Below, piece after piece: positions 1 to 64,000 of a stretch of DNA of 64,000 bases. Numbering within the stretch: position 1 is the first letter of the stretch; every line of letters begins with the position of its first letter. This DNA comes from Pseudomonadota bacterium. Its GTDB lineage: Bacteria; Pseudomonadota; Gammaproteobacteria; Burkholderiales; JAKAFK01. The notes beneath the pieces are model-generated. The model saw nothing but the letters and a program-made list of their open reading frames with translations, ran no database searches and was not told the DNA's origin. A program made the position numbers and the translations under genes. The DNA lies in the NCBI GenBank assembly GCA_021817985.1, contig JAKAFK010000004.1, forward strand, positions 13,505 through 77,504. The letters run 5' to 3'.

Positions 1-576
1 GGCCTCCAACGGCAGCGCGCAGCGCGGAAAGACGCGCCACTCAATCGGGCTCATATGCTCGCCCATGATCTGGCTGTAGAGGCTCGCCGCCCTATGGCCG
101 CCATCGACCATGCCCATGCTGGCGCACCCGATCAGGTAGTCGTAGCCGGACCGCTTCATGTAGTCCGCCAACCCCGACCAAAGCAGCGCAATGACGCCGC
201 CTCTGCGGTAGGCGGGATGGACGCAAGAGCGTCCCACCTCGACCATGCGGGAGCGCAGATAGGCAAGGCGCGTAAGGTCGAACTCGTCGTCCGAATAGAA
301 GCCGCCCAGCCTTCTCGCCTGCGTGGGGCTCAAAATCCGGTACGTGCCCACGACCTCGTTCGTGTCGGTCTCACGCACCAGCAGATGGTCACAGTAGGCA
401 TCATACATATCTTGGTCGAGCCCCGGCTCCTTGACGGACAGTCGCGCGCCCATCTCCTCCGCGAATACCTTGTAGCGCAGGCGCTGGGCCTCGCGCACCT
501 CGGCTTCGCTGCTCGCCAGGCAGACGACGAATTGGCCCCGTTCCTGATGCAATGCCTGCGGCTGTGAGTTCAGCAT
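1..576 (-). CDS. olsB: GNAT-family N-acyltransferase, ornithine-lipid synthase OlsB-like (3' end outside window)
   Basis: Not in the ORF track because there is no stop in the window. Manual translation from ATG 576 gives MLNSQ...EVREAQRLRYKVFAEEMGA...DAYCDHLLV...VVGTYRIL...FYSDDEFDL...VEVGRSCVHPAYRRGGVIALLWSGLA, typical of OlsB/GNAT acyl-amino acid synthases. Confidence 0.85.
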   Translation of the reverse strand, partial: MLNSQPQALHQERGQFVVCLASSEAEVREAQRLRYKVFAEEMGARLSVKEPGLDQDMYDAYCDHLLVRETDTNEVVGTYRILSPTQARRLGGFYSDDEFDLTRLAYLRSRMVEVGRSCVHPAYRRGGVIALLWSGLADYMKRSGYDYLIGCASMGMVDGGHRAASLYSQIMGEHMSPIEWRVFPRCALPLEA

Positions 577-608
577 ACGCCCTTCCTCGCCCTGTGTTGG
601 ATGCGCGT

Positions 609-652
609 AGCGTAGGGGCGAGAAGTGACGGCGCTGTGACAGCCGTATTAAG
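609..652 (-). promoter_or_regulatory. Pho box (PhoB site) and -10 upstream of olsB
   Basis: Minus strand reads CTTAATA-CGG-CTGTCAC-AGCG-CCGTCAC (the last two are 11 bp apart and match CTGTCAT), then 10 bp, then TACGCT (-10). Confidence 0.75.
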
Positions 653-700
653 TTTTTGTCGTGTCCGGCCGCCGTCCAACGCGGCCGGATCGATCAGGCA

Positions 701-1171
701 TCAGTCCGCGTGGGTGATGCGGGTGACGCCGCCGCTGGACAGCACTTCCACGCGGTTCCCCCGGTAGAAGGGAACATCGGCGGGCTGCGTCACCGCGATG
801 ATGCGCCCGCTGTCGAGGCGAACGGTAATCTCGAGCCCGGCCTGCCGGGTTGTGCCCTGCTCGATCGCCGAGCCGGCGAGGCCTCCGCCGACGGCGCCCA
901 CGATCGCGCCGACCAAGGCCCCCTTGCCCTCGCCCAGGTTGCTCCCGGCAATCCCGCCGACGGCCGCGCCCGCCAGGGTGCCCACCCCGCTTCGGGTACC
1001 GCCGATCTCGACATGGCGCACGCCGATGACCCGCCCGAAGCGCACATGCTCCACGCGGCCCACCTGGTCACGCGAATACGTCTCGCTCGACAAGCTGGTC
1101 GCGCATCCGCCCAACATCAGCGCACCGGCCAGCAGCGCCCCCCACACCCCAATCCTGTTCCAGCGACTCAT
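701..1171 (-). CDS. slyB: Outer-membrane lipoprotein, glycine-zipper 2TM (SlyB/Pcp family)
   Basis: Lipobox LGGC, glycine zipper GAAVGGIAGSNLGEG...GAVGGGLAG, and GLEITVRLDSG motif. Confidence 0.85.
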   Translation of the reverse strand: MSRWNRIGVWGALLAGALMLGGCATSLSSETYSRDQVGRVEHVRFGRVIGVRHVEIGGTRSGVGTLAGAAVGGIAGSNLGEGKGALVGAIVGAVGGGLAGSAIEQGTTRQAGLEITVRLDSGRIIAVTQPADVPFYRGNRVEVLSSGGVTRITHAD

Positions 1172-1234
1172 GCTCCTCCCTTCGACGACAAGACGACACG
1201 CCGGGGACACTTGGCGGATCACCCCGGCTTCGTA

Positions 1235-2167
1235 TTAGTCCATATCGAAGCCAAAATGGTTTCGGAAGGCATGACGCAGACTGTCCGGATCCGTCGTATG
1301 GTTTTGCGCCCCGCGGCGCGCAACCTTGATGGCCCCCATCAGTGAGGCGATCCGCCCAGTCACCTCCCAGTCCAATCCACGCCCGATCCCATAGAGCAAG
1401 CCGGCGCGATAGGCATCGCCGCAGCCGGTGGGATCGAGCACCTGTTCCGCCTGCACGCAAGGCACGCCGACCTCCCGCCCGCCGTGATAGATCACCGAGC
1501 CCTTGCCTCCGAGGGTGACGATGAACGCCTTGACGTTGCGGGCCAGATCCTCGATCTTCTCACCGGTACGCTCCTGCAGCAGACGCGCCTCATAGTCGTT
1601 CACGGTCACATAGGCGGCCCGCCGGATGAACGCAAGGAGCTCCTCGCCGTTGAACATCGGCAGTCCCTGCCCCGGGTCGAACATGAAGGGAATGCCGCGC
1701 TCGCTCAATTGCTGCGCATGGGCGAGCATGCCCTCACGCCCATCGGGGGCGATGATCGCCAGCTCAACATCCGCCAGGGCGGCGTTGTTCTCATGGGAAT
1801 GATTCATGGCGCCCGGATGGAAGGCCGTGATCTGGTTGTCGTCCAGATCGGTCGTGATGAACGCCTGCGCCGTATACGTTCCCGGGATGGGCCTCACATA
1901 AGGGCTCAAGAGCCCCAAGGTGCGCAGCCGCGCGGAATAGGGCTCGAAATCGTCGCCCACGGTCGCCATGATCACGGGGTCTGCGCCCAGCAGCTTCATG
2001 CCGTAGGCGATGTTGCCGGCACAGCCGCCGAATTCGCGCCGCATGTCGGGCACGAGAAACGCCACATTCAGAATGTGCAGCTGGTCGGGAAGCAGGTGGT
2101 TCTTGAAGCGGTCCTTGAACACCATGATGGTGTCGTAGGCCAGCGAGCCGCAAATGAGAGTACGCAT
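1235..2167 (-). CDS. PfkB/ribokinase-family sugar or nucleoside kinase (adenosine kinase-like)
   Basis: GSLAYD, GGCAGNIAY and DPTGCGDAYRAG PfkB signatures; start MRTLICG. Confidence 0.9.
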   Translation of the reverse strand: MRTLICGSLAYDTIMVFKDRFKNHLLPDQLHILNVAFLVPDMRREFGGCAGNIAYGMKLLGADPVIMATVGDDFEPYSARLRTLGLLSPYVRPIPGTYTAQAFITTDLDDNQITAFHPGAMNHSHENNAALADVELAIIAPDGREGMLAHAQQLSERGIPFMFDPGQGLPMFNGEELLAFIRRAAYVTVNDYEARLLQERTGEKIEDLARNVKAFIVTLGGKGSVIYHGGREVGVPCVQAEQVLDPTGCGDAYRAGLLYGIGRGLDWEVTGRIASLMGAIKVARRGAQNHTTDPDSLRHAFRNHFGFDMD

Positions 2168-2257
2168 GACTACCGCCTTTTGTTCGCAGGTTCCAGGGAT
2201 CGGCGCAATTATAGCAGCGCCTTCCCGCAATGGCTCCTCGCGTCGCGCGCCTAAGCG

Positions 2258-2313
2258 CTGTCGCAAAAGCTTCATGGCCCGGTCACGAAAACGTTGCCCG
2301 TGCCGTCCATAGT
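2258..2313 (+). promoter_or_regulatory. Pho boxes and -10 upstream of the phospholipase C gene
   Basis: CTGTCGC, GCTTCAT, CGGTCAC and ACGTTGC at 11-bp period (2258, 2269, 2280, 2291), then 10 bp, then CATAGT (2308-2313). Confidence 0.65.
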
Positions 2314-2319
2314 AGGGCC

Positions 2320-3165
2320 GTGCAAAGACGCCCGCTCCTTCTCTTGTGGCTGGTTCCCCTGTGCCTATACAGCACAAGCGCCTTCGCATGGGGTCTATAC
2401 ACCCATGTCTACTTTGCCCAACTGCTGATCTGGGTGGTGCCGATCGCCGATCCCGCGCTCCGGCGCTTGGCGCGACGGATGCCGCATCTGGTCATGAGCG
2501 GGGCATGCCTGCCGGACCTCGCGGTGCTGGGACCTCGCGTGGGCACGCCTGCCTTCCGGGACACGCACGAGTGGGGGCGCGCGCGTGCGTTGTTGCACCA
2601 TGCGCGCTCCGATGAGGAAAAGGCACTGGCATTGGGTTTCAGCAGCCACTTGCTGGTCGACGTCATCGCCCATAACCACTTCGTGCCGGCCCACGAAACC
2701 GTCTGGGTCGACATTCCTCTCCTGACCCACCTCGTCGCCGAATGGGCGATGGACGCCCATGTCGAGAGGCAGCTCTTCGCGACCCCGGCGCAACTCCTGG
2801 ACGGCAACCGGGATCGGCTCGCGCGATTCGTGGCCGAACAGTTCCATTGCCCGATCGAGGCTGCCACGCGGAGCCTGCGCTGGCTCGGACGCGGCGACCA
2901 CTGTCTGCGCACGAGCCGGGTGCCGAACACGTTGTACCGGTGGGGGCAGTGGCTAGATCCCAGGCTTCGCCGCCGCTTCGACTATTATGCCGCACAAACG
3001 GCCACGCGGCTCGCGCAGATCAATCGCCTCTTGGAGGGGGCGGAGCCGGCGTGGTCCGCCGACCTGATCTGTCCGAAAGTCAAACGAGCCCGCATGCGCA
3101 ACTACTCGGTCGATGAGTTGAGGGACCGCCTGCCCCTGCCCGCCGATCTTTTCCGTCAGGCCTGA
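2320..3165 (+). CDS. Zinc-dependent phospholipase C family protein with signal peptide
   Basis: Signal peptide ending AFA|WGLYTH (N-terminal Trp and His of the PLC/S1-P1 fold), GACLPD, SHLLVDVIAHN, HLVAEWAMD. GTG start inferred. Confidence 0.75.
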   Translation: MQRRPLLLLWLVPLCLYSTSAFAWGLYTHVYFAQLLIWVVPIADPALRRLARRMPHLVMSGACLPDLAVLGPRVGTPAFRDTHEWGRARALLHHARSDEEKALALGFSSHLLVDVIAHNHFVPAHETVWVDIPLLTHLVAEWAMDAHVERQLFATPAQLLDGNRDRLARFVAEQFHCPIEAATRSLRWLGRGDHCLRTSRVPNTLYRWGQWLDPRLRRRFDYYAAQTATRLAQINRLLEGAEPAWSADLICPKVKRARMRNYSVDELRDRLPLPADLFRQA

Positions 3166-3198
3166 GACCGGCGCTCCGGCTCGCCGCGCCGTGCCGGA

Positions 3199-3741
3199 TC
3201 AGAAGTAGAAGGGAAGGAAGGACGCGGTCGCCACGAGCGTTCCGACGAAGGCGCCGGCCAGCACGTCACTGGGATAATGGAGCCCGAGCACCAGACGCGA
3301 GAGGCTGACCAGCGCGCTGAAGGGCAGGACAAGCCACGCGAGGCCCGGATAGTAGGCCAGGACGACGATGCTGAAGGCCACGGCGTGAAGCGTGTGCCCG
3401 GAGGGAAAGCTGAACTCGTCCAGCGGGTGGGTGGAGATGAGCAGCCGCCGATTCTGCTCGAAAGGCCGCGGGCGGGAAGTGCGCGCCTTCAGCCACTTGT
3501 AGAGCAGCGTGCCCACGATGCCGACCGCAATCATGTGCAGGACGGGCCGCACGGCGGCGGCACCGTCCCAAACGAGCAGGGCGGCCATCAGCGCGTACCA
3601 GAACACCCCATTGCCAAGCCGGCTTGCGCTGCGGAACAGGCGCCGCACCCATCGATAGTGACTGATGCGGTTGAAGCGCTCGCACACAAGCCCTTCCCAG
3701 TGGCTCATCTCATTCAAGCGGTCCGCAAGTCTCTGTATCAT
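3199..3741 (-). CDS. PAP2-family membrane phosphatase
   Basis: KxxxxRPRP, SFPSGH and SRLVLGLHYPSDV PAP2 motifs; start overlaps the GT4 stop. Confidence 0.9.
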   Translation of the reverse strand: MIQRLADRLNEMSHWEGLVCERFNRISHYRWVRRLFRSASRLGNGVFWYALMAALLVWDGAAAVRPVLHMIAVGIVGTLLYKWLKARTSRPRPFEQNRRLLISTHPLDEFSFPSGHTLHAVAFSIVVLAYYPGLAWLVLPFSALVSLSRLVLGLHYPSDVLAGAFVGTLVATASFLPFYF

Positions 3742-4916
3742 GGCGCGCGCTCCTTGGCTGCGATCGCAATCAGGATCTCTTCAAAGACGGTATAGACCAT
3801 TTCCCAGTCCAGACGAACTGCAGTCGTCCTCGCCGCTGCTCGCAGACGGGCGATCGTGTCGGGCGATTCGATGAGCGCCACGGCCGATTCGACGAACCGG
3901 CGCGCGTCGTCGAACGGGGCGGTCAGCCCATTGCCGCCGCTCGCGATATGCTCCGCCGCCGCCGCGTAGTCGTAAGCCACCACCGCAAGCCCGCTCGCCA
4001 TGGCCTCCGCGGTGACGTTGCCGTAGGTCTCGCTGAGGCTCGGGAAGAGAAAAATGTCCGATGACGCATAATGGGCCGCCAGATCCTCGCCGGTGCGCAG
4101 GCCCGCGAATACGTAGTCCGGGTGGCGCGCTTCCATCTCGGCCCGCTCGGGCCCGTCCCCGACGATGACGAAGCGCGCAAGGGGATCGGCGCGCCGCATC
4201 GCCTCGAACGCCCTCGCGGCCAGCGGAAGGTTCTTCTCCGGGGCCACGCGGCCGACATAGAGCACGACCGGATGATCGTCCTTCGCCCCCCATCGGGCAC
4301 GAAGCGCCGCCGAGCGCTTGGCCGGGTTGAACAATTGGGCGTCGACGCCGCGCGGCACCACCGCGAGGTGGCGGAACCCTGCGAGCTCGAGCTCGCGCAT
4401 GACGGCCCGGGTCGGCACCAAGGTGCGCATGGCCTTGTTGTGGAAGTGGCGCAGATAGGCGGAGACTGCGCGTTTGAGCCAGCCGAATCCGTAGTGACCG
4501 CTGTAGACGTGGAAATTGGTATGAAAATCCGTGCAAACGGGGATCTTGAGCCGTGCCGCCGCGGACAGCGCCGACCACCCCAATGGGCCTTCGGTCACGA
4601 CATGGACGACGTCCGGGCGACCCGATGTCCACAGCCGCAGCAGGGCCGACCGGTGGGGGAGCCCCATGCGCAAGCCGCCATAGCGCGGAATCGGCATGCC
4701 CGGACAGAGCACTTCGCTCAGGCGCTCGCGCCGGACCGGCGCATCGGCAGCGCCTTGGCGGGGGCGAATGAGCTGGATCTGGTGGCCACGCATCTCCAGC
4801 CCGTCCACCAGTCGCCCCATGGTCATGGCCACGCCGTTGATTTCCGGCGGATATGTTTCGGTCACCACCGCTACGCGGAGCAGCGCTTTCGATGGCGCCG
4901 GATTTTGCATCATCAT
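3738..4916 (-). CDS. GT4 glycosyltransferase, putative glycolipid (diacylglycerol glycosyl) synthase
   Basis: VTETYPPEINGVA, HVVTEGPLG, YVGRVAPEKN, FPSLSETYGNVTAEAMASG. Confidence 0.85.
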   Translation of the reverse strand: MMMQNPAPSKALLRVAVVTETYPPEINGVAMTMGRLVDGLEMRGHQIQLIRPRQGAADAPVRRERLSEVLCPGMPIPRYGGLRMGLPHRSALLRLWTSGRPDVVHVVTEGPLGWSALSAAARLKIPVCTDFHTNFHVYSGHYGFGWLKRAVSAYLRHFHNKAMRTLVPTRAVMRELELAGFRHLAVVPRGVDAQLFNPAKRSAALRARWGAKDDHPVVLYVGRVAPEKNLPLAARAFEAMRRADPLARFVIVGDGPERAEMEARHPDYVFAGLRTGEDLAAHYASSDIFLFPSLSETYGNVTAEAMASGLAVVAYDYAAAAEHIASGGNGLTAPFDDARRFVESAVALIESPDTIARLRAAARTTAVRLDWEMVYTVFEEILIAIAAKERAP

Positions 4917-4974
4917 GGGGGCACGCACAGGGCCTAGGCAATGGGCAGCGTTAGCCGGAAAGTACACGGCTGCG

Positions 4975-5030
4975 ACTTTGCACCCACAACAAGACGGGGT
5001 AATGACGGTTTTATGGGCGTTTTGTGACAC
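4975..5030 (-). promoter_or_regulatory. Pho boxes upstream of GT4-PAP2
   Basis: Minus strand GTGTCACAAAA-CGCCCATAAAA-CCGTCATTACC-CCGTCTT (four 11-bp units), then 10 bp, then CAAAGT. Confidence 0.75.
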
Positions 5031-5134
5031 CCCGGGGGAAAGGCCGAGCTTCGGCGGCCCGACCGGTCAAGGCTGCGGCACAAGAGGCCCGCATGGCCGC
5101 CGCGGGTATCCGGCCATGGGCCGCACGCCCGGCA

Positions 5135-5527
5135 TCAGCGAAGCAGAACGAGCGCCCAAACCATCGCGGCATTGAGGAGGCTGATCAGGACGGCGGCGCT
5201 GCCCAGGTCCTTCGCGCGCTTCGCCAGTCGGTGGCTTTCCAGGGAGATGCGGTCCACGGCCGCCTCGATCGCGGAATTGAGGAGCTCCACGATCAGCACC
5301 AGCATCACGGAGCCCACCATGAGCGCCTTGCCCACCCCCCCCACCGGCAGGAAAAAGGCGGCGGGCACCAACACGACCGCGAGCAGCACCTCCTGACGGA
5401 AGGCATCTTCATGGTGAAGCGCCGCCTTCAGGCCGGCAAGCGAGTAGTGCAACGCGTTGACGACGCGCTTGACACCGGTCTTGCCCTTGTGGGGGCTTTC
5501 CTCCGACGACGGTTCACGTTGCTGCAC
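5135..5527 (-). CDS. dgkA: Diacylglycerol kinase
   Basis: [15 protein letters not shown] and [15 protein letters not shown]...[15 protein letters not shown]. Start uncertain (GTG 5527 or 5557). Confidence 0.92.
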
Positions 5528-7007
5528 GTTGGGCGGACTCCCGGAGAGCCGTCTCACCAGCCGTCCCTCGCCAGACGAGATCCAGCTCCCTGGCGGCCTT
5601 CACGTCGTCCAACCGGCGCACCGGCGTCGTGTAGGGGGCCCCCTTGACCCGTTCCGGGTCGGCAAAGGCCTCTTCGAGGATTTCCTTCATGGCGCCCACG
5701 AAGGCATCCAGCGTCTCCTTGGACTCCGTTTCCGTGGGCTCGATCAACAGGCATTCGGGCACAAGCATCGGAAAATAGGTCGTCGGCGCATGGAAGCCCT
5801 TGTCGAGCAGACGCTTCGCGACATCCATCGCGCTCACGCCCGTCTGATCCTTCACCGGCTTCAGCGAGACGATGAACTCGTGGCTCGCCCGCCGCGCGGG
5901 GAAGGCCACGTCGAACCCGACCTTGCGCAGTTCCGCCATCAGATAGTTGGCGTTGAGGGTGGCAAACTCCGCAATGCGGTGCAGGCCCTCCCGTCCGACC
6001 ATCCGGGCGTAGACGTAGGCACGCAGCAGCACCCCGGCGTTCCCGGCGTGCGCCGACAGACGCCCGATGGACTGCGGGCGGTCCGCTTCGGTGAGCCAGC
6101 GGTAACGGCCCTCCTCGAATGCCACGACGGGAATCGGCAGGAAAGGCAGGAGCCGCTCGGACACGCCGACCGGGCCCGCGCCGGGTCCGCCGCCGCCGTG
6201 CGGCGTGGAAAAGGTCTTGTGCAAGTTGACGTGGATCACGTCGAATCCCATGTCGCCGGGTCGCACTTTGCCCAGGATCGCGTTCAGGTTGGCGCCGTCA
6301 TAATAGGAAAGGCCGCCTGCCGCATGGACAATGCGCTGGATCTCGTCGATCGAGCGCTCGAACACGCCGAGCGTCGACGGGTTGGTCAGCATGAGTCCGG
6401 CCGTCTGCGGCCCGACCGCCTCGCGCAAGGCGCCAAGGTCGACGTCGCCATCCCGGAGGGTGGGAATTTCCCGGACCTTGAAGCCGCACATGGCGGCGGT
6501 CGCCGGATTGGTGCCATGGGCCGCATTGGGAATGAGGATCTCGGTGCGCGCCGCATCGCCGCGCGAGGCATGGTAGGCCCGGATCATGCTGACCCCGGCA
6601 AGCTCGCCTTGCGCGCCGGCCATCGGGGTCAGGCTCACCCCCGCCATGCCGGTGACATCCCTGAGCATCTCCTGCAACTCGAACAGGCAGGCAAGGAAGC
6701 CTTGCGCGGTATCCTCGGGTGCCGACGGATGATGCGCCAGGAAGGCCGGCATCATGGCCGCGGCGTGGGCAGCGCGCGGATTGTATTTCATCGTGCACGA
6801 ACCCAAGGGATAGAAATGCGTGTCCACCGAGAAGTTCTTCTGCGACAGCCGCGTATAGTGGCGCACCACGTCCATCTCGGAGGCCGCCGGCAGCCGGGGC
6901 GCACGCGCGCGCAACAGGTGCGCCGGGATGTCGTCGACCGTCGCACGCGCCTTCGGCATCTGGGCCGCGGCCCGGCGTCCGGATTGGGATCGTTCAAAGA
7001 TGAGCAT
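5514..7007 (-). CDS. gcvPB: Glycine dehydrogenase (decarboxylating) subunit 2
   Basis: [20 protein letters not shown] and [16 protein letters not shown] (PLP lysine). Confidence 0.97.
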
Positions 7008-7048
7008 GGCGCACAGGGTCCTCTCGAAAAAATCCTTTCAGCCCGCGC

Positions 7049-7555
7049 TCAAGGGGCCGCGGCGGCGGCCAGGGCCGCCTCGTAATCAGGCTCCTGCTTG
7101 ATCTCCGGAACGAGCTCGGTGTAGAGCACCTTGTCGTCCTCGTCGAGCACGATGATCGCGCGGGCCATGAGCCCTGCCAGCGGATAGCTGGAGATCAGCA
7201 CGCCGTAGGCTTTGTGGAAGTCCCGCCCGCGCATGGTGGACAGCGTCATCACGTTTTGCAGCCCCTCGGCCGCGCAAAAACGCCCCTGCGCGAAGGGCAG
7301 GTCGGCCGAGATCACCAGCACGACCGTGTTGGACAGCCGGCTGGCCGCCTGATTGAATTTGCGCGTCGACTCGGCGCACACCGGCGTATCGAGACTGGGC
7401 ACGATGCTCAATATCTTGCGTTTGCCCTTGAACTGGCTCAAGGAGACGTCGTTGAGATGCTGATCCACCAGCATGAAGCTGGGCGCGGTCTCTCCCACCC
7501 TCGGAAAATTGCCTTCGACTTGTATGGGCTCTCCGCCCAGCGTCACGGTTGACAT
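7049..7555 (-). CDS. tpx: Thiol peroxidase (Tpx, atypical 2-Cys peroxiredoxin)
   Basis: PSLDTPVC (peroxidatic Cys), [12 protein letters not shown] and EPDYEAAL. Confidence 0.95.
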
Positions 7556-7580
7556 AAATCCCCTCCTTATGGCTCAAAGG

Positions 7581-8963
7581 TCACGTCGGTTTATAGGCGC
7601 AGGGTGGCTGATCGCGCCGCTTCGTGGCAATGCGTTCAAATTGCGCGACGTACTGATCGATGTCTTCCTCGGTCTTGGTCTCCGTGACGCAGACGAGGAT
7701 CGCGGCCCCAAGCTCCGGATAATGCTCGGAAAGATCAAGTCCGCCCAGTATGCCTTGCGCCCGCATCGCCCGCAACAGCTCGCGGGCGGGCAGGTCGAGC
7801 TGGATCACGGCTTCGTGGAAGAAGGGGCCGGCGAAGGCGCGGCGGACCCCCGGGATCGCCGTGAGCCTTTCGATCAGCCGGCGCGTATTGGCGTGCGCCT
7901 GCGCGGCGACGCGCGCAAGCCCCTCTGCCCCCAGAAGGGCCATGTAGACCGTCGCCGCCAGCACCAGCAATCCCTGATTCGTGCAGATATTGGAGGTCGC
8001 CTTGGAGCGGCGGATATGCTGCTCGCGCGCCTGCAGGGTGAGCGTAAAGCCGGTTCGGCCCTCCAGGTCGACCGTGCGGCCCACGAGACGCCCCGGCATT
8101 TGCCGCACCAGGGATTCCTTGCAGCACATGAAGCCGAAATAGGGCCCGCCGGCCGACAAGGGCACCCCCAACGGCTGCCCCTCGCCCACGGCGATGTCGG
8201 CACCCTCGCGCCCCCATTCGCCCGGCGGCACGAACAAGGCGGCGGCAATCGGATTGAGCAGGGCAATGACGAGCGCGCCCCGGTCGTGCGCCCAGTCGGT
8301 CAGCGCATCGACCGCCTCCAGCTGCCCGAAGAAGTTCGGCTGCGCGATGACCAGTGCGGCCAGCTCCGCAACCTCGGGGAGCGGGCCTACGACCCCGGAC
8401 TCGGAATCATAGTCGATTTCGATGAGCTCGATGCCTTGGCTTTTCACCAAGGCGGACGCGACCTTGCGATAGATGGGGTGCACGGTCTTCGGCACCAGGA
8501 TGCGGCGGGCCCCCTTATGCGCCCGCACCGCCATCAGGATCGCCTCTCCCAAGGCCGACGCGCCGTCATACAGGCTCGCGTTGGAGACCTCCATCGCCAT
8601 GAGGCCCGCCATCATGCTCTGATACTCGTAGATGACCTGCAAGGTGCCCTGACTCGCCTCGGCCTGGTAAGGCGTATAGGCGGAGTAGAACTCCCCGCGC
8701 CCCGCAATCTCCCAGACCGCGGCCGGGATGTGGTGCTCGTACGCCCCGGCCCCGATGAAATTGGCATAGTGGCCATCGTGCTCGGCGCGGGCCCGCATGA
8801 GGCGCAGGATTTCCATCTCGCCGACACCCGGCGGGACGAGACTCACGCCCTGACTGGACAGGCGAGGAGGGATTTCGTCGAAGAGGTCCTCGATGCGCGC
8901 GGCACCGATGGCCGCCAGCATTTTCGACACATCTTCGTCAGTATGGGGAATGAACGGCATCAT
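7581..8963 (-). CDS. gcvPA: Glycine dehydrogenase (decarboxylating) subunit 1
   Basis: [47 protein letters not shown]. Confidence 0.97.
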
Positions 8964-9045
8964 GCACCTTCAGCGTTCGAATCGGCCGACCGGCGGCCTC
9001 GCGGGTGCACGCGCGCCTCACGGCCGCGCACCCGGGAAATCAAGG

Positions 9046-9435
9046 TTAGTGGGATTCGCTGTCCACCAGCACCTGGTATTGCGCCGCATCCAGGAGCGCG
9101 TCGAATTCCGTGGGATCGCTCGGCTTCAGCCGGAACATCCAGGCCCCGTAGGCGTCCTGATTGAGCCTCTCGGGCGAGGCCTCCAATTCGGCATTCACGG
9201 CCACCACTTCCCCCGCCACGGGGGCGTATACGTCGGACGCCGCCTTGACGGATTCCACGACCGCGCACTCTTCACCGGTCGCAAGCGTGCGGCCCACCGC
9301 AGGGTTCTCTACAAACACCATGTCGCCCAGGAGCGATTGCGCATGGTCGGTGATGCCGACCGTGATGGTGCCGTCGTCCTCGCGCTTGGCCCACTCATGG
9401 GTTTTGGTGTATTTCAGATGACCAGGCATACTCAT
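9046..9435 (-). CDS. gcvH: Glycine cleavage system H protein
   Basis: [12 protein letters not shown] and VESVKAASD (lipoyl Lys). Confidence 0.97.
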
Positions 9436-9525
9436 GGAACCCCCAAAAAAATGGCTTTCATCCCCGAAAAGGCCGCACCGGCGCGGCGCCCAGACCGCGG
9501 CACGCGGACACGCAATGCCCGCCCC

Positions 9526-10611
9526 TCATTCCTGATAAGTGGCCGCGCCGTTCCTGACGAAAGGATATCTTACAACTTTTGCGCTCAACGACTTGTCCCG
9601 GACTTGCACCGCAACCCGATCACCGGGCGACACCCCGATCGGCAGCCGCGCGAGCGCGACGGAAAGCCCCAGCGTCGGCGCGAAACCGCCGCTTGTGATC
9701 TCGCCCTGTCCAAGGGCCGTGCTCACCGCCTGATGGCTGCGCAACACCCCCTTGTCGAGCAGCACGAGCCCCACCAATTGCCGGGTGGGCTTCGTTGCCG
9801 CCAAGGCGGCCTTGCCGAGAAAATCGCGCGGGCTGTCGAGATCGACCGTCCAGGCGAGGCCCGATTCCAGCGGATTGGTCGCCTCGTCCATGTCCTGACC
9901 GTAGAGGTTCATCCCCGCCTCGAGGCGCAAGGTATCGCGCGCGCCGAGCCCGATCGGGGGAACGCCGGCGCGGTGCAGGGCGGCCCACAGCGCCGGGGCC
10001 GATGACGCCGGCAGCATGATCTCGAACCCGTCTTCCCCGGTATAGCCGGTGCGGGCGATGAAATAGTCGCCGAACGCCGCCGCCTGGAAGGGTTTGAGTC
10101 CCCCGGTGGCTTCCCGGCTGCCCGGGACCACGCCCCACACCTTCTCGCGCGCGTCGGGGCCCTGCACGGCCACCATGGCGAGGTCGCGCCGCGCAGCCAG
10201 CTCGAGCGAGGGCGCGAGGCGGTCGCGCTGGGCGCTAAGCCAGGCCAGGTCCTTGTCGCTGGTGGCGGCATTGACCACCAAGCGAAACCAATCCTCGCGC
10301 AGAAAGTAGATGATGAGATCGTCGAGCACGCCGCCACCGGCATCGAGCATGCAGGAGTAGAGCGCCTTGCCGGCTGCCTGAAGCTTGTCGACGTTGTTCG
10401 CCATGACCTGGCGCAAGAAGGTGCGAGCCCCTTCGCCCTTGAGATCGATGATCAGCATGTGCGAGACGTCGAACATCCCCGCCGCGCGCCGCACGGCATG
10501 ATGTTCCTCGATCTGCGAGCCATAGTGGAGCGGCATGTCCCAGCCCCCGAAGTCCACCATGCGCGCGCCCATATCCCGATGGGCCTGATTCAGCGGTGTC
10601 TGCTTAAGCAT
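9526..10611 (-). CDS. gcvT: Glycine cleavage aminomethyltransferase T
   Basis: [38 protein letters not shown]. Confidence 0.97.
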
Positions 10612-10861
10612 GTCTTTCCTTTGGTGCGCCAAGCGGCGACGAAGCCCCGGCCCGGCTTGCGGGCACGGCGGAATTCTGGAAACAGGCTGCGCGCGGGGAA
10701 GGCACGAAGGCCTGCCGGGGCGGAACGGAAAAACCGAATGGCGAAGGCCGCGACCCGCACCGGGACCGCGTCCAGGCGGGCAGCGCCGCCAAGTGGGGAG
10801 TGAAGCGACCAGAAAACGAGAACATGGGGCGCCCCTGATGGGTCAACGCATCGATTGGCAT

Positions 10862-11062
10862 TCCCCTCTGTCCTGGGACCTGAGAGATTACGGACGCCTC
10901 ATGCGTCCGCGTGCCCCTTCGGTGTCTTGATTGATCGCAGACGAATCAAGAGCTCTCCAGAGTTGCCCGGCCGGCGGTTCCTGTTACCTGAGCGATTACG
11001 GGTCGTTGCGCCTTCGGTGGTGCCTTGCGGCACGCTCTCCCGCCAAGCCGTCATATGGCAAT
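10862..11062 (-). ncRNA. Tandem glycine riboswitch (two aptamers)
   Basis: Minus strand GGAGAGC...CACCGAAGGCGCAA...AATCGCTCAGGTAACAGGAAC, followed by CTCTGGAGAGC...CACCGAAGGGGCAC...AATCTCTCAGGTCCCAGGACAGAGGG, upstream of gcvT. Confidence 0.95.
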
Positions 11063-11075
11063 TGCAAACGTGGCG

Positions 11076-11104
11076 ACTATACCCGAGCATGACCTGCCTG
11101 GCAA
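11076..11104 (-). promoter_or_regulatory. Sigma-70 promoter of the riboswitch/gcv operon
   Basis: TTGCCA-17 bp-TATAGT on the minus strand immediately 5' of the riboswitch. Confidence 0.7.
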
Positions 11105-11162
11105 GGCGGCAACGGGGAATGGGCGGGAGAGGCTCCGGGCACGACCCGCGTCGCCGCCGCAT

Positions 11163-13004
11163 TCAGTCGATGAGATGATGAACAGGCATTTTGCCGATTT
11201 CCCATGCATCCGCCCGCGCGTCGTATTGCGAGCAGGTGAACACATGCCAATCCGGATCGACAAGCCTCGGGTAATCCGCGCGGTAGTAGTAGCCTGGCCA
11301 GCGGGTCTCCTGCCTGTAGAGCGTGTGCCGAATCACCGCCTCGGCGGTCCAGACCCGATGATGGAGCTCCCACGCCCTTTGCAGCTGGTGGAGGTCCTCG
11401 GCCCCGATCCGCCCGAGATCCTCCTTGAGCAGGGTCAACAGCTCAAGCCCGCGATTGAGCATCGGCTCGCTCGTGACATAGAACGTACTGATCCCGCCCG
11501 CATACTCGTCCATGATCTTCTCCAGCCTTTGCAGGCCCTGAAGGGGCGAAATGTAGTCGGGCGCCACGGTTCCGGCGACGATCGCGTTCCTGGCCACCGC
11601 GAAGTGCGCCAGGGGTTGGTAGACGAGCGCCTTGAGTGTGCGGAGCTGGGCTTCGTCCGGCCGGGGAGCCTGCGCGCCCGATTCCAGGACAAAGCGGACG
11701 GCCGATTTCCCTGCGATTCGCCCCTCGGTGAAGGAGCCCGACGAAAATTTGTGGGCCGATCCTCCGATCGTGTCGCCCGCCCCGAAGAGCCCTTCCACCG
11801 TGGTCATCCGGTTGTAGCCCCACTGGTAGTCCGCCGGCGCGCAATCTTCCGGGCCGCTCGCCCAGGCCCCGGAGCAGGTGGCATGAGAACCCATGACATA
11901 GGGCTCGGACGTGATGAGTTCGGAGGCCCGCTCCTTCGGATCGATGTTCTGCGAGGCCCACAAGACGGCCTGCCCGACGGTCATGTCGAGAAAATCCTCC
12001 CAGCCGATCTCTTCCTTGTGCCGGGTGTCGAGCACGTCCTTCGTTTGCATGTAGATGGGCCCCGCGCCGGCCTTGAGCTCCTGAAGCATGGCGTGGTTCC
12101 GCAGGCAGGTGGGCAGGGGCGAGCTCTCCGCGTAGCGCCCGACGAGCGCCTTGAGCTCCTCGCGCCGGGCGGCCTCGTAGTCGCCCTGCGCGGCATTGGT
12201 GGTGCGGGCCTTGAGCAGCAAGGACCAGGCACCGACGGGACCGTAGCCGTCCTTGAACCGCGCGAGCACGATCCGGTTCTCCATCTGGATCATCTTGGCG
12301 CCCGCCTGCAGCACCAGGCCATAGGCGGACGCGCTGCTCCAAGGGGCGTACCATGTCCTTCCCGCCCCTTCGCCGATCGACCGCGGCCGGAACACGTGCG
12401 AGGCGCCTCCGGCGCACACGATCACCGCTTTGGCCCTGAAAACATAGAAACGGCCGTCGCGAACGCCGAAGCCCACAGCGCCGGCCACGCGGTTCCTGCG
12501 CGTCCCATCGGTCAGCAGATGGGTGACCATGACCCGATTGAACACGGTCACCGATTTGCGGGCCGCCTCGGCGATGATCGGCTTGTAACTCTCGCCATGG
12601 ATCATCACCTGCCACCGGCCCTCCCTCAGATAGCGGCCGGTCTCGGGGTGCTTCATGATCGGCAAGCCCCACTCTTCGAACTTGTGCACGGTGGAATCCA
12701 CATGGCGGGCGATGTCGAAAATGAGGTCCTCCCTGACAAGGCCCATGAGGTCGCTTCTGGCATAGCGCACGAAGTCGTCGGGCCGGTTCTCGCCCCAGCG
12801 CATGCCCATGTAGCAATTGATGGCCGACAAACCATGCGCGACGGCACCGCTCCTTTCGATGTTGGCTTTCTCGACCAGCACGATGTTGAGGTCGCGGCCC
12901 CAGTACCTGGACTCGTAGGCAGCCCCGCAGCCGCCGAATCCACCGCCGATGATGAGGATATCCGAGTCGATGTATCGGGTTTGTTTCGATGACCAGGGGC
13001 CCAT
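11163..13004 (-). CDS. aprA: Adenylylsulfate (APS) reductase alpha subunit
   Basis: FAD motif IIGGGFGGCGAA, RSGAVAHGLSAINCY, MIHGESYKPIIAEAA, EPYVMGSHA, HKFSSGSFTEGR, RQETRWPGYYYR. Confidence 0.95.
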   Translation of the reverse strand: MGPWSSKQTRYIDSDILIIGGGFGGCGAAYESRYWGRDLNIVLVEKANIERSGAVAHGLSAINCYMGMRWGENRPDDFVRYARSDLMGLVREDLIFDIARHVDSTVHKFEEWGLPIMKHPETGRYLREGRWQVMIHGESYKPIIAEAARKSVTVFNRVMVTHLLTDGTRRNRVAGAVGFGVRDGRFYVFRAKAVIVCAGGASHVFRPRSIGEGAGRTWYAPWSSASAYGLVLQAGAKMIQMENRIVLARFKDGYGPVGAWSLLLKARTTNAAQGDYEAARREELKALVGRYAESSPLPTCLRNHAMLQELKAGAGPIYMQTKDVLDTRHKEEIGWEDFLDMTVGQAVLWASQNIDPKERASELITSEPYVMGSHATCSGAWASGPEDCAPADYQWGYNRMTTVEGLFGAGDTIGGSAHKFSSGSFTEGRIAGKSAVRFVLESGAQAPRPDEAQLRTLKALVYQPLAHFAVARNAIVAGTVAPDYISPLQGLQRLEKIMDEYAGGISTFYVTSEPMLNRGLELLTLLKEDLGRIGAEDLHQLQRAWELHHRVWTAEAVIRHTLYRQETRWPGYYYRADYPRLVDPDWHVFTCSQYDARADAWEIGKMPVHHLID

Positions 13005-13008
13005 GGGA

Positions 13009-13464
13009 TCACTCGCTTCGCGTGGCAAGGGGAGACAGCTGCGGCAGGCCTTCGGTCCCGAGGGCCTCGGGTTCGTGCGCGAGCCACTGGGAACGCAATG
13101 CGTCCGGGCGCGGGGTCTCATACCCGGAAGGCGGCTTGATCGAGCCCCATGGCGTCGTCCGTATTGGAAACGTGAACTGTTGGACCCTTCCGTCGCGATA
13201 CCGGATCTTCCAGGAAATCACGCCTTTGCGCTCTTCCCGGCGCACCCGCACGCTGTGGCCGAGGGGGGCGAAGTCGGCATACCCGCGCACGTCGATCGCA
13301 TGCTGCGGGCATGCCTTCACGCAGGAATAGCATTCCCAGCAGAAATTCGGCTCCACGTTGTACGAGCGTCGGTAGCGGGGCTCGATGTGCATGATGTCCG
13401 AAGGGCAGATGTCCACGCACTCCCCGCATCCGTCGCACCTCGCCATGTAGGTGAAGGTCGGCAT
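13009..13464 (-). CDS. aprB: APS reductase beta subunit (2x[4Fe-4S])
   Basis: MPTFTY..RCDGCGECVDICPSDIM, CWECYSCVKACP, RGYADFAPLG. Confidence 0.95.
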   Translation of the reverse strand: MPTFTYMARCDGCGECVDICPSDIMHIEPRYRRSYNVEPNFCWECYSCVKACPQHAIDVRGYADFAPLGHSVRVRREERKGVISWKIRYRDGRVQQFTFPIRTTPWGSIKPPSGYETPRPDALRSQWLAHEPEALGTEGLPQLSPLATRSE

Positions 13465-13469
13465 CGAGG

Positions 13470-14228
13470 CTACCCCCCGTCGTCGCCGCGCTCGCGCGCG
13501 GGGGGCGGCAGGTCGGATGCCCCGCTCGCCTCGTCCCGCTTCGCCTGAAACGCCAGCACGGGCTTGTAGAACATGTGGGGAAACTTGGACCACGCGACGG
13601 TGACGAAAAGCAGCGTCGTCACGCCGCCGTAGAGGCCGGACAACACCTTGATCGCGGCCATGTTTGCGCTCAGCTCTCCCCATTCGAGCAAGAGACCGAA
13701 GGCGACGCTCGCAAGCAGCGAGGCGAGGAACAAATCGGCGCGCCGCAGCCGCCACGCCGACTGGCCATCATGCGTCACGTCGACCCGCAGGAAGAAAAAA
13801 AACCAACCGCTGCCGACCAGCGTCATCAGGGCACCGATGTTCCAGCACACCGGCAAAATCAGCGGCGGGTGACGTTCGGCGGGATAGCCGAACACCAAGG
13901 CGACGGTGGTCGCCACATAGAGAATGAAACCGTAGAACATCAAGGCGTGAGCGATCCGCTTGGCGCGGTTGCAGAATTCGCCGAAGGCCGCGAGATCGAT
14001 GAGGAGCGTGCGCGCCGCAAGCCGCAGGCCCTCACGCGCACCCAGCGCGCGCCTTGCGGCGGCACGCGCTCGCCGCCGATCCCGCAGGAAGAAGGCCGCC
14101 TTCTTCCCGTGAACAAGGTCGTACGAGGTGCCCAAGGCCACGGCAAGCGCCATCAGGACGAGGTAGCCCCGCAGGATGTCCGGAGACACGAAGGACACCA
14201 ATGGCGCAAAGGGATTGCCGATCAGCAT
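13470..14228 (-). CDS. aprM: APS reductase membrane anchor
   Basis: Multi-TM protein with GEFCN..RIAHALMFYG and WSKFPHMFYKP, directly upstream of aprB. Confidence 0.88.
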   Translation of the reverse strand: MLIGNPFAPLVSFVSPDILRGYLVLMALAVALGTSYDLVHGKKAAFFLRDRRRARAAARRALGAREGLRLAARTLLIDLAAFGEFCNRAKRIAHALMFYGFILYVATTVALVFGYPAERHPPLILPVCWNIGALMTLVGSGWFFFFLRVDVTHDGQSAWRLRRADLFLASLLASVAFGLLLEWGELSANMAAIKVLSGLYGGVTTLLFVTVAWSKFPHMFYKPVLAFQAKRDEASGASDLPPPARERGDDGG

Positions 14229-14335
14229 GCGACCTCCCGCCTGTTTCGGTCGGGCCGTCTCGCCCCAGGCCGCGCGCTTCGACGCAGGACGTCATCGCGC
14301 CGCCCAAGCAGCCTGAGGATCCCCTTACCCTAAGC

Positions 14336-15265
14336 CTAGCATTTTAACGGCCGCTCGGTTGGGCCGGTGCGGCCTCGGGCTGCCGGGCCTTGGCGCGCCA
14401 GCTCGATGAATCCCCTGAGATAGTCAATCGCGCCATCCGCCTCGCGCGTACCGATGAAAATCTGCTTGGCAATGCCCTCCTCGCCCAGACGGACCGGGAC
14501 GACCGCAAGGCGATCGGCATATTCCTCCGCAAGCCAGAGTGGCAACGCCGCAACGCCCCGGCCGCTTGCGACCATCTGAACGATGATGTCCGTGGTCTCG
14601 ATGACCTGGTGCCGTTTGGGGAGAATACCCGCCGGGGTGAGGAACTGGTTGTAGAGGTCCAGCCGATGGGTGTCGACGGGGTAGCTGATGAGGGTCTCCT
14701 CGGCGAGCTGCTCGGGACGAACAAATGAGACCGACGCAAGGGGGTGGGTTTCGGCGACGAGGAGCACCTGCTCGTAGTCGAAGACCGGGACGAAGCGAAG
14801 TCCCGGCTTCTGCAACGGATCCGGCGTCACCAGCACATCGATGTCGTAGCCGAACAAGGCCCCGATCCCGCCGAACTGGAAGCGTTGCTTGACGTCCACA
14901 TCGACGTCCGGCCAGCGGGCAAGATAAGGCGCCACGACCTTGAGCAGCCACTGGTAGCAAGGATGGCATTCCATGCCGATGCGCAGCGTTCCCCGCCGGC
15001 CCTGCGCATATTGGCTCATGCGCGCCTCGGCATGCTCGAACTGCGGCAACAGCCGATGGGCAAGCGCGAGGAGATACTGGCCGGCCTGCGTGAGCCGCAG
15101 GCCGCGCCCTTCACGATCCCAGATCGCGGTGCCCAGCTGTTGCTCGATTTTCCTGACGGCGTGGCTGAGGGCCGATTGCGTCAGGTGCAGCGCTTGTGCC
15201 GCTGCGGTCAGCGACCCTTGCCGATCCACTTCCCGGACGATCACCAGATGAACACGTTCCAGCAT
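14336..15265 (-). CDS. metR: LysR-family regulator MetR
   Basis: LysR HTH (LTQSALSH), ECHPCYQWL; divergent from metE. Confidence 0.93.
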
Positions 15266-15276
15266 GGTCTGCCTTT

Positions 15277-15312
15277 ATGAATATTTGCCATCGATGGATG
15301 AAAACATTCCAT
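15277..15312. promoter_or_regulatory. Tandem MetR/LysR boxes
   Basis: ATGAATATTTGCCAT (15277) and ATGAAAACATTCCAT (15298), both T-N11-A, 21 bp apart, between metR and metE. Confidence 0.7.
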
Positions 15313-15375
15313 TTTATTTCATGTGTCAAGCGCTTTACCATCGCTGCTCGACATTTTTCGGAGCGGCGCATCACC

Positions 15376-17817
15376 ATGATCACCACGCACAATCTCGGTT
15401 TCCCGCGCATCGGCGCGCAGCGCGAACTCAAGTTCGCCCTGGAACGCTACTGGAGCGGGCAACTGCCGCGCGCCGAGCTGACGGCGCTGGGCGCCCGGTT
15501 GCGCAAACGGCACTGGTCCGACCAGGCAGGCCTCGACTTCGTGCCGGTCGGCGATTTCGCCTTCTATGATCAGATCCTCGACATGAGCTTCACGCTCGGC
15601 AACCTGCCGGAGCGCGTGCAAGGGTATGACGGGGATGCGCTCGACAACTCCTTCCGCGTCGCGCGCGGCCGCTCGGTTCGACCGGCCGAAGCGCACGGCG
15701 CCTGCTGCGGCGAGGTCGTGGCGGGCGAGATGACCAAGTGGTTCAACACCAACTACCATTACATCGTGCCGGAATTCACTGCGGGCACCCGGTTTTCCCT
15801 GGACAGCGCTCGTCTGTTGGAGCAACTCGCCGAGGCGCGCGCGCTCGGCGTGAACGCCAAGCCGGTCATCATCGGCCCGCTCACGTACCTGTGGCTGGGC
15901 AAGGCGAAGGACCATTCCGATCGGCTCGCGCTCCTGCCGCGATTGTTGCCCGTCTATGCCGCTTTGCTTGACCAGTTGGCGGGGCAAGGCGTGGAGTGGG
16001 TGCAAGTGGACGAACCCATCCTGGCGACCGACCTCGATGAGAACTGGCGGCACGCGTTCAATCTCGCCTACCACGACCTCAAGGCCGTGCGAATCAAGCT
16101 GCTGTTGACGAGCTACTTCGGCCCGTTGCAGGACAATCTGTATCTGGCCGCCCATCTTCCCATCGCCGGCCTGCACATCGATGCCGTGTCCGGGCGCGAA
16201 GACGTCCAGCCGCTCCTCAACGTGCTGCCTGCGCACAAGGTCGTCTCCCTGGGCGTGATCGACGGGCGCAATGTCTGGAAAAGCGATCTCGGCCGCATCC
16301 TCGATTGGCTGGAGCCTGTAGCCTGCCGCCTGGGCGATCGGCTCTGGCTGGCCCCGTCGTGCTCGCTGCTGCATGTGCCCGTCGATCTGACCGGCGAACG
16401 GCAGCTCGACCCCGAGGTGCGTTCCTGGCTGGCCTTTGCACTGCAGAAGCTGGAGGAACTCAAGATCCTGGCGGCCGCCCTCAACGAGGGCCGGGCCTCG
16501 GTTGCCGGGGCGCTCGCCGAGAATGCGGCCGCAACCCTGAGCCGGCGCACCTCGGGCCGCGTCCACAATCCGGCCGTCAAGGCAAAACTCGCGCGGATCG
16601 ATGGGGAGCTGGGTCGGCGCGCAAGCCCCTACGCCGAGCGTGCGCCGCGACAAGCGGCCATCCTCCAGCTCCCGCGCTATCCCACCACGACGATCGGATC
16701 CTTCCCACAGACCGCCGAGATCCGTCAGGCACGCCGTCAGTACAGGAGCGGCGCACTGGACGAGACAGGCTACACGACGCTCATGCGGCGCGAGATTGCA
16801 CGCTGCGTGCAGGTTCAGGAGGCGCTCGGGCTCGACGTCCTCGTGCATGGCGAGGCGGAGCGCAATGACATGGTCGAGTATTTCGGCGAGCAGCTCGAAG
16901 GCTACGCGTTCAGCCAGTTCGGCTGGGTGCAGTCCTACGGCTCACGCTGCGTCAAGCCGCCGATCCTGTTCGGCGACATCAGCCGCCCGAAGGCGATGAC
17001 CGTCGAGTGGATCGCGTACGCACAATCGCTGACCCACAAGCCGATGAAGGGCATGCTGACCGGCCCGGTCACCCTCCTGAATTGGTCGTTTGTGCGCGAC
17101 GACCAGCCCCGTTCGGTGTCGTGCCATCAGCTCGCGATCGCGATTCGGGAGGAAGTGCTCGATCTCGAGCGCGCCGGTACGCGCGTCATTCAGATCGACG
17201 AAGCGGCACTTCGCGAGGGGCTGCCGCTGCGCCGCTCGCAATGGGACGAGCACCTGCGGTGGGCGGTGGACGCTTTCCGCATCGCCGCCAACGGCGTGCG
17301 CGACGAAACGCAGATCCACACGCACATGTGCTACTCGGAATTCAACGACATCATCGCGTCGATCGCCGACATGGACGCGGACGTGATCACCATCGAGACG
17401 TCGCGCTCCGACATGGCCTTGCTGGAGGCCTTCGACGCCTTCCGGTATCCGAACGAAATCGGCCCGGGTGTCTACGACATCCATTCGCCCAACACCCCCA
17501 GCGAGGCCCATATCGTCGATCTGATCAAGAAGGCAGCCTTGCGCATCCCGGCCGAACGCTTGTGGGTGAACCCCGACTGCGGCCTGAAAACCCGCCAATG
17601 GGAGGAGGTCCTTGCCGCCCTGACGCGCATGGTTGCCGCCGCCAAGGCGCTGCGCGCGGCCACACCCGATCCGGACAAACCGCACGTGCCTTCCGCCGGC
17701 CAAGCCAGCGAGCCGGGGGGCTCACGTCTCGCGCGGGCCCCGGCACGCAGGGCCGGCCGGCGGCCGCCGTCTCCAGAGCACAGGAAGGACACGCACCGTG
17801 AACACGAAGAGCGATAG
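15376..17817 (+). CDS. metE: Cobalamin-independent methionine synthase
   Basis: [46 protein letters not shown]; carries an extra tail of about 50 aa. Confidence 0.97.
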
Positions 17818-18426
17818 CCAGATCAGGCAACCGCCGGCCACGGCCAGTCTGTGCACCTGGAAGAGGAACCCCCCCACATAGCCCATCAGCCCGGCGTGCG
17901 CGAACCCCATCTGCAGCCAGGGCCACACGCCCTGGCGAATGGGGTTGCCCGTGAAGCGCGGCAGCATGTGGGCGCCCAGCCCATAGATCAGGAAGATCAT
18001 GAAGCCGACCGTCATCAGGTGCAGCGCAACCGGCCTCGCAGGGCCGTCGGTGAGCAAGGTCCCATTGATCGCGAGGCCGAGCCCGGCGATCATGAGATAG
18101 ACCATGGAGGCCAGCACGAAAAAACGGTTGTCCGGAGAAAAGGACTGGGCGAACGCCGCCGCTTGGCCTTCCGCCCGAGATCCGGCCTGCGCGGCCCATG
18201 CGCGTGCGATCGAGAGGGTGTGCACGCCGGTGCCCGCGAGCGCGCCATCCACCAGCAGCGCCGGCACGCCCTCGAGCCCCAGCCGGTTCGCGAGCGCGCG
18301 CCCTTCGGGCTGCGCGACGTCGATGACCGCGAACGCGAAGCGGCACTCTTCGGCGACGTGCCGCCAGGCGGCTTCCGCCTCGCGGCACGCGGGGCACTCT
18401 TGCGACACCAGCAACGCCACGTTCAT
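17722..18426 (-). CDS. Thioredoxin-like (CPAC) domain fused to a 4-TM His-containing membrane domain
   Basis: ECPAC...GVPALLVDG glutaredoxin/thioredoxin fold; C-terminal half [23 protein letters not shown] is paralogous to the adjacent gene. Confidence 0.75.
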
Positions 18427-18550
18427 GGGCAATCCCCGCCTCCTCTCCCGGGCGCGGAAAACGCTCGTCTTCGCCATCGATCCCGGTCCGACGCCCCGCC
18501 CGCACCCGCGTCCCCGTTGGCCTCGATCCCCCGCCATACGCGCACCCCGC

Positions 18551-18946
18551 TCACGCCTTCGGCCCCCTCGCTCTCACCGTCATCACCATGTTGAGCCCGA
18601 ACAGCACCATCGCGCCATAGCTCAACGCACCGCCCACCAGCACGATCGCATGGGTCCACGTGAGCCATCCGGCCACCATGACGGGAAGCCCGATGTTCGC
18701 CAGATAAAGCTGCCAGTCCGCCATCCGTTCCGAATACAGCGGAAAGCCTGAGAAGCGCGGCAGCACGTGGAGGGCGATGCCATAGATCATCATGAGGATG
18801 AACCCCAGGAGCATGATATGGCCGTGCGCCCGGGGGACGTCGCCCGGAATCAGCGTCGGGTCGATCAGCCACGTGATCGCCAAGGCGCCCCCCAAGAGCC
18901 CATAGCCCAGAGCGAAGCTCAAAAACAATCGGTTCCTTTTATCCAT
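18551..18946 (-). CDS. Small 4-TM membrane protein (NnrS/heme-copper-oxidase-fragment-like)
   Basis: Four hydrophobic helices; AHGHIMLLGF..IYGIALHVLPRFSGFP. Confidence 0.75.
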   Translation of the reverse strand: MDKRNRLFLSFALGYGLLGGALAITWLIDPTLIPGDVPRAHGHIMLLGFILMMIYGIALHVLPRFSGFPLYSERMADWQLYLANIGLPVMVAGWLTWTHAIVLVGGALSYGAMVLFGLNMVMTVRARGPKA

Positions 18947-19008
18947 GGCTCGTGTATATTTGGCTGCGCGACACGGTGCGATTCTGTGCCTCGCCGTGAC
19001 GAACCGCA

Positions 19009-19022
19009 TTGACCTAAGTCAA
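19009..19022. promoter_or_regulatory. FNR/Dnr box
   Basis: Perfect palindromic arms TTGAC-CTAA-GTCAA between the Crp/Fnr gene and the divergent membrane-protein genes. Confidence 0.8.
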
Positions 19023-19045
19023 AGCGGTGGCGATATAATCGGCGG

Positions 19046-19726
19046 ATGCCCCTCGATCGTCCAGACATCGAACGCTTCCGCCACACCTATCTTTTCACGG
19101 CACTGACCGATGAGGAGATCGATAAGGTCGCCGCCCATGCCCGCACCCGCGAGTGTCGCCCCGGCGAGATCCTCTTCACCCAGGGCGCGCCCTGTCATCA
19201 CTTCTTCCATGTGGAAGCCGGGGTCATCAAGCTTTACCGGCTGTCGCCCTCGGGGGAAGAGAAGGTCATGGAGCTCATCGGCCCGAATCACCTCTTCGCC
19301 GAGGCTGTCGTCTTCATGGGCGGGCGCTATCCGGTCCACGCCGAAGCGGTCGAAGCCGCACGGCTCATTGCGTTTGACAGCACGAATTTCATGGAGCTCC
19401 TGCGCTCCAACATGGATCTGTGCTTCCGCCTGATGTCGTCGATGAGCATGCGCATGCACGCCCTCATCAACGACATCGATCGCCTCACCCTCCATAGCGG
19501 CACGGAGCGGCTGATCCAGTACCTTCTGGACCAGCTGCCGCACGACGGAACCGCTCCCCCCAGCATACGCCTGGGCGTGCCCAAGCAGGTCATCGCATCA
19601 CGCCTCGGCGTTCAGCCGGAGACCCTGTCGCGCATCCTCGCCCGGCTTCGCAACGAAGGCCTGCTGGAAATCCACGACGATACCGTGGTGCTGAAGTCCC
19701 TCGAGGCGCTGCGCCGGCACGGTTAG
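19046..19726 (+). CDS. Crp/Fnr-family regulator (Dnr-like, lacking the FNR N-terminal Cys cluster)
   Basis: cNMP domain (GVIKLYRLSPSGEEKVM, LFAEAVVFMG) and HTH KQVIASRLGVQPETLSR. Confidence 0.9.
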   Translation: MPLDRPDIERFRHTYLFTALTDEEIDKVAAHARTRECRPGEILFTQGAPCHHFFHVEAGVIKLYRLSPSGEEKVMELIGPNHLFAEAVVFMGGRYPVHAEAVEAARLIAFDSTNFMELLRSNMDLCFRLMSSMSMRMHALINDIDRLTLHSGTERLIQYLLDQLPHDGTAPPSIRLGVPKQVIASRLGVQPETLSRILARLRNEGLLEIHDDTVVLKSLEALRRHG

Positions 19727-19809
19727 TTGCGGCCGGCCCGACGATCGGAACATGGGAACCCCCGCCAGGCGGCATCTTGCGCGCCGGGTGCAACCCGTTG
19801 GAGCACGCT

Positions 19810-21123
19810 GTGGATGCCGACATCGACCGACTGACCCTCCCAGACAAGCCGTTCTACGCCAAGAGCGTGACCGATCTGGGCGACACCCGGGAAATTGTCG
19901 CGGCAGAAGACATCTTTTCCGAGCATGGCATCAAGCTGGTCGCCCGCGACAGCCGCATCGACAGCGGACTCTACGAGCGGCTGGTGCTCCACAAGCTGCG
20001 CGTCCCGCTTGACCGATGCCTCAGCATCCCCCATCCGGTCGACCCGGAGACACTGTCGGCGCAGTCAGGCGAGCTCTTCGACAAGATCCCCGAGTTGCCC
20101 ACGCTGGCGAAGGAATTATCGGACCGCTTCTTCCTGCGCCACGCCTTGAGCGAGATCTCGCTCAACCGGGCGCTCGCGTTCAAGCTCACCGTGGCGCGCG
20201 AGAAATTTCCCGACCTGTACCGCCACTCGGTGTTGGTCGGCCTGCTCGCCGCCTATCTCGGCGCCCGGGCAGGACTGCCCGGCGACGAATTGCGTGCCCT
20301 GAGCGCCGCCGGCGTGTTTCACGATCTGGGCATGATGCATCTCGACCCGGCCCTGCTGGATCCCGACCACAAGCTGACGGGACCGGAACGTCGCGCCATC
20401 CTCTCCCACCCGGCGATCGGCTACGCGCTCCTGAAGTCGTTCCCCGAATATCATCCCAAGGTCAGCCATGCCGTGCTCGATCACCATGAGCGGCTGAACG
20501 GCAGCGGCTATCCGCGCGCCCGCATGGCGGAGCGCATCGGCCGCCTGGGGCAGATCCTGGCGCTCGCCGAGGTGGCCGCGAGCCGCATCGGCGAAAGCGG
20601 GTGCGATTGCTCACGCCTTGAGATCATGCTGAAGCTCAATCCGCGCCTGTATCCCCTGGAGCTCATCGGCCACCTCTCGGTGCTGTTCCCGGCGCCTTCG
20701 GCACCCTCGGCGCAGGACGCTGCCGCCGCGTCCGATGGCGTCATTCCCGCGCGCCTCGGGGCGCTGCGGCAGTCCTTCGAGGACTGGCAGGACAAAATCG
20801 GCGCGTTGCGGACCTCTCGCGACATGAAGCCGGAGTGGGAGCGGCTCGACGGGCGAGTGGCCCACCTGCAAACGGCGCTGCGCGATGCGGGACTCCTCGC
20901 CGACGACGCGCACAGCCTGCTTGACGGCATTGAAGTCCATGCCGCCGCGCTCGCCGAACTGGACGCCCTGCTGCACGAGGCGATCTGGCATCTTCGCGAT
21001 GTCGCCGACGAAATCGAACGGATCGCCGGCATAGGTCCGCCGCCCAGCGGGGATCCCGCGTGCTCCCCGCTGGGCGAGTGGGCGCGCGCCTTGCGCGAGC
21101 GCCTGGGCGCGGTCGCGGCATAG
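19810..21123 (+). CDS. HD-GYP domain protein (putative c-di-GMP phosphodiesterase or receptor)
   Basis: RHS, FHDLG, HPAIG and HHERLNGSGYP; GTG start with GGAG RBS inferred. Confidence 0.85.
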   Translation: MDADIDRLTLPDKPFYAKSVTDLGDTREIVAAEDIFSEHGIKLVARDSRIDSGLYERLVLHKLRVPLDRCLSIPHPVDPETLSAQSGELFDKIPELPTLAKELSDRFFLRHALSEISLNRALAFKLTVAREKFPDLYRHSVLVGLLAAYLGARAGLPGDELRALSAAGVFHDLGMMHLDPALLDPDHKLTGPERRAILSHPAIGYALLKSFPEYHPKVSHAVLDHHERLNGSGYPRARMAERIGRLGQILALAEVAASRIGESGCDCSRLEIMLKLNPRLYPLELIGHLSVLFPAPSAPSAQDAAAASDGVIPARLGALRQSFEDWQDKIGALRTSRDMKPEWERLDGRVAHLQTALRDAGLLADDAHSLLDGIEVHAAALAELDALLHEAIWHLRDVADEIERIAGIGPPPSGDPACSPLGEWARALRERLGAVAA

Positions 21124-21219
21124 GGTCGGGCCCGCGGGACCCGCGCCATCCAAGGCATATACTGGAAATGAGGCGCGACGCGACGCAGCGGCGGCCGGGG
21201 CGCCACAGCCCCTTTCTTC

Positions 21220-21987
21220 GTGAGCGAGGCTCCCGTGATCTTCAGACAGCTGTTCGAACCGGACTCCTCCACCTATACCTATCTCCTGGCCTGCGAACGC
21301 ACCGGGGAGGGGGTGCTCATCGATCCCGTGATCGATGCGGTCGACCGCGACTGCGAACTCCTGCGAGCCTTGGGCATCACGCTCGCCTTTACGCTGGAGA
21401 CGCACATCCATGCCGACCACCTGACCGGCGCGCGGGCGCTCAAGGCAAAGCTCGGCAGCCGGATCGCGGCGCCCCGGATGGGGGCTGCCTCCTGCGTCGA
21501 GGTCGGGGTCGAGGAAGGCAGGCCCTTTCGGGTCGGGGACATCGTCTTGCACCCTGTGCACACGCCAGGCCACACCGCCGCGCACCATGCCTATGTGCAG
21601 GACCAGGAGAGCGCGACGCGCGTTTTTACCGGGGATGTGCTGCTGATCGACGGCTGCGGAAGGACCGACTTTCAGGGCGGAGACAGCCGGGCGCTGTTCC
21701 ACTCGGTGCATGACAAGCTTTTTTCCATGGCCGACGAAACGCTCGTCTATCCCGCGCACGACTATGCGAACAGGCAGGTCTCCTCGATCGGCCAGGAAAA
21801 GCGCCGCAATGCACGCCTTGGCGGTGGCCGCGACGAGGAGGCGTTCGTCACGCTGATGGCCGGCCTGCGCTTGCCCTATCCTCGCCGGATGACCTTTGCC
21901 GTGCCCGGCAACGAGGCCTGCGGACAATGCCCGCCCGACGCCCCGGAAGAGTACAAGGAGCGCTGCGCGCGGCACGACCAAGGTTAA
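21220..21987 (+). CDS. Persulfide dioxygenase (ETHE1-like MBL-fold)
   Basis: FRQLFEPDSSTYTYLL, THIHADH, TPGHT, GCGRTDFQGG, YPAHDY, AVPGNEACG. Confidence 0.9.
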   Translation: MSEAPVIFRQLFEPDSSTYTYLLACERTGEGVLIDPVIDAVDRDCELLRALGITLAFTLETHIHADHLTGARALKAKLGSRIAAPRMGAASCVEVGVEEGRPFRVGDIVLHPVHTPGHTAAHHAYVQDQESATRVFTGDVLLIDGCGRTDFQGGDSRALFHSVHDKLFSMADETLVYPAHDYANRQVSSIGQEKRRNARLGGGRDEEAFVTLMAGLRLPYPRRMTFAVPGNEACGQCPPDAPEEYKERCARHDQG

Positions 21988-23402
21988 CCCGGGGCCTTCG
22001 CCTCGTTGCCGGCGGGCCGCTCGTCCAGCCCCAGTTCCTGGATCTTGCGGGTCAGGGTGTTGCGTCCGAGTCCCAACAGGTTGGCCGCCTCAATGCGCCG
22101 CCCTCCCGTGTGGCGCAAGGCCGCGACGATGAGGGTCCGCTCGAATTGCGCCACCAGGTCATCCATGAGCGCATGCTGGCCCCGATCCAGGCGATCAGCC
22201 ACCTCGCGGTCGAGCGCATGCGCCCAGTCGCGCTCGCGCTCGCGCGCCTCGTCCCCCAGGAGTTCCGGCGGCAGATCCGCAATCTCGATGGTCTGGGTCG
22301 GCGCCATCACCGACAACCAATGACAGACGTTTTCCAGTTGGCGCACATTGCCGCTCCAGGCGAGCGTGCCCATGTATCGGATGGTGGCGTCCGACAGCTT
22401 CTTGGGCTCCACGCCCGTCTCCTTCGCGCTTCGGGCCAGAAAGTGCCGCGCAAGGAGGGCGATGTCCTCGCGCCGTTCGCGCAGAGGCGGCAGCCGCAGG
22501 CGGATGACATTGAGGCGATGGAACAGGTCCTCGCGAAAGAGCCCCTCCTTCACCCGCGCCTCCAGATTCTGGTGCGTGGCCGCGATGACCCGCACGTTCA
22601 CCTTGATCGGCTGATGTCCCCCCACGCGGTAGAATTCGCCGTCGGACAAGACCCTCAGCAGGCGCGTCTGGAGTTCCGGGGGCATGTCCCCGATCTCGTC
22701 CAGAAACAGCGTGCCGCCGTCCGCCTGCTCGAAACGTCCCCTGCGCATCAGCTGGGCTCCCGTGAATGCGCCCCGTTCGTGGCCGAAGAGTTCGGATTCG
22801 AGCAGATCCCTGGGGATCGCCGCCGTGTTGATGGCGATGAAGGGCTTGGCCGCGCGCGGGCTGTGGCGATGCAGCGCCCGTGCGACGAGCTCCTTGCCGG
22901 TCCCCGATTCTCCCGTAATGAGCACCGTGGCCTGCGACTGCGACAGCCGCCCGATCGCGCGGAAGACTTCCTGCATGGCGGGCGCCTGTCCCAGCATGTC
23001 CGGCCGGCCCGCCTCGGCCTCCACCTCGCCGACCCCGCGCATGCTCTCGTCGAGCGCTCGACGGATGAGCTCCACGGCATGATCGACATCGAACGGCTTC
23101 GGCAGATACTCGAAGGCGCCGCCCTGAAATGCGGCAACAGCGCTCTCCAGATCGGAGTAGGCCGTCATGATGATGACCGGAACGCCCGGCTCGCGCGCTT
23201 TGAGGCGCTCCAGGAGCGCAAGCCCCGAGTCGCCCGGCATCCGGATGTCGCTGACGACGACCTGGGGCGGATCCACGTCGAGGGCCGCCATGGCCTCGCC
23301 CGCCGATGAGAATGCCTTAAACGCGATCCCCTCCCGCGCGAGGGCCTTCTCAAAGACCCAGCGGATGGAGCGGTCATCATCGACGATCCAAACAGGTTTC
23401 AT
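21984..23402 (-). CDS. ntrC: Nitrogen regulation protein NR(I)
   Basis: Receiver domain, GESGTGKE, ESELFGHERGAFTGA and Fis-type HTH GRNTLTRK. Confidence 0.97.
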   Translation of the reverse strand: MKPVWIVDDDRSIRWVFEKALAREGIAFKAFSSAGEAMAALDVDPPQVVVSDIRMPGDSGLALLERLKAREPGVPVIIMTAYSDLESAVAAFQGGAFEYLPKPFDVDHAVELIRRALDESMRGVGEVEAEAGRPDMLGQAPAMQEVFRAIGRLSQSQATVLITGESGTGKELVARALHRHSPRAAKPFIAINTAAIPRDLLESELFGHERGAFTGAQLMRRGRFEQADGGTLFLDEIGDMPPELQTRLLRVLSDGEFYRVGGHQPIKVNVRVIAATHQNLEARVKEGLFREDLFHRLNVIRLRLPPLRERREDIALLARHFLARSAKETGVEPKKLSDATIRYMGTLAWSGNVRQLENVCHWLSVMAPTQTIEIADLPPELLGDEARERERDWAHALDREVADRLDRGQHALMDDLVAQFERTLIVAALRHTGGRRIEAANLLGLGRNTLTRKIQELGLDERPAGNEAKAPG

Positions 23403-23418
23403 GTCCGACGCTCTCTCC

Positions 23419-24486
23419 TCAAAGGCTCCGCTGCACGTCGTCAGGCAGCGGCAACAGCACGGTGAAACAGGTGTGGCCGGGACGGCTTTCGCATTCGATG
23501 CTGCCGTGATGCTGGCCGATGAACGTCTGCGCGATGCTCAGGCCCAGGCCGGTTCCGCCTTGCCGGCCGGAAACCAGGGGATAGAAGATGCGTTCCCTGA
23601 TGTCCGGGGGGATGCCGGGCCCGTCATCGATGATTTCCAGCGCAATGGCCAGGCGGTGGCGCCTTTTCGCCAGCGTGACGCCGCGCGCCACGCGCGTGCG
23701 GAAGATGATGGTCCCCTTGCCGTCGAGCGCCTGCGCCGCATTGCGCGCGATGTTGAGAACGGCCTGGATCAGCTGCTCGCGATCCCCTTCGAGCTCCGGG
23801 AGGCTCGTGTCATAGTCGCGCCTGATCTTGAGCGCCCCGGGGGTTTCGGCCAGCAGGAGGCTGCGCACGCGCTCCAGCGCCTCGTGCAGGTTGACGCAGG
23901 CCACGCGGGCTGGCCGATGGGGCATCAGGAGCCGGTCCATGAGCTGCTGCAGGCGATCCGCCTCCTTGATCACCACCTGCGTATACTCCTTGAGGGCCGG
24001 CTTCGCCAGCTCGTGCTCCAGGAGCTGCGCCGCGCCGCGGATGCCCCCGAGCGGATTCTTGATCTCGTGCGCCAGATTGCGCAGGAGCTCCCGGTTGGCC
24101 TCGCTTTGCAGCCACGTGCGTTCTTCCCGGACGATTCTCAGCGGTTGGTCCAGGGGATTGAACTCGATGGATGCGGCGACCCCCGGCGCCTCCACCGGCG
24201 TCACCGTGCAACTGAGCAGGCGGGTGCCTTCGGGGCCGGTGCTGAGCGCGAACTCATGATCGGTGAATCCGCTGTTGCGCGAGAGGGCATAGCGCAAGGC
24301 GCGCACCAGGGCCGCCCCCTCCGCAAACACCTCCTCCACCCGATGCCCGACAACGTTTCGCCCGCTCAACCCAAAGAGATGCTCGGCCGCGGAATTGACG
24401 TGCCGGATCCGCAGGCCATCGCCCACGAGCACGACGGCGGTGGCAATCAGATCCAGCCCAGGATACGGGGAGCCCGGCGAACTCAT
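23419..24486 (-). CDS. ntrB: Nitrogen regulation sensor kinase NR(II)
   Basis: PAS domain, AHEIKNPLGGIRGAAQLL, IFYPLVSGR..GTGLGL. Confidence 0.95.
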   Translation of the reverse strand: MSSPGSPYPGLDLIATAVVLVGDGLRIRHVNSAAEHLFGLSGRNVVGHRVEEVFAEGAALVRALRYALSRNSGFTDHEFALSTGPEGTRLLSCTVTPVEAPGVAASIEFNPLDQPLRIVREERTWLQSEANRELLRNLAHEIKNPLGGIRGAAQLLEHELAKPALKEYTQVVIKEADRLQQLMDRLLMPHRPARVACVNLHEALERVRSLLLAETPGALKIRRDYDTSLPELEGDREQLIQAVLNIARNAAQALDGKGTIIFRTRVARGVTLAKRRHRLAIALEIIDDGPGIPPDIRERIFYPLVSGRQGGTGLGLSIAQTFIGQHHGSIECESRPGHTCFTVLLPLPDDVQRSL

Positions 24487-24676
24487 GGTTCGTCCTCTTC
24501 CAGTCGACGCCATTTACGAAGCAAGATGCGTACCAATGAGAGCCCACCGCCGCTTCATCGGCCGCCAGGAGAGAAATGGGGTCAGGATGGCCGCGAGACA
24601 AGCCTGCGTCCCGCCGCGGCAAGAGACAAGGCGGCCTTGGGGCGGCGCCCACGGCCTCACATGAACGGGTGATGCC

Positions 24677-25117
24677 CTATTCGCCCAGCTGCTTCTTCAG
24701 CGCGTCGACGTTTTGCTGGTGCCGCAGCACCACATCCTTGAGGCCTTGCACCCGGTCCAGGTATTTCTGATAGTTCCGCTCGTTGCCGAGCCGCACCGCC
24801 TCACCGGCCTTCAAGGCTTGCCGCGCGGCCGCCAGCTTGCCTTCTTCGGTGGCCAGCTCGTGCTGGAGCAACTCGCGCCGCATCGCGTCCCGTTTCTCCT
24901 GCGTGGACTTGCTCACCCGCGGAAAATTGGCCGGCCCCGGGTTGGACTGCGGGTTGCCGCCCGCGATCGTGGACAGTGGGGTGAGCTCCAGCCGTTTGGC
25001 GCCTGCCCGGGGGATATTGGTATACGTGATGTTGCCTTCCTGGTCGACGTACTTGTAGATGGCGGCGTGCGTGAGGGGGGCGACGCATAAGAGGGCCAGA
25101 AGCCAGAACGTGCGCAT
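24677..25117 (-). CDS. DUF4124-type exported protein
   Basis: Signal peptide, IYKYVDQEGNITYTNIP and a C-terminal coiled coil; lies between glnA and ntrB. Confidence 0.8.
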   Translation of the reverse strand: MRTFWLLALLCVAPLTHAAIYKYVDQEGNITYTNIPRAGAKRLELTPLSTIAGGNPQSNPGPANFPRVSKSTQEKRDAMRRELLQHELATEEGKLAAARQALKAGEAVRLGNERNYQKYLDRVQGLKDVVLRHQQNVDALKKQLGE

Positions 25118-25321
25118 GACGGCATTCCTTGTGATCACATCGACGCCTGCCGGGCAGCCGCGGGGCAACGCCGGGACAGGGGTGCAAAGCTGTCTGCCGG
25201 GCGCCATACGCCCGGCTCGGGACAGTGTAGCATTCCTGCCCAAGAGGACTCCACCTCATCGGGGGGATTTGTCGCGGCATCGATCGCGACACCGTCCGGA
25301 CGTGATCACCTGCCGGTGACG

Positions 25322-25350
25322 AAAAAAAAGGGCGGGAGACCCCGCCCTTC
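25322..25350 (-). terminator. Intrinsic terminator of glnA
   Basis: Minus strand AAGGGCGGG-GTCT-CCCGCCCTT followed by a T run. Confidence 0.85.
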
Positions 25351-25372
25351 TAGCCCACCATCGACCGCCTGG

Positions 25373-26782
25373 TTAGAGGCTGTAGTACATCGAGAACTCG
25401 ATCGGGTGCGTCGTCATGCGGAAGTTCGTGACTTCCTCCATCTTGAGCGCGATGTAGGCATCGATCATATCGCTCGTGAAGACGCCGCCGCGCGTCAGGA
25501 ACTCGCGGTCCTTGTCGAGATAATCGAGGGCCATCTCGAGCGACGAGCACACGGTCGGGATCTCGGCCGCTTCCTCCGGCGGCAGGTCGTACAGGTTCTT
25601 GTCCATCGCATCGCCCGGATGGATCTTGTTCTGAATGCCGTCGAGCCCTGCCATCATCATGGCCGTGAAGGCGAGATACGGATTGGCCAAGGGATCCGGG
25701 AAGCGGACTTCGATCCGGCGGGCCTTGGGATTGGTGACGTGCGGGATCCGGATGGAGGCGGAGCGGTTGCGCGCCGAATACGCCAACATCACAGGGGCTT
25801 CGAAGCCAGGCACCAGGCGCTTGTAGGAGTTGGTCCCGGGATTGGTGATGGCGTTGAGCGCGCGCGCATGCTTGATGACGCCGCCGATGTAGTAGATCGC
25901 CAGTTCGGAAAGCCCGCCGTAGCCGTTGCCGCTGAACAGGTTCTGCCCGTCCTTCCAGATCGACTGGTGGCAGTGCATGCCGGACCCGTTGTCGCCGACG
26001 ATGGGCTTGGGCATGAAAGTCGCGGTCTTGCCGTACGAATGGGCGACGTTGTGCACGACGTACTTGAGAATCTGCGTCCAGTCGGCGCGCTTGACCAAGG
26101 TGCTGAACTTGGTCCCGATCTCGCACTGCCCCGCGGTCGCCACCTCGTGATGGTGCACCTCCACCTCGACCCCCATTTCCTCGAGGGCGAGGCACATGGC
26201 GGAGCGGAGATCCTGCAGGGAATCGACCGGCGGCACCGGGAAGTAGCCGCCCTTGATGCCCGGGCGATGGCCCAGGTTGCCGCCCTCGAAGTCCTTGCCG
26301 GACGACCAGGCCGCTTCCTCGGAAGTGATCTTCACCATGGAGCCGGACATATCCACGTCCCAGTGCACGGCGTCGAAGATGAAGAATTCGGGTTCGGGGC
26401 CGAAGTACGCCGTATCGCCGATGCCCGTCGACTTGAGGTAGGCCTCGCCACGCTTGGCAATCGAGCGGGGATCGCGCTCATAACCCTTGCCGTCGGCCGG
26501 CTCGACCACATCGCAAGTGAGCAGCAGCGTCGATTCGTCCATGAACGGATCCAGGCGAGCGGTTTCCGGATCGGCCATCAGCAACATGTCGGAGGCCTGA
26601 ATACCTTTCCAGCCGGCAATAGAGGAGCCATCGAAGGCGTGCCCGCTTTCGAACCACCCTTCGCTCACGACGTGAGCCGGTATCGAGACGTGCTGCTCCT
26701 TTCCGCGGGTATCCGTGAAGCGCAGATCAACGAACCTGACCTCGTTGTCCTTGATCATTTTCAAAACATCGGCTGCCGCCAT
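25373..26782 (-). CDS. glnA: Glutamine synthetase type I
   Basis: [39 protein letters not shown] (adenylylation site). Confidence 0.98.
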
Positions 26783-26861
26783 CTTTCTGGTCTCCTAAAG
26801 TTCGCTCATGACATTGAAAACAATGCGGGAAAAACCGCCGTGGGCCACGATCGGCATGCAA

Positions 26862-26878
26862 AGCAGGAAATGTGCCAT
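26862..26878 (-). promoter_or_regulatory. Sigma-54 promoter of glnA
   Basis: TGGCAC-ATTTC-CTGCT (GG-N10-GC). Confidence 0.8.
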
Positions 26879-26940
26879 CCCAAAAATCCCCAGCTAGCCA
26901 TTCTGCCACAACGCGCCGTGGTTGCGCGAAAAAAAAGCAA

Positions 26941-26988
26941 CGCCCCCATTTGGGGCCCGAGCAGCACAGGACGCACCATTATGGTGCA
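26941..26988. promoter_or_regulatory. NtrC binding sites (enhancer)
   Basis: GCACCATTATGGTGCA (26973-26988) is near consensus; weaker GCCCCCATTTGGGGC lies about 31 bp away. Confidence 0.8.
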
Positions 26989-28142
26989 AAGGCGATGATT
27001 TCGATGCGGCCGAAGTAAGGGTCGTCGCGGAGAATGTCATCGATGCGTTGCTTGAGCGCGTTCACCCGCTCAGTGTCCTGGCAGATCGCACGGGGCAGAA
27101 ACAGCTCGGCCTCCGCCTTGCCCCCGAGATAATGGAGGACCACGCGAGGGAAGTCCGGTCCGGCGCCCGCCAGCCGCGCGCGCAAATGCGCCACCAGTTC
27201 GTCGCGCCCGGGCAGATGCACGCTGGGCTCGGCGCCCCTATCGTCCTCCGGGTCGATGTGCACCATGACATCCAGGACATCATCGTTGCCCAGCACCCGA
27301 TGTCTCGCCATCTCGGCGACATGATGCCCCTCGGAGACGCTGATGCGCGGATTGACGAGCACGTGCGCATCCACGAGAATGCGGTTGCCCATCTTGCGCG
27401 TCTTGAGTTCGTGGAGCCCCACCACGCCCGGCGTCGTGACCAGGGTATGCCGGATGCCGGCGACCACCTCTTCGTCCGGCGCCGTGTCCACGAGCTCCGA
27501 CATGGCGTCGTAGCCCATCTTCCACCCCATCCGGACGATCATGAAGGCCACCAGGATGGCCGCGACGGGGTCGAGGAACGTGAATCCGGCCAGGTTGCCG
27601 ACGATGCCGAACACGACGACCAGCGAGGAGGCGGCATCCGACCGGGAATGCCAGGCGTTGGCCATCAGCATCTGCGAATGCAGCCGGGTCGCCACGGCAC
27701 GCATGTAGCGGAAAAGCGACTCCTTGGCCAACAGCGTCGCGATGGCGATCCACAGGGTCGCCACATGGACCCTCACCAGCTGCTCGGCGTGCTGAAGGCG
27801 CATGCCGGCACGCCAGAGCAGGAGCACGCCCAGGCCGATCAGCATCGCCCCCAGGATCAGCGTGGCGGCCGTTTCGATTCGTGCGTGTCCGTAGGGGTGG
27901 CTCTCGTCGGCGGACCGGTTGCCGTGCCAATTGGCGAACAGGACCAGAAAGTCCGACACCAGATCGGCCGCCGAATGCATGCCGTCGGCCAACAGCGCCT
28001 GCGAGCCCCCGAGATAGCCCACCAGCACCTGCAAGACGGACAGGCAGAGATTGACCGCCACGCTGACCCAGGTCACTCTCTGGCCTGCGCGGTAGCGCTC
28101 GAGGTTCGCCGGGTCGATACCCAAAGCATGCGGATCGGACAT
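26979..28142 (-). CDS. Cation diffusion facilitator (CDF) transporter
   Basis: ADGMHSAAD, HPYGHARIE, NAWHSRSD, SVSEGH, HIDP. Confidence 0.92.
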   Translation of the reverse strand: MSDPHALGIDPANLERYRAGQRVTWVSVAVNLCLSVLQVLVGYLGGSQALLADGMHSAADLVSDFLVLFANWHGNRSADESHPYGHARIETAATLILGAMLIGLGVLLLWRAGMRLQHAEQLVRVHVATLWIAIATLLAKESLFRYMRAVATRLHSQMLMANAWHSRSDAASSLVVVFGIVGNLAGFTFLDPVAAILVAFMIVRMGWKMGYDAMSELVDTAPDEEVVAGIRHTLVTTPGVVGLHELKTRKMGNRILVDAHVLVNPRISVSEGHHVAEMARHRVLGNDDVLDVMVHIDPEDDRGAEPSVHLPGRDELVAHLRARLAGAGPDFPRVVLHYLGGKAEAELFLPRAICQDTERVNALKQRIDDILRDDPYFGRIEIIAFAP

Positions 28143-28294
28143 GGGATGCCAAACCTTTTTGAAGAATTCCGTTGAGACGTCTGGATAGTATATTAGAGAT
28201 CAACATCTTTTTTGCAATCCGCGGCCGCGTCTGCGCTAAAATAGCGCGGTTGCTCAAGAACACCGCCACGAAAACAGCCCACAACGCCAGACGC

Positions 28295-29119
28295 ATGACC
28301 GATCATTACGGGGTGATAGGCCACCCCATCTCGCACAGCCAGTCCCCGCGCATTCATACCGAGTTCGCGCGCCAGACGGGACAGGATCTCGACTACGTCG
28401 CACTGGACGCGCCGCCCGACGGCTTCGTGCCGGCGGTCCTCGACTTCCGCGCCCACGGCGGCCGAGGACTCAATGTCACGGTGCCTTTCAAGGCGGAGGC
28501 TTACCGCCTGTGCGCAACGCTCACCGAACGGGCGCAGGCGGCCGGCGCGGTCAACACCCTTTCCTTGGACGCCGAGGGGATCGCCGGGGACAACACGGAC
28601 GGGGCCGGACTCGTCCGCGACCTCCAGCACAATCTCGGATTTCCCCTCGCGGGCAAACGCATCTGCCTCCTGGGTGCAGGCGGCGCGGCCCGCGGCGTCT
28701 TGAAGCCCCTCCTGCTCGAGGCCCCTTCGCGCCTCCTGCTGGTCAACCGAACGCCGGCCAAGGCGCGCGCACTGCAGGCCGAGGCGGGCCATCCGCAGAC
28801 CCTTGAGGCGGGTGGCTTCGACGACCTCGCAGGCCAGGACTTCGACCTCGTGATCAACGCCACCGCCGCCAGCCTTCAGGACGAATTGCCGCCGTTGCCC
28901 AAGGACATGTTCTCGCAGGGCGCGGCGGCCTACGACATGATGTACGGGCGCGAAACTCCCTTTCTGCGGTTTGCGCGGGCCCACGGCGCGGGGCTCGCCG
29001 CCGACGGCATCGGTATGCTGGTCGAACAGGCCGCCGAGTCATTCTTCATCTGGCGCCGGGTGCGCCCGGCCACGCGGGAGCTCATCCGGACGCTTGCCGC
29101 GCGGTCCGAACGCGCATGA
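28295..29119 (+). CDS. aroE: Shikimate dehydrogenase
   Basis: GHPISHSQSPRIH, NVTVPFK, GDNTDG, GAGGAARG. Confidence 0.95.
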   Translation: MTDHYGVIGHPISHSQSPRIHTEFARQTGQDLDYVALDAPPDGFVPAVLDFRAHGGRGLNVTVPFKAEAYRLCATLTERAQAAGAVNTLSLDAEGIAGDNTDGAGLVRDLQHNLGFPLAGKRICLLGAGGAARGVLKPLLLEAPSRLLLVNRTPAKARALQAEAGHPQTLEAGGFDDLAGQDFDLVINATAASLQDELPPLPKDMFSQGAAAYDMMYGRETPFLRFARAHGAGLAADGIGMLVEQAAESFFIWRRVRPATRELIRTLAARSERA

Positions 29120-29811
29120 GCCGGCGCCTGGTCTGGCGCGCGGCAGGCGCAGCCGCGGCGGCCTTCCTGCTCTACCAAGTCTGGATTCTGGCGCATGTGC
29201 TGTGGTGGATGCACCACAACCCCGCCTCCACCGCCTTCATGCGCGAACGCCTGTCCGTACTCCGGCAGCGGCACCCCGATGCCCGGCTCACCCAGCACTG
29301 GGTGCCTTACGCGCGGATCTCGGTCAACCTCAAGCAGGCGCTTGTCGCGGACGAGGATTCCACGTTCATCGACAATGACGGCTTCGACTGGAACGGGATC
29401 CGGCATGCCTTTGACACCGATCTGCGCAAGCGAAAGATCGTCGCCGGCGGCTCCACGATCACCCAGCAGCTTGCAAAGAACCTCTTCCTGTCGAGCAGCC
29501 GAACGCCCTGGCGCAAAGGCGAGGAAGCGCTCATCACGGTGATGCTCGATCACCTCCTGACCAAGCGCCGCATCCTGGACCTCTACCTCAACGTGATCGA
29601 ATGGGGCGATAATGGGATTTTCGGCGCCCAAGCCGCAGCCCGTCATTATTTCCATGCGAATGCCGCCTCTCTCACGCCTTGGCAGGCCGCCCGGCTCGCC
29701 GCCATGGTCCCCGACCCGCGCTACTTCGACACCCACCGCCACGCGCCGGAGCTCGCCTGGCACACCCGCATCATCCTTGCGCGCATGCATCTGGTGGCCG
29801 TTCCACGATAG
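29116..29811 (+). CDS. mtgA: Monofunctional peptidoglycan transglycosylase
   Basis: EDSTF..NDGFD, GGSTITQQLAKNLFL, RKGEE, YLNVIEWG. Confidence 0.93.
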   Translation: MSRRLVWRAAGAAAAAFLLYQVWILAHVLWWMHHNPASTAFMRERLSVLRQRHPDARLTQHWVPYARISVNLKQALVADEDSTFIDNDGFDWNGIRHAFDTDLRKRKIVAGGSTITQQLAKNLFLSSSRTPWRKGEEALITVMLDHLLTKRRILDLYLNVIEWGDNGIFGAQAAARHYFHANAASLTPWQAARLAAMVPDPRYFDTHRHAPELAWHTRIILARMHLVAVPR

Positions 29812-29840
29812 CACGAGCGGCGATGCCGGAAAGGCCCGCC

Positions 29841-31238
29841 ATGCGGTCATTTGATCTTGCCGTGATCGGATCCGGCCCGGGGGGCTATCGGGCCGCCGTG
29901 CTGGGCGCCTTGCACGGGCTTTCGGTGGCCATCGTGGAGAAGGGACAGTGGGGAGGCTGTTGCCTCAATCGCGGCTGCGTGCCCAAGAAGACCTGGCACC
30001 ACAGCGCAAAACTCATGCAAGACGCACGGCATTGGTCCGGCCGCGGCCTCGCGGGCACCCTCTCCGCGGACCTGGAACTGGCCTGGCATCACCAGAAGCA
30101 GGTCGTCCAGACCGTGCGGGACAGCTCTGTGCGCTACTTGCGGCGCCTGGGCATCGCGCTGTGGGAGGGCGAAGCGAGCCTGGTCGGGCCGCACGAGCTC
30201 GCAGTGGGCGGCACACCGGCCATGCGCGCCCGCCACATCCTCATCGCGACCGGCTCCCATCCCCACGTCCCCGCGGTGTTCCGCGGACATCCCGATGTCA
30301 TCCTCACGACCGACGACCTGTTCGACCGTCTGCCACCGCACGGCCCCCGCGTCGCCGTGGTCGGCTCAGGCGCCGTGGGCACGGAATTCGCATTTATCCT
30401 CGCGATGCTGGGCAGGCGGGTGACCTGGCTCGCAGCCGAGCAGCCACTCGGGTCGACCGCTTTCAGCCAGGCCGCGCGCAAGCTGCTTTCAGACGCACTG
30501 GCTCAGGGCGGCATCACGCCCAGGCTCGGCACGCGCATCATGTCGATCGAACGGACGGCAGGCGGGATACTGCTCCAGACGGCCGCCGGGACGCGCGAGG
30601 AAGTCGACTGGGTGCTGCTGGGAACCGGACGGGTGCCCCACACCCGCGGGCTTGCATTGGACCCTTGGGGCGTTGCGCTCGATCCGTCCGGTTTCATTCC
30701 CACGAACGAGGCCTTGCAGACCCGGCTACCGCACGTCTATGCGATCGGCGATGTGGCCAACCCGCGCATGACGGCGAACCACGCCCTGGCGGAAGCCTCC
30801 ATCGCGCTGGCCAACATCCTTCGCCCGGCGGCGCGCAGCAGGGCAAACCACGCCGTGCCGCGCGTCATCCACTCCGCCGTGGAATTGGCCAGCGTCGGCT
30901 TGAGCGAAGACCAGGCGGAAGAGGAGGGCTTCGAAACCGCCGTGGGCTTTGCCGCATTCGCAACCAATCCCCGTGCGCTCGGACAGGACGCCCCGGAGGG
31001 ATTCGTGCGCCTGGTTGCGGACGCGGATTCCGGGAAGCTGCTGGGTGCGGAAGTCGCCGGCAACGAAGCCGGTGAACTCATCCACTGGGTCGCGGGCCAA
31101 CTCGGGCGCGCGGATGCCCTGCAGCAACTGTCGGGCGCCTTCTACAACCATCCGAGCCGCTCCGAGGAGCTGCAAAACGCCGCCGAAACCCTCGCCGCCA
31201 AATGGGGGCTTCACGACGCGATGCGCGGGCCGCACTGA
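29841..31238 (+). CDS. Dihydrolipoamide dehydrogenase-family flavoprotein
   Basis: GSGPGG, GGCCLNRGCVPKK redox disulfide, YAIGD and C-terminal HPSRSE. Confidence 0.85.
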   Translation: MRSFDLAVIGSGPGGYRAAVLGALHGLSVAIVEKGQWGGCCLNRGCVPKKTWHHSAKLMQDARHWSGRGLAGTLSADLELAWHHQKQVVQTVRDSSVRYLRRLGIALWEGEASLVGPHELAVGGTPAMRARHILIATGSHPHVPAVFRGHPDVILTTDDLFDRLPPHGPRVAVVGSGAVGTEFAFILAMLGRRVTWLAAEQPLGSTAFSQAARKLLSDALAQGGITPRLGTRIMSIERTAGGILLQTAAGTREEVDWVLLGTGRVPHTRGLALDPWGVALDPSGFIPTNEALQTRLPHVYAIGDVANPRMTANHALAEASIALANILRPAARSRANHAVPRVIHSAVELASVGLSEDQAEEEGFETAVGFAAFATNPRALGQDAPEGFVRLVADADSGKLLGAEVAGNEAGELIHWVAGQLGRADALQQLSGAFYNHPSRSEELQNAAETLAAKWGLHDAMRGPH

Positions 31239-31320
31239 AGCGCGCACGACACCGCGCCACCCGCGGACGCCCGTCAGGGTCGGCGCGACGCGCGCACGGG
31301 ACCAGCCCGCACGCATGGCG

Positions 31321-31977
31321 TCAAGCCGGAGCGAGTTCCTTCTTGGCCGCCGGCTTCTTCGCAGGCTTGGCCGCCGCGCCCGGTGCAGCCTTGGCCGCCG
31401 GCTTCTTCGCGGTCTTGGCCGCCACGCTCGCCACCGCCTTGGCAGCGGGCTTCTTGGCTACCGCCTTCGGGGCCGCAACCTTCTTGGCCGCGGGGGCAGC
31501 CGCTTTCACCGCCTTCGGGGGCTTGGCACCCTTCTTCGCGGCGGCCTTCGCCTTGGGCGCAACTGCCTTGACGGCCTTCTTGGGCGCGGCCTTCGCTTTG
31601 GGCGCATCCGCCTTGGCGCTCTTCGCTGTCGAGGCCTTGGCGACCGCCTTGACAGCCGTCTTCGCCTTCGTCTCCGCCGTCTTGGTGGCTTTCGCCTTGG
31701 TGGCCGCAGGCTTCACCGCCTTGGCGGCTTCCGCTTTTCCGGCCTTCTTGGCCACAGTCTTCGGCTGCGCGGCCGCTGGCTTGGCGGCCTTCTTCACCGC
31801 CTTGGCCTTGGGCGCGTCCGCTTTCGCCGCTTTCTTCGCCGGGGCTTTGGGAGCGGCCGCAGCCTTCTTCGACGGCGTGGCGATCGAGGCGGCGGCCGTC
31901 ACCTTCTTGGCCGGCGCAGCCTTCTTGGCTACGGCCTCGGTTGCGGTTGTGCTCTTGGTCTTCTTGGTTCCTGCCAT
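31321..31977 (-). CDS. Histone H1-like Lys/Ala-rich nucleoid protein
   Basis: Almost entirely K/A/P/V/T with KKAAPAKK, KKPAAK and AKADAPKAKA repeats; GGAG RBS upstream. Confidence 0.85.
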   Translation of the reverse strand: MAGTKKTKSTTATEAVAKKAAPAKKVTAAASIATPSKKAAAAPKAPAKKAAKADAPKAKAVKKAAKPAAAQPKTVAKKAGKAEAAKAVKPAATKAKATKTAETKAKTAVKAVAKASTAKSAKADAPKAKAAPKKAVKAVAPKAKAAAKKGAKPPKAVKAAAPAAKKVAAPKAVAKKPAAKAVASVAAKTAKKPAAKAAPGAAAKPAKKPAAKKELAPA

Positions 31978-32639
31978 ACCTGGACTCCTTCTCGAACAGT
32001 TAACCCGCTGTCATACTTGGCGGAAAGCGTGCGCACGGACGCACTTCCAAGGCCACGGCAGCACGGAACTCGCCGATGTCGACGCCCCTGAATGCGCGTC
32101 TTTGCTTGGTGCGCCCATTCTATTCCACATTTTCGAGAAAACACAACAAGTTGATGGCAGTTGATGGAATTTTTCGTGACGTTCGTGGCGAATTTTTTTC
32201 GGGATTTCGGTTCCCGTCTCCGAACGATCGTATAACCATCTGTATTGGCGTGATAATTTTGCCGCCCTTCGATTCCTTTTTAGGCGACAGAAAAAATTCG
32301 CCCGAGGTGCACTTTGTGCAGGCGCGTCTCGGCCCAAAAAGGGATGGCCTCGGCGTTTCCACCACATAGCGACACGCGGCGCAACCCTATTCCTCTACTC
32401 TGGGCAAGGCGCGGGACGTGTGGGCATCCGCGACGCCCGATGGATGCGCGCGTCCCGGCGCGGGAGACGAATCCAGAAGTGGCCTTTTTTATGGCTCGCG
32501 AGCCGTTTGGGCAGCCTGTACAATCGGTTCCGCGGACTCACGGCAAAAAAGGATGCGGCCGACCCCTGCGCCGTTGGCCGAGCCGCGCGGTGGCCGCCCA
32601 CGCACAAGCCTCTGGCGCAGGGATTCCAAGCGACACGAG

Positions 32640-33131
32640 ATGAGACTTCGAGCAGATTCAGATGCCGCGGCAATTCGCCGCTTCCCTGCGCACTATCGGC
32701 CATGGCGCGATGCGCTATTTTGGCTGGCGGTGCTGGCAGCGCCCGTGTTCTGGGCGGGACTGGAACTCCTTACCCATCCGACCGTCGATCCCTACTGGCC
32801 GCTGCACGAACCGCGGCGCTTTGCGCTGGTCGCCCTCGCGTATCCGGTTCTGGAAGAAATCGTATTTCGCGGCATGCTGCAGGAGTGGTTGCGCGAGCGC
32901 TGGCCCAACTTCGGTCCAACGGCCGGCATCACCGGCGCGAATCTCCTCACGAGCGCCATCTTCAGCGCCGCGCACGGTCTCGCTCATCCGTTGCCCTGGG
33001 CGCTCGCCACTTTCATGCCTTCGCTGGTGTTCGGGTATTTCAAGGACAAGAGCGGAACGCTCTCGCAGAGCATCGTCCTTCACATCTTCTACAACGCGGG
33101 CTATTTCCTGATTTTTTGGAATCCCCACTGA
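32640..33131 (+). CDS. CAAX/Abi glutamic-type intramembrane protease, JDVT-CTERM-sorting (MrtJ-like)
   Basis: EEIVFRG, FSAAH and HIFYN CPBP motifs; short form with ANLLTS and PSLVFG; a JDVT-CTERM substrate lies 5 kb away. Confidence 0.8.
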   Translation: MRLRADSDAAAIRRFPAHYRPWRDALFWLAVLAAPVFWAGLELLTHPTVDPYWPLHEPRRFALVALAYPVLEEIVFRGMLQEWLRERWPNFGPTAGITGANLLTSAIFSAAHGLAHPLPWALATFMPSLVFGYFKDKSGTLSQSIVLHIFYNAGYFLIFWNPH

Positions 33132-33317
33132 ATGCCGGGTTCCCCGATGCGCCCGTCGGCACACGAACCTCTAAAGGCGCGCGGCGGTGACGCCGAATGC
33201 CCGCAAGCCGTCGCATGGCGCATTAGGGGCGTTCCCTGCCGCCTGCGACGCGCGCATCCGTGGGGTTGTGGGGAACCGCGTTCCAGAACGTCTCAGCCAC
33301 CGGATGGGGGCATAGGC

Positions 33318-35147
33318 CTAAGCCTGCGACGTCGAATACCCAAAATACTCGATATACGGCGCGAGCGTCGTCATGATGGGCTCGAGCGCCTCGCTATAGC
33401 GCCGCCAGCGATATTTCGCGTGCTGGTAGATGGGCTGCGTGACCTGATGATAACTCGCCGTACGGATTACGCGGCGGCTGTTCGCGTGCTCGGCGGGCCG
33501 AAGCACTGCGTCGTCCCATTCCGCGTCCAGAAAGCGCAGCAGTCGCCGGGTTTCGTCTTCTAAATCGTCCACGAGACTCTCATATCGCACGATGTGATAA
33601 TCGATGGGCAGGCTTGACGCGTATTGGATCCACGCCTCCATCGTGCGTGCATACAGGTTTGCCGTGTCCTCCAGCGTATAGAAGTGCGCCGTCGTCACGT
33701 TCGGCGCAAAATGCTGCATGAAACAGCTCAAGCAGACATCGCAGGGATGGCGCACCGCAAGAATGAACTTGGCCTTCGGAAAGACGCGCCAGAGCAAGGG
33801 GGTCAAATAGGTATTTCCGGGATTGCGGTCCACCAGGCGTCGCCCGGCTTGGCGCGTCAAATGCTGAGCGACTGCGCGGCCATACGCGTCCCGGAGCTCT
33901 TGTACGTCGCGCTCGGAAAGGTCGACCAAGGCCCGATCGTCGCCTGGACGCGCCTTGTGCAGAAAGGCTTCCTCTACCGCGTTCGCGGCCGGTTTCTCCT
34001 CCATCGTCTGCAATGTTGGATGGCTATCCAATATCTGATCGAGCAGCGTCGTACCAGAGCGCTGGAAACCCATCAGGAAAATCGGCGCGTCCTTTTCGCC
34101 GCCACGTCCGATTGCCCCTTCCTGTCCGGGAACCGCATAGCGTGAGATCGCCGCGATCTTCTCCAAAAGGATGCCCTTGTCCGCGCCCTCGCCCGAACGC
34201 GACAACAGGCTGCGCCGCTTTCCTTCCTCGAAGTGCCCGAATGCACGCCGGTGCTCGCCAGCGCGGTCATACACCTGCCCGAGGCGCAGGTGCACTTCCG
34301 CCTGGGCTGCATCGTCCAGACGTTGGGCAAGCAAGCTCTCCATCAGCCGGATGGCCTCCTCGGTACGACCATCCTGCCGGGCCAATTTGGCTGCAGTGAG
34401 CGTCAGGGACACCGAGTGCGGATCGACCGCAAGGCCCTTTGCCACAAAAGCCCTTGCCTCTTCGAGCCGGTTCGTCCGCTCGCAAAGCTCCGCCAATGAC
34501 GCAAGCGCTTCGAGACCATCCGGGGCGAACGTCAACGCCCGCAACAATTTGGCGCGAGCCTCGTCTTCACGATTGTCCGCCCAAAGCAACAACCCTTGAT
34601 TGACAAGAAGGTGGGGATCGTCGGGATGAATACAGGCCGCGCGGTTGAGTACTTCAACCGCGCCCGTGAGGTCGCCCAGTCCCGTCAATAGGGCTCCGAG
34701 ATTGCAGAGCGCCTCGAAGAAATCCGGCTGTATGGCCACAGCCTTGCGATAGTGCCGCGCCGCACCGCTCAGATCGGCGCACGCTCGAAGCGCGTTCGCC
34801 AGAAAAAAATGGCCGTTTGCGAAACCCGGCTCCCATTCAACCGCGCGCCGGTAGCACCCGATCGCCTCGGTCAATTTCTTCTGGCATTCCAAGGACGCGC
34901 CTAGCGCGTGATGAGCGGCAGCCCAACGCGGCTCGAGCGTCAAGGCGCGCTTCGCGCAGGACTCGGAATCCGCATGAAGCCCCAGATTCAAGTAGATGTT
35001 GGCCAGCATGAGCCAAGCTTCGGCATCAACCGTGTCGATCCGACACAACTGCTGGCAAAGCTCCCGCGCCTCGGCGAACAGGCCCTTGTCCAGCAGGGTC
35101 TGCGCGCGCCTCTTCTTCGATCGTGTCAAAACGTCAGACTTTGCCAT
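33318..35147 (-). CDS. TPR-repeat sulfotransferase
   Basis: Multiple TPRs, then the PAPS-binding motifs GFQRSGTTLL and RHPCDVCLS, and RTASYHQVTQPIY. Confidence 0.88.
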   Translation of the reverse strand: MAKSDVLTRSKKRRAQTLLDKGLFAEARELCQQLCRIDTVDAEAWLMLANIYLNLGLHADSESCAKRALTLEPRWAAAHHALGASLECQKKLTEAIGCYRRAVEWEPGFANGHFFLANALRACADLSGAARHYRKAVAIQPDFFEALCNLGALLTGLGDLTGAVEVLNRAACIHPDDPHLLVNQGLLLWADNREDEARAKLLRALTFAPDGLEALASLAELCERTNRLEEARAFVAKGLAVDPHSVSLTLTAAKLARQDGRTEEAIRLMESLLAQRLDDAAQAEVHLRLGQVYDRAGEHRRAFGHFEEGKRRSLLSRSGEGADKGILLEKIAAISRYAVPGQEGAIGRGGEKDAPIFLMGFQRSGTTLLDQILDSHPTLQTMEEKPAANAVEEAFLHKARPGDDRALVDLSERDVQELRDAYGRAVAQHLTRQAGRRLVDRNPGNTYLTPLLWRVFPKAKFILAVRHPCDVCLSCFMQHFAPNVTTAHFYTLEDTANLYARTMEAWIQYASSLPIDYHIVRYESLVDDLEDETRRLLRFLDAEWDDAVLRPAEHANSRRVIRTASYHQVTQPIYQHAKYRWRRYSEALEPIMTTLAPYIEYFGYSTSQA

Positions 35148-35285
35148 AGTGACTTTTTTCTCGGCTGTAAGTGGGCACCCCGTTCCACTCTAGACCACTG
35201 TGGTCCGGTTCGCGTTATCGCGCAGAATGCGCGAGCCGTCCCTATGGCGCATAGGGACGTCGCAAACGCCCCATTGTTCGGATCA

Positions 35286-35322
35286 AAAGGGAAGGGAGGG
35301 CTTTCGCCCTCCCTTCCCGCTT
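35286..35322 (-). terminator. Intrinsic terminator after the VPLPA-CTERM gene
   Basis: Minus strand GGGAAGGGAGGGC-GAAA-GCCCTCCCTTCCC-TTTT. Confidence 0.85.
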
Positions 35323-35362
35323 GCTTACACCCTCAGCGTCGCGAGGACGCCATGCACGAGGA

Positions 35363-36037
35363 TCAAGACACCTTCCTGCGCCGCGCCACGCCGACGAGGC
35401 CAATGAGCCCCGAGCCCAGCATCCACACCGGCGACGGCAACGGCGTGGGTGCCACCGACGCCACAGCCGCCACGCCATTCAGGGTCCAGACACCCGTCTG
35501 CCCGTTGAACGGACCGCCGACAACCGTACTCCGCCAGTTCATCGTATAGTTGCAGCTGGTGGCCGTACACGCGCTCACGGTTCCGGTCGCCGAACCGCCC
35601 TGGTTGAAGTTGGTGCCGTTCCAGGACGCGAACCAGCTGCTCATGTCCATGGCGATGGTGCTCGCCCCCGTATCGACCGTCCCGGTGGGCGCGGGTCCGC
35701 CGGTGATGGTACCCGTCGGCGAGGTGACCAGATTTTCCGCGGACTGGGCCGTAAACGTGTAGACTGGCGTGCCGAAATAGTTGAAATTAGTGAGCGTTTT
35801 CGCCGAATTCGGCTCCGCGGACGCCGTTGCCGTGCCGCCCTGGTAGGATCCCATAACGATCGGGTCCCCGCCGCCTGCCGTGATCGCGGGAGCCACCGAG
35901 GGCGAGCCCGTCAAAAAGAAGTTGCCCCCGGTGACCGTCAAACTCGTCACGTTCTCAGTGGCCGCATGCGACGCCATGGACGCCACGCCGAAAATCGCGC
36001 CGAGTGCGACGCTCAACAGCTTATGTTTGCCTTTCAT
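35363..36037 (-). CDS. Secreted VPLPA/PEP-CTERM surface protein
   Basis: Signal peptide ..ASHA; tail PTPLPSPVWMLGSGLIGLVGVARRRK. Confidence 0.88.
   Translation of the reverse strand: MKGKHKLLSVALGAIFGVASMASHAATENVTSLTVTGGNFFLTGSPSVAPAITAGGGDPIVMGSYQGGTATASAEPNSAKTLTNFNYFGTPVYTFTAQSAENLVTSPTGTITGGPAPTGTVDTGASTIAMDMSSWFASWNGTNFNQGGSATGTVSACTATSCNYTMNWRSTVVGGPFNGQTGVWTLNGVAAVASVAPTPLPSPVWMLGSGLIGLVGVARRRKVS
35470..36020 (-). repeat. Copy 1 of a duplicated ~550-bp coding segment (copy 2 at ~39630-40190)
   Basis: Shared peptides YFGTPVYTFTAQSAENLV, WFASWNGTNFNQGG and WRSTVVGGPFNGQTGVW; DNA differs mainly at third codon positions. Confidence 0.9.
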
Positions 36038-36152
36038 AGAAAGTCTTCTCCAGTCAGAAAGAGTCAAGAAACGGTCGATTTCTAGGTTGACGTTTTGCAC
36101 GGTCAGCTTTTATGGCTATCGGTTTGAACGCAAGCTGCCGCACGTAGGGTAA

Positions 36153-36280
36153 AGCAACAGGCATGCCACACCCAACACTTCCAAATAATTATCTATAACA
36201 TCATCTAGTTGCAAAATGACAAAGTGGTAACCTCATAGTGCGTTAGAGACATTGGCCAGACGTTGTAAAATTTACTGACA
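36153..36280 (-). promoter_or_regulatory. Sigma-54 promoter, IHF-like site and 17-bp enhancer
   Basis: TGGCAT-GCCTG-TTGC (36154-36168), CATCATCTAGTTG near 36199, and TGTCAGTAAATTTTACA (36264-36280). Confidence 0.78.
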
Positions 36281-36962
36281 CCGTAAGCCATTCAACGGTG
36301 GTTCATCAGACGCTGTTTGCAGCCCTTCGAGGGGCCTCTCGCACCGCCGCCGCTAAGTGGGCGAGGATCGGAACCTCCCTTGCGCAGCAGTGAATCCTAT
36401 CTATTTCGCCACGCGCATTGCCTTCGGCCGCACGCAGTTGTGGGGCTTGTGCGCCTGCGACACACTCTACGCAGGAAAGGGCACCGACGGTTTTGAGGAG
36501 ATGTCTATAAAGCCTGTAAAACGCACCGACACGCGATGGGCCGTACCCATTTCGTCAAGGCAACAGCCCTAATCTGCCTCGATGAGAAAGCCACCACCAT
36601 CCCCAAGACCGAGAGAGATTGCCACCCCGACGCAAGGCGCGCGACGGCAACACTAACCGTCTAAATATCCGTTTCCAAGCCATGGGTATTGCCGCATTAG
36701 AGAAGCACGACGGATTGCGAATGACGTATGGATTGAAGAATCCTGAGGGGGCCTGGCGGGCTCTACTGGGAGCCCTTTGGGCTAAGCGGTCTTGTGAAAA
36801 AGACCAAGGAGAGAATGGCGAATCTCTCCTGGAGCATGGGAACGCTATCGGCCGAATGTCCCGGATCGGGACCACATCTTCGCCGATGGAGAAGGTGGCG
36901 CGAGAGCAACTGGCGGCGCGCGACGACCTGTGTGCACGCGCCCCCTAGGATTGCTCCTGCGC

Positions 36963-37871
36963 TCAACTCCCCGCGCTTCTCGCAGCAGTGGCGAGGGCAT
37001 CGCGGATCGCGGCCGGCGCACCCATGATATTGACGAAACTGTGACTCCCTACCATCGACAGATCCGGAAAATCGATCGCGATGCGGAAGCGCGCGGCCAG
37101 GGCATAGACCTTTGTGCCGTCCACCAGAAGTTCATACGGCAAATAGGGGGTCGACTTGATCGGTTTGAAGTCGATCTGGCTCATGATGTAGCGGTCATCC
37201 ATGTCGCGGTTGCCGCCAGGACCTGCGTTCATGGCGACGCCGAAAAGTGTCTGCTGCGAACTCGGCATGTTGATCTGATAAACCTGGGTCACGCCCCCCT
37301 TGCCGGCGGCCAGGTTCGCCTCAACCGCTTGAACGGCGGCCTGGTGGCTGGGATAGGTCGCGAGCTTGCTCGGGTCGGTGAAATATTCCATCCCGAACAT
37401 GTAATGGTAGTGGCGCAACTGGCTCGCGGTCATCCCCTTGGCCCCATAGGCACGCTCGTCGCCTAGGGCAGCCTCGAGCTTTGCCGCCACGCCTTTGAGA
37501 TCCTTTTTCATGCGGTAGGCATTCGCCATATAGACCGGATTCGTGTACGACACCTGGATGGAATTGCCCACCTGGGTCAGCGCGATGTGCTGGGCGGCGC
37601 CGAACCCTCCCATGGGAGACAGCCCGGCATCGGTCTTCAGCGCCGAATCGGTCACGCAGATGACCGTCGCCCCCGGATAGGGCGTAAACTGACCGGCAAT
37701 GGTGAATCCTTGCTTCTGCAGCGCCGCCTTGGTCTGGGCCACTTTTGCCGCCATGCTGCCTGGCGTATTGGAGGCCAGGATGAACGGCTTCAAGAGTTGG
37801 TCAGCGTGGGCGGTCGCAGTCATGGCGGCAGCGACACCGATGAAGCAGATTTTTTTCAGCGTTCCTTTCAT
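36963..37871 (-). CDS. Uncharacterised periplasmic protein (possibly tandem DUF302-like)
   Basis: Signal peptide ..TAHA, coding-like composition, RBS GGAGAGG; motifs HYHYMFGMEYF, LPYELLV and RFRIAIDFPDL. Confidence 0.75.
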   Translation of the reverse strand: MKGTLKKICFIGVAAAMTATAHADQLLKPFILASNTPGSMAAKVAQTKAALQKQGFTIAGQFTPYPGATVICVTDSALKTDAGLSPMGGFGAAQHIALTQVGNSIQVSYTNPVYMANAYRMKKDLKGVAAKLEAALGDERAYGAKGMTASQLRHYHYMFGMEYFTDPSKLATYPSHQAAVQAVEANLAAGKGGVTQVYQINMPSSQQTLFGVAMNAGPGGNRDMDDRYIMSQIDFKPIKSTPYLPYELLVDGTKVYALAARFRIAIDFPDLSMVGSHSFVNIMGAPAAIRDALATAARSAGS

Positions 37872-37947
37872 GAACCTCTCCTTACATGGCATGGGTGTAC
37901 AAACACTTGGACGTTCCTCACGGCAGCGTGCACGCCGCGCGCGAGGG

Positions 37948-40206
37948 CTACGACTTGCGCCGCCGCCGGCGCGTTAGGTAGCCGACGCTGGCGAGCACCA
38001 TCCCGACCAGAACGGGGTCGAATCCTCCGTTTGGATCAAGGGTACAGCCCCCGCTGCCGCCCACGCCGCCCCCGGCGCCGCCGCTCGTGGTGGTGTTCAA
38101 GGGAATGCCGACCGCAAGGGGATCCACGATCATGCCGGACCCCGGGTCCTCGTTGAGCGGGCCGTTAACCGCAACATTCATGGTGAGCGTCATGCCATCG
38201 CTGGAAATCGTCACCTGATTCGTGATGTCGGTCCACCCGGACTTCGTCACCTTGTAGATCCGGGTCCCCGCCGGCAACGCCGTCGGGAATGTCAGAGTGA
38301 CACCGACTGTGCCGGTGACCGGCTGCGTTGGGCTGCCCACCGTGTAGGTAATGACGCCGTAACGGTAGAAATCGAACCCGGCCGGGCGGGCGGCCGGCGA
38401 ATAGCCGGCTGCCCTAAGATCCGTATCGCTCGGACTCAGCTGGGAGTTCAGCGTCACCGGCGGGGTGGTACCCGAACCGTCGACGGCAACGGTCACCGCC
38501 CCGTGCGGGGTCACTACCGCTCCCGAGCAGGGCACGTCGACGCCGGACGGACCCCCGTTCACGTTGCCGGTCAGGTACAGGGTGTAGGGGATATTGATGA
38601 ACGGTCCACTCGGGACGATTGCGGAGTAGACCAAGGTATAGGGATGGCCGTAGACGCCGTCCCACTGGAATGTGGCGGGGGCGCCGCTGCCCATGGGAAT
38701 CGCCGGCGTCGTGTTCCATGCCACCGTCCAGCCGCTCAGATCCAGGTGTCCGTTGCCATAGTCCGTGACCGGCTTGACCGTATACTCGTAGCCCGGCGCG
38801 CTAAAGAAGCTCCAGGTGTTGTCGATCGGCGTGTTGCTGACGCCCGGCAGACCGGCATAGCCCTGGGTCACGCCGATCTCGATGGGATGGCTTTGCGAAA
38901 TGGTGGTGAATAGTTGCTTCCCGGGAGAGACTTCCATGGCGAATTTCGATCCCGGACAAATCGTCAGGTTATCTCCGGTCGCCGCGCTCAGCACAGGATT
39001 GATTCCGCCGGTGGTCGAGAAGTTGATGGCGGGGGGGGCTGTCAACGGATCGCCCTCGGCATCGGTGGCCCCGGCGTTGAACGTCACCGTATACGTCGTG
39101 CTCTTGTTCAGTCCACTCACCGGGTAGACGAAGGCCATGTCGTCCGTGGTCGTCGGCGTTCCGACGGTGACGCCGCCCGACACGGAAGGGAAGCTTGCGA
39201 CCGTCGACGGATTCATCGGTTCGTTGAAATTCACGGTGATCGTCGAGGTGCTGGGCGAGATGCTGGTGTTTGCCTGCGGCGTCGTCGCGGTCATGGCGGG
39301 CACGAGAGCGGCGGTCACCGTCTCCGTAGGGGGCGCTACAACCGAATCGCCCGAGGCGGTCGTCGCCTGAGCGGCATTGAAGCTCAGGGTATAGCTCTGT
39401 CCGGGCTGCAGGCCGGAGAGCGGGAACGTATAGGTCAGACCGTCCGCGCTGGTGGGCGCGCCGACCGACGGCGAACCGGTCCCGGTGGTGGCGATCGAGA
39501 CAAACCCGGCCGCACTCGTGACCTTTTCGCTAAACGTGACGGAGATGGACGGATTGTTGTAGCTGACGGTGGAGCCGTCGCCGGGCGTCACGGTGGCCTT
39601 GGCCGTCGTCGTCGCGGCAGCGGTCGAAACCGTGCCGTTCAAGCTCCACACACCGGTCTGGCCATTGAATGGCCCCCCGACCACGGTCGACCGCCATGCC
39701 ATCGTGTAGGCGCAAGTCGTCGCACCGTTCGAAACCGTGCAACTGGAGATGGTCCCTGTCGCCGCCCCCCCCTGGTTGAAATTGGTTCCGTTCCACGAAG
39801 CGAACCAGCCACTCATGTCCATCGAGAGGGTGCCCGCACCCGTATCGATCGTCCCGGACGGGGCTTTCCCGCCGGCAATGGTACCGGTTGGCGCGCTCAC
39901 CAGATTTTCGGCGGACTGGGCCGTAAAGGTATAGACAGGGGTTCCGAAGTACTTGAAGTTGGTGAGCGTTTGCGCCGGGTTCGGCTCCGCCGAAGCATTG
40001 GCGGTGCCTCCCTGGTAGCCACCCGTCACGATCGGCTCACCCGGGCCCGCGGTGATCGCAGGATTCACCGTCGGGGACCCCGTCAAATAGAAGCTGCCCC
40101 CGGTGACCGTCAGATTCGTCACGTTCAATACCGCCGCCTGAGACGTCAGGACGACGCTCCCGAAGATCGCGCCGAGCGCGAGGCTTAATGCTTTTTCTCT
40201 CATCAT
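37948..40206 (-). CDS. Large surface protein: N-terminal domain, two Ig-like domains, related internal domain, choice-of-anchor-U-like domain and JDVT-CTERM tail
   Basis: Signal peptide; Ig-like TFSEKV and NFNEPM..L...TTYTVT; NGPLNEDPGSGMIVDP; tail GGSGGCTLDPNGGFDPVLVGMVLASVGYLTRRRRR. Confidence 0.85.
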   Translation of the reverse strand: MMREKALSLALGAIFGSVVLTSQAAVLNVTNLTVTGGSFYLTGSPTVNPAITAGPGEPIVTGGYQGGTANASAEPNPAQTLTNFKYFGTPVYTFTAQSAENLVSAPTGTIAGGKAPSGTIDTGAGTLSMDMSGWFASWNGTNFNQGGAATGTISSCTVSNGATTCAYTMAWRSTVVGGPFNGQTGVWSLNGTVSTAAATTTAKATVTPGDGSTVSYNNPSISVTFSEKVTSAAGFVSIATTGTGSPSVGAPTSADGLTYTFPLSGLQPGQSYTLSFNAAQATTASGDSVVAPPTETVTAALVPAMTATTPQANTSISPSTSTITVNFNEPMNPSTVASFPSVSGGVTVGTPTTTDDMAFVYPVSGLNKSTTYTVTFNAGATDAEGDPLTAPPAINFSTTGGINPVLSAATGDNLTICPGSKFAMEVSPGKQLFTTISQSHPIEIGVTQGYAGLPGVSNTPIDNTWSFFSAPGYEYTVKPVTDYGNGHLDLSGWTVAWNTTPAIPMGSGAPATFQWDGVYGHPYTLVYSAIVPSGPFINIPYTLYLTGNVNGGPSGVDVPCSGAVVTPHGAVTVAVDGSGTTPPVTLNSQLSPSDTDLRAAGYSPAARPAGFDFYRYGVITYTVGSPTQPVTGTVGVTLTFPTALPAGTRIYKVTKSGWTDITNQVTISSDGMTLTMNVAVNGPLNEDPGSGMIVDPLAVGIPLNTTTSGGAGGGVGGSGGCTLDPNGGFDPVLVGMVLASVGYLTRRRRRKS
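39630..40190 (-). repeat. Copy 2 of the duplicated coding segment
   Basis: Same shared peptides as copy 1 (35470-36020), with a 4-codon insertion (VSNG) in this copy. Confidence 0.9.
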
Positions 40207-40398
40207 CTCTTCTCCATCCTATGAGTGCAGCGCGTCCGGGCCCTACCGACGGCGACCTCACCGTCGTCGCGAACCGCGCTACTGCCGGGGGCGTTTACGT
40301 CCTAGCCGATCGCCTACCCGATGAGGGTGTTGCGGGCCGGGTCATGCCAACGCTTCTGTGGGGCAACGCTTAGCCGCGTCAAATGCTCGAATCCGGGT

Positions 40399-41709
40399 CT
40401 AGAATTTAAGCCCATACGCGATCTCCCACTCGTTCTGAAACATCTCCGCCACCGCAGTCACAGGTGTTGAGTTTTCGAAAAGAAGGGTTGCGGTTTGGCG
40501 CTTCTTCTTCGCATAGACCCATGCAAAAGACACCGACGAGTCGGCCCCCATGAAGGAACGCCCCAGCTGATAGGTAGCGCCCAGTGTGTAGTGCGTTTCA
40601 ACGATGCCCGGGGCAAGAAGATTGAACAGCAACTGGCTGTCCGGAATTGGGCTCTTGCCATAGTTATAGCCGGCTCTTAGCGTCAGTTTCCGGTTGAAGT
40701 GATAAAGGAAACCGAGCTTGTAGACGGTCTGGTTCTGCCAACCGAACCCCATGCCGCCATTGGCACCTAGGGATGTCGTATTAATCGTCGCACCCGAATA
40801 GAGGAGAGAGGTCGGACCCAAGTTGCCTATCGAGGGCACGTCCGAATAAAGGATGCGTTCCACATCCAGGGCTGCATCCAGCTTATTGGGAATCACCTTG
40901 ACGGCAACCCCGACCGCATAGTTGGCCGGGACGTCGAAGGCCCCGCCATTGGCAAAAAGCCCCCGGTACTTGGTGAATTTCTGCATGTACTCCTTGGTGG
41001 CGTACGTCGCGCCGAGGCTGAGCCGGTCATCGAGGAAATGCCCGAGCCAGCCCACCCGTGCGCCGAGTCCCCATGCATAGTCGTGCCCCTGATTGGTGAC
41101 GTTATTGGGGTATGCCGACATCGCCGTGAACGCGCTCAGCCCCTGCGCGGCAAAGCGCTGCCCCGCAGGAACCAGCGAGATTCCGAACGATTGCGAGTCC
41201 ACCGGACGCCATGCGACCGTAATCGGGATGAAAAGCTGCACCAGATCGACCCCCAGCTTGCCCCCACCGTTCGGCGTGGTGGAGAAGAAGTTGGTGCTGT
41301 ACGTCGTGTCCATGCCGCCGTTCCCCACCGCAGCGACCCCGAAGGACCACCGGTGGTTGTAGGCGAAAGAAACGCCCATCCCTGGGACCAGATAGGTGTT
41401 GGAGCCGCTCTTGACGCACTCCGCGCCGCCACTGCCGTTAGGACTCCCGTCGTTGAGACCGACTTCCCCCGCGCAACGGCGCGGGTCGAAGACGCCGACA
41501 CCGACGTCGAATCGGGTGCCGACGTCACTCAAGTTTGCTGGATTCGCCGCGGCCGAAATGGAATTCTGGGGGTACGCCACCGCCGCCCCTCCCATCCCGT
41601 CCGCCGCTGTCCCATACCCGATGGCGAAATAACCGTTCGTTGCAAAGGCCGCCGGGGCGGCGAGCCAGGCACCCAACCCTACGAGCGCCCAGTAACGGGG
41701 TTTCCACAT
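40399..41709 (-). CDS. OmpP1/FadL-family outer-membrane channel
   Basis: TNGYFAIGYG...GMGGAAVA..Q...AAANPA plug motif, GNGGMDT, LRAGYNYGKSPI and terminal Phe. Confidence 0.9.
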   Translation of the reverse strand: MWKPRYWALVGLGAWLAAPAAFATNGYFAIGYGTAADGMGGAAVAYPQNSISAAANPANLSDVGTRFDVGVGVFDPRRCAGEVGLNDGSPNGSGGAECVKSGSNTYLVPGMGVSFAYNHRWSFGVAAVGNGGMDTTYSTNFFSTTPNGGGKLGVDLVQLFIPITVAWRPVDSQSFGISLVPAGQRFAAQGLSAFTAMSAYPNNVTNQGHDYAWGLGARVGWLGHFLDDRLSLGATYATKEYMQKFTKYRGLFANGGAFDVPANYAVGVAVKVIPNKLDAALDVERILYSDVPSIGNLGPTSLLYSGATINTTSLGANGGMGFGWQNQTVYKLGFLYHFNRKLTLRAGYNYGKSPIPDSQLLFNLLAPGIVETHYTLGATYQLGRSFMGADSSVSFAWVYAKKKRQTATLLFENSTPVTAVAEMFQNEWEIAYGLKF

Positions 41710-41910
41710 AACCGCGTCTCCCTTCATTCAGGAAAATGATTGCTCCAGCTGGGCAGCCCAATCGCCTGCCCGCCCATGTTTTGCGTTGTCTTGGCCGTCA
41801 AACAGTGCGCTGCCGCAGGCCGCGCCGTTGCCTTGAACGGTGTCACGGCAACGGAGGACCGGCGCGCCACACTGCGGTGAGGCGCTAACGACGGGCTAAC
41901 GTGTTTCGGG

Positions 41911-42537
41911 TTAAATGAACAGGCACACGTCGGATGTCTGCGCCGTCGGCAGGAACGACGCGGCACCCACGTAGTCGGATACCTCCGGGATGAATTCGGA
42001 TCGATCGAAACCGAACAGGTCGACCGTCATCTGGCAGGCAACGAATTTGACGTCTGCCTCAATGCACAGCGTCCGCAATTCCGCGATGTCGGCGACGCCG
42101 ACGTTGCCGATGGTTTTCTTCATCAACGTGGTCGCCAATGCCTCATAACCGGGGATCGCCGCCTGGACGATATTCGGAATGTTCCAGTTGATGGCCCTAA
42201 ACCATTTTGGCCCCATGGGCATTTTCATCGGCATGGCCGGATTGCCTAAGGGGCTGACTTGCGCATCAAAGTTCTTCTTGAGAAGGGTCAATCCATAGAA
42301 GGTGAAGAAAATCGCCGTTTCCCACCCCAGCGCCGCCGCGGTCGACGCCAGAATGAACGGCGGATAGGCCCAGTCGAGCGTGCCTTTGGTGGCGATTATG
42401 GAAAGCTTAGGGACCTTTTTCTCGTTGAGCTCTGCAAGCTTGCGCTCCAAGATTTCGTCAAGCCGCTCCTCGATGCGCGCATCCACGAGGTGCTGCACGT
42501 CAAGAGGGGTCTGGATGGTTTCGGCGCGAGTGGTCAT
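41911..42537 (-). CDS. dsrE2: DsrE2-type sulfur carrier protein
   Basis: LSIIATKGTLDWAYPPFILASTAAALG..FFTFYGL..PLGNPAMPM..ACQMTVDLF..YVGAA..SDVCLFI. Confidence 0.88.
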   Translation of the reverse strand: MTTRAETIQTPLDVQHLVDARIEERLDEILERKLAELNEKKVPKLSIIATKGTLDWAYPPFILASTAAALGWETAIFFTFYGLTLLKKNFDAQVSPLGNPAMPMKMPMGPKWFRAINWNIPNIVQAAIPGYEALATTLMKKTIGNVGVADIAELRTLCIEADVKFVACQMTVDLFGFDRSEFIPEVSDYVGAASFLPTAQTSDVCLFI

Positions 42538-42689
42538 TTAGTACGTCTCCTCGTAGGATGGATCTCTATGCGGTTAACGTTTTTTCACCATAGCACATGC
42601 TTTAGTGTGCATTAGACAATATTGGAACAACTTTCATAGGTGATTAGCGACTCGTCATGGGGTACGCTGGGACAATGCGCTCTAGGACA

Positions 42690-42784
42690 GCAACATTTAT
42701 GCCAAGATCACTACGCCCTTGCAGTTCATGCGGTTATGAATCGTTCGCGAGCGTCCATGACATGTCATGTAAAAATTGGTGACA
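42690..42784 (-). promoter_or_regulatory. Sigma-54 promoter and 17-bp enhancer upstream of dsrE2
   Basis: TGGCAT-AAATG-TTGC (42690-42704) and TGTCACCAATTTTTACA (42768-42784). Confidence 0.78.
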
Positions 42785-42939
42785 TTTCTTGTTCTAATAT
42801 TCGAATTTTATGAATTAGCAGGTTCGCCTTCGATTAGGGCACACGTTCCGCGCGCTGATGGGCAGGGGGATGGGGAGACGATTGGGGCGCAGAACGTGCG
42901 CCGTCGGACGACGCAGTCCTGTGCGATGAGCGACGACGA

Positions 42940-44163
42940 CTAGGGACGGCAGTCGGCGAGGAGGCCAAGCATGTGTTTCGCCAGCTGTTGACGATCGTAT
43001 CGGGGCGCTGCGGCAAGGCAATGCGCCCTGATGGCGCCATAGAGCCGCGGATCGTCCATGAGCCGGGTCAGGGCCGCGTCAAGAGCGGGCGCATCGCCCG
43101 AGGGGAACACGATGCCGACGTTTTCTCGCTCGACGATGCCGGCTGATTCCCCTGGGACGCCGTGCAGCAAGGGGATGCCCATCCCCATCGACTCGAAGAG
43201 TTTCGACGGGATGACGGTTGAAAAAAGCGCGGTGTCACGCAAGTGAATGATGGACACATTCAGCAGCGACCAGTAGCGGGCCACTTCCGCCTTCGGCACG
43301 GAGTCGACGAAAACGACGTTGGCCAGTTGCCTGCGCTGTGCCTCGCGGACCAAGTCCGCTTTGCGAGCACCGTCCCCCAGAAGGAGAAAACGCACGTCCC
43401 CGCGCCGCGCACGCTGGAAGCGCTCGGCCACCTCCAGCACCGTCTCCAGCCCGTGCGCCATGCCATGGGTGCCGATATAGCCGGCCACGAAACACCCTGA
43501 AAGACCGAGCGATCGCGCGAGCGCTTCGTCGCGCATCCGGGGCGTAAAGCGCGTCAGATCGACACCGTTGGTCACCACGGCGATTTTACGGCCGTCGATG
43601 CCGCGCGCCACGAGCCTGCGCTTGAACGAGTGCGTCACGGATACGATGAGGTCCGCCTTCCGGTACAGGAAGCCTTCGATCCGCTCCAGCGCGCGGAACA
43701 CGGCGGAACTTCGCATCGCGCCCACCGCCTTGATCGATTCGGGCCACAGATCCCGCAGTTCGAACACGAAGGGGATGCGTTTCGCGCGACTCACCAGGTA
43801 GGCCGCGCAGGCGGTGAAAAACTGGGGCGAAGTACCGATAACGATGTCGGGTTTTATTACAAACAGGGACGCCACGGTGGCGGACGCCATGAAGCTCGCA
43901 TAATCGAGGCTGCGCCTCAGGAACCCCTCGTTCGCCGTGATATAGCTCCACACGCGGATGACGCGTATGCCCTCCATGTCCTCCGACTGCCACAAGCGGT
44001 TATGGTATCCCTGGAATATTTTGCCCTTCGGGAAATTGGGCGCGCAGGTGATGATCGTGACACGATGTCCTGCCCTGACCCACTCGCGCGCATGCTCGTA
44101 GGTACGGGAAGCCGGCGCATTGACTTCCGGGGGAAAATTGTCGGTAAGAAAGAGAATGTTCAC
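42940..44163 (-). CDS. GT4 glycosyltransferase (WbuB-like)
   Basis: TDNFPPEVNAPASR, PNFPKG, FELRDLWPES, PSKLFESMGMG; GTG start overlaps the upstream stop. Confidence 0.9.
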   Translation of the reverse strand: MNILFLTDNFPPEVNAPASRTYEHAREWVRAGHRVTIITCAPNFPKGKIFQGYHNRLWQSEDMEGIRVIRVWSYITANEGFLRRSLDYASFMASATVASLFVIKPDIVIGTSPQFFTACAAYLVSRAKRIPFVFELRDLWPESIKAVGAMRSSAVFRALERIEGFLYRKADLIVSVTHSFKRRLVARGIDGRKIAVVTNGVDLTRFTPRMRDEALARSLGLSGCFVAGYIGTHGMAHGLETVLEVAERFQRARRGDVRFLLLGDGARKADLVREAQRRQLANVVFVDSVPKAEVARYWSLLNVSIIHLRDTALFSTVIPSKLFESMGMGIPLLHGVPGESAGIVERENVGIVFPSGDAPALDAALTRLMDDPRLYGAIRAHCLAAAPRYDRQQLAKHMLGLLADCRP

Positions 44164-45851
44164 TCGCACCAGTCCAGCCTGAACAGGGCCTGCTCGCCCC
44201 TCATGTGCGTTTCGATACGCGTGGAGGGCAACGACAAGCCAAATTCCGGATGCCAATGAGCCGCCCGCACGGACACTTCGCCGCCCAGCGCTTCCCACCG
44301 CGCCATCGCCCCTGTCGTCTGGACATACCCTCCGCCAGGACGCTGAAAAACGCTGGTCTCCGGATGCAGGTACAGACGTGAGATGGCGCACTGCGCACGG
44401 CCTTCGATGCGATCGTCGATCTCGAGCCGCTGGGACTGGAGCACCCAGCGCCGGCGATGAATCGGGCGCCCCTTCAGGCGACGATAGCCATCGTGCGCCC
44501 CTTCGATGACGATACGGTCAGGCGATTGTGCCACCTCGACGTCAAAAGGATATGCGCGTCTCGCCACCCGAAACGATGCCCATACTTCGGACGAACTCTG
44601 TCCGTCGAGTTCCACCGTATTGTGTGCCGCCGTCGAACGTTCCCACTCCCGCTGCGCGCCCCCGGCATAGCATGAGGTTCCCGAATTGACGAGCAGGCGC
44701 CGGCCATTCACCGACAATTCGAAGCTCAGCACATCGGCGTGCGCGTGCCCGGGCAAGTAATCGGGCCCGACCGGCGCCACATCCGCAATCAACACGGCGC
44801 CATGCTTCTGAACCCGGACGTAACCCGACGCATTCAGCCAGGACACGCCATCGTTCGGCACCGCGACGGGCACATCAAGCCGCCGGGCATAGCGGATGAG
44901 TTCACCGGGCGGTGGGGCAATGCCCATCGCCGCATCGTTGAAGAACGACACCTCGCCGTCCGGGTGGCACATCAGGAGAAGCCAGCGCAACATGCCGGCC
45001 GCGGTGTTGCGCCAGACAGCAATTTCTTGCGCCCAACCGGCAAACGCGCCGGGACAGGCGCACGCAAGATTCACGAGATCCAACATATCTTCGAGCGCAA
45101 TGGCGTGATACATGGGACTGCGCTCGAAGTGCCCGCCGTCCGGGAGAATCTGTTCCGGTACCTCGCGCACCAGAATTTCCATGCCCTGGCGCATCCAGCG
45201 ATCCGCCTCCGGACCAGCAAAGAACGCCCCGGCAAAGACGAGCGCCTTGGCGTTGGCGAAGAGATGATTCCCCAGGAGATGGTACTCGAGGCGTTGCGTG
45301 AGATGGCGCGCCTGTTGCGCGAGGGAGTGCGCCGAGCCGGGCGGGAGCGTGTGGCCGCATGCGGCCCATTTCACCCAGTTGACGATTCTGAGCGACAAGG
45401 GATACGGCTCCCACCCGACGCCTTTGCCCGGCGGATTCTCGGCAATCCAGCGGGCAATTAGCCGTGCATGCGCCGCCGCCCTGCACTCGGCGTCCGCAGC
45501 ATTCAGGTCGTCGAAATAGTGCAGGTTGTAAAGCCAAAGTCTGGCTCGCCCCGGTGCATTCCAGTCAATGGCGCCTTCGAGTCCATGCTCCTCGTTCAGG
45601 AACCGAAAACGCGTTGCCGAAACCATGGCTGCACGCCGCTGCGCAGGACGCGCCCAGACGCCGCGCAAGGGCCTTCGCGGCGGCGCCGGCTGCCCGTCCC
45701 GAACCGGCGCATTGAATCGCGACGACAACCGGCCCCAAATCTGGATGGGCCGCAAATATCTCAAGGTGTGATAGTAAAGGGCAGACCGCCGCCAAAGCGC
45801 ATCCGCTTCCCTTTGCCGTTCGAGCGACTTGGAGTCGCCAGCCGAACTCAT
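44160..45851 (-). CDS. Heparinase II/III-family protein
   Basis: LWLYNLHYFD, EYHLLGNHL, DGGHFERSPMYH, GHAHAD..SFEL, STAAHNT. Confidence 0.88.
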   Translation of the reverse strand: MSSAGDSKSLERQREADALWRRSALYYHTLRYLRPIQIWGRLSSRFNAPVRDGQPAPPRRPLRGVWARPAQRRAAMVSATRFRFLNEEHGLEGAIDWNAPGRARLWLYNLHYFDDLNAADAECRAAAHARLIARWIAENPPGKGVGWEPYPLSLRIVNWVKWAACGHTLPPGSAHSLAQQARHLTQRLEYHLLGNHLFANAKALVFAGAFFAGPEADRWMRQGMEILVREVPEQILPDGGHFERSPMYHAIALEDMLDLVNLACACPGAFAGWAQEIAVWRNTAAGMLRWLLLMCHPDGEVSFFNDAAMGIAPPPGELIRYARRLDVPVAVPNDGVSWLNASGYVRVQKHGAVLIADVAPVGPDYLPGHAHADVLSFELSVNGRRLLVNSGTSCYAGGAQREWERSTAAHNTVELDGQSSSEVWASFRVARRAYPFDVEVAQSPDRIVIEGAHDGYRRLKGRPIHRRRWVLQSQRLEIDDRIEGRAQCAISRLYLHPETSVFQRPGGGYVQTTGAMARWEALGGEVSVRAAHWHPEFGLSLPSTRIETHMRGEQALFRLDWCE

Positions 45852-46936
45852 AAGACGCGCTCAAGCACGCTGACGATGCGCTCCCCCGTCCGGCCGTCCC
45901 AGTATTCCGGGACGCGTCCCGTCTTCCACCGCCCATCGAACACGCGATCCAGCGCCGGCTTGAGCTTCGAGGGGTCGGTGCCGATCAGCTCGTTTGTCCC
46001 CATCGTGATGGTCTCGGGGCGCTCCGTCGTGTCGCGCACCGTCAGGCAGGGCACCCCCATCACCGTGGTTTCCTCGGTGATGCCCCCGGAGTCCGTCAGC
46101 ACAGCCTTCGCATGCTTGACCAGATAATTGAACTCGAAGTAAGGCTGCGGCGCGACCGGACACAGGTTCTCGGGCAACGCACCGATCGCATGCAGCGTCT
46201 TGGCGGTGCGCGGATGAACCGGAAAAACGACGGGAAGCCCTCGGGCGGCGGTGCCGATGGTGCGCAGCCATGCGCTCAGGCGTTCGGGCGCGTCGACGTT
46301 GGCCGGGCGATGCAGCGTGAGCACGAAATACCCGCCGGCGGCAAGGCCAAGTTCGTGCCAGAAGGCTGGCGCACGCAGCCGTTCCCAGTTGAAAAGGAGC
46401 GTATCGATCATGGTGTTGCCGACGAAATGGATGCGATTCTCCTGGACGCCCGAGCGGCGCAAATTAGCATTCGCCGTCTCGCTGGTCGTGAAGAAGAGAT
46501 CGGTGATGGCATCGGTGACCATGCGGTTGATTTCTTCGGGCATTCTCCAGTCTCCGGAGCGAATGCCCGCCTCGACGTGGGCCACCGGCACGCACAGCTT
46601 CTGCGCGGCGATCGCGCACGCCATCGTGGACGTCACATCGCCAACGACCAGGCATAGATCGCTTCGGCTTTCCAATAAGAGAGATTCGTACCCCACCATG
46701 ATGGCCGCCGCTTGACCAGCCTGCGTACCGGACCCCACCTCCAGGTTGACGTGCGGCTCCGGGATGCCCAGTTGGGCAAAGAAATCCCCCGACATGCGGG
46801 CGTCGTAATGCTGGCCCGTATGCACCAGGCGATAGCCCAGGCGATGGTCCGGTCCACGGGCCTCGAGCGCACGGATGATCGACGCAATCTTCATGAAATT
46901 CGGCCGAGCCCCGGCGATGATGTCGATCCTTGTCAT
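45848..46936 (-). CDS. wecB: UDP-N-acetylglucosamine 2-epimerase (non-hydrolysing)
   Basis: GARPNFMK, HTGQHYD, HVEAGIRS, TDSGGITEE, TERPET. Confidence 0.92.
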   Translation of the reverse strand: MTRIDIIAGARPNFMKIASIIRALEARGPDHRLGYRLVHTGQHYDARMSGDFFAQLGIPEPHVNLEVGSGTQAGQAAAIMVGYESLLLESRSDLCLVVGDVTSTMACAIAAQKLCVPVAHVEAGIRSGDWRMPEEINRMVTDAITDLFFTTSETANANLRRSGVQENRIHFVGNTMIDTLLFNWERLRAPAFWHELGLAAGGYFVLTLHRPANVDAPERLSAWLRTIGTAARGLPVVFPVHPRTAKTLHAIGALPENLCPVAPQPYFEFNYLVKHAKAVLTDSGGITEETTVMGVPCLTVRDTTERPETITMGTNELIGTDPSKLKPALDRVFDGRWKTGRVPEYWDGRTGERIVSVLERVL

Positions 46937-47000
46937 GCTTCCCTCATAACCAGAACGATGGCGGGCCACTGCGCAAGGTCGGCAGGCCGCCGATAAGCCG

Positions 47001-49139
47001 TTATTGCTCCGCGCGGGACAACTCGATGGCGATGCGACTCACCTCAAGGATTTCGTCGAAAGGGATGGGCGCGTCGATTCCGTTTCGCACCGACGCCAGG
47101 AAGGCGCCGGCACAAGCCTTCTGCCCTTTGTCCTGGCGCCACAGCCGCATGCGCGAGAAGCCTGACCAGCCAAAGCCTCGCAAAACCCTAAAATTGTCGA
47201 GTTGGAGCACCCGCCCCCCCGCGAAGACCTCGATGCGTTCCTTGGGGAAGGACTTGGGGCCATTGGCGAAGTAATGGACGGTACCGATCGACCCGTCGGC
47301 AAACCGAAGTTGCAAGGTCACGGTGTCCTGGGTCTGCGAGCTCATCCCCATGCGGCTCCAGGCGACGATCCGTTCTCCCGCGAGATGGCGCAGGAGGTCG
47401 ATGAAATGGCAGGCTTCGCCGACGATCCGTCCACCGCCGGTGGCCGCGTCCTGCGTCCAGTGATCCGGCGGGATGGCGCCTGCATTCACCGTCGCAACGA
47501 ACGACTTCGAGCCGGATATGCCCTCCAGCAACGCCTTCATGCGCGCCACCAGGGGGCTGAAGCGCCGATTGAAACCCACCATCACGACGCGCGCGCCGGG
47601 ACCCACACCTTGCACAGCACACTCCGCCTCGATCTCCTCCAGTTCCTCCAGCGTCAGGCAGAGCGGTTTCTCCACGAACACGTGCTTGCCCGCGCGCAAG
47701 GCCGCCACGATCCAGCGGGCGTGGCTGTCGTGGCGCGTGGTGATCACGGCCGCATCGACCAGACGATCGGAGAGCGCATGAAGCGCATCCGTCGTCGTTT
47801 CCTCGAAGCCGAACTTGCGACCGGCGTGAAGCCCGCTTACCCCCGCGCTCGAGGCCACCACGCGAAGACGCGCGCCGGCCGCCTTGAATGCCGGAATAAG
47901 GGCGGCGGTCGCATAGTTTCCCGAGCCGACGAAGGCGAGCGAGGGAGCGCTTCCCTGCGCGGGAGAAATAACGGTCACGCCGGCCAGAGGCACGGTTTGT
48001 CGCCTGACATCCGCATCCGGGCGGCTTTGCGTGTCGGGATACTGCAGCAGAATCCCCAGGGAGAATTCCTGCCCGCCCACCAGTTCATACGCCTTGACCG
48101 CCTCCTCGATGGCAAACCGGTGGGAGATCAAAGGTTTCACGTCAAGGCGCCCGTCGGCCATCATGTCCAGGACGGCTTCTAAGTTGCGACCTTCGGTCCA
48201 GCGGACGAAGCCGACCGGATAATCCTGTCCCTTCTCCTCGTAGTTGGGGTCATAGCGCCCCGGCCCGTAAGAGCAGGACACCTGGAAAGTCAGTTCCTTC
48301 TCGAAAAAATCGGCGCGGGAGAGCTCGAGCCCGGTGACTCCCACCAGCACGATGCGCCCGCGCTTGCGGCACATCGTCGCCGCTTGGTGCATGGGCTCGC
48401 TGCTTTTGGTGGATGCCGTGATGATGACGGCATCCACGCCGCGCCCGCGCGAGAAGCGCTCCGCCGCAGCAAGCGGGTCTTCTCCCGCATGCAGGTCCAC
48501 CACCTCTGCACCGAATGCGCGCGCCAGCCCGAGCTTGCGCGGGTCGAAGTCCAGCCCCAGCACGCGGCAGCCGTGCGCGCGAAGGAGCTGCACGGTCACG
48601 AGCCCGATCAGGCCGAGCCCGGTCACCACCACCGCCTCTCCCAGCGTCGGCTGCACCAGCCGAATGCCCTGCAAGGCAATGGCCGAAAGCACCGTGAAGG
48701 CAGCCTCGTCGTCGCTCACGCCCTTCGGCACCCGCGCGCACAGATTTTGCGGGACCCGGACCGCTTCGGCGTGCTTGCCGTTGGAAACGACCCGATCGCC
48801 CGTCCGCAACGACGCCACGCCGCCGCCGACATCCATGATCCGCCCGACGTTGCAATAACCCAAAGGCAACGGCTGGTCCAGTTTGTTGAATACCGCCTCG
48901 ACGGTCGGCATGAGGCCGTCGGTTCTGATCTTGTCCAGGACCATGCGCACCTTGTCCGGCTGCTGCCTGGCCTTATCGATCCAGTTCGCCTTGCCGAACT
49001 CCACCAGCATCCGTTCCGTGCCGGCCGATACCAGGGTGCGCGACGACCGAATGAGCACCTGCCCGCGCGCCGCTCCCGGACAGGGCACTTCCGCCACTTC
49101 CGTCGCGCCGGTCCTAAGGCTCTGCAAGATTTGCTTCAA
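47001..49139 (-). CDS. Bi-domain oxidoreductase (Zn-ADH-like plus Gfo/Idh/MocA) of polysaccharide clusters
   Basis: SAGTERML, PLGYCNVG, GLGLIG, SYGPGRYD, EKPL, GFNRRF; TTG start with GGAGG RBS. Confidence 0.9.
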   Translation of the reverse strand: MKQILQSLRTGATEVAEVPCPGAARGQVLIRSSRTLVSAGTERMLVEFGKANWIDKARQQPDKVRMVLDKIRTDGLMPTVEAVFNKLDQPLPLGYCNVGRIMDVGGGVASLRTGDRVVSNGKHAEAVRVPQNLCARVPKGVSDDEAAFTVLSAIALQGIRLVQPTLGEAVVVTGLGLIGLVTVQLLRAHGCRVLGLDFDPRKLGLARAFGAEVVDLHAGEDPLAAAERFSRGRGVDAVIITASTKSSEPMHQAATMCRKRGRIVLVGVTGLELSRADFFEKELTFQVSCSYGPGRYDPNYEEKGQDYPVGFVRWTEGRNLEAVLDMMADGRLDVKPLISHRFAIEEAVKAYELVGGQEFSLGILLQYPDTQSRPDADVRRQTVPLAGVTVISPAQGSAPSLAFVGSGNYATAALIPAFKAAGARLRVVASSAGVSGLHAGRKFGFEETTTDALHALSDRLVDAAVITTRHDSHARWIVAALRAGKHVFVEKPLCLTLEELEEIEAECAVQGVGPGARVVMVGFNRRFSPLVARMKALLEGISGSKSFVATVNAGAIPPDHWTQDAATGGGRIVGEACHFIDLLRHLAGERIVAWSRMGMSSQTQDTVTLQLRFADGSIGTVHYFANGPKSFPKERIEVFAGGRVLQLDNFRVLRGFGWSGFSRMRLWRQDKGQKACAGAFLASVRNGIDAPIPFDEILEVSRIAIELSRAEQ

Positions 49140-49437
49140 GTATCCTCCCGCTCGAACAGCGCAGCCGATGGGGCGTATGTCGGAGAACGTCGACTGTAGA
49201 CTTCTGCACGCGCCCGCCGCGATCCTTCCCGTTATAGATGATTTTTCTTGTTTTCTCCGTGATCGCACCTGGGCGACAGCCGGCTCCCGCCCGACACGCG
49301 AGCATGGAAAACGGGCCACACGGGGGCCGGTTAGACGGGAAAAAACCGTCGATATCTGGGTCGGCGCGGGTCGCGCACATTTTCGGAAACGCGCAGGCCG
49401 CAGGGTGCGGCAAGCCGTGTCGCGCCTCGCGCAGCAG

Positions 49438-49524
49438 CGTCGAATTTTTTTACAACGGCGCGCGCGCCCTACGGGCCAATACCTTTCCTATCCGCGGATT
49501 AGACCATCGGGCCCGGTTCTTGCT
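49438..49524 (+). promoter_or_regulatory. 17-bp enhancer and sigma-54 promoter
   Basis: CGTCGAATTTTTTTACA (49438-49454) and GGGCCC-GGTTC-TTGC (49509-49523). Confidence 0.7.
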
Positions 49525-49594
49525 GTCCCCGTCTACGCGCGCCGCGGGAGGCGCTGCGCTTCCAAACACATCAACTAAACGGAGAAGACAAGTC

Positions 49595-50344
49595 ATGACA
49601 AGAAGACGGCTGGGAACGAAGAGGATCTGCACGATCGCCCTAATGTGTGCCGCAGCGGGAGGGACGGCACAGGCTCACGCATCAACCGCCATAGGCCTCG
49701 ACCCGATCCTGAATTTCAATTTCAATGGCAGTTTCAGCATGTACGATTCGACCGGCGCATTGGTCGGCGGGGACAATACGCTTTCCGGAAGCATACATCT
49801 GGACACCGCAACCTTCGGCGGCACTGCGACCATGTCGGATCCATCGCCGTTTTTCGGCTCCCACTGGTACGCGCATGATATCCAAATATCGGCCACGCCC
49901 GACCTCGCCAACGGCAGTTTTTTAGCGAACTCCCACATGCTGTTCGACTGGGGACCGGCAACGACGGCGACCTCGTGCGGTGTTGCGGTCTGCGATTACA
50001 GCATCTACACCCAATTCCAGATTGCGCCTACGGTCAATTTGCACCTTGCGTCGTGGACCAGCCTGACAAGCGGCACGCCGTTCAACGTCACCACCACCGA
50101 CGCGGACGGCGACGGGATTCCCGGAAACCAGATCACGTACGGTCCATTCAAGGGATTCTCGCCCGCGTTTGACGGCACCGCCACGTTTCAAGCGATAAGC
50201 CTCGGCTACATCGCGAATGACAACATACCGCCCGTCGATCCTACCCCTCTGCCAGGCACGGCGCTGCTCCTCGGGTCTGGGCTCCTGGGCATGGTGAGCG
50301 TCGCCCGCACACGCAAAGCTTCGCTGAGGCGCGCAAGCGCGTAG
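49595..50344 (+). CDS. Secreted PEP/VPLPA-CTERM surface protein
   Basis: Signal peptide ..AQAHA, DADGDGIPG, tail PTPLPGTALLLGSGLLGMVSVARTRK. Confidence 0.85.
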   Translation: MTRRRLGTKRICTIALMCAAAGGTAQAHASTAIGLDPILNFNFNGSFSMYDSTGALVGGDNTLSGSIHLDTATFGGTATMSDPSPFFGSHWYAHDIQISATPDLANGSFLANSHMLFDWGPATTATSCGVAVCDYSIYTQFQIAPTVNLHLASWTSLTSGTPFNVTTTDADGDGIPGNQITYGPFKGFSPAFDGTATFQAISLGYIANDNIPPVDPTPLPGTALLLGSGLLGMVSVARTRKASLRRASA

Positions 50345-50562
50345 TCCCCAACGGGAGCGTGTCGCCATCCACAACACGCCCCAAAGGGCCCCATTTTTTT
50401 CCGCTGCGCCCCCTATGCTGCCTCGGGCGGGGCGGTCTCCCGGGCGTCCTCATCTCTCCGAGCGGCGGCTTGAACATCTTCGCTTTTGACGTCCGATTTC
50501 TCGCTTGACGCGACGACATGGCCGCGACAGATGACCTAATAGGGAGCATGTCAACAACATGC

Positions 50563-50657
50563 CGTCGGCTTTCTTTACACAATCGAGCGTCATCCTCTGC
50601 ATCATTATATTAATACTCTCTAAATCATGCAGATAGATGGCTGGCATTTTTTTTGCT
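50563..50657 (+). promoter_or_regulatory. 17-bp enhancer and sigma-54 promoter
   Basis: CGTCGGCTTTCTTTACA (50563-50579) and TGGCAT-TTTTT-TTGC (50642-50656), with an AT-rich IHF-like spacer. Confidence 0.78.
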
Positions 50658-50742
50658 GATCGATAGCGGCCAATTTAATCCGGCATGGTTAGGACGCGCA
50701 AATGCGACTGTAAGAGTCACCACTGGAGAACAGGAGAGCGCA

Positions 50743-51423
50743 ATGATCAGAGAATGGATGACAACGAGAAGACGTTGGGAGGCAATCGCGACGTGCAGTT
50801 TGTGCCTGTTCGCGGCCAAAGCGCATGCCTCGTCGGCGTTCGGCACCCTGCCCGTCGGGCAGGTCGATGTCGGCACTTCGGCGGTGGCCGAATGGAAACA
50901 CGGGAGCCACCCGATCCTCGCCGACTGGGACATGTTTTCCGACCGCTTCGCCTCCCGTATGGAGCATCGCGAAGCGGAGCGGATCGCTTACGACACGGGC
51001 ATGCCCATCGGGGATCTCGCGGAAGGCAGGTGGAGCTTGCTCAAGCGCTGGACAACATGGAGTATGCCATGCCATAGCGAAGATTGCCGAGGTGACGCCG
51101 ACACGCGCACCGGAACCGCCTCGTGGCTTGCGTGGGACCTCGCGCGATGGAACGGCATGCCTGACGAGGCGCGCTTCGCATTTCGCCTGGCGCAGAGTCG
51201 ATGGGAGCACCTGTCGGATGATCCGCTTGCGCGTCCCCCCATCCGATGGCTCGTCCCAGGATGGCTCAGCGGCCGGATCACCGTGGGACTTGTGAGGCTT
51301 GACCGGATTGCCGACCGATCACCTTCCGTCGACCCCGTCCCGATCCCTGAGCCGCTCACGCTATTGGGTTCAGGACTGCTTGGACTGGTCGGATTCGCGC
51401 GCAGGCGCCGCCCACGCCCTTAG
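50743..51423 (+). CDS. PEP-CTERM protein with Trp-rich core
   Basis: Signal peptide ..AKAHA; tail PVPIPEPLTLLGSGLLGLVGFARRRR. Confidence 0.78.
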   Translation: MIREWMTTRRRWEAIATCSLCLFAAKAHASSAFGTLPVGQVDVGTSAVAEWKHGSHPILADWDMFSDRFASRMEHREAERIAYDTGMPIGDLAEGRWSLLKRWTTWSMPCHSEDCRGDADTRTGTASWLAWDLARWNGMPDEARFAFRLAQSRWEHLSDDPLARPPIRWLVPGWLSGRITVGLVRLDRIADRSPSVDPVPIPEPLTLLGSGLLGLVGFARRRRPRP

Positions 51424-51532
51424 GGTATCTTCCGCTGTCCGCCTGTGGGCGGACAGCACCGCTCGGGCACCCCCATCAAACAACGGCTGGCCTCTGGTTT
51501 GGCGAGCCATTCGCGTCGCCACAGGCAGGCGA

Positions 51533-52270
51533 TCATCCTGGCGTGGGGACCGGAGGGCTCTCGACTTTCCGGCAGGCGAACACGACAAGACTGTCCCCAT
51601 AGCGCGTCAACCCAAGCATTCGCATGGCCCTGCCGAACCACCCGATGGCGCCATAGAAATGGGTGTCCAGGACCTCTAGCGAATGATGGGCCAGCATGCC
51701 TTTGAAGGCAGCCTCTGTCGTGACGGTTTTGACGCACCCATAATACTTCGGAAAACCAAACAAACGGTAAGTCCATCGCTCAAGCGTCCTGTAGAGACTT
51801 TGCCCATTGGGCATCGAAACCAGCAATACGCCTCCGCGCCTTAAGGACGACGAGATGAACGCCAGGTCGTGGCCGAGCTGGCCGGAATACTCCAGCACGC
51901 TCGAGCACAACAGCAGATCCACGAGCGGCAACCCTAAGCTGGGCGCCTCTTCGAGGGTAGAATGCACAAAGCGGATATTGTCCGCGCGTTCATGCTCCGC
52001 CTTCCGTGTCGCAAGAACAAGCATCTGGTCGCTGCCGTCCAGCGCGATGACTTGGGCGGTCCTCTTTGCGGCATAGGTTGCGAAGATTCCGCTACCACAG
52101 CCCAGATCGAGCACGACATCACCGCGGGCGCTGAATCGATCGATAAGACCCGTCCACAGCGCATAACGCTCCTGAAATGCAGGACTCCCCCGGTATTTCG
52201 AGTCAAAAGCCGAAGCGATGTCCGAGTGCCACTGGATCGCGTCTCGGCTGGCAAGCGTCTTGGCGGTCAT
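51533..52270 (-). CDS. Class I SAM-dependent methyltransferase
   Basis: VLDLGCGSG, CSSVLEY, GGVLLVSMPN. Confidence 0.85.
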   Translation of the reverse strand: MTAKTLASRDAIQWHSDIASAFDSKYRGSPAFQERYALWTGLIDRFSARGDVVLDLGCGSGIFATYAAKRTAQVIALDGSDQMLVLATRKAEHERADNIRFVHSTLEEAPSLGLPLVDLLLCSSVLEYSGQLGHDLAFISSSLRRGGVLLVSMPNGQSLYRTLERWTYRLFGFPKYYGCVKTVTTEAAFKGMLAHHSLEVLDTHFYGAIGWFGRAMRMLGLTRYGDSLVVFACRKVESPPVPTPG

Positions 52271-52280
52271 GCCCCTTTCC

Positions 52281-54662
52281 TCATAGGTGCGCCAGCAGCG
52301 CCTTGGCCTGTGCCGCGCCCGGAAACTGCGCGCCATCGGCAAGTGCCGCGCGCAAGTGCGCTTTGGCCATGGTTCGGTTGCCTTCATCGTAGTAGGCAAG
52401 CCCTAGGTGGTACTGGAAAATGGAGATCTTCGGCGCCGCCGCGACGGAACGCTGGAGGAGCGCAATCGCGCGCCCATACTGCCCCATCTTCACATAGACC
52501 CAGCCGAGCGTGTCCACGAAACCCGCATTGCCGCTGTTCTGGAAGGGCGCGGCGAGTGCCAGCGCTTGCCGCAGGCTTGCGGGATCCCCCTTTGCGCTGG
52601 TGAGGAGCGCGGCCAGATTATTGGCCGCCAGTGGCTCGCCTGGGAAACGCTTGAGTATGCCTTCATACGCGTGGATGGCTTGAGCGCTCTGTCCGGCCGC
52701 CCCATACGCCTGGGCAAGCGACATCGACAGCGCCGGATTGTCCGGTTGTACGCGCAAGCCTTGCTCCAGAATGGCGACCGCGTCGGTCATGCGTCCCTCG
52801 CTGGCGTCGAGCTGCGCAAGCGCCTGATAGGGTGCCGGCGTGCGCGGGCTCAAGGCCATCGCTTGGCGCAGCGCCGCCTGGGATGCCGCAAACTGCTTGT
52901 CCGCCATTTCCAGCATGCCGAGCAGTTCGTAATGGCGCGCGCTCTTCGGCGCGACGCGAATCGCCTGCGCGACGCGCGCGATGGCTTGCTGGGCATGCCC
53001 CTGCGCCAGCAGAATCCGGGTCAGCGCCGCCAGCGGTGGAAAGGCGCCGGGATCTTGCTCCAATGCGAGCGCAAAGGCCGAAAGTGCCTGATCCGCTTCC
53101 TGGCGTTGCGCATAGAAAATACCCAGCTGATAATTGCCGACGTAGGCTGCGGGGTGCGCATTCCGCCAGCCGATAAGGGCTTGCTGGGCGGCCTGGTAGT
53201 CCTTCTCGCCCATCAGCAGGGCGATCTTCTTCTGAAAAACGCCCAGATTGTCGGGTTCGTTCTTGAGGACCGCATTCAACTGATCGAGGGCGCCGGAATC
53301 GTGCTTCGTCGCCTCAAGAAAGTCGGCCATAGCGACACGAATGGCGGCATCATCAGGATAGGCCGCGAGCGCGTTGGTAAAGACAGCCCGGGCGAGTTGC
53401 GGCTCGCCGTTGGCCAGATGGGCCCTGGCCAGCAGCGTGAGGACTTCGGGTGAGTTCGGTTCCTCCTTCAAAACCGATCGGAAATCGTCTACCGCGTCCA
53501 GTGCATCGTTGTGGGCGAGCCGCATCTCGCCCTGCAGCAGGAGCGCATCGATATTGCCGGCGTCGTGCGTCAGAACCGCTTTGAGAAGTTTGTCCGCTTG
53601 CGCGCTCTTCCCTTGCGCATTCTCCAACTCGGCGAGCATGGTCGATGCCTTGAGCCCTGCCGGGCCGTCGCGGTCGGCGTGGATGACGCGCCGCAACGTC
53701 GCTTGCGCCTCGTCGGGCCTCCCCATCTGGCGTTCGAGGCTCGCCAGGGCAAAGCTCAGGTCGTAGACCTTCGGGTGCGCGCCCACCGCGCCGGCCAGCA
53801 TTCGAGCCGCGGCCGGCAGGCCCTCCTGGGACCCCAGGAAGGAGGCCAGCAAGAGGTAGGGCTGCGGATCGTCAGGCGTCTGCGCGATGGCCTGCCGGAG
53901 CGTGGCCTTGGCCTGAGCCGGATGCTCCGTGCGGGCATAGAAGGCGGCGAGGGCCGCACGATACGACAGATCCTTCGGGGCGATGGCGATGGCGGCCCGG
54001 TAGGCCTGCTCGGCCTGAGCCCATTGTCCGGCGCCTCCGGCCACCAAGGCGTAATCCTCGCGCAGCGCGGCATCTTGCGGGCTCGCCTTGATGCCCTGTC
54101 CGAGCACGGCCTCGGCGCGCGGCGTATCGTGCTGTTCGCCATAGAGTTGGGCGAGCAGAACCACCGCGTCGGCTTCGGACGGATCCTCGCCCACCACCTG
54201 GGCAAGCTCCCGGATTGCGGCCGCGCCATGCCCCTGGCGCACCGCCACGGCCGCATCGAGCGTGCGTCCCGCAGGATCGCTCGGTCGCGCGCGCAAAACG
54301 GCCTTCGCGAGCTTGCCTGCGTGGGCAGCATCGCCCGCGAACAGATAGAGTTCGCCCAAATGCACCTCGGCGTCGATGTCGCCGGGGTCGAGTTCGACCG
54401 CCTTGCGGTAGTCCGCGAAGGCCAGCGACCAATTCTGCTCGGCTTGCGCGACCAGCCCCGAATAGTAGAATCCTGGCACGCTCTTGGGATCGATTTGCAG
54501 CACGTTTTCGAATTCCACCCGCGCCTTGCCATACTGGTGGCGGGCATAGAAGGCCTTGCCTCTTTTCAGATGCGCCGCTTCGCTCATTCCCCTCCCGCAC
54601 CCCGCGAGCACGGCACATCCAACCAACGCAAGCACAACCCCCTTAGGCGCTAAGATCCTCAT
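52281..54662 (-). CDS. TPR-repeat lipoprotein of PEP-CTERM/exosortase systems (PrsT-like)
   Basis: Lipobox LAGC, many TPRs, NNLAALL..DTLGWVY..YHLGLAY C-terminus; RBS GGAGGGG. Confidence 0.85.
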   Translation of the reverse strand: MRILAPKGVVLALVGCAVLAGCGRGMSEAAHLKRGKAFYARHQYGKARVEFENVLQIDPKSVPGFYYSGLVAQAEQNWSLAFADYRKAVELDPGDIDAEVHLGELYLFAGDAAHAGKLAKAVLRARPSDPAGRTLDAAVAVRQGHGAAAIRELAQVVGEDPSEADAVVLLAQLYGEQHDTPRAEAVLGQGIKASPQDAALREDYALVAGGAGQWAQAEQAYRAAIAIAPKDLSYRAALAAFYARTEHPAQAKATLRQAIAQTPDDPQPYLLLASFLGSQEGLPAAARMLAGAVGAHPKVYDLSFALASLERQMGRPDEAQATLRRVIHADRDGPAGLKASTMLAELENAQGKSAQADKLLKAVLTHDAGNIDALLLQGEMRLAHNDALDAVDDFRSVLKEEPNSPEVLTLLARAHLANGEPQLARAVFTNALAAYPDDAAIRVAMADFLEATKHDSGALDQLNAVLKNEPDNLGVFQKKIALLMGEKDYQAAQQALIGWRNAHPAAYVGNYQLGIFYAQRQEADQALSAFALALEQDPGAFPPLAALTRILLAQGHAQQAIARVAQAIRVAPKSARHYELLGMLEMADKQFAASQAALRQAMALSPRTPAPYQALAQLDASEGRMTDAVAILEQGLRVQPDNPALSMSLAQAYGAAGQSAQAIHAYEGILKRFPGEPLAANNLAALLTSAKGDPASLRQALALAAPFQNSGNAGFVDTLGWVYVKMGQYGRAIALLQRSVAAAPKISIFQYHLGLAYYDEGNRTMAKAHLRAALADGAQFPGAAQAKALLAHL

Positions 54663-54739
54663 CAACTTCCCCTCCAGTATTTTTGCCATACGCATGTCCA
54701 ATCCTTGCATCCGGCCGGCGGCCCCGAATGCGCGCACCG

Positions 54740-56377
54740 TCAGCTCGACAGCAACCACCTGGCGACCACCCCTAACAGCGTGACATAGGACACCAGGCGC
54801 AGGCAGTCCCACCGCCGCCAGATATGGTTCAAGATCAATTCGACCCCATAGAACAACACGATCACCTTGGCGACGGCAGCTCCCAAGTGAATATGGCCGG
54901 CATGCAAGGCAGGCAGGTTGGGAACCGCCAAGGCCAGGAAGATCACCAGGAAATCGAGCGGCGTGACCTGAAAGCGATCCCCGCTGGAAAAGCGGAACCC
55001 CACCAGGATCGCCGCCGCCAGCAAGGCAATATAGATGTTCTCGTACAACGCCACAGGCATCGAGCCCCCTGCCGTTTGCGGAAGATGGACCACGAGGACG
55101 CACGTGACATACAGCACCGCGCGCTCGATGGCGCCAAACGGCTTTCGCCGCTGTCTCGGATAAAGAACGAGCGAAACCGCCGCCAGGGCCGCCGCAAGCT
55201 CGCCCATGCCGGTCGAAATGGGCGCGGCCTGGGCGACGGCGAGGATGAAGTAGCCCGGGAGCGTGAAAGCGGCAAAGAAGAACGCATAATTGGATATCCG
55301 TCTTCGCTGTCCCAGCCACAGTACATTGCGCTCAAGGAAGGACACGGGCCGTGGCCCACCGAGAGGGCGGGCTCGCCAACGAGCGGTCGCCGCCCATTGG
55401 AAGAAGACGATGACACCAACGCAAAAGCCAACATAGGTTCCAACGATGAGAGAATCAGGGTCATCGCGCAGGAAGAGTGCAGCCACGACCAGCAGCGCCT
55501 GCACCACGTAGATCAGGAAGACCGCCTCGTAATGGTCAAATCCCAGGGCCAGCAACTGATGGTGAATGTGCCGTTTGTCGGGCGAGAAGGGTGATTTCCC
55601 ATCGCAGATGCGCAGCACCATCACCATCAGCGTATCGAGGATCGGCAACCCCAGCAGCATCGCGGGGATGGCGGGGCTCAAGGGAGTGTCGGGCCGCTGT
55701 GTGAGCATAATGGCCAGGACCCCCGTGGAAAAGCCGAGAAACTGGCTTCCGCCGTCACCCATGAAGATGCGCGCCGGATAGGTGTTGAAGCGCAGGAAGC
55801 CCAGGATGCTGCCCATGACCGCAAGTGCCACCACCATCAGGGCATAGGCATCCACAATATAGGCGAGCGCGGCCACCGCCATCAGGCTGAGCAAGGTGGT
55901 TCCGCCCGCGAGGCCATCGAGGCCATCGGCGAGATTGATGGCGTTCGTGATCCCGACGAGCGAGAACACGGTCAAGGGGATCGAGGCATAGGGAGGCAGC
56001 CTGGATGACTCCATGAACGGCACCGAATGGATCGCCACACCACCGTAGAGGACGACGATCAGAATGGCAATCAGCTGCCCGAGAAACTTGAGCCGGTAGT
56101 CCAGGTTCTTGCGATCATCCCAGACGCCGAACATCAGGATGATCGCGGTGCCCCACAGGTAGGCACTGACCTCCCGGGATGCGGCGAGCCAGAGGGCGAC
56201 TGGCAGCACGGCGCCGGCCGCCATCGCCAAGCCCCCGATGCGCGGAATCGGCCGCGTGTGGACCTTCCGCTCGTCCGGCACATCGACGAACCGCAGCCAC
56301 TCCGCCGAGCGCATCAGGGGAGGGATCAACGCCATGGTGACAAACATGGCGCTGATGAAGCTGGCGAAATAAATCAC
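54740..56377 (-). CDS. WecA/MraY-family undecaprenyl-phosphate sugar-1-phosphate transferase with extra C-terminal membrane domain
   Basis: RKVH..PIPRIGG, GVWDD, NAINLADGLDGL, IFMGDGGS, DKRHIHH. Confidence 0.9.
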   Translation of the reverse strand: MIYFASFISAMFVTMALIPPLMRSAEWLRFVDVPDERKVHTRPIPRIGGLAMAAGAVLPVALWLAASREVSAYLWGTAIILMFGVWDDRKNLDYRLKFLGQLIAILIVVLYGGVAIHSVPFMESSRLPPYASIPLTVFSLVGITNAINLADGLDGLAGGTTLLSLMAVAALAYIVDAYALMVVALAVMGSILGFLRFNTYPARIFMGDGGSQFLGFSTGVLAIMLTQRPDTPLSPAIPAMLLGLPILDTLMVMVLRICDGKSPFSPDKRHIHHQLLALGFDHYEAVFLIYVVQALLVVAALFLRDDPDSLIVGTYVGFCVGVIVFFQWAATARWRARPLGGPRPVSFLERNVLWLGQRRRISNYAFFFAAFTLPGYFILAVAQAAPISTGMGELAAALAAVSLVLYPRQRRKPFGAIERAVLYVTCVLVVHLPQTAGGSMPVALYENIYIALLAAAILVGFRFSSGDRFQVTPLDFLVIFLALAVPNLPALHAGHIHLGAAVAKVIVLFYGVELILNHIWRRWDCLRLVSYVTLLGVVARWLLSS

Positions 56378-56387
56378 CGCGTCCGCC

Positions 56388-57974
56388 CTAGTTCGGAATG
56401 TAGCTGGTCAAGCGCGGAACCGCGGCACGAGCAAAACTGCTCAGGATCCGGTCGGCATGGCTGGGCGCTTCGCCGGGCGAGAGTTCCGTGGTCAAACGCA
56501 CCAGCGCGCCGTCCGTGCGGTTTCGCCGGAGCGCATCCCACAATAGATACCATTTCGCCAAGTATTCATTGGTAATGATCCTCCCCCGCTCCTGGAACCA
56601 GTAATACACCAGATCCTTGACATTCCCCTTGGCGATGACCAGACGATTCACGCGGAGCGGGTGCCCATTGACCCGCACCCCGCGCACATCTCTTTGCGTA
56701 AGGCTCGTAATTTCCCAGCCGCCCCCCGGAATGCAGGTGCGCGGCGAATGCGCCGACGCGCCCTTGCGCTGCGATGCGTAGTAGGCCACATAGAAATTGA
56801 CCGGCTTGCGCGCCGCGCCGATATAATTGGCCAACAGGTAGTCGGTGAATTTCAGCTGTTTGATGTAGATGTCGTCCAACTGTCCGCCCCGCCCTTGCCA
56901 GCCCGGAAGGCGCATGGGGAAGGTCGAAAAATCCTTTCGTTTCGGTGTGACTTCGGCTCGCTTGGGGAGCACAGTGGTGGCCAGGGCAACGAGAGCAAGA
57001 AGCCCCAACGCGACCAAATAGGAGGTCGGCAGCCGTCGGACGTGGGCACGCCGCACGCGGTCCGAGCGCGGCCCCTCCAGCCCAAATACTTCAGCCAAAT
57101 GGCGCCTGTCTTTGCCCATGCGGGCCATGACCCACATTTCCCCCACCAGAAGCGCCGTGCAGATCATGAAGATCACCCAGCCCTCGAACAGATGGAGGAA
57201 ACCCTCGGCCATCGCGCGGCCCCACCAGTCGACCGTCACACCCACCAAACCGATCCGGAAGCTGTTCATCAACACCGTCATGGGCACGGTGGAGGCGAAC
57301 ACCAACGCTCGTTTCCAGAAGGGCGCCTGAAACAGGTAAGCTGCCACGAACCCCAGAGTCATCAGCGGAAACAGGTAACGCAACCCGCTGCAGGCGTCGA
57401 CGACCTGCAATTTCAGGCTCCCGAGATCGATGACGTTGCCAGCAAGGTAGACACTGTCCCCGAACGCCCGAATGAAGTCCACGCCCAACCGCGAGGACAA
57501 CAGCTCGAGCTGCTCGGAAAGATTGTTGTAAAGAAAATTCGGCAACGGAATCATCAGGCCCAGGATCAGCACCGGGATACCGATCACCCGAAAGGCCCGC
57601 GGGCCCATGAAAGCCAGCGTTACGCCGGCCAGAACGACGAGAAAGGCATACTGCACCAAAATGTAAAGGGCGGAGAGCTGTCCTGCGGCATAGAGCAGGG
57701 CGCCCAGCAACACCACCGCGACCCCTGCCCAGGAACCGTCGAACGGCAGGCGCGCCAGTCGATCCGAGCGCTGCCAGACGAGGAAAAGCGCAATCAATGG
57801 AATCAATGGACCATAACTATATTCGGCATGGGCCGGACTGAACCACCATTGCGCCATCACCGCGAGTCCGGTATGGAAGACGGTCGCGAGAAGAACGGCC
57901 GCGACGGCTATTGAAGCCCAGGCTGCGACTGACAGCTTCCAAAGGCGGGGTTCGTGTCCGCTGACCGCATCCAT
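56388..57974 (-). CDS. Exosortase (VPLPA-CTERM type, XrtD-like) fused to EpsI domain
   Basis: VVDACSGLR (Cys), NSFRI (Arg), FLHLFEGW (His); EpsI HSPRTCIPGGGW..DGALVR. Confidence 0.9.
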   Translation of the reverse strand: MDAVSGHEPRLWKLSVAAWASIAVAAVLLATVFHTGLAVMAQWWFSPAHAEYSYGPLIPLIALFLVWQRSDRLARLPFDGSWAGVAVVLLGALLYAAGQLSALYILVQYAFLVVLAGVTLAFMGPRAFRVIGIPVLILGLMIPLPNFLYNNLSEQLELLSSRLGVDFIRAFGDSVYLAGNVIDLGSLKLQVVDACSGLRYLFPLMTLGFVAAYLFQAPFWKRALVFASTVPMTVLMNSFRIGLVGVTVDWWGRAMAEGFLHLFEGWVIFMICTALLVGEMWVMARMGKDRRHLAEVFGLEGPRSDRVRRAHVRRLPTSYLVALGLLALVALATTVLPKRAEVTPKRKDFSTFPMRLPGWQGRGGQLDDIYIKQLKFTDYLLANYIGAARKPVNFYVAYYASQRKGASAHSPRTCIPGGGWEITSLTQRDVRGVRVNGHPLRVNRLVIAKGNVKDLVYYWFQERGRIITNEYLAKWYLLWDALRRNRTDGALVRLTTELSPGEAPSHADRILSSFARAAVPRLTSYIPN

Positions 57975-58797
57975 GCATCAACCTCAAGCAGTTTTGATAA
58001 GTGGTTGCCGGCCCTACAATGCCGCTACGCATACCGCCTTGCGGGAATATCTCTTTCCCTGGTATGCGACAGGCGGCAGCGCTCGTCTTCACGAGGTCCG
58101 GGGGGCGGCTCGACTAAGAAGACGACTGGCGCCCTGGGCGCGGCATCGTGTCCTTCCAGGACATGCGGAAACACCGCTCGATGACCCCATAGCGCCCGGT
58201 GCCGACACTGCCGCACCTGCACACGCTTTCTGGTGAACCGACCCTTGCGGCCTGACGAGGACCTGCATGGACGCCAGCGCCCAGCCGGTGCTCATCCATA
58301 CCGGCGGTGCGGAAGCCTCTGCGCGCGGCATCGGCGCACCCCATCCTCATTGCCGAAGAAATCAAGGCAGCCCCTTCCCAATGACTCGCCCGGATCGCGC
58401 CGATATCGTCATGCGTGGCGCCTTGCCGGGCGCCGCCTAAGGCAATAGGCAGCGGCACTTTGTCCCATAAATAGGGCGCTTTTTCATCCATCATAGGAGA
58501 CTTTCACGAAATTTAAAGGCGGTCACGTCTCTTCCCCAATGGGATACGAAGCGTTTGCCGCGTCACAGCCGACGGCAGCATCCTAAATATTCCCCTAATT
58601 TGCCGTTGGAATTCTTCAGGAGGCTTTTGGGCCGCTGCGTTTCGCATTGCGACACGACCCGTGCCAGTGCATGGCGGCAACGCGCACGATCGGTATGACG
58701 ATGCGGGCAAGGAGACCCCATGCGCCGTGGCGCAGGATCCTAAGATGACGCGATGCGCCCGCCCGAAAGCGGACCTATCGACGACCGGGCCCGGACA

Positions 58798-59943
58798 TCA
58801 TTGGGTCTTCGGCGCCTCGCGGGCCACGCGGGATAGGAAAGCAAAAGTCTCTTTCGCGCACCGCGTCCACGAGTAACCCTTCGCATACTCACTGCCACAG
58901 CGGGCCAGCCACTCCCGTCTCGTGCGGTTGCGCACCAGCTCGCGCAAGGCGGTGGTCATGCTGCCCTGGTCTTCGGGATTGAAATAAACGCCCGCATCGC
59001 GCAACACTTCGGGCATCGGCCCGAAATCCGAACAGGCGATCGGGGCGCCGCAGGCCATCGCTTCCAGCAAGATGATCGGGAGATTCTCGCAGGTCGAGGC
59101 GAAGATCACGCAGTCTGCTTGTGCTGCATAGGCCGGAAGGCCATCGTAGGTCACCGCGCCGTGGTAGCGAACGAAACGGCGCTCCGGATCGAAACGCCGC
59201 ATCGTTTTCATGAGCTTGCGCAATGCCGGGGGGTAGGAGGGGCCGACCAGATCCAGATGCACGGGCAGACCTTCATTGCGCAGACGCGCGACCGCCTCGA
59301 CGACGCGCCATTGGTGCTTGTACATGTCGACGATCGAGACATACAAAAACTTCAATGGACGATCGAACGAATAGGCCTCGAGACCTCGCTGCGGCTTGGG
59401 AGAAGAAAAGAACTTCGCGCCGATGCCATGGGGGATGACGGCGGCCCGCGCGATGGTCCCAACCTCGCCTTCGACCCGGGCTTGCGCATAGCGCGTCAGG
59501 AAGATCACGCCATCGGCACGCCTGAAGGTCCGGGCCTGCGTCAGCCGCAGGATCGCGAGACGCACCGTCACCCGCGAAAGGCCAAAGCGCAGGAGTTCCC
59601 GGCCCTCGAACGGCAGCAGGTTCTGGGACATGGTCACGACCGGAATGGGGCTTTTGGCGCAGGCGCCGCCGGGGACGAACAGGATGTCGCACCGCTGCGC
59701 CGCAAGTCTCGGGAGCACGCGCCGCTGCCAATAAATGCGGCGAGCGAGGGGTCCTTCCAGATCGCCCACATGGGCATGCTCGATCCATGCTCTGGAAGGC
59801 AGGCGGCTCAAGGTCGCGCGTGAACCCCAGACCACGACCTTCTCGAACCCGGCCTCACCTGGATCGGCCGCATGCAAAAGTTCCGCGAGGTGCGTGAGGC
59901 CTCCTCCGGCCCGAATGTTCGAGGCATCGATCCCCAATATCAT
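58798..59943 (-). CDS. GT4 glycosyltransferase
   Basis: GIDASNIRAGGG, YKHQW, ENLPIILLEAMACG. Confidence 0.88.
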   Translation of the reverse strand: MILGIDASNIRAGGGLTHLAELLHAADPGEAGFEKVVVWGSRATLSRLPSRAWIEHAHVGDLEGPLARRIYWQRRVLPRLAAQRCDILFVPGGACAKSPIPVVTMSQNLLPFEGRELLRFGLSRVTVRLAILRLTQARTFRRADGVIFLTRYAQARVEGEVGTIARAAVIPHGIGAKFFSSPKPQRGLEAYSFDRPLKFLYVSIVDMYKHQWRVVEAVARLRNEGLPVHLDLVGPSYPPALRKLMKTMRRFDPERRFVRYHGAVTYDGLPAYAAQADCVIFASTCENLPIILLEAMACGAPIACSDFGPMPEVLRDAGVYFNPEDQGSMTTALRELVRNRTRREWLARCGSEYAKGYSWTRCAKETFAFLSRVAREAPKTQ

Positions 59944-59968
59944 GGCATGCCCCGCGGGACCCGGCCCG

Positions 59969-60763
59969 CTAGGCATCGACCCATGACCCATCCGTCTCAT
60001 AGCCCAGTCTAATCAGATTGTGGCCGGCATACTGATGAAACAGTTCGCGCGCCTCTTTCGAAAACTTGTTCTTCCAGTCCCCGGCCGTTCCCTTTCTCAG
60101 GAAGCTCCCTTTGACCTCCGTGCCGGCGCGCCTGCCGGCCATTGCCTGAAAAGAAAACCGCGCCTTCGCGCCTTCGAGCCTCGCGAGGTCGGGCGCGCGG
60201 CCCGTGACTTGCTCGATCGGTCCCTTGAGCGCCGCCGCTGCGTCTTCGAGGAGATGTTCGTACTTGACCATCACGGCGTGGCGTCGGCCGACCCATGAGT
60301 CAATGAATTCGTTCCAATTGAAATGAAACAGCTTCCGATTTTCGACGGTGAACAGGTATTCGATCACGCGGGGCAGGTTGGATTCCACATCCTCGTAGTC
60401 GCGAAATGGATTGTGCTTGCGCGCCCGCTCGACCAGAAAGGGGGAATTCTTTTCGTTGTGAAAGAACATGTGGTAGTACGCCGACACCATCACGTCCCGC
60501 CCGTCGCGAACCACGCAAAACACGTTCCTCATCAGGGGCGAATAGAGGCTGTGGCAGTGCATGATGCAACTTTCCAGCTTGGGTGCGCAGTTGCGCGGGA
60601 ACGGCACGTCGAAATAATGGGCCAGCATCTGCCCGACCCATGTGCCGCCGGACTTCGGATATTCGGTCACGATGTAAAGCGGCAAGACTTGGGACAACAT
60701 ATTCTTCATGGCCATGCGCTGAAGCGCGTCCATCTTGATGGCGAAACGAGGCCGATGATCCAC
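59969..60763 (-). CDS. Sulfotransferase domain protein
   Basis: EYPKSGGTW (5'-PSB), RDGRDVMVS (3'-PB), FLRKGTAGDWKN; GTG start inferred. Confidence 0.88.
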   Translation of the reverse strand: MDHRPRFAIKMDALQRMAMKNMLSQVLPLYIVTEYPKSGGTWVGQMLAHYFDVPFPRNCAPKLESCIMHCHSLYSPLMRNVFCVVRDGRDVMVSAYYHMFFHNEKNSPFLVERARKHNPFRDYEDVESNLPRVIEYLFTVENRKLFHFNWNEFIDSWVGRRHAVMVKYEHLLEDAAAALKGPIEQVTGRAPDLARLEGAKARFSFQAMAGRRAGTEVKGSFLRKGTAGDWKNKFSKEARELFHQYAGHNLIRLGYETDGSWVDA

Positions 60764-60855
60764 TGTTTTCTCCCTTCTCCAATATCGCCTATGATCCTCC
60801 GGGGGCTGTGCACCTCCCGCGCGTGAAAGCGGCTCCCTCGACCGATGCGAAACGG

Positions 60856-61995
60856 TCAGACGAGAGGGGCCGACAAGACTCTTTCGTAGAGTTCGCCATA
60901 TCGGCGCGCCACACTCGCCACGCCGAAGCGTTGACGAATAGCATTTGTCGCCGCTTCCGTGGGGTAACGTCGTTCCTCGGCAAAGCGCCTCAAGCGCCGG
61001 CAGAGGGCGTCTGCATCGTCCACAGGCACCCAATAGGCGACGGGAGCCCCTAGTTCCTTGAGCGACGGGATATCCGAGAAGATGCACGGCAGTCCGGTCC
61101 CGACCGCTTCGATACCCGCCAGAGGCAATCCTTCCCAGCGGCTCGCCATGACAAAACAGTCGGCGGCGACAAGCCAGTCGGGGACATCGGACCGAACACC
61201 GTGAAACAGAATGCTCGGGTCGCCTGCCGCCAACGATTCCAGCTCACCGCGCAGATCTCCGTCGCCGATGAGGTGCAGCGTGCCTTGCGCTTCCCCCAAG
61301 TGCGAGCGCTGCCAAGCCCTGATCAGGACGTCGTGCGCCTTCGGGGCGCTAGCGGCCTGACCGCCCCGGTGAGCATCCATGCGTCCGACCGACAGGTAGT
61401 GCAAACGCTCCACATCCAGCCCCAGCGCATGCTTTCGGGCCTGGGAACCGCGCATGTCCCGCATCGGCCACGCGAAACGAACGCCATTGAGAATCGTCGC
61501 AATCTCCCCGGTCACCAGCGTGCGGCATGACGTCGCGGCTTCGTGTCCGCACCCGATCGTGACCGCCGCCCGGTTGCCGCGCAACGCCAGGCGCTTATCC
61601 CAGCGCCCATTCAACGTCGTGCTGTGGACCGTCCTCACGATGCGGGGCGCCACGCCATACATCATCCGCATCAGGTAATGCGTGAGGTCCGTATTGGCCG
61701 TGTGCAAGTGCACAAGAGAAGGCTTGAGGCGACGAATTTCTCTCCCGTACCAGAACACGGTTCTCAGGCCGAGACGAGCGCTCGGCCCGGTGGCAAAGCA
61801 GACGCCGTGCGCCTCAAGCTGCTTGGCCATGGCCTGGCCTACCGGGTCGGTTCTGGAACTGAGCACAATCAAGCGCACCGCCGCACCCTGCTGCTTGAGC
61901 TCGCACAGGAGATCGACCACGAAGCGCTCGGCGCCTCCGGTGCACAACGCGCCGATGACATGCGCGATGACGTGCCTTTCCGCAACATGCCTCAT
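60856..61995 (-). CDS. GT4 glycosyltransferase
   Basis: GGAERFV, KAHDVL, SRWEGLPLAGIEA. Confidence 0.88.
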   Translation of the reverse strand: MRHVAERHVIAHVIGALCTGGAERFVVDLLCELKQQGAAVRLIVLSSRTDPVGQAMAKQLEAHGVCFATGPSARLGLRTVFWYGREIRRLKPSLVHLHTANTDLTHYLMRMMYGVAPRIVRTVHSTTLNGRWDKRLALRGNRAAVTIGCGHEAATSCRTLVTGEIATILNGVRFAWPMRDMRGSQARKHALGLDVERLHYLSVGRMDAHRGGQAASAPKAHDVLIRAWQRSHLGEAQGTLHLIGDGDLRGELESLAAGDPSILFHGVRSDVPDWLVAADCFVMASRWEGLPLAGIEAVGTGLPCIFSDIPSLKELGAPVAYWVPVDDADALCRRLRRFAEERRYPTEAATNAIRQRFGVASVARRYGELYERVLSAPLV

Positions 61996-63311
61996 GGCGG
62001 CGGCACCTCCGTGACATCCTCAGGCCAGTAAGCCGCTTGGGCGGCAGAGCGTCCGCCGCCCAGCAGTTTTGCGGACAACAGGAAGACGCCACCCACGGCC
62101 AAGGCGACATAGGCGGAATACATGAAGGGCACGGCCGCAATCGCGGTCGCCCCCCGCACCAGCATGTAACCGTGCCAAGTGTAAAATGGCAGCAGCAGTC
62201 CCAGGAGCTCCGGTCGCCCCAGCATCAGCCGCTCCCACGCGGAGAGGACGACACCCCAAAGGAGTCCCAAGACGACACCCGATGCACCAAATGAGACGTA
62301 TGCATCGGAATACCAAAGCGCGGGAAAGTGGAAGTAGATCGGCCATCCGGCGGGGATCCCCTCCATGAGCCGCGCGATATAGACGGGCGTATCCTCGATC
62401 TTCGGCGGTTTGTACTTGAACAGACGCAGGAACGGGTTGACGAGGTTGTAGGCATATTTCGTTAGGCTGTTGTACCCCGTATGCACCCCGACCTCGTCCG
62501 TCATCTGGAACGCAATCCCCATGCCGTAAACCAGCCCGGCATCCGGCAGCCCGCGCGCGCCCGGCGCGGACATGTCCTCCGCCTTCTTGTGCATGACCAC
62601 GGCGCTCACGCCGACCAGCAGAAAGAACACAACGAGACTCCGCGCCAGCAGCATCATGAAGTTTTTTCGATCGGCGAGCGTCTGGAAGTAGAAGACGATC
62701 GCCGCCGGCACGAGCGAAAGCAGCGCGAACGACCGAACATCCAGATAAACCGCGAAAACCAGGAAGGGGATCGTGGCCAGGGCCGCGCGGAGGTAGCGCC
62801 TCTGCAAGGCGCTCAGGGTAATGAAGGGGGAAGAGGCCCATAAGAACACCTGCGACCAGCTGGAGTGGTCATATTGAACGTAATTGTGGTAGCCCAGGCC
62901 CCGCATCTCCGTCCAATACGATGCCGCGCCGGCGAGCATCATCCCGAGGAACACAAGCCCGGCAACCCCAAGTCCCGGCTTGTTCCGGTCAATCTGCCAG
63001 GCCACGCGTGAGGGCTTGAGGCCCAAGATCCACCCCAGCCCTCCTTCCGCAAGGGCAAACAATCCATTGAAAACGAGCGCATAGCCGCACATGTAGCGTA
63101 TGGTGCGGGCGTGGATCGTTACGACATCGTGGTGCCATCCGCGGACATGGTCGAACGGCCCGGCGAACGCTAGGCCGAGCAGAAAAATCGAGAAATAGGT
63201 GATCAGGAGCCAAATGGCGGCGATCAGCCGGCGGCTCTTGAGCGTGCGCCAAAGCCTGATCACGCTCAGCACGACATTGACGAATGCCAGGGATATCGCA
63301 ACGTAGTCCAT
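61992..63311 (-). CDS. Polytopic membrane protein, putative Wzy polysaccharide polymerase
   Basis: About 10-11 TM helices, a large late periplasmic loop, DAYVSFG and LVRG; embedded among glycosyltransferases. Confidence 0.65.
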   Translation of the reverse strand: MDYVAISLAFVNVVLSVIRLWRTLKSRRLIAAIWLLITYFSIFLLGLAFAGPFDHVRGWHHDVVTIHARTIRYMCGYALVFNGLFALAEGGLGWILGLKPSRVAWQIDRNKPGLGVAGLVFLGMMLAGAASYWTEMRGLGYHNYVQYDHSSWSQVFLWASSPFITLSALQRRYLRAALATIPFLVFAVYLDVRSFALLSLVPAAIVFYFQTLADRKNFMMLLARSLVVFFLLVGVSAVVMHKKAEDMSAPGARGLPDAGLVYGMGIAFQMTDEVGVHTGYNSLTKYAYNLVNPFLRLFKYKPPKIEDTPVYIARLMEGIPAGWPIYFHFPALWYSDAYVSFGASGVVLGLLWGVVLSAWERLMLGRPELLGLLLPFYTWHGYMLVRGATAIAAVPFMYSAYVALAVGGVFLLSAKLLGGGRSAAQAAYWPEDVTEVPPP

Positions 63312-63316
63312 AGTCC

Positions 63317-64000
63317 TCACCTGCTGATCAAGACTGCATGCCGAAGATCGGTCGTCGCCTTGCAGACGGCCTGGTAGACCGCCAAATGCCCGCGCGCAAG
63401 GTCCTCCCAGGCCAAGTGTTCGGCCACGTACAAGCGGGCAGCTTCGCCCATCTGCTTCAGTCGATCGGAATCGCGGAGCAGACGTTCCAGCGTTCCAGCC
63501 AATGCCTCGGGGTCGTTCGGCCCCACGAGGGCTCCTGTCGTGCCATCGACGACCATCTCCGCCAGCGCCCCCACGCGGGTGGCCACGACAGGCTTGCCGA
63601 ACGCATAGGCCATGGGAATGACGCCGCTCTGGGTGGCGGAACGATAAGGCAGGACCAGGAGGTCGGACGCCTCGAAGATGCCGCGTATCTCCGTGTCGTC
63701 GATAAAGCGGTTGATCACCGTGACGCTGCCGCTCAACGCATTAAGGGAAGATGCGGCTATGGATCCGGCGCCCGCGATGATGAGCCGGGCACGGATGCCC
63801 CTGCGTTTGAGTTCGACCATGCAAGCCAGCAGATCCTCAAGCCCCTTGTAGGGCTCGATTCTTCCGAAAAACAGCATCGTCGGGCATTCGTCAGGTGCCG
63901 GGAGTTCCGGTGCCTGCATCCGGCCGCCCGCGATGCGGCGGGTGAGCCCGCCACCGTGCGGGACCACATAGGTCGAGGCCGCCAGGGCGCCGCCATAGCG
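63317..64000 (-). CDS. GT4 glycosyltransferase (5' end outside window)
   Basis: FFGRIEPYKG and PYRSATQSGVIPMAYAFGKPVV. Confidence 0.88.
   Translation of the reverse strand, partial: RYGGALAASTYVVPHGGGLTRRIAGGRMQAPELPAPDECPTMLFFGRIEPYKGLEDLLACMVELKRRGIRARLIIAGAGSIAASSLNALSGSVTVINRFIDDTEIRGIFEASDLLVLPYRSATQSGVIPMAYAFGKPVVATRVGALAEMVVDGTTGALVGPNDPEALAGTLERLLRDSDRLKQMGEAARLYVAEHLAWEDLARGHLAVYQAVCKATTDLRHAVLISR

Follow-up and report, generated by a model that had tools for sequence, protein, structure and literature searches.

A shared barrel domain on two neighbouring proteins suggests a surface module joining the XrtD and MrtJ sorting systems in a sulfur-oxidising bacterium

Why should one genome place the same domain on two secreted proteins that end in two different C-terminal sorting signals? 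The question is raised by a short and a long gene that lie on the same strand, 1.9 kb apart, in the window (the whole stretch of 64,000 nucleotides analysed here). The short protein consists of a Sec signal peptide, a domain that we call the barrel domain after its predicted fold (residues ~27-193) and a VPLPA-type tail. In the long protein a signal peptide is followed by a copy of the same domain (copy A), two Ig-like domains, a divergent copy B, a choice-of-anchor U domain and a JDVT-CTERM tail. Our analysis suggests that in this sulfur-oxidising host the two proteins form a surface module in which two established C-terminal sorting systems meet, and which links the cell to its matrix. The features are listed in Table 1.

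Table 1. Positions in the window of the two genes, their domains and signals, and the associated genes.
Feature	Position	Strand	Details
MrtJ, glutamic-type intramembrane protease of the JDVT-CTERM system	32640..33131	plus	NF033192 104.8 bits, cut-off 75
TPR + sulfotransferase protein	33318..35147	minus	directly downstream of short gene; Pfam Sulfotransfer_3 E 1.9e-36, TPR repeats
Intrinsic-terminator-like hairpin	35289..35318	minus	13-pair stem, 10 G-C, T run; 45 nt past short-gene stop
Short gene	35363..36037	minus	224 aa from ATG; ORF and translation
VPLPA-CTERM-type sorting tail	35372..35443	minus	residues 199-222; TPLPS motif, hydrophobic helix, RRRK
Shared tract, short gene	35474..36016	minus	blastn 75.4%, 556 columns, one block
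Sigma-54-type -24/-12 element	36153..36168	minus	TGGCAT-N5-TTGCT; 131 nt 5' of short-gene ATG
Weak sigma-70-like hexamer pair	36188..36215	minus	TTTGCA-16-GATAAT, 9/12 matches
Secreted 309-aa protein	36963..37892	minus	lies between short and long gene, 55 nt past the latter; context only
Long gene	37948..40206	minus	752 aa; ORF and translation
JDVT-CTERM sorting tail	37957..38061	minus	residues 716-750; NF033191 46.5 bits, cut-off 27
Choice-of-anchor U domain	38104..38364	minus	residues 615-701; NF041766 43.8 bits, cut-off 32
Divergent second barrel copy (B)	38554..38985	minus	residues ~408-551; domain HMM, poorly modelled region
Two Big_5 / CopC-like Ig-type domains (presumed stalk)	39013..39609	minus	residues ~200-398
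Shared tract, long gene	39634..40188	minus	copy A and part of signal peptide
FadL/PorV-like outer-membrane barrel	40399..41727	minus	directly upstream of long gene; Pfam Toluene_X E 3.6e-22, weak PorV_fam match
XrtD, VPLPA-CTERM-specific exosortase fused to EpsI	56388..57974	minus	TIGR04152 556.2 bits, cut-off 400, profile positions 1-486

An earlier note on this DNA had described a single passenger domain carried by two proteins whose sorting tails differ, and both open reading frames are indeed present. With the signal peptides included, BLASTP finds 143 of 189 residues identical (76%, E 2e-95). Over the 163 aligned codons of the mature domain (~165 aa) the identity is 79.8% in amino acids and 76.7% in nucleotides, in agreement with the length and the roughly 80% given before; "near-identical" was an overstatement. 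That the DNA changes are mostly synonymous is roughly right: by the Nei-Gojobori method 64.2 differences are synonymous (56%) and 49.8 non-synonymous (dN 0.151, dS 0.867, dN/dS 0.17). In comparison with the sister species, the short gene gives an orthologue dN/dS of 0.12 and the domain of the long gene one of 0.13. Both barrel copies are under purifying selection, as had been proposed.

The shared tract (~550 nt) begins within the signal peptide, at codon 7-8, and stops where the domain ends, and blastn between the two genes finds nothing similar 5' of the start codons or past the domain. Further, the paralogue dS (0.83-1.03) is higher than the orthologue dS (0.39-0.64) and no identical run exceeds 18 nt, indicating that the match between the two genes is old and that both copies have been kept. 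A tblastn search of the whole genome returns only these two copies.

The barrel domain is covered by no Pfam or NCBIfam model in our profile scans. Its family comprises 196 cluster representatives, and the tails found with it are of VPLPA, PEP, PEPxxWA, JDVT, other Cys-type or LPXTG-like kinds, or absent. Against the FxDxF family PEP-CTERM model (NF038126, cut-off 50 bits) the proteins of the window give no match at E up to 1, while certain distant members of the family reach 38-50 bits. The model of the floc protein PepA gives weak partial matches to the short protein and to many family members; that the short protein is a PepA equivalog is ruled out by its score of 23.8 bits against a cut-off of 80 (NF033554), covering only profile positions 130-261.

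An alternative GTG start at 36100 would extend the short protein to 245 aa. Its AlphaFold2 model (mean pLDDT 86.2) has strands across residues 27-192 and a C-terminal helix at 203-223. Within the final 30 residues we find TPLPS-PVWMLGSGLIGLVGVA-RRRK, i.e. the three parts of a tripartite sorting tail. Against the VPLPA-CTERM model TIGR03370 (cut-off 25.35) this tail is borderline: 25.2 bits in the protein scan, 0.15 bits under the cut-off, and 28.0 bits, over it, in a six-frame scan of the genome, where it ranks first among 7 matches. Short proteins at the same position in other genomes score 32.0 (G088), 29.8 (G050) and 30.3 (G034). The Pfam PEP-CTERM model gives the short protein 14.5, under its cut-off of 20.7, which leaves, of the earlier VPLPA/PEP-CTERM call, the borderline VPLPA half.

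The JDVT-CTERM tail of the long protein, also called earlier, is clear (Table 1; 51.1 bits in the genome scan). It reads GGC-TLDPNGGF-DP-VLVGMVLASVGYLT-RRRRRKS and has the features that define this class: a single Cys, a DP nine residues on (D at +9), a hydrophobic helix and an Arg-rich end. The Ig-like domains that the earlier note placed before it are recovered by Pfam as Big_5 in two stretches (E 1.7e-18) and as CopC (E 1.2e-10). Copy B is matched by the domain HMM over profile positions 95-159 only (26.7 bits, i-E 7e-10) and by BLASTP with 31% identity across 49 aa (E 0.016); the long protein of G088 has a corresponding copy at 455-606. The AlphaFold2 model of the long protein is confident at residues 26-195, moderate at 210-400 and poor past 400.

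The candidate enzymes for both tails lie in the window, as the earlier note had said. The reading frame of MrtJ could begin at 32418 (homologous frames have 166-173 aa), and its translation contains the catalytic motifs EExxxR (EEIVFR) and HxxxN (HIFYN). It is the only copy over the cut-off in the genome. XrtD sits in a polysaccharide locus with glycosyltransferases, a sulfotransferase, a WecA-like protein and a PrsT-like TPR protein. The genome has a second exosortase, XrtA, on another contig (C159), so the assignment of the short protein to XrtD rests on motif and context.

The "strong promoter" and terminator once ascribed to the short gene fare differently. The terminator hairpin is there, and as for the promoter there is a promoter-like element, of sigma-54 type; the sigma-70 match is weak, and sigma-70-like sites in the region are not above shuffled sequence (2 found, 2.5 expected). 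The sigma-54-type element differs from TGGCAC-N5-TTGCW by one mismatch, and the remaining 4 one-mismatch matches in the window all lie just 5' of genes, glnA and ntrB among them. In the sister species an identical element is found at equal distance from the short gene, and similar ones precede the short genes of G088, G050 and L072. Such elements stand ahead of short rather than long genes (5 of 9 versus 0 of 6). The scans also identify a PrsR-type sigma-54 activator (722.7 bits, cut-off 502.6).

The pair is not confined to this genome. A JDVT-CTERM tail occurs in 37 of 401 sampled genomes of the order, with up to 7 matches each (the unpublished G293 included). A VPLPA-tailed short neighbour with a matching N-terminus (64-82% identity) accompanies 5 of 48 JDVT-CTERM ORFs, in 5 genomes from 3 families of the order; the other 43 are without such a partner, in a set where 14 loci had less than 3 kb of flank on one side. 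Within the five pairs the N-domains are about 62-82% identical, and a sixth pair, in another MAG (L072), has 72% identity across 207 aa. In the three genomes from other families the tails and the choice-of-anchor U domain all score over the cut-offs; this domain is found in the long proteins of G001, G088, G050 and G034. XrtD is present in all five pair-carrying genomes of the order. In G000, G050 and G034 a single contig carries the pair together with MrtJ and XrtD; in G001 the pair and XrtD are on one contig, and in G088 the two enzymes are.

The surroundings recur as well. The TPR-sulfotransferase gene also follows the short gene in G088, with a similar gene nearby in G050, and the FadL-like gene takes the same position in both. 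The pair with its FadL-like porin and TPR-sulfotransferase neighbours is conserved in other families. The 309-aa protein has no Pfam or NCBIfam match; its neighbours in the atlas are clusters with DUF302 in ~30% of members, and by eye similar C-terminal sequences occur near the pairs of G088 and G050, in both of which they lie upstream of the FadL-like gene.

Between lineages, the N-domains of long proteins are ~25-37% identical to one another, and so are those of short proteins. A tree of the N-domains clusters them by lineage (supports 100/99, 100/100, 100/99). A single clade of the five long N-domains is rejected, being 483 log-likelihood units worse (p-AU 6e-103). The N-domain of the long protein has been re-matched to the neighbouring short gene independently in several lineages. 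The dS within pairs ranges from 0.44 to >3, indicating that these events differ in age.

Is this match of any consequence to the cell? Neighbouring paralogues can homogenise by recombination without selection, and concerted evolution alone is therefore no proof of a shared partner. Two such genes might recombine at times while their proteins act independently, one of them, for instance, in the matrix and the other as an unrelated adhesin, which would leave the match functionless. The short distance and common strand of the genes fit this explanation. So do the birth and death seen in the short-gene family (two copies in G088, three tailed ORFs in G050, four or more in L064) and the apparent rarity of conversion, judged from the dS range and the short identical runs. 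Further, in L064, L067 and L075 the domain-bearing long and short neighbours are only 30-50% identical, so matching is not obligatory. Against it, the tract in the window stops exactly at the domain boundary, and each event has been followed by purifying selection on both copies (pair dN/dS 0.06-0.33). The same outcome was also reached in at least four lineages with two different flavours of the domain, and the whole neighbourhood is conserved together with both sorting enzymes. On balance we find neutral homogenisation rather unlikely. A pairing that is conserved and repeatedly re-homogenised argues that the short and long proteins are functionally coupled.

Our best reading, which from the sequences we would put at about an even chance, is that of a matrix subunit and a lipid-anchored stalk that carry the same binding module. 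Judging from the known behaviour of these families, the short gene would be driven by the sigma-54 promoter and ended by the terminator, like the gene of PepA; its product would be exported by Sec, held by the tail helix, cut by XrtD and passed to the exopolysaccharide matrix. The long protein, by analogy probably lipid-anchored, would after export receive a lipid on the tail Cys; MrtJ would then cut it, and it would be shown on the outer surface. Anchoring by the C-terminus would place the barrel at the far end of the Ig-domain stalk. Given the pairing, cell-anchored and matrix-borne barrels may bind the same partner: either the (probably sulfated) polysaccharide of the locus or each other. 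The long protein would in this way tether the cell to a matrix that the short protein helps to build, while gene conversion or replacement, from the short gene to the 5' end of the long gene, would keep the binding modules matched.

A more specific version, to us an unlikely one, is that the tip of the long protein recognises the same barrel on the matrix subunit homotypically; repeated conversion would preserve the fit between receptor and matrix alleles inside each lineage, even as the lineages diverge from one another. Adhesion would thereby be limited to matrix of the cell's own type and amount to a kin-specific code for flocs or biofilms, made from two C-terminal sorting pathways, with a logic comparable to TraA-mediated recognition in myxobacteria.

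Pairs of a major and a minor subunit, such as curli CsgA/CsgB and pilins, offer another analogy, in which the short protein would build a fibre or lattice by polymerisation, nucleated or terminated by the Cys-anchored long protein. The domain is on both proteins and the long one carries the anchor signal, the short gene is monocistronic and flanked by a promoter-like element and a terminator of its own, and re-matching would suit a need for homotypic contacts. However, AlphaFold2 models the domain as a closed 8-stranded beta-barrel, with no free edge or donor strand evident in the predicted secondary structure, and its structural neighbours are monomeric barrels. The fold is generic: these neighbours point to no ligand, nor does it suggest a filament, and the subunit analogy stays a hypothesis that we consider quite improbable. 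We prefer the general reading of one matrix-borne and one cell-anchored copy of a putative binding module.

It is very hard to credit that the tip of the long protein is a phage or predator receptor and the released short protein a soluble or matrix-bound decoy kept matched by conversion: an N-domain that differs so much between lineages (25-37%) yet matches within a genome, and a short protein made from a separate, inducible-type promoter, would fit, but dN/dS gives no sign of positive selection and the remainder of the long protein has diverged about as far as the tip has (36%, 684 aa, G000 versus G088), so that the tip is not evolving unusually fast.

Systems of the exosortase and myxosortase types are widespread among environmental bacteria, and the roles of their clients and the attachment of matrix to cell are largely obscure. 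The module described here offers a concrete link, as the same putative binding domain would be sent to the matrix via XrtD and to the cell via MrtJ. It is a case of two sorting pathways coupled genetically and evolutionarily, and it provides a natural client pair for MrtJ, so far an in-silico-only enzyme. The unnamed, widespread barrel domain merits a family model. Should the match prove functional, the cohesion of sulfur-oxidiser flocs and biofilms in mine drainage and groundwater would have an explanation, and the engineering of aggregation a handle.

How does this module compare with known systems? In the "choice-of-anchor" domains of NCBIfam (A, I, U and others) one passenger domain stands before different C-terminal sorting signals. 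The barrel domain, a single passenger with many tail types, resembles this concept. The difference is that the usual examples come from different organisms or unrelated genes, while here a single genome has both anchors side by side and the copies stay matched.

The short protein recalls PepA of Zoogloea and Aquincola, which is under RpoN/PrsR control (PMC9850573): each is short and secreted, ends in an exosortase-type tail, has a promoter of sigma-54 type and is encoded within or close to a polysaccharide locus. The pepA gene is RpoN-dependent and its overexpression keeps exopolysaccharide cell-bound (PMC9850573). In contrast to PepA, with its PEP tail and XrtA, the short protein has the VPLPA type with XrtD, and for PepA the available portion of PMC9850573 describes no lipid-anchored twin.

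The long protein recalls the MYXO-CTERM/MrtX system and its client TraA of Myxococcus xanthus (PMC11980579), with which it shares the enzyme superfamily, whose catalytic EExxxR and HxxxN motifs are named there, and the logic of the tail, by which cleavage would depend on the Cys and a lipid anchor would display the protein on the surface. TraA likewise carries a recognition domain on a stalk, in its case a variable one, but the accessible part of PMC11980579 describes no secreted partner with the same domain. Cleavage by MrtX and surface anchoring of MYXO-CTERM proteins have been shown experimentally, and MrtX has dozens of clients; MrtJ is the in-silico counterpart, so far predicted only (PMC11980579, bioRxiv 10.1101/2023.06.07.544157).

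A further comparison is with the JDVT-CTERM/MrtJ system itself, to which the single-Cys tail, the DP nine residues later, the Leu/Val-rich helix, the Arg cluster, the nearby MrtJ and scores over the cut-offs of both HMMs all correspond. In that system a proteome usually contains a single client, encoded next to MrtJ in 16 of 17 instances (bioRxiv 10.1101/2023.06.07.544157), while this genome has two JDVT-CTERM clients and MrtJ is separated from the long gene by three genes. The placement of a JDVT-CTERM protein within an XrtD polysaccharide locus, paired with an exosortase client, is not mentioned in the available portion of that preprint. The module is a variant of known sorting systems that is itself new, and its new elements are a barrel domain outside Pfam and NCBIfam, a recurring pair of long and short genes, their repeated re-matching and the sigma-54-like promoters on the short genes.

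The N-terminal domain of the short protein (224 residues) is clearly repeated in the long protein (752 residues): BLASTP aligns the two N-termini with 143 identities in 189 positions (E 2e-95). This confirms the earlier observation of one domain in two minus-strand reading frames. Over 163 aligned codons the mature domains are 79.8% identical in amino acids and 76.7% in nucleotides, with dN 0.151, dS 0.867 and dN/dS 0.17. The DNA similarity forms one block of 556 columns (75%), which extends from codons 7-8, within the signal peptide, to the domain end; between the two genes no DNA similarity is found 5' of the start codons or 3' of the domain. In the genome (184 contigs, 96% complete) only these two genes carry the domain, and residues 408-551 of the long protein form an additional, partial and very divergent copy.

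The two proteins end in different sorting signals. At the C-terminus of the short protein TPLPS is followed by a hydrophobic helix and RRRK; this tail scores 25.2 bits against VPLPA-CTERM in the protein scan, 0.15 under the cut-off, and 28.0 bits in the six-frame genome scan, above the cut-off and the best match of the genome, while the Pfam PEP-CTERM cut-off is not reached. In the long protein two Big_5 Ig-like domains come before a choice-of-anchor U domain (43.8 bits, cut-off 32), and the JDVT-CTERM tail is clear (46.5 bits, cut-off 27). Both enzymes are well above their thresholds, MrtJ with 104.8 bits (cut-off 75) and the motifs EExxxR and HxxxN, and XrtD with 556.2 bits (cut-off 400). 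The sorting assignments of the earlier note, a VPLPA/PEP-CTERM tail for an exosortase and a JDVT-CTERM tail for a CAAX-type protease, with both enzymes in the window, were right, the VPLPA-CTERM score being borderline. The genome encodes one MrtJ, two JDVT-CTERM proteins and two exosortases, XrtD and XrtA. Around XrtD lies a polysaccharide locus that encodes glycosyltransferases and sulfotransferases along with a WecA-like transferase, a heparinase II/III-like protein and a PrsT-like TPR protein. The second JDVT-CTERM protein lies on the same contig as MrtJ, about 50 kb away, and therefore the system has at least two clients in this genome. The reading frame adjoining the XrtD locus (see the table) may encode a further client of XrtD, or be a spurious high-GC ORF.

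Coordinates of the features discussed; positions are those of the window unless a contig or locus is named
Feature	Position	Strand	Remarks
APS reductase AprA/AprB-like genes	11163-13755	-	
Sigma-54-type -24/-12 element	24520-24535	-	upstream of ntrB
Sigma-54-type -24/-12 element	26862-26877	-	upstream of glnA
218-aa protein	31321-31977	-	Ala/Lys/Pro-rich, histone H1-like or AlgP-like; no Pfam match
MrtJ	32640-33131	+	protease of JDVT-CTERM system
Short gene	35363-36037	-	signal peptide, barrel domain, VPLPA-type tail
Non-coding region	36038-36962		925 nt, unusually long, lower-GC; between DUF302-like and short genes
Sigma-54-type element	36168-36153	-	TGGCATGCCTGTTGCT; upstream of short gene
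Long gene	37948-40206	-	
FadL/Toluene_X-type outer-membrane barrel	40399-41727	-	weak PorV-family similarity; directly upstream of long gene
DsrE2 sulfur carrier	41911-42537	-	217 bits, cut-off 210
Sigma-54-type -24/-12 element	42689-42704	-	upstream of DsrE2-like gene
368-aa ORF	49238-50344	+	adjoins XrtD locus; weak VPLPA-like tail, 16.9 bits; no family match
Sigma-54-type -24/-12 element	50642-50657	+	upstream of PEP-CTERM protein gene (about 50653-51423)
XrtD	56388-57974	-	VPLPA-CTERM-specific exosortase
Second JDVT-CTERM protein	G000 contig C78:101565-103925	+	outside window; 42.3 bits; weak subtilisin/mycosin-like matches
Second short copy, locus L013	L013 (G088 C154), 81-809	-	52-54% identical to N-terminus of long protein; VPIPA motif and helix, no basic cluster

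The AlphaFold2 model of the short protein, based on an alignment of 69 relatives, is confident (mean pLDDT 86.2) and predicts an 8-stranded beta-barrel of the up-and-down type for residues 27-193, with the tail helix after it; in the full-length model of the long protein pLDDT is below 50 across residues 400-752. Foldseek gives no match of the barrel model in the PDB at E <= 0.001. The best VIA-align matches (Z 9.3-8.7) are designed and outer-membrane 8-stranded barrels, with further rows for YceI-like proteins and barrels of surface lipoproteins. The predicted fold is a common, generic arrangement, and we draw no function from these matches.

At the level of sequence, a profile of the domain finds only a chance match among PDB chains (E 0.17) and no solved relative, and no model in Pfam or NCBIfam covers it; the only trace is a partial, sub-threshold PepA match (23.8, cut-off 80). 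An atlas search returned unnamed clusters only, from Actinomycetota and Pseudomonadota, and an exhaustive search 196 cluster representatives at E <= 0.001. A word-indexed search for long forms, which has limited sensitivity, yielded only the proteins of the window and of the sister species, while the exhaustive search found many. Among the 150 relatives listed (75 covered by the family scan, all tails read by eye), most are short, about 200-240 residues, with VPLPA-, PEP- or PEPxxWA-type tails. In the longer relatives the domain occurs together with choice-of-anchor U and with JDVT or further Cys-containing tails, and some relatives, apparently actinobacterial, have LPXTG-like C-terminal signals or none. 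Given relatives with so many different tails, the barrel is a widespread domain without a name, and belongs to the "choice-of-anchor" kind.

In the sister species (G001) the pair is arranged in the same way. Between its orthologues and those of the window genome (G000) dN/dS is 0.12 for the short-gene domain (dS 0.39) and 0.13 for the long-gene domain (dS 0.64), while dS between the short and long domains is 0.83-1.03. The longest identical run shared by the two copies is 18 nt, and nothing points to recent conversion between them. Together, these values indicate that the copies were matched before the two species split, and that purifying selection has acted on both since.

Further, the pairing recurs in other lineages. 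Of 401 genomes sampled from the order, 37 encode JDVT-CTERM tails, a tally that includes the unpublished genome G293, which contributes to this tally alone. We examined the neighbourhoods of 49 tails, one without a complete ORF. Close to five of the remaining 48 ORFs lies a short ORF that has an exosortase-type tail and an N-terminus in common with the long protein, 74% identical in G000, 78% in G001, 64% in G088, 82% in G050 and 67% in G034; these five genomes represent three families. The other 43 are without such a partner, but at 14 of the 48 loci one flank is shorter than 3 kb, and some partners could have escaped notice. Many of the partnerless ORFs are large and protease-like, with an inhibitor-like or propeptide-like ORF adjoining. 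In G088, G050 and G034 the long proteins score above the JDVT-CTERM and choice-of-anchor U thresholds, and their short partners above that of VPLPA-CTERM. In G088 and G050 the gene directly upstream of the long gene encodes a FadL/PorV-like porin, and a TPR-sulfotransferase gene lies downstream of the short gene in G088, with a similar gene nearby in G050. A scan of genome contigs gave a sixth pair in a different MAG (L072, 72% over 207 residues), whose long protein carries choice-of-anchor U and ends in another type of Cys tail.

Within pairs the N-domains are much more alike than between lineages. Between G000 and G088 they are 29-32% identical for long against long and 25-34% for short against short; in their remaining part the long proteins are orthologous (36% over 684 residues). 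Two flavours of the domain, the G000/G088 type and the G050/G034 type, are 24-27% identical. In the maximum-likelihood tree the N-domains cluster by lineage and not by protein type. A single clade of the five long N-domains is rejected (delta lnL 483, p-AU 6e-103); since this group was chosen with the pairwise identities in view, the formal p-value counts for less, while the size of the effect stands. Within pairs dS runs from 0.44 to more than 3, so the re-matching events differ in age.

The four sequences of the window nest among short VPLPA proteins, while the N-domains of P0119, another long protein, and of further long proteins form a separate clade. This points to a replacement of the 5' part of the long gene by short-gene sequence. 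We also considered a lineage-specific fusion of the short-gene domain to a JDVT protein and dropped it, since P0119 is collinear with the long protein of the window at 29% identity; replacement or conversion of a pre-existing N-domain fits better.

Long/short matching is frequent in the module but not obligatory: neighbouring long and short proteins with the domain are only 30-50% identical at loci L064, L067 and L075. The second short copy at L013 may be a decaying copy. L064 and L075, one of which is from a groundwater gammaproteobacterial MAG and the other from a Desulfobulbia MAG, each have two long Cys-tailed proteins together with short exosortase-tailed ones, several in L064 and one in L075. 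The barrel domains that they all carry have little identity with one another. The module extends beyond this order and uses a Cys tail that escapes the JDVT model.

In G000, G050 and G034 a single contig carries the pair, MrtJ and XrtD; in G001 the pair and XrtD lie together on a contig, and in G088 MrtJ and XrtD do. A further genome, G140, has a short protein and XrtD but neither MrtJ nor a JDVT tail. All five one-mismatch sigma-54 consensus matches in the window lie just upstream of genes, and those before glnA and ntrB show that this consensus is used here. With a strict pattern, such an element lies within 450 nt upstream of five of nine short genes (G000 and G001 being non-independent) and of none of six long genes. 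A PrsR-type activator is encoded elsewhere in the genome, and downstream of the short gene, whose promoter-like elements lie in the long non-coding region, there is a strong hairpin of the terminator type. The AprA/AprB-like genes and DsrE2 mark the organism as a sulfur oxidiser, and the only sequencing runs listed with the stretch are four DNA runs, and no RNA run, of one mine-drainage metagenome study, perhaps its source.

From the families involved, the short protein would be exported by Sec, processed as an XrtD client and released into or onto the exopolysaccharide matrix. The long protein would receive a lipid at the Cys of its tail, MrtJ would cut it, and it would be anchored by its C-terminus at the surface, with its barrel at the tip of an Ig stalk. 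This route follows the analogy with MYXO-CTERM/MrtX, whose processing has been tested experimentally (PMC11980579), MrtJ being a predicted counterpart. That the FadL-like barrel serves the predicted lipoprotein as an outer-membrane route or partner is pure speculation.

Why should the two barrels be kept alike? The anchored and the matrix-borne barrels may have a common binding partner, which would be the polysaccharide or the other barrel, and in this way link the cell with its matrix; we prefer this reading and consider it evenly balanced between right and wrong. Repeated re-matching, exact domain boundaries, purifying selection and the co-conserved neighbourhood argue for it, rather than for its main rival, neutral homogenisation of neighbouring paralogues, which we regard as rather unlikely. 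Complex prediction of the two N-domains gave 0.02 and 0.10 (mark 0.32, without controls), which speaks neither for nor against binding. The polymer/nucleator model of the earlier note is quite improbable, and a decoy model very improbable.

Among openly searchable papers, read without supplements, we found none on a JDVT/VPLPA pair, and VPLPA-CTERM only once, in an unrelated paper; the species and neighbourhood lists in the supplements of the JDVT-CTERM paper might already hold members of this module. The components are known systems. The original description of JDVT-CTERM (bioRxiv 10.1101/2023.06.07.544157) requires a single Cys and DP nine residues later, as in the long tail; it gives typically one occurrence per proteome, whereas the sampled genomes of this order often have 2-7 matches. 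The sigma-54-type element, PrsR-type activator and terminator of the short gene are in line with the regulation of pepA, which is RpoN-dependent and on overexpression holds exopolysaccharide on cells (PMC9850573). New compared with these systems is the coupling: XrtD and MrtJ clients from neighbouring genes have an unnamed barrel domain in common, and several lineages maintain the match between the two copies.

Follow-up and report, generated by a model that had tools for sequence, protein, structure and literature searches.

The window, by which we mean the whole 64-kb stretch of DNA that was analysed, probably carries four sigma-54 promoters that depend on an enhancer, the published PEP-CTERM box, and one of their targets would be a unit that begins with dsrE2. 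Judged from sequence, the regulatory system of the locus is a known one, to which the dsrE2 unit would be added as a new candidate target operon.

The element that unites these promoters is the 17-mer YGTC-N7-TTTACA, which occurs five times in the window against 0.07 expected, a count reached in none of 100 shuffles. All five boxes end in TTTACA and have GTC fixed at positions 2-4, and all five are intergenic. Four had been proposed in an earlier sequence-only reading of this DNA, with coordinates and strands that are all correct, and each of these stands 54-95 nt upstream of a GG-N10-GC element on the same strand, in the orientation that had been claimed. They are exact matches at 36264-36280 (- strand; TGTCAGTAAATTTTACA), proximal to promoter P1 and 95 nt upstream of its TGGCAT; at 42768-42784 (- strand; TGTCACCAATTTTTACA), before the dsrE2 unit and 63 nt upstream of the TGGCAT of P2; at 49438-49454 (+ strand; CGTCGAATTTTTTTACA), before PEP-CTERM-class gene 2 and 54 nt from the -24 element of P3; and at 50563-50579 (+ strand; CGTCGGCTTTCTTTACA), before PEP-CTERM gene 3 and 62 nt upstream of the TGGCAT of P4. 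The count of four was incomplete: the four listed copies are real, and a fifth exact match, at 36515-36531 (- strand; TGTCGGTGCGTTTTACA), had been missed. This distal box shares its intergenic region with the P1 box, 234 nt upstream of the copy at 36264-36280; it is followed by no sigma-54 element, and no GG-N10-GC site between the two boxes scores above 5/11. When one mismatch to GTC-N7-TTTACA was allowed, the window yielded 15 sites against 3.5 expected (0/100 shuffles). Six of these are exact; the sixth, at 60673-60688 (- strand), is located within coding sequence and is not paired with a sigma-54 element. In leave-one-out weight matrices each omitted copy ranked 5th or 6th among 127,968 positions. 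The dsrE2-side box, in the intergenic region bounded by the stop codon of the glycosyltransferase gene (42940) and the start of dsrE2 (42537), is the second-best weight-matrix match in the window (27.0).

Three of the four sigma-54 promoters match TGGCAY-N5-TTGCW perfectly: P1 at 36153-36168 (- strand; TGGCATGCCTGTTGCT), with a predicted transcription start near 36142; P2, ahead of dsrE2, at 42689-42704 (- strand; TGGCATAAATGTTGCT), with a predicted start near 42678; and P4 at 50642-50657 (+ strand; TGGCATTTTTTTTGCT). P3, at 49509-49524 (+ strand; GGGCCCGGTTCTTGCT), is weaker: its GGGCCC-N5-TTGCT retains the GG and the GC and has two mismatches to TGGCAC, and its score of 9/11 is shared by 11 other sites in the window. 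P1 to P4 lie 115, 151, 70 and 85 nt, respectively, before their start codons. P1, P2 and P4 tie for the top sigma-54 score in the window with two nitrogen-regulation sites, one before glnA and one before ntrB. Sigma-54-like patterns taken alone are not enriched in the window (5 against 3.9 expected; 16 against 19.1 in a second pattern scan), and the signal resides in the pairing of box and sigma-54 element. TTTACA occurs only 10 times in the window on both strands together, and four of these 10 stand 55-96 nt upstream of a GG-N8-TTGCW element on the same strand. With the 16 such elements of the window and 20,000 random placements, the mean number of TTTACA/sigma-54 pairs was 0.08, and at least four pairs were obtained in none of the placements.

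Several other accounts of these intergenic regions were considered and rejected. Recent duplication of the promoter regions is not supported, since a MAFFT alignment of the four shows no likeness beyond the two motifs; P2 is therefore not a recently copied fragment. TTTACA does not appear to serve as a sigma-70 -35 hexamer: a scan of 35000-43200 returned two sigma-70-like sites against 2.5 expected, neither of which uses the box, and a scan of 49200-51700 returned none. The window has 13 IHF sites (WATCAANNNNTTR, up to one mismatch), where 11.6 are expected, and the spacers contain none. The P1 and P4 spacers are merely AT-rich (61% AT, in a window of 64% GC).

The arrangement has a close precedent. 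Haft et al. 2006 (BMC Biol 4:29, PMC1569441), in the sections drawn on here, describe a 17-nt 'motif 1' that ends in TTTACA and is followed by a sigma-54 motif 2 (GG/GC), with a spacer, measured from the 3'-most motif 1, of 62.8±10.6 nt (range 32-92). According to the same sections, the motif pair lies upstream of proteobacterial PEP-CTERM genes at intergenic sites 23-221 nt before the start codon (published mean 71 nt), and the units are mostly single-gene; motif 1, the predicted PrsR site, is sometimes repeated and was present in all 13 PEP-CTERM-positive Proteobacteria examined there. On the described length, 3' hexamer and spacing, we identify the repeated 17-mer as this motif 1 enhancer. 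The two systems agree in the 17-nt element, its TTTACA 3' end, its orientation, the GG/GC sigma-54 site and the intergenic location, and in the presence of a PrsT-like gene in the locus; the two box copies at P1 match the repeats described for motif 1. Three of the spacers (54, 62 and 63 nt) fall within the range given, whereas that of P1 (95 nt) lies 3 nt past the published maximum. The systems differ in that one site here heads a four-gene unit starting with dsrE2. As the enhancer and sigma-54 logic has been published since 2006, the main claim of the sequence-only reading adds nothing new: the shared 17-bp enhancer that it presented as a discovery was already motif 1. Its interpretation of the sites as enhancers with sigma-54 promoters of the PEP-CTERM type is nonetheless supported by the motif, the spacing and the pairing statistics.

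A second parallel is pepA of Aquincola tertiaricarbonis RN12, which is RpoN-dependent (qRT-PCR, rpoN1 mutant), has a mapped transcription start and a -24/-12 promoter of the form TGGCAC/CTGCTT (PMC9850573). The authors note a predicted enhancer upstream of pepA in an EPS locus with prsT, and they cite PrsK/PrsR-dependent floc formation in Zoogloea resiniphila (PMC9850573). The two cases share a PEP-CTERM gene, a -24/-12 promoter with a predicted enhancer upstream, and an EPS locus with prsT or, in the window, a prsT-like gene; the Aquincola promoter has experimental support, whereas ours are proposed from sequence, and the portions of that paper used here report no sulfur-metabolism target. 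Within the window itself, the NtrC-activated promoters of glnA (26862-26877) and ntrB (24520-24535) offer a mechanistic likeness, in that an upstream bEBP activates the RpoN holoenzyme at -24/-12, but their activator and upstream sequence are different.

As had been claimed, three of the four promoters precede PEP-CTERM-class genes: three ORFs in the window end in a P-x-P/TM/basic tail of the same architecture, and all three follow a box. Gene 1 (35363-36037, - strand; tail PTPLPSPVWMLGSGLIGLVGVARRRK), the target of P1, is a single-gene unit whose likely start at Met 36037 yields a signal peptide, and a strong terminator-like hairpin follows it at 35289-35318; it reaches 25.0 bits against the TIGR03370 VPLPA-CTERM cutoff of 25.35 and also has a PepA C-terminal match. 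Gene 2 (49595-50344, + strand; 249 aa; tail PTPLPGTALLLGSGLLGMVSVARTRK), behind P3, encodes a protein with a signal peptide and has sub-threshold HMM matches only, all at the tail (VPLPA-CTERM 13.8 bits). Gene 3 (50743-51423, + strand; tail PVPIPEPLTLLGSGLLGLVGFARRRR), behind P4, passes both TIGR02595 (17.5 bits against a cutoff of 16) and PF07589 (20.8 against 20.7), and is the one protein of the three to pass a curated HMM cutoff.

The first gene after P2, as the sequence-only reading had stated for the fourth promoter, is dsrE2 (41911-42537, - strand; 208 aa), which exceeds the NF047629 cutoff of 210 by a narrow margin (217.2 bits), matches PF13686 at 152.6 bits and has a long branch (0.42) in a quick tree. 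It is followed on the same strand by a gene for a FadL/TodX-family outer-membrane channel (40399-41727; PF03349 78.9 bits; alternative start 41709), a gene for a JDVT-CTERM surface protein of 752 aa (37948-40206; NF033191 46.5 bits against a cutoff of 27) with Big_5/CopC-like and choice-of-anchor U domains, and a gene for a secreted DUF302-like protein (36963-37871; 302 aa from Met 37871). The last of these has no Pfam or NCBIfam match; its nearest Atlas clusters (score 0.97, TM 0.97) contain DUF302, on about 30% of their members. A terminator-like hairpin at 36807-36830 (- strand) closes the unit after its last gene. No - strand terminator-like site lies in the gaps between the four genes, and the others on that strand in 36963-42940 are all inside the fadL or JDVT-CTERM coding regions. 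From the common strand, and from the single non-coding terminator-like hairpin that follows the last gene, we infer co-transcription of all four genes from P2. With long gaps inside the unit (about 184-202, 192 and 76 nt), there may be internal promoters, and, with no terminator detected in 42940-42784, transcripts of the upstream glycosyltransferase genes may also read through into it. The 151-nt leader from P2 to the dsrE2 ATG contains no other ORF, has no Rfam match and shows no unusual fold (z = 0.55), and an RNA element or attenuator in it was rejected on these grounds, the 35000-51500 region as a whole giving no relevant Rfam match (one chance miRNA match).

The surroundings of this dsrE2 are unusual. 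It stands between a GT4 glycosyltransferase gene upstream and the fadL-like gene downstream, in a unit embedded in an EPS/exosortase cluster, and the usual dsrE2 synteny (rhodanese/tusA or sHdr/rDsr-type sulfur-oxidation genes) is not seen at this locus; an 80-aa ORF between the glycosyltransferase and fadL-like genes has no Pfam match. The known reference is the rhd-tusA-dsrE2 sulfur-relay cluster of sulfur oxidizers, in which the function of DsrE2A 'remains unclear' (PMC11094781). The window protein belongs to the same DsrE2 family, passing the NCBIfam equivalog cutoff, but its gene has neither rhodanese nor tusA beside it and has instead the EPS/exosortase cluster and a sigma-54 promoter.

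Comparison with other dsrE2 loci suggests that the promoter arrangement is particular to this lineage. Eighty loci were fetched, with homologues 60-72% identical to the window DsrE2 and none from a close relative of the host; four were too short upstream (L010, L013, L043 and L048), leaving 76 to be compared. In the 500 nt before dsrE2, none of the 76 has a box, even a relaxed one, or a complete sigma-54 consensus, so the link of the box to dsrE2 appears lineage-specific. In the 1.14 Mb of other dsrE2 loci, GTC-N7-TTTACA occurs twice, in neither case beside a sigma-54 element, and the full sigma-54 consensus occurs only three times, never near dsrE2. A PEP-CTERM-tail regex matched seven times over these loci; two matches (L017 and L074) were judged genuine VPLPA tails, and their ORFs have no box or sigma-54 site upstream. 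A fadL homologue lies directly 3' of dsrE2 in 33 of the 72 untruncated related loci and a DUF302-like homologue comes next after fadL in 10 of 80; a JDVT-CTERM protein is found in none of the 80. Homologues of the window DsrE2 adjoin a rhodanese or a SoeABC-like enzyme. The phylogeny was limited to the quick tree, in which the closest DsrE2 is that of L002, from a housekeeping context (mnmA, acnB, an epimerase and a TetR-family gene).

These comparisons bear on what the P2 promoter is for. It is quite possible, if on balance somewhat improbable, that the box and P2 serve the JDVT-CTERM surface protein, that dsrE2 and fadL are mere passengers and that any coupling of sulfur to aggregation is not meaningful. 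Over residues 3-191 (189 aa) the JDVT-CTERM protein shares 76% identity with PEP-CTERM protein 1 (E 2e-95), and paralogy with a boxed surface protein could be the ordinary reason for a box at the dsrE2 unit. The JDVT gene looks inserted into an older module, since all 80 related loci lack it and 10 of them have fadL and the DUF302-like gene side by side. Directly upstream of the JDVT gene there is no recognisable box or sigma-54 promoter, and this region does not align with the one upstream of PEP-CTERM gene 1. However, P2 is separated from the JDVT gene downstream by 2.3 kb and two genes, whereas a dedicated promoter would be expected to be adjacent, and sigma-54 control would co-induce dsrE2 and fadL whatever its 'purpose', so that a regulatory coupling persists. 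The assertion in the sequence-only reading that the promoter ties sulfur trafficking to the floc programme was nevertheless too strong, given that the JDVT paralogue could explain the box and that none of the 76 other dsrE2 loci shares it. The most economical reading of P2 is a module acquiring a surface-protein gene together with a PEP-CTERM-box promoter.

As had been reported, prsK and prsR are absent from the 64-kb window, as is rpoN, which leaves PrsR as a prediction for the activator. The sole bEBP/kinase pair in the window is NtrC/NtrB, and NtrC was rejected as activator of the boxes, being an NtrC equivalog within glnA-ntrBC (TIGR01818 704.5 bits; PrsR model 353.9 against a cutoff of 502.6). 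A third component of the Prs profile may be represented by a PrsT-like TPR protein (52281-55319, - strand), which at 296.1 bits falls just under the TIGR02917 cutoff of 312.2. The exosortase, with a fused EpsI domain (56388-57974, - strand), is of the XrtD (VPLPA-CTERM) type (TIGR04152 556.2 bits against a cutoff of 400) and falls short of the XrtA model (161 against 208); unlike the system of Haft et al. as described there, the locus combines this XrtD and VPLPA-type tails with the absence of prsK and prsR from the window. A JDVT-CTERM/MrtJ sorting system has both of its parts in the window, the JDVT-CTERM protein and MrtJ, a CPBP-family intramembrane protease (32418-33131, + strand; NF033192 104.8 bits against a cutoff of 75). 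In NCBIfam, PrsK and PrsT are assigned to the XrtA system; as the exosortase is XrtD rather than XrtA and the PrsT-like protein lies below its cutoff, the cognate regulator could be a Prs paralogue. We regard it as rather unlikely that the sites are bound by such a sigma-54 activator other than PrsR, for instance a paralogue serving XrtD/VPLPA-CTERM and perhaps also MrtJ/JDVT-CTERM, given that the length, 3' hexamer and spacing of the motif are those of the motif 1 linked to PrsR and that motif 1 occurs in all 13 PEP-CTERM-positive Proteobacteria of the sections cited (PMC1569441). Least probable is a non-functional relic or chance pairing at dsrE2, with the gene expressed by read-through or from another promoter: the arrangement is missing from 76 of 76 other dsrE2 loci, the 151-nt leader is approximately 2 SD over the published mean of 71 nt (PMC1569441) and no terminator parts the unit from the upstream EPS genes, yet the box is an exact consensus and the second-best weight-matrix match (27.0), the -24/-12 element of P2 is perfect, its 63-nt spacer equals the published mean, four or more pairs arose in none of the 20,000 placements, and the region, which shares only the two motifs with the other three, is not a recent copy.

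From the motifs, spacing, orientation, gene identities and paralogy seen in the DNA, we infer the activator identity, RpoN dependence, co-transcription and any physiological sulfur link that make up the following model of enhancer-dependent promoters of the PEP-CTERM-box type. Each promoter would have a 17-nt upstream activating sequence (two at P1), bound by a response regulator of the NtrC family; the predicted one is PrsR, phosphorylated by PrsK. From approximately 90-130 nt upstream of the start site, the activator would loop to the RpoN holoenzyme at -24/-12 and drive open-complex formation. Three promoters would express single PEP/VPLPA-CTERM surface-protein genes, with products that are putative substrates of the XrtD encoded in the same locus. 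The fourth would head the same-strand unit of dsrE2, fadL-like, JDVT-CTERM and DUF302-like genes, in which a dsrE2-fadL-DUF302 module, conserved in other sulfur oxidizers, would have gained the JDVT-CTERM paralogue gene and the box promoter in this lineage. Induction of the matrix and aggregation programme would then also turn on the whole unit.

A more far-reaching reading, to which we give little weight, is that the Prs/sigma-54 aggregation regulon has recruited the conserved dsrE2-fadL-DUF302 module in this sulfur oxidizer and that the module is an envelope-to-cytoplasm route for hydrophobic sulfur. The FadL-type channel would cross the outer membrane, DsrE2 would be the inside acceptor of elemental sulfur or polysulfanes, and matrix and adhesin production would be co-induced with the uptake of particulate sulfur. 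If this were true, DsrE2 would gain a testable function, and a regulon so far associated only with surface proteins would acquire a metabolic arm. In Betaproteobacteria, the dsrE2-fadL-DUF302 module is also seen beside soeABC-like genes.

The possible worth of the finding lies in its target list, which sets dsrE2, for a sulfur-relay protein of unclear function, in one candidate operon with genes for a FadL-type channel and for a paralogue of a PEP-CTERM protein that bears a different tag, JDVT-CTERM. One regulator may thus coordinate the cargo of two sorting systems, XrtD and MrtJ, and in a sulfur oxidizer the PEP-CTERM programme may reach into sulfur handling.

The PEP-CTERM box, a 17-mer of the form YGTC-N7-TTTACA, occurs as an exact match five times in the 64 kb window, at 36264-36280 (-), 36515-36531 (-), 42768-42784 (-; the dsrE2 box), 49438-49454 (+) and 50563-50579 (+), compared with a shuffle mean of 0.07, and none of 100 shuffles contained at least five. 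The sequence-only reading had listed four copies as the shared enhancer of a sigma-54 regulon joining dsrE2 to PEP-CTERM genes; all four are among the exact matches, but the copy at 36515-36531 (-) was overlooked. Because the pattern itself was derived from the sites, tests less tied to its choice were applied. The TTTACA hexamer is present ten times in the window (both strands counted), with GTC at a common offset in six. The window has 16 GG-N8-TTGCW elements, and four of the ten hexamers sit 55-96 nt 5' of one of them in the same-strand orientation; the mean under random placement was 0.08 pairs of this kind, and 0 of 20,000 trials produced at least four. When weight matrices were built from four copies each, the omitted fifth ranked 5th or 6th among 127,968 positions. 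Six occurrences of GTC-N7-TTTACA in the window compare with two across 1.14 Mb of proteobacterial DNA from other loci. The sixth-best matrix match (18.7), TGTCGGGTTTTATTACA at 43845-43861 (+), falls in a glycosyltransferase gene of the opposite strand, some 1.1 kb 5' of the promoter of dsrE2, and may be either a chance occurrence or a remote enhancer copy.

The sigma-54-like strings are not enriched in the window by themselves, with 5 found against 3.9 expected in one scan and 16 against 19.1 in the other. Perfect matches to TGGCAY-N5-TTGCW number three and are exactly those behind boxes, and the element behind the 49438 box is weaker (GGGCCC-N5-TTGCT). The four -24/-12 elements, at 36153-36168 (-), 42689-42704 (-), 49509-49524 (+) and 50642-50657 (+), follow their boxes after gaps of 95, 63, 54 and 62 nt and precede the start codons by 115, 151, 70 and 85 nt, respectively. 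Transcription is predicted to begin near 36142, 42678, 49535 and 50668. The top sigma-54 score in the window is shared by three boxed sites and two nitrogen-regulation sites, upstream of glnA (TGGCACATTTCCTGCT, 26862-26877) and ntrB (TGGTACGCATCTTGCT, 24520-24535); the glnA-ntrB-ntrC cluster (21984-26877) serves as an internal positive control of the promoter scan. A search of the spacers for the IHF consensus and a search for RNA families returned no match, and the leader structure was unremarkable. The dsrE2 box shares its last two bases (CA) with CATGACATGTCATG, a perfect 14-bp palindrome at 42750-42767 (-) that has no counterpart at the remaining boxes of the window and may be the site of a second regulator.

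This arrangement exemplifies, in textbook form, a motif already published. In the text of Haft et al. 2006 (PMC1569441), a survey of regions 5' of proteobacterial PEP-CTERM genes describes a 17-nt motif 1 that ends in TTTACA at its 3' end and is at times repeated, and a 17-nt motif 2 that conforms to the sigma-54 consensus (-24 GG/-12 GC). [quoted passage not shown] According to the same text, the site precedes 99 of 167 proteobacterial PEP-CTERM genes, with a small number of further sites upstream of non-PEP-CTERM genes and none within coding regions, and its phylogenetic profile is that of PrsK, PrsR and PrsT. [quoted passage not shown] Judged against that description, the window sites agree in all descriptors, with the 95-nt spacer of the first promoter as the only small departure; the shared enhancer was therefore already known, and the general interpretation in the sequence-only reading, sigma-54 acting with a PrsR-type enhancer, is right. 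Experiments in Aquincola tertiaricarbonis support the class: transcription of its pepA is described as RpoN1-dependent, with a mapped TGGCAC/CTGCTT promoter and, according to the authors, a predicted enhancer upstream (PMC9850573).

What the DNA itself shows is which motifs and genes are present and how the motifs are spaced and oriented. In the best-supported reading, which follows the textbook for such promoters, PrsK would phosphorylate PrsR or a close PrsR paralogue, this putative activator would bind the 17-mer centred ~89-130 nt upstream of the start, and it would then contact the RpoN-holoenzyme at the -24/-12 element, on which transcription would probably depend. Within the window, sigma-54 activators are represented by one protein only, a true NtrC encoded in glnA-ntrBC. 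NCBIfam ties PrsR to the XrtA system; the exosortase encoded here (56388-57974; fused to EpsI, 556 bits) is of the VPLPA-CTERM-specific XrtD type and not XrtA, and the promoters nonetheless bear the box described for PrsR. Other products of the wider locus are a TPR protein resembling PrsT, which scores 296.1 where the cutoff is 312.2, and the JDVT-CTERM system's protease MrtJ (104.8, cutoff 75).

A P-x-P/TM/basic tail is found in just three ORFs of the window, and each of them follows a boxed promoter. Two encode secreted proteins with a VPLPA-type tail, at 35363-36037 (-) (PEP-CTERM protein 1; TIGR03370 25.0 against a cutoff of 25.35) and 49595-50344 (+) (all HMM matches sub-threshold), and the product of the third, at 50743-51423 (+), is a PEP-CTERM protein scoring above the TIGR02595 and PF07589 cutoffs. 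The fourth promoter faces dsrE2 (41911-42537 (-); NF047629 217.2 bits against a cutoff of 210), which is followed on the same strand by genes for a FadL/TodX-family channel (40399-41727 (-)), a 752-aa JDVT-CTERM protein (37948-40206 (-)) and a secreted DUF302-like protein (36963-37871 (-); an Atlas lead only). A terminator-like hairpin at 36807-36830 (-) follows the last gene and is the sole one outside coding regions on this strand, and we infer that the four genes are co-transcribed. The unit is embedded in a same-strand EPS cluster with ADH/GFO fusion, wecB, heparinase II/III-like and GT4 genes. Two sulfotransferase-domain proteins encoded in the EPS locus, one with fused TPR repeats (33318-35147 and 59969-61087), and the heparinase II/III-like protein (44160-45851) suggest a sulfated polysaccharide. 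The APS reductase genes aprBA also lie in the window (11163-13755).

The boxed promoter at dsrE2 is lineage-specific among the examined loci, drawn from 80 with DsrE2 homologues (60-72% identity to the window protein). Within 500 nt 5' of dsrE2, neither the box, even in relaxed form, nor the full sigma-54 consensus was found in any of the 76 loci whose upstream sequence was long enough, and counterparts of the JDVT-CTERM gene, the PEP-CTERM genes, the glycosyltransferase and mrtJ were found in none of the 80. Of the 72 untruncated loci, 33, mostly from Betaproteobacteria (for example L006, L009, L014, L016, L018, L019, L022-L024, L026, L028, L029, L033 and L034), have a fadL homologue directly 3' of dsrE2, and one further locus has it upstream; fadL is followed by a gene for a secreted DUF302-like protein in 10. 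Several betaproteobacterial loci place soeABC-like genes (molybdopterin oxidoreductase, Fe-S subunit, DmsC-like anchor) before the module, and gammaproteobacterial loci carry a rhodanese 5' of dsrE2. In a quick tree, the window DsrE2 falls on a long branch (0.42) within a clade otherwise without fadL linkage, a placement that is unsure. Recent literature describes the function of DsrE2 as unclear (PMC11094781), and the literature searched made no mention of DsrE2 and FadL together; the dsrE2-fadL pair may point to a route by which hydrophobic sulfur is taken up. A VPLPA-CTERM-tailed gene lies ~1.8-2.0 kb 3' of dsrE2 in two sister MAG loci from Gammaproteobacteria, L017 (12373-13026) and L074 (9525-10292), with further ORFs between and neither box nor sigma-54 promoter at the tailed gene, which is possibly a coincidence.

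The unexpected membership of dsrE2 is real at the level of the DNA, but support for the proposed link to sulfur trafficking is limited, because the operon also holds a surface protein that belongs to the family of the other targets, and because the arrangement is confined to this lineage among the loci examined and argued from sequence. Over residues 3-191, the JDVT-CTERM protein shares 76% identity with PEP-CTERM protein 1 (E 2e-95); therefore, one domain bears two different sorting tags, and both paralogue genes lie behind boxes. This N-terminal domain of ~190 aa occurs once with a VPLPA/PEP-CTERM tail (35363-36037) and once with a JDVT-CTERM tail in a longer protein (37948-40206). Paralogous cargo would then go to two sorting enzymes, XrtD and MrtJ, both encoded within 25 kb. 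Directly 5' of the JDVT gene there is neither a box nor a credible sigma-54 promoter, and its upstream region does not align with that of the PEP-CTERM protein 1 gene. The fadL 3' end contains a near-box, CGTCGGTGTCTTTTGCA (40522-40538 (-), matrix score 15.1), and 172 nt further on, between fadL and the JDVT-CTERM gene, there is a TGGCAT (40344-40349 (-)) that lacks a -12 GC; the two together might represent an internal promoter that is weak or has decayed. We regard the dsrE2 unit as a further candidate member of an already known regulon; its interest is modest.
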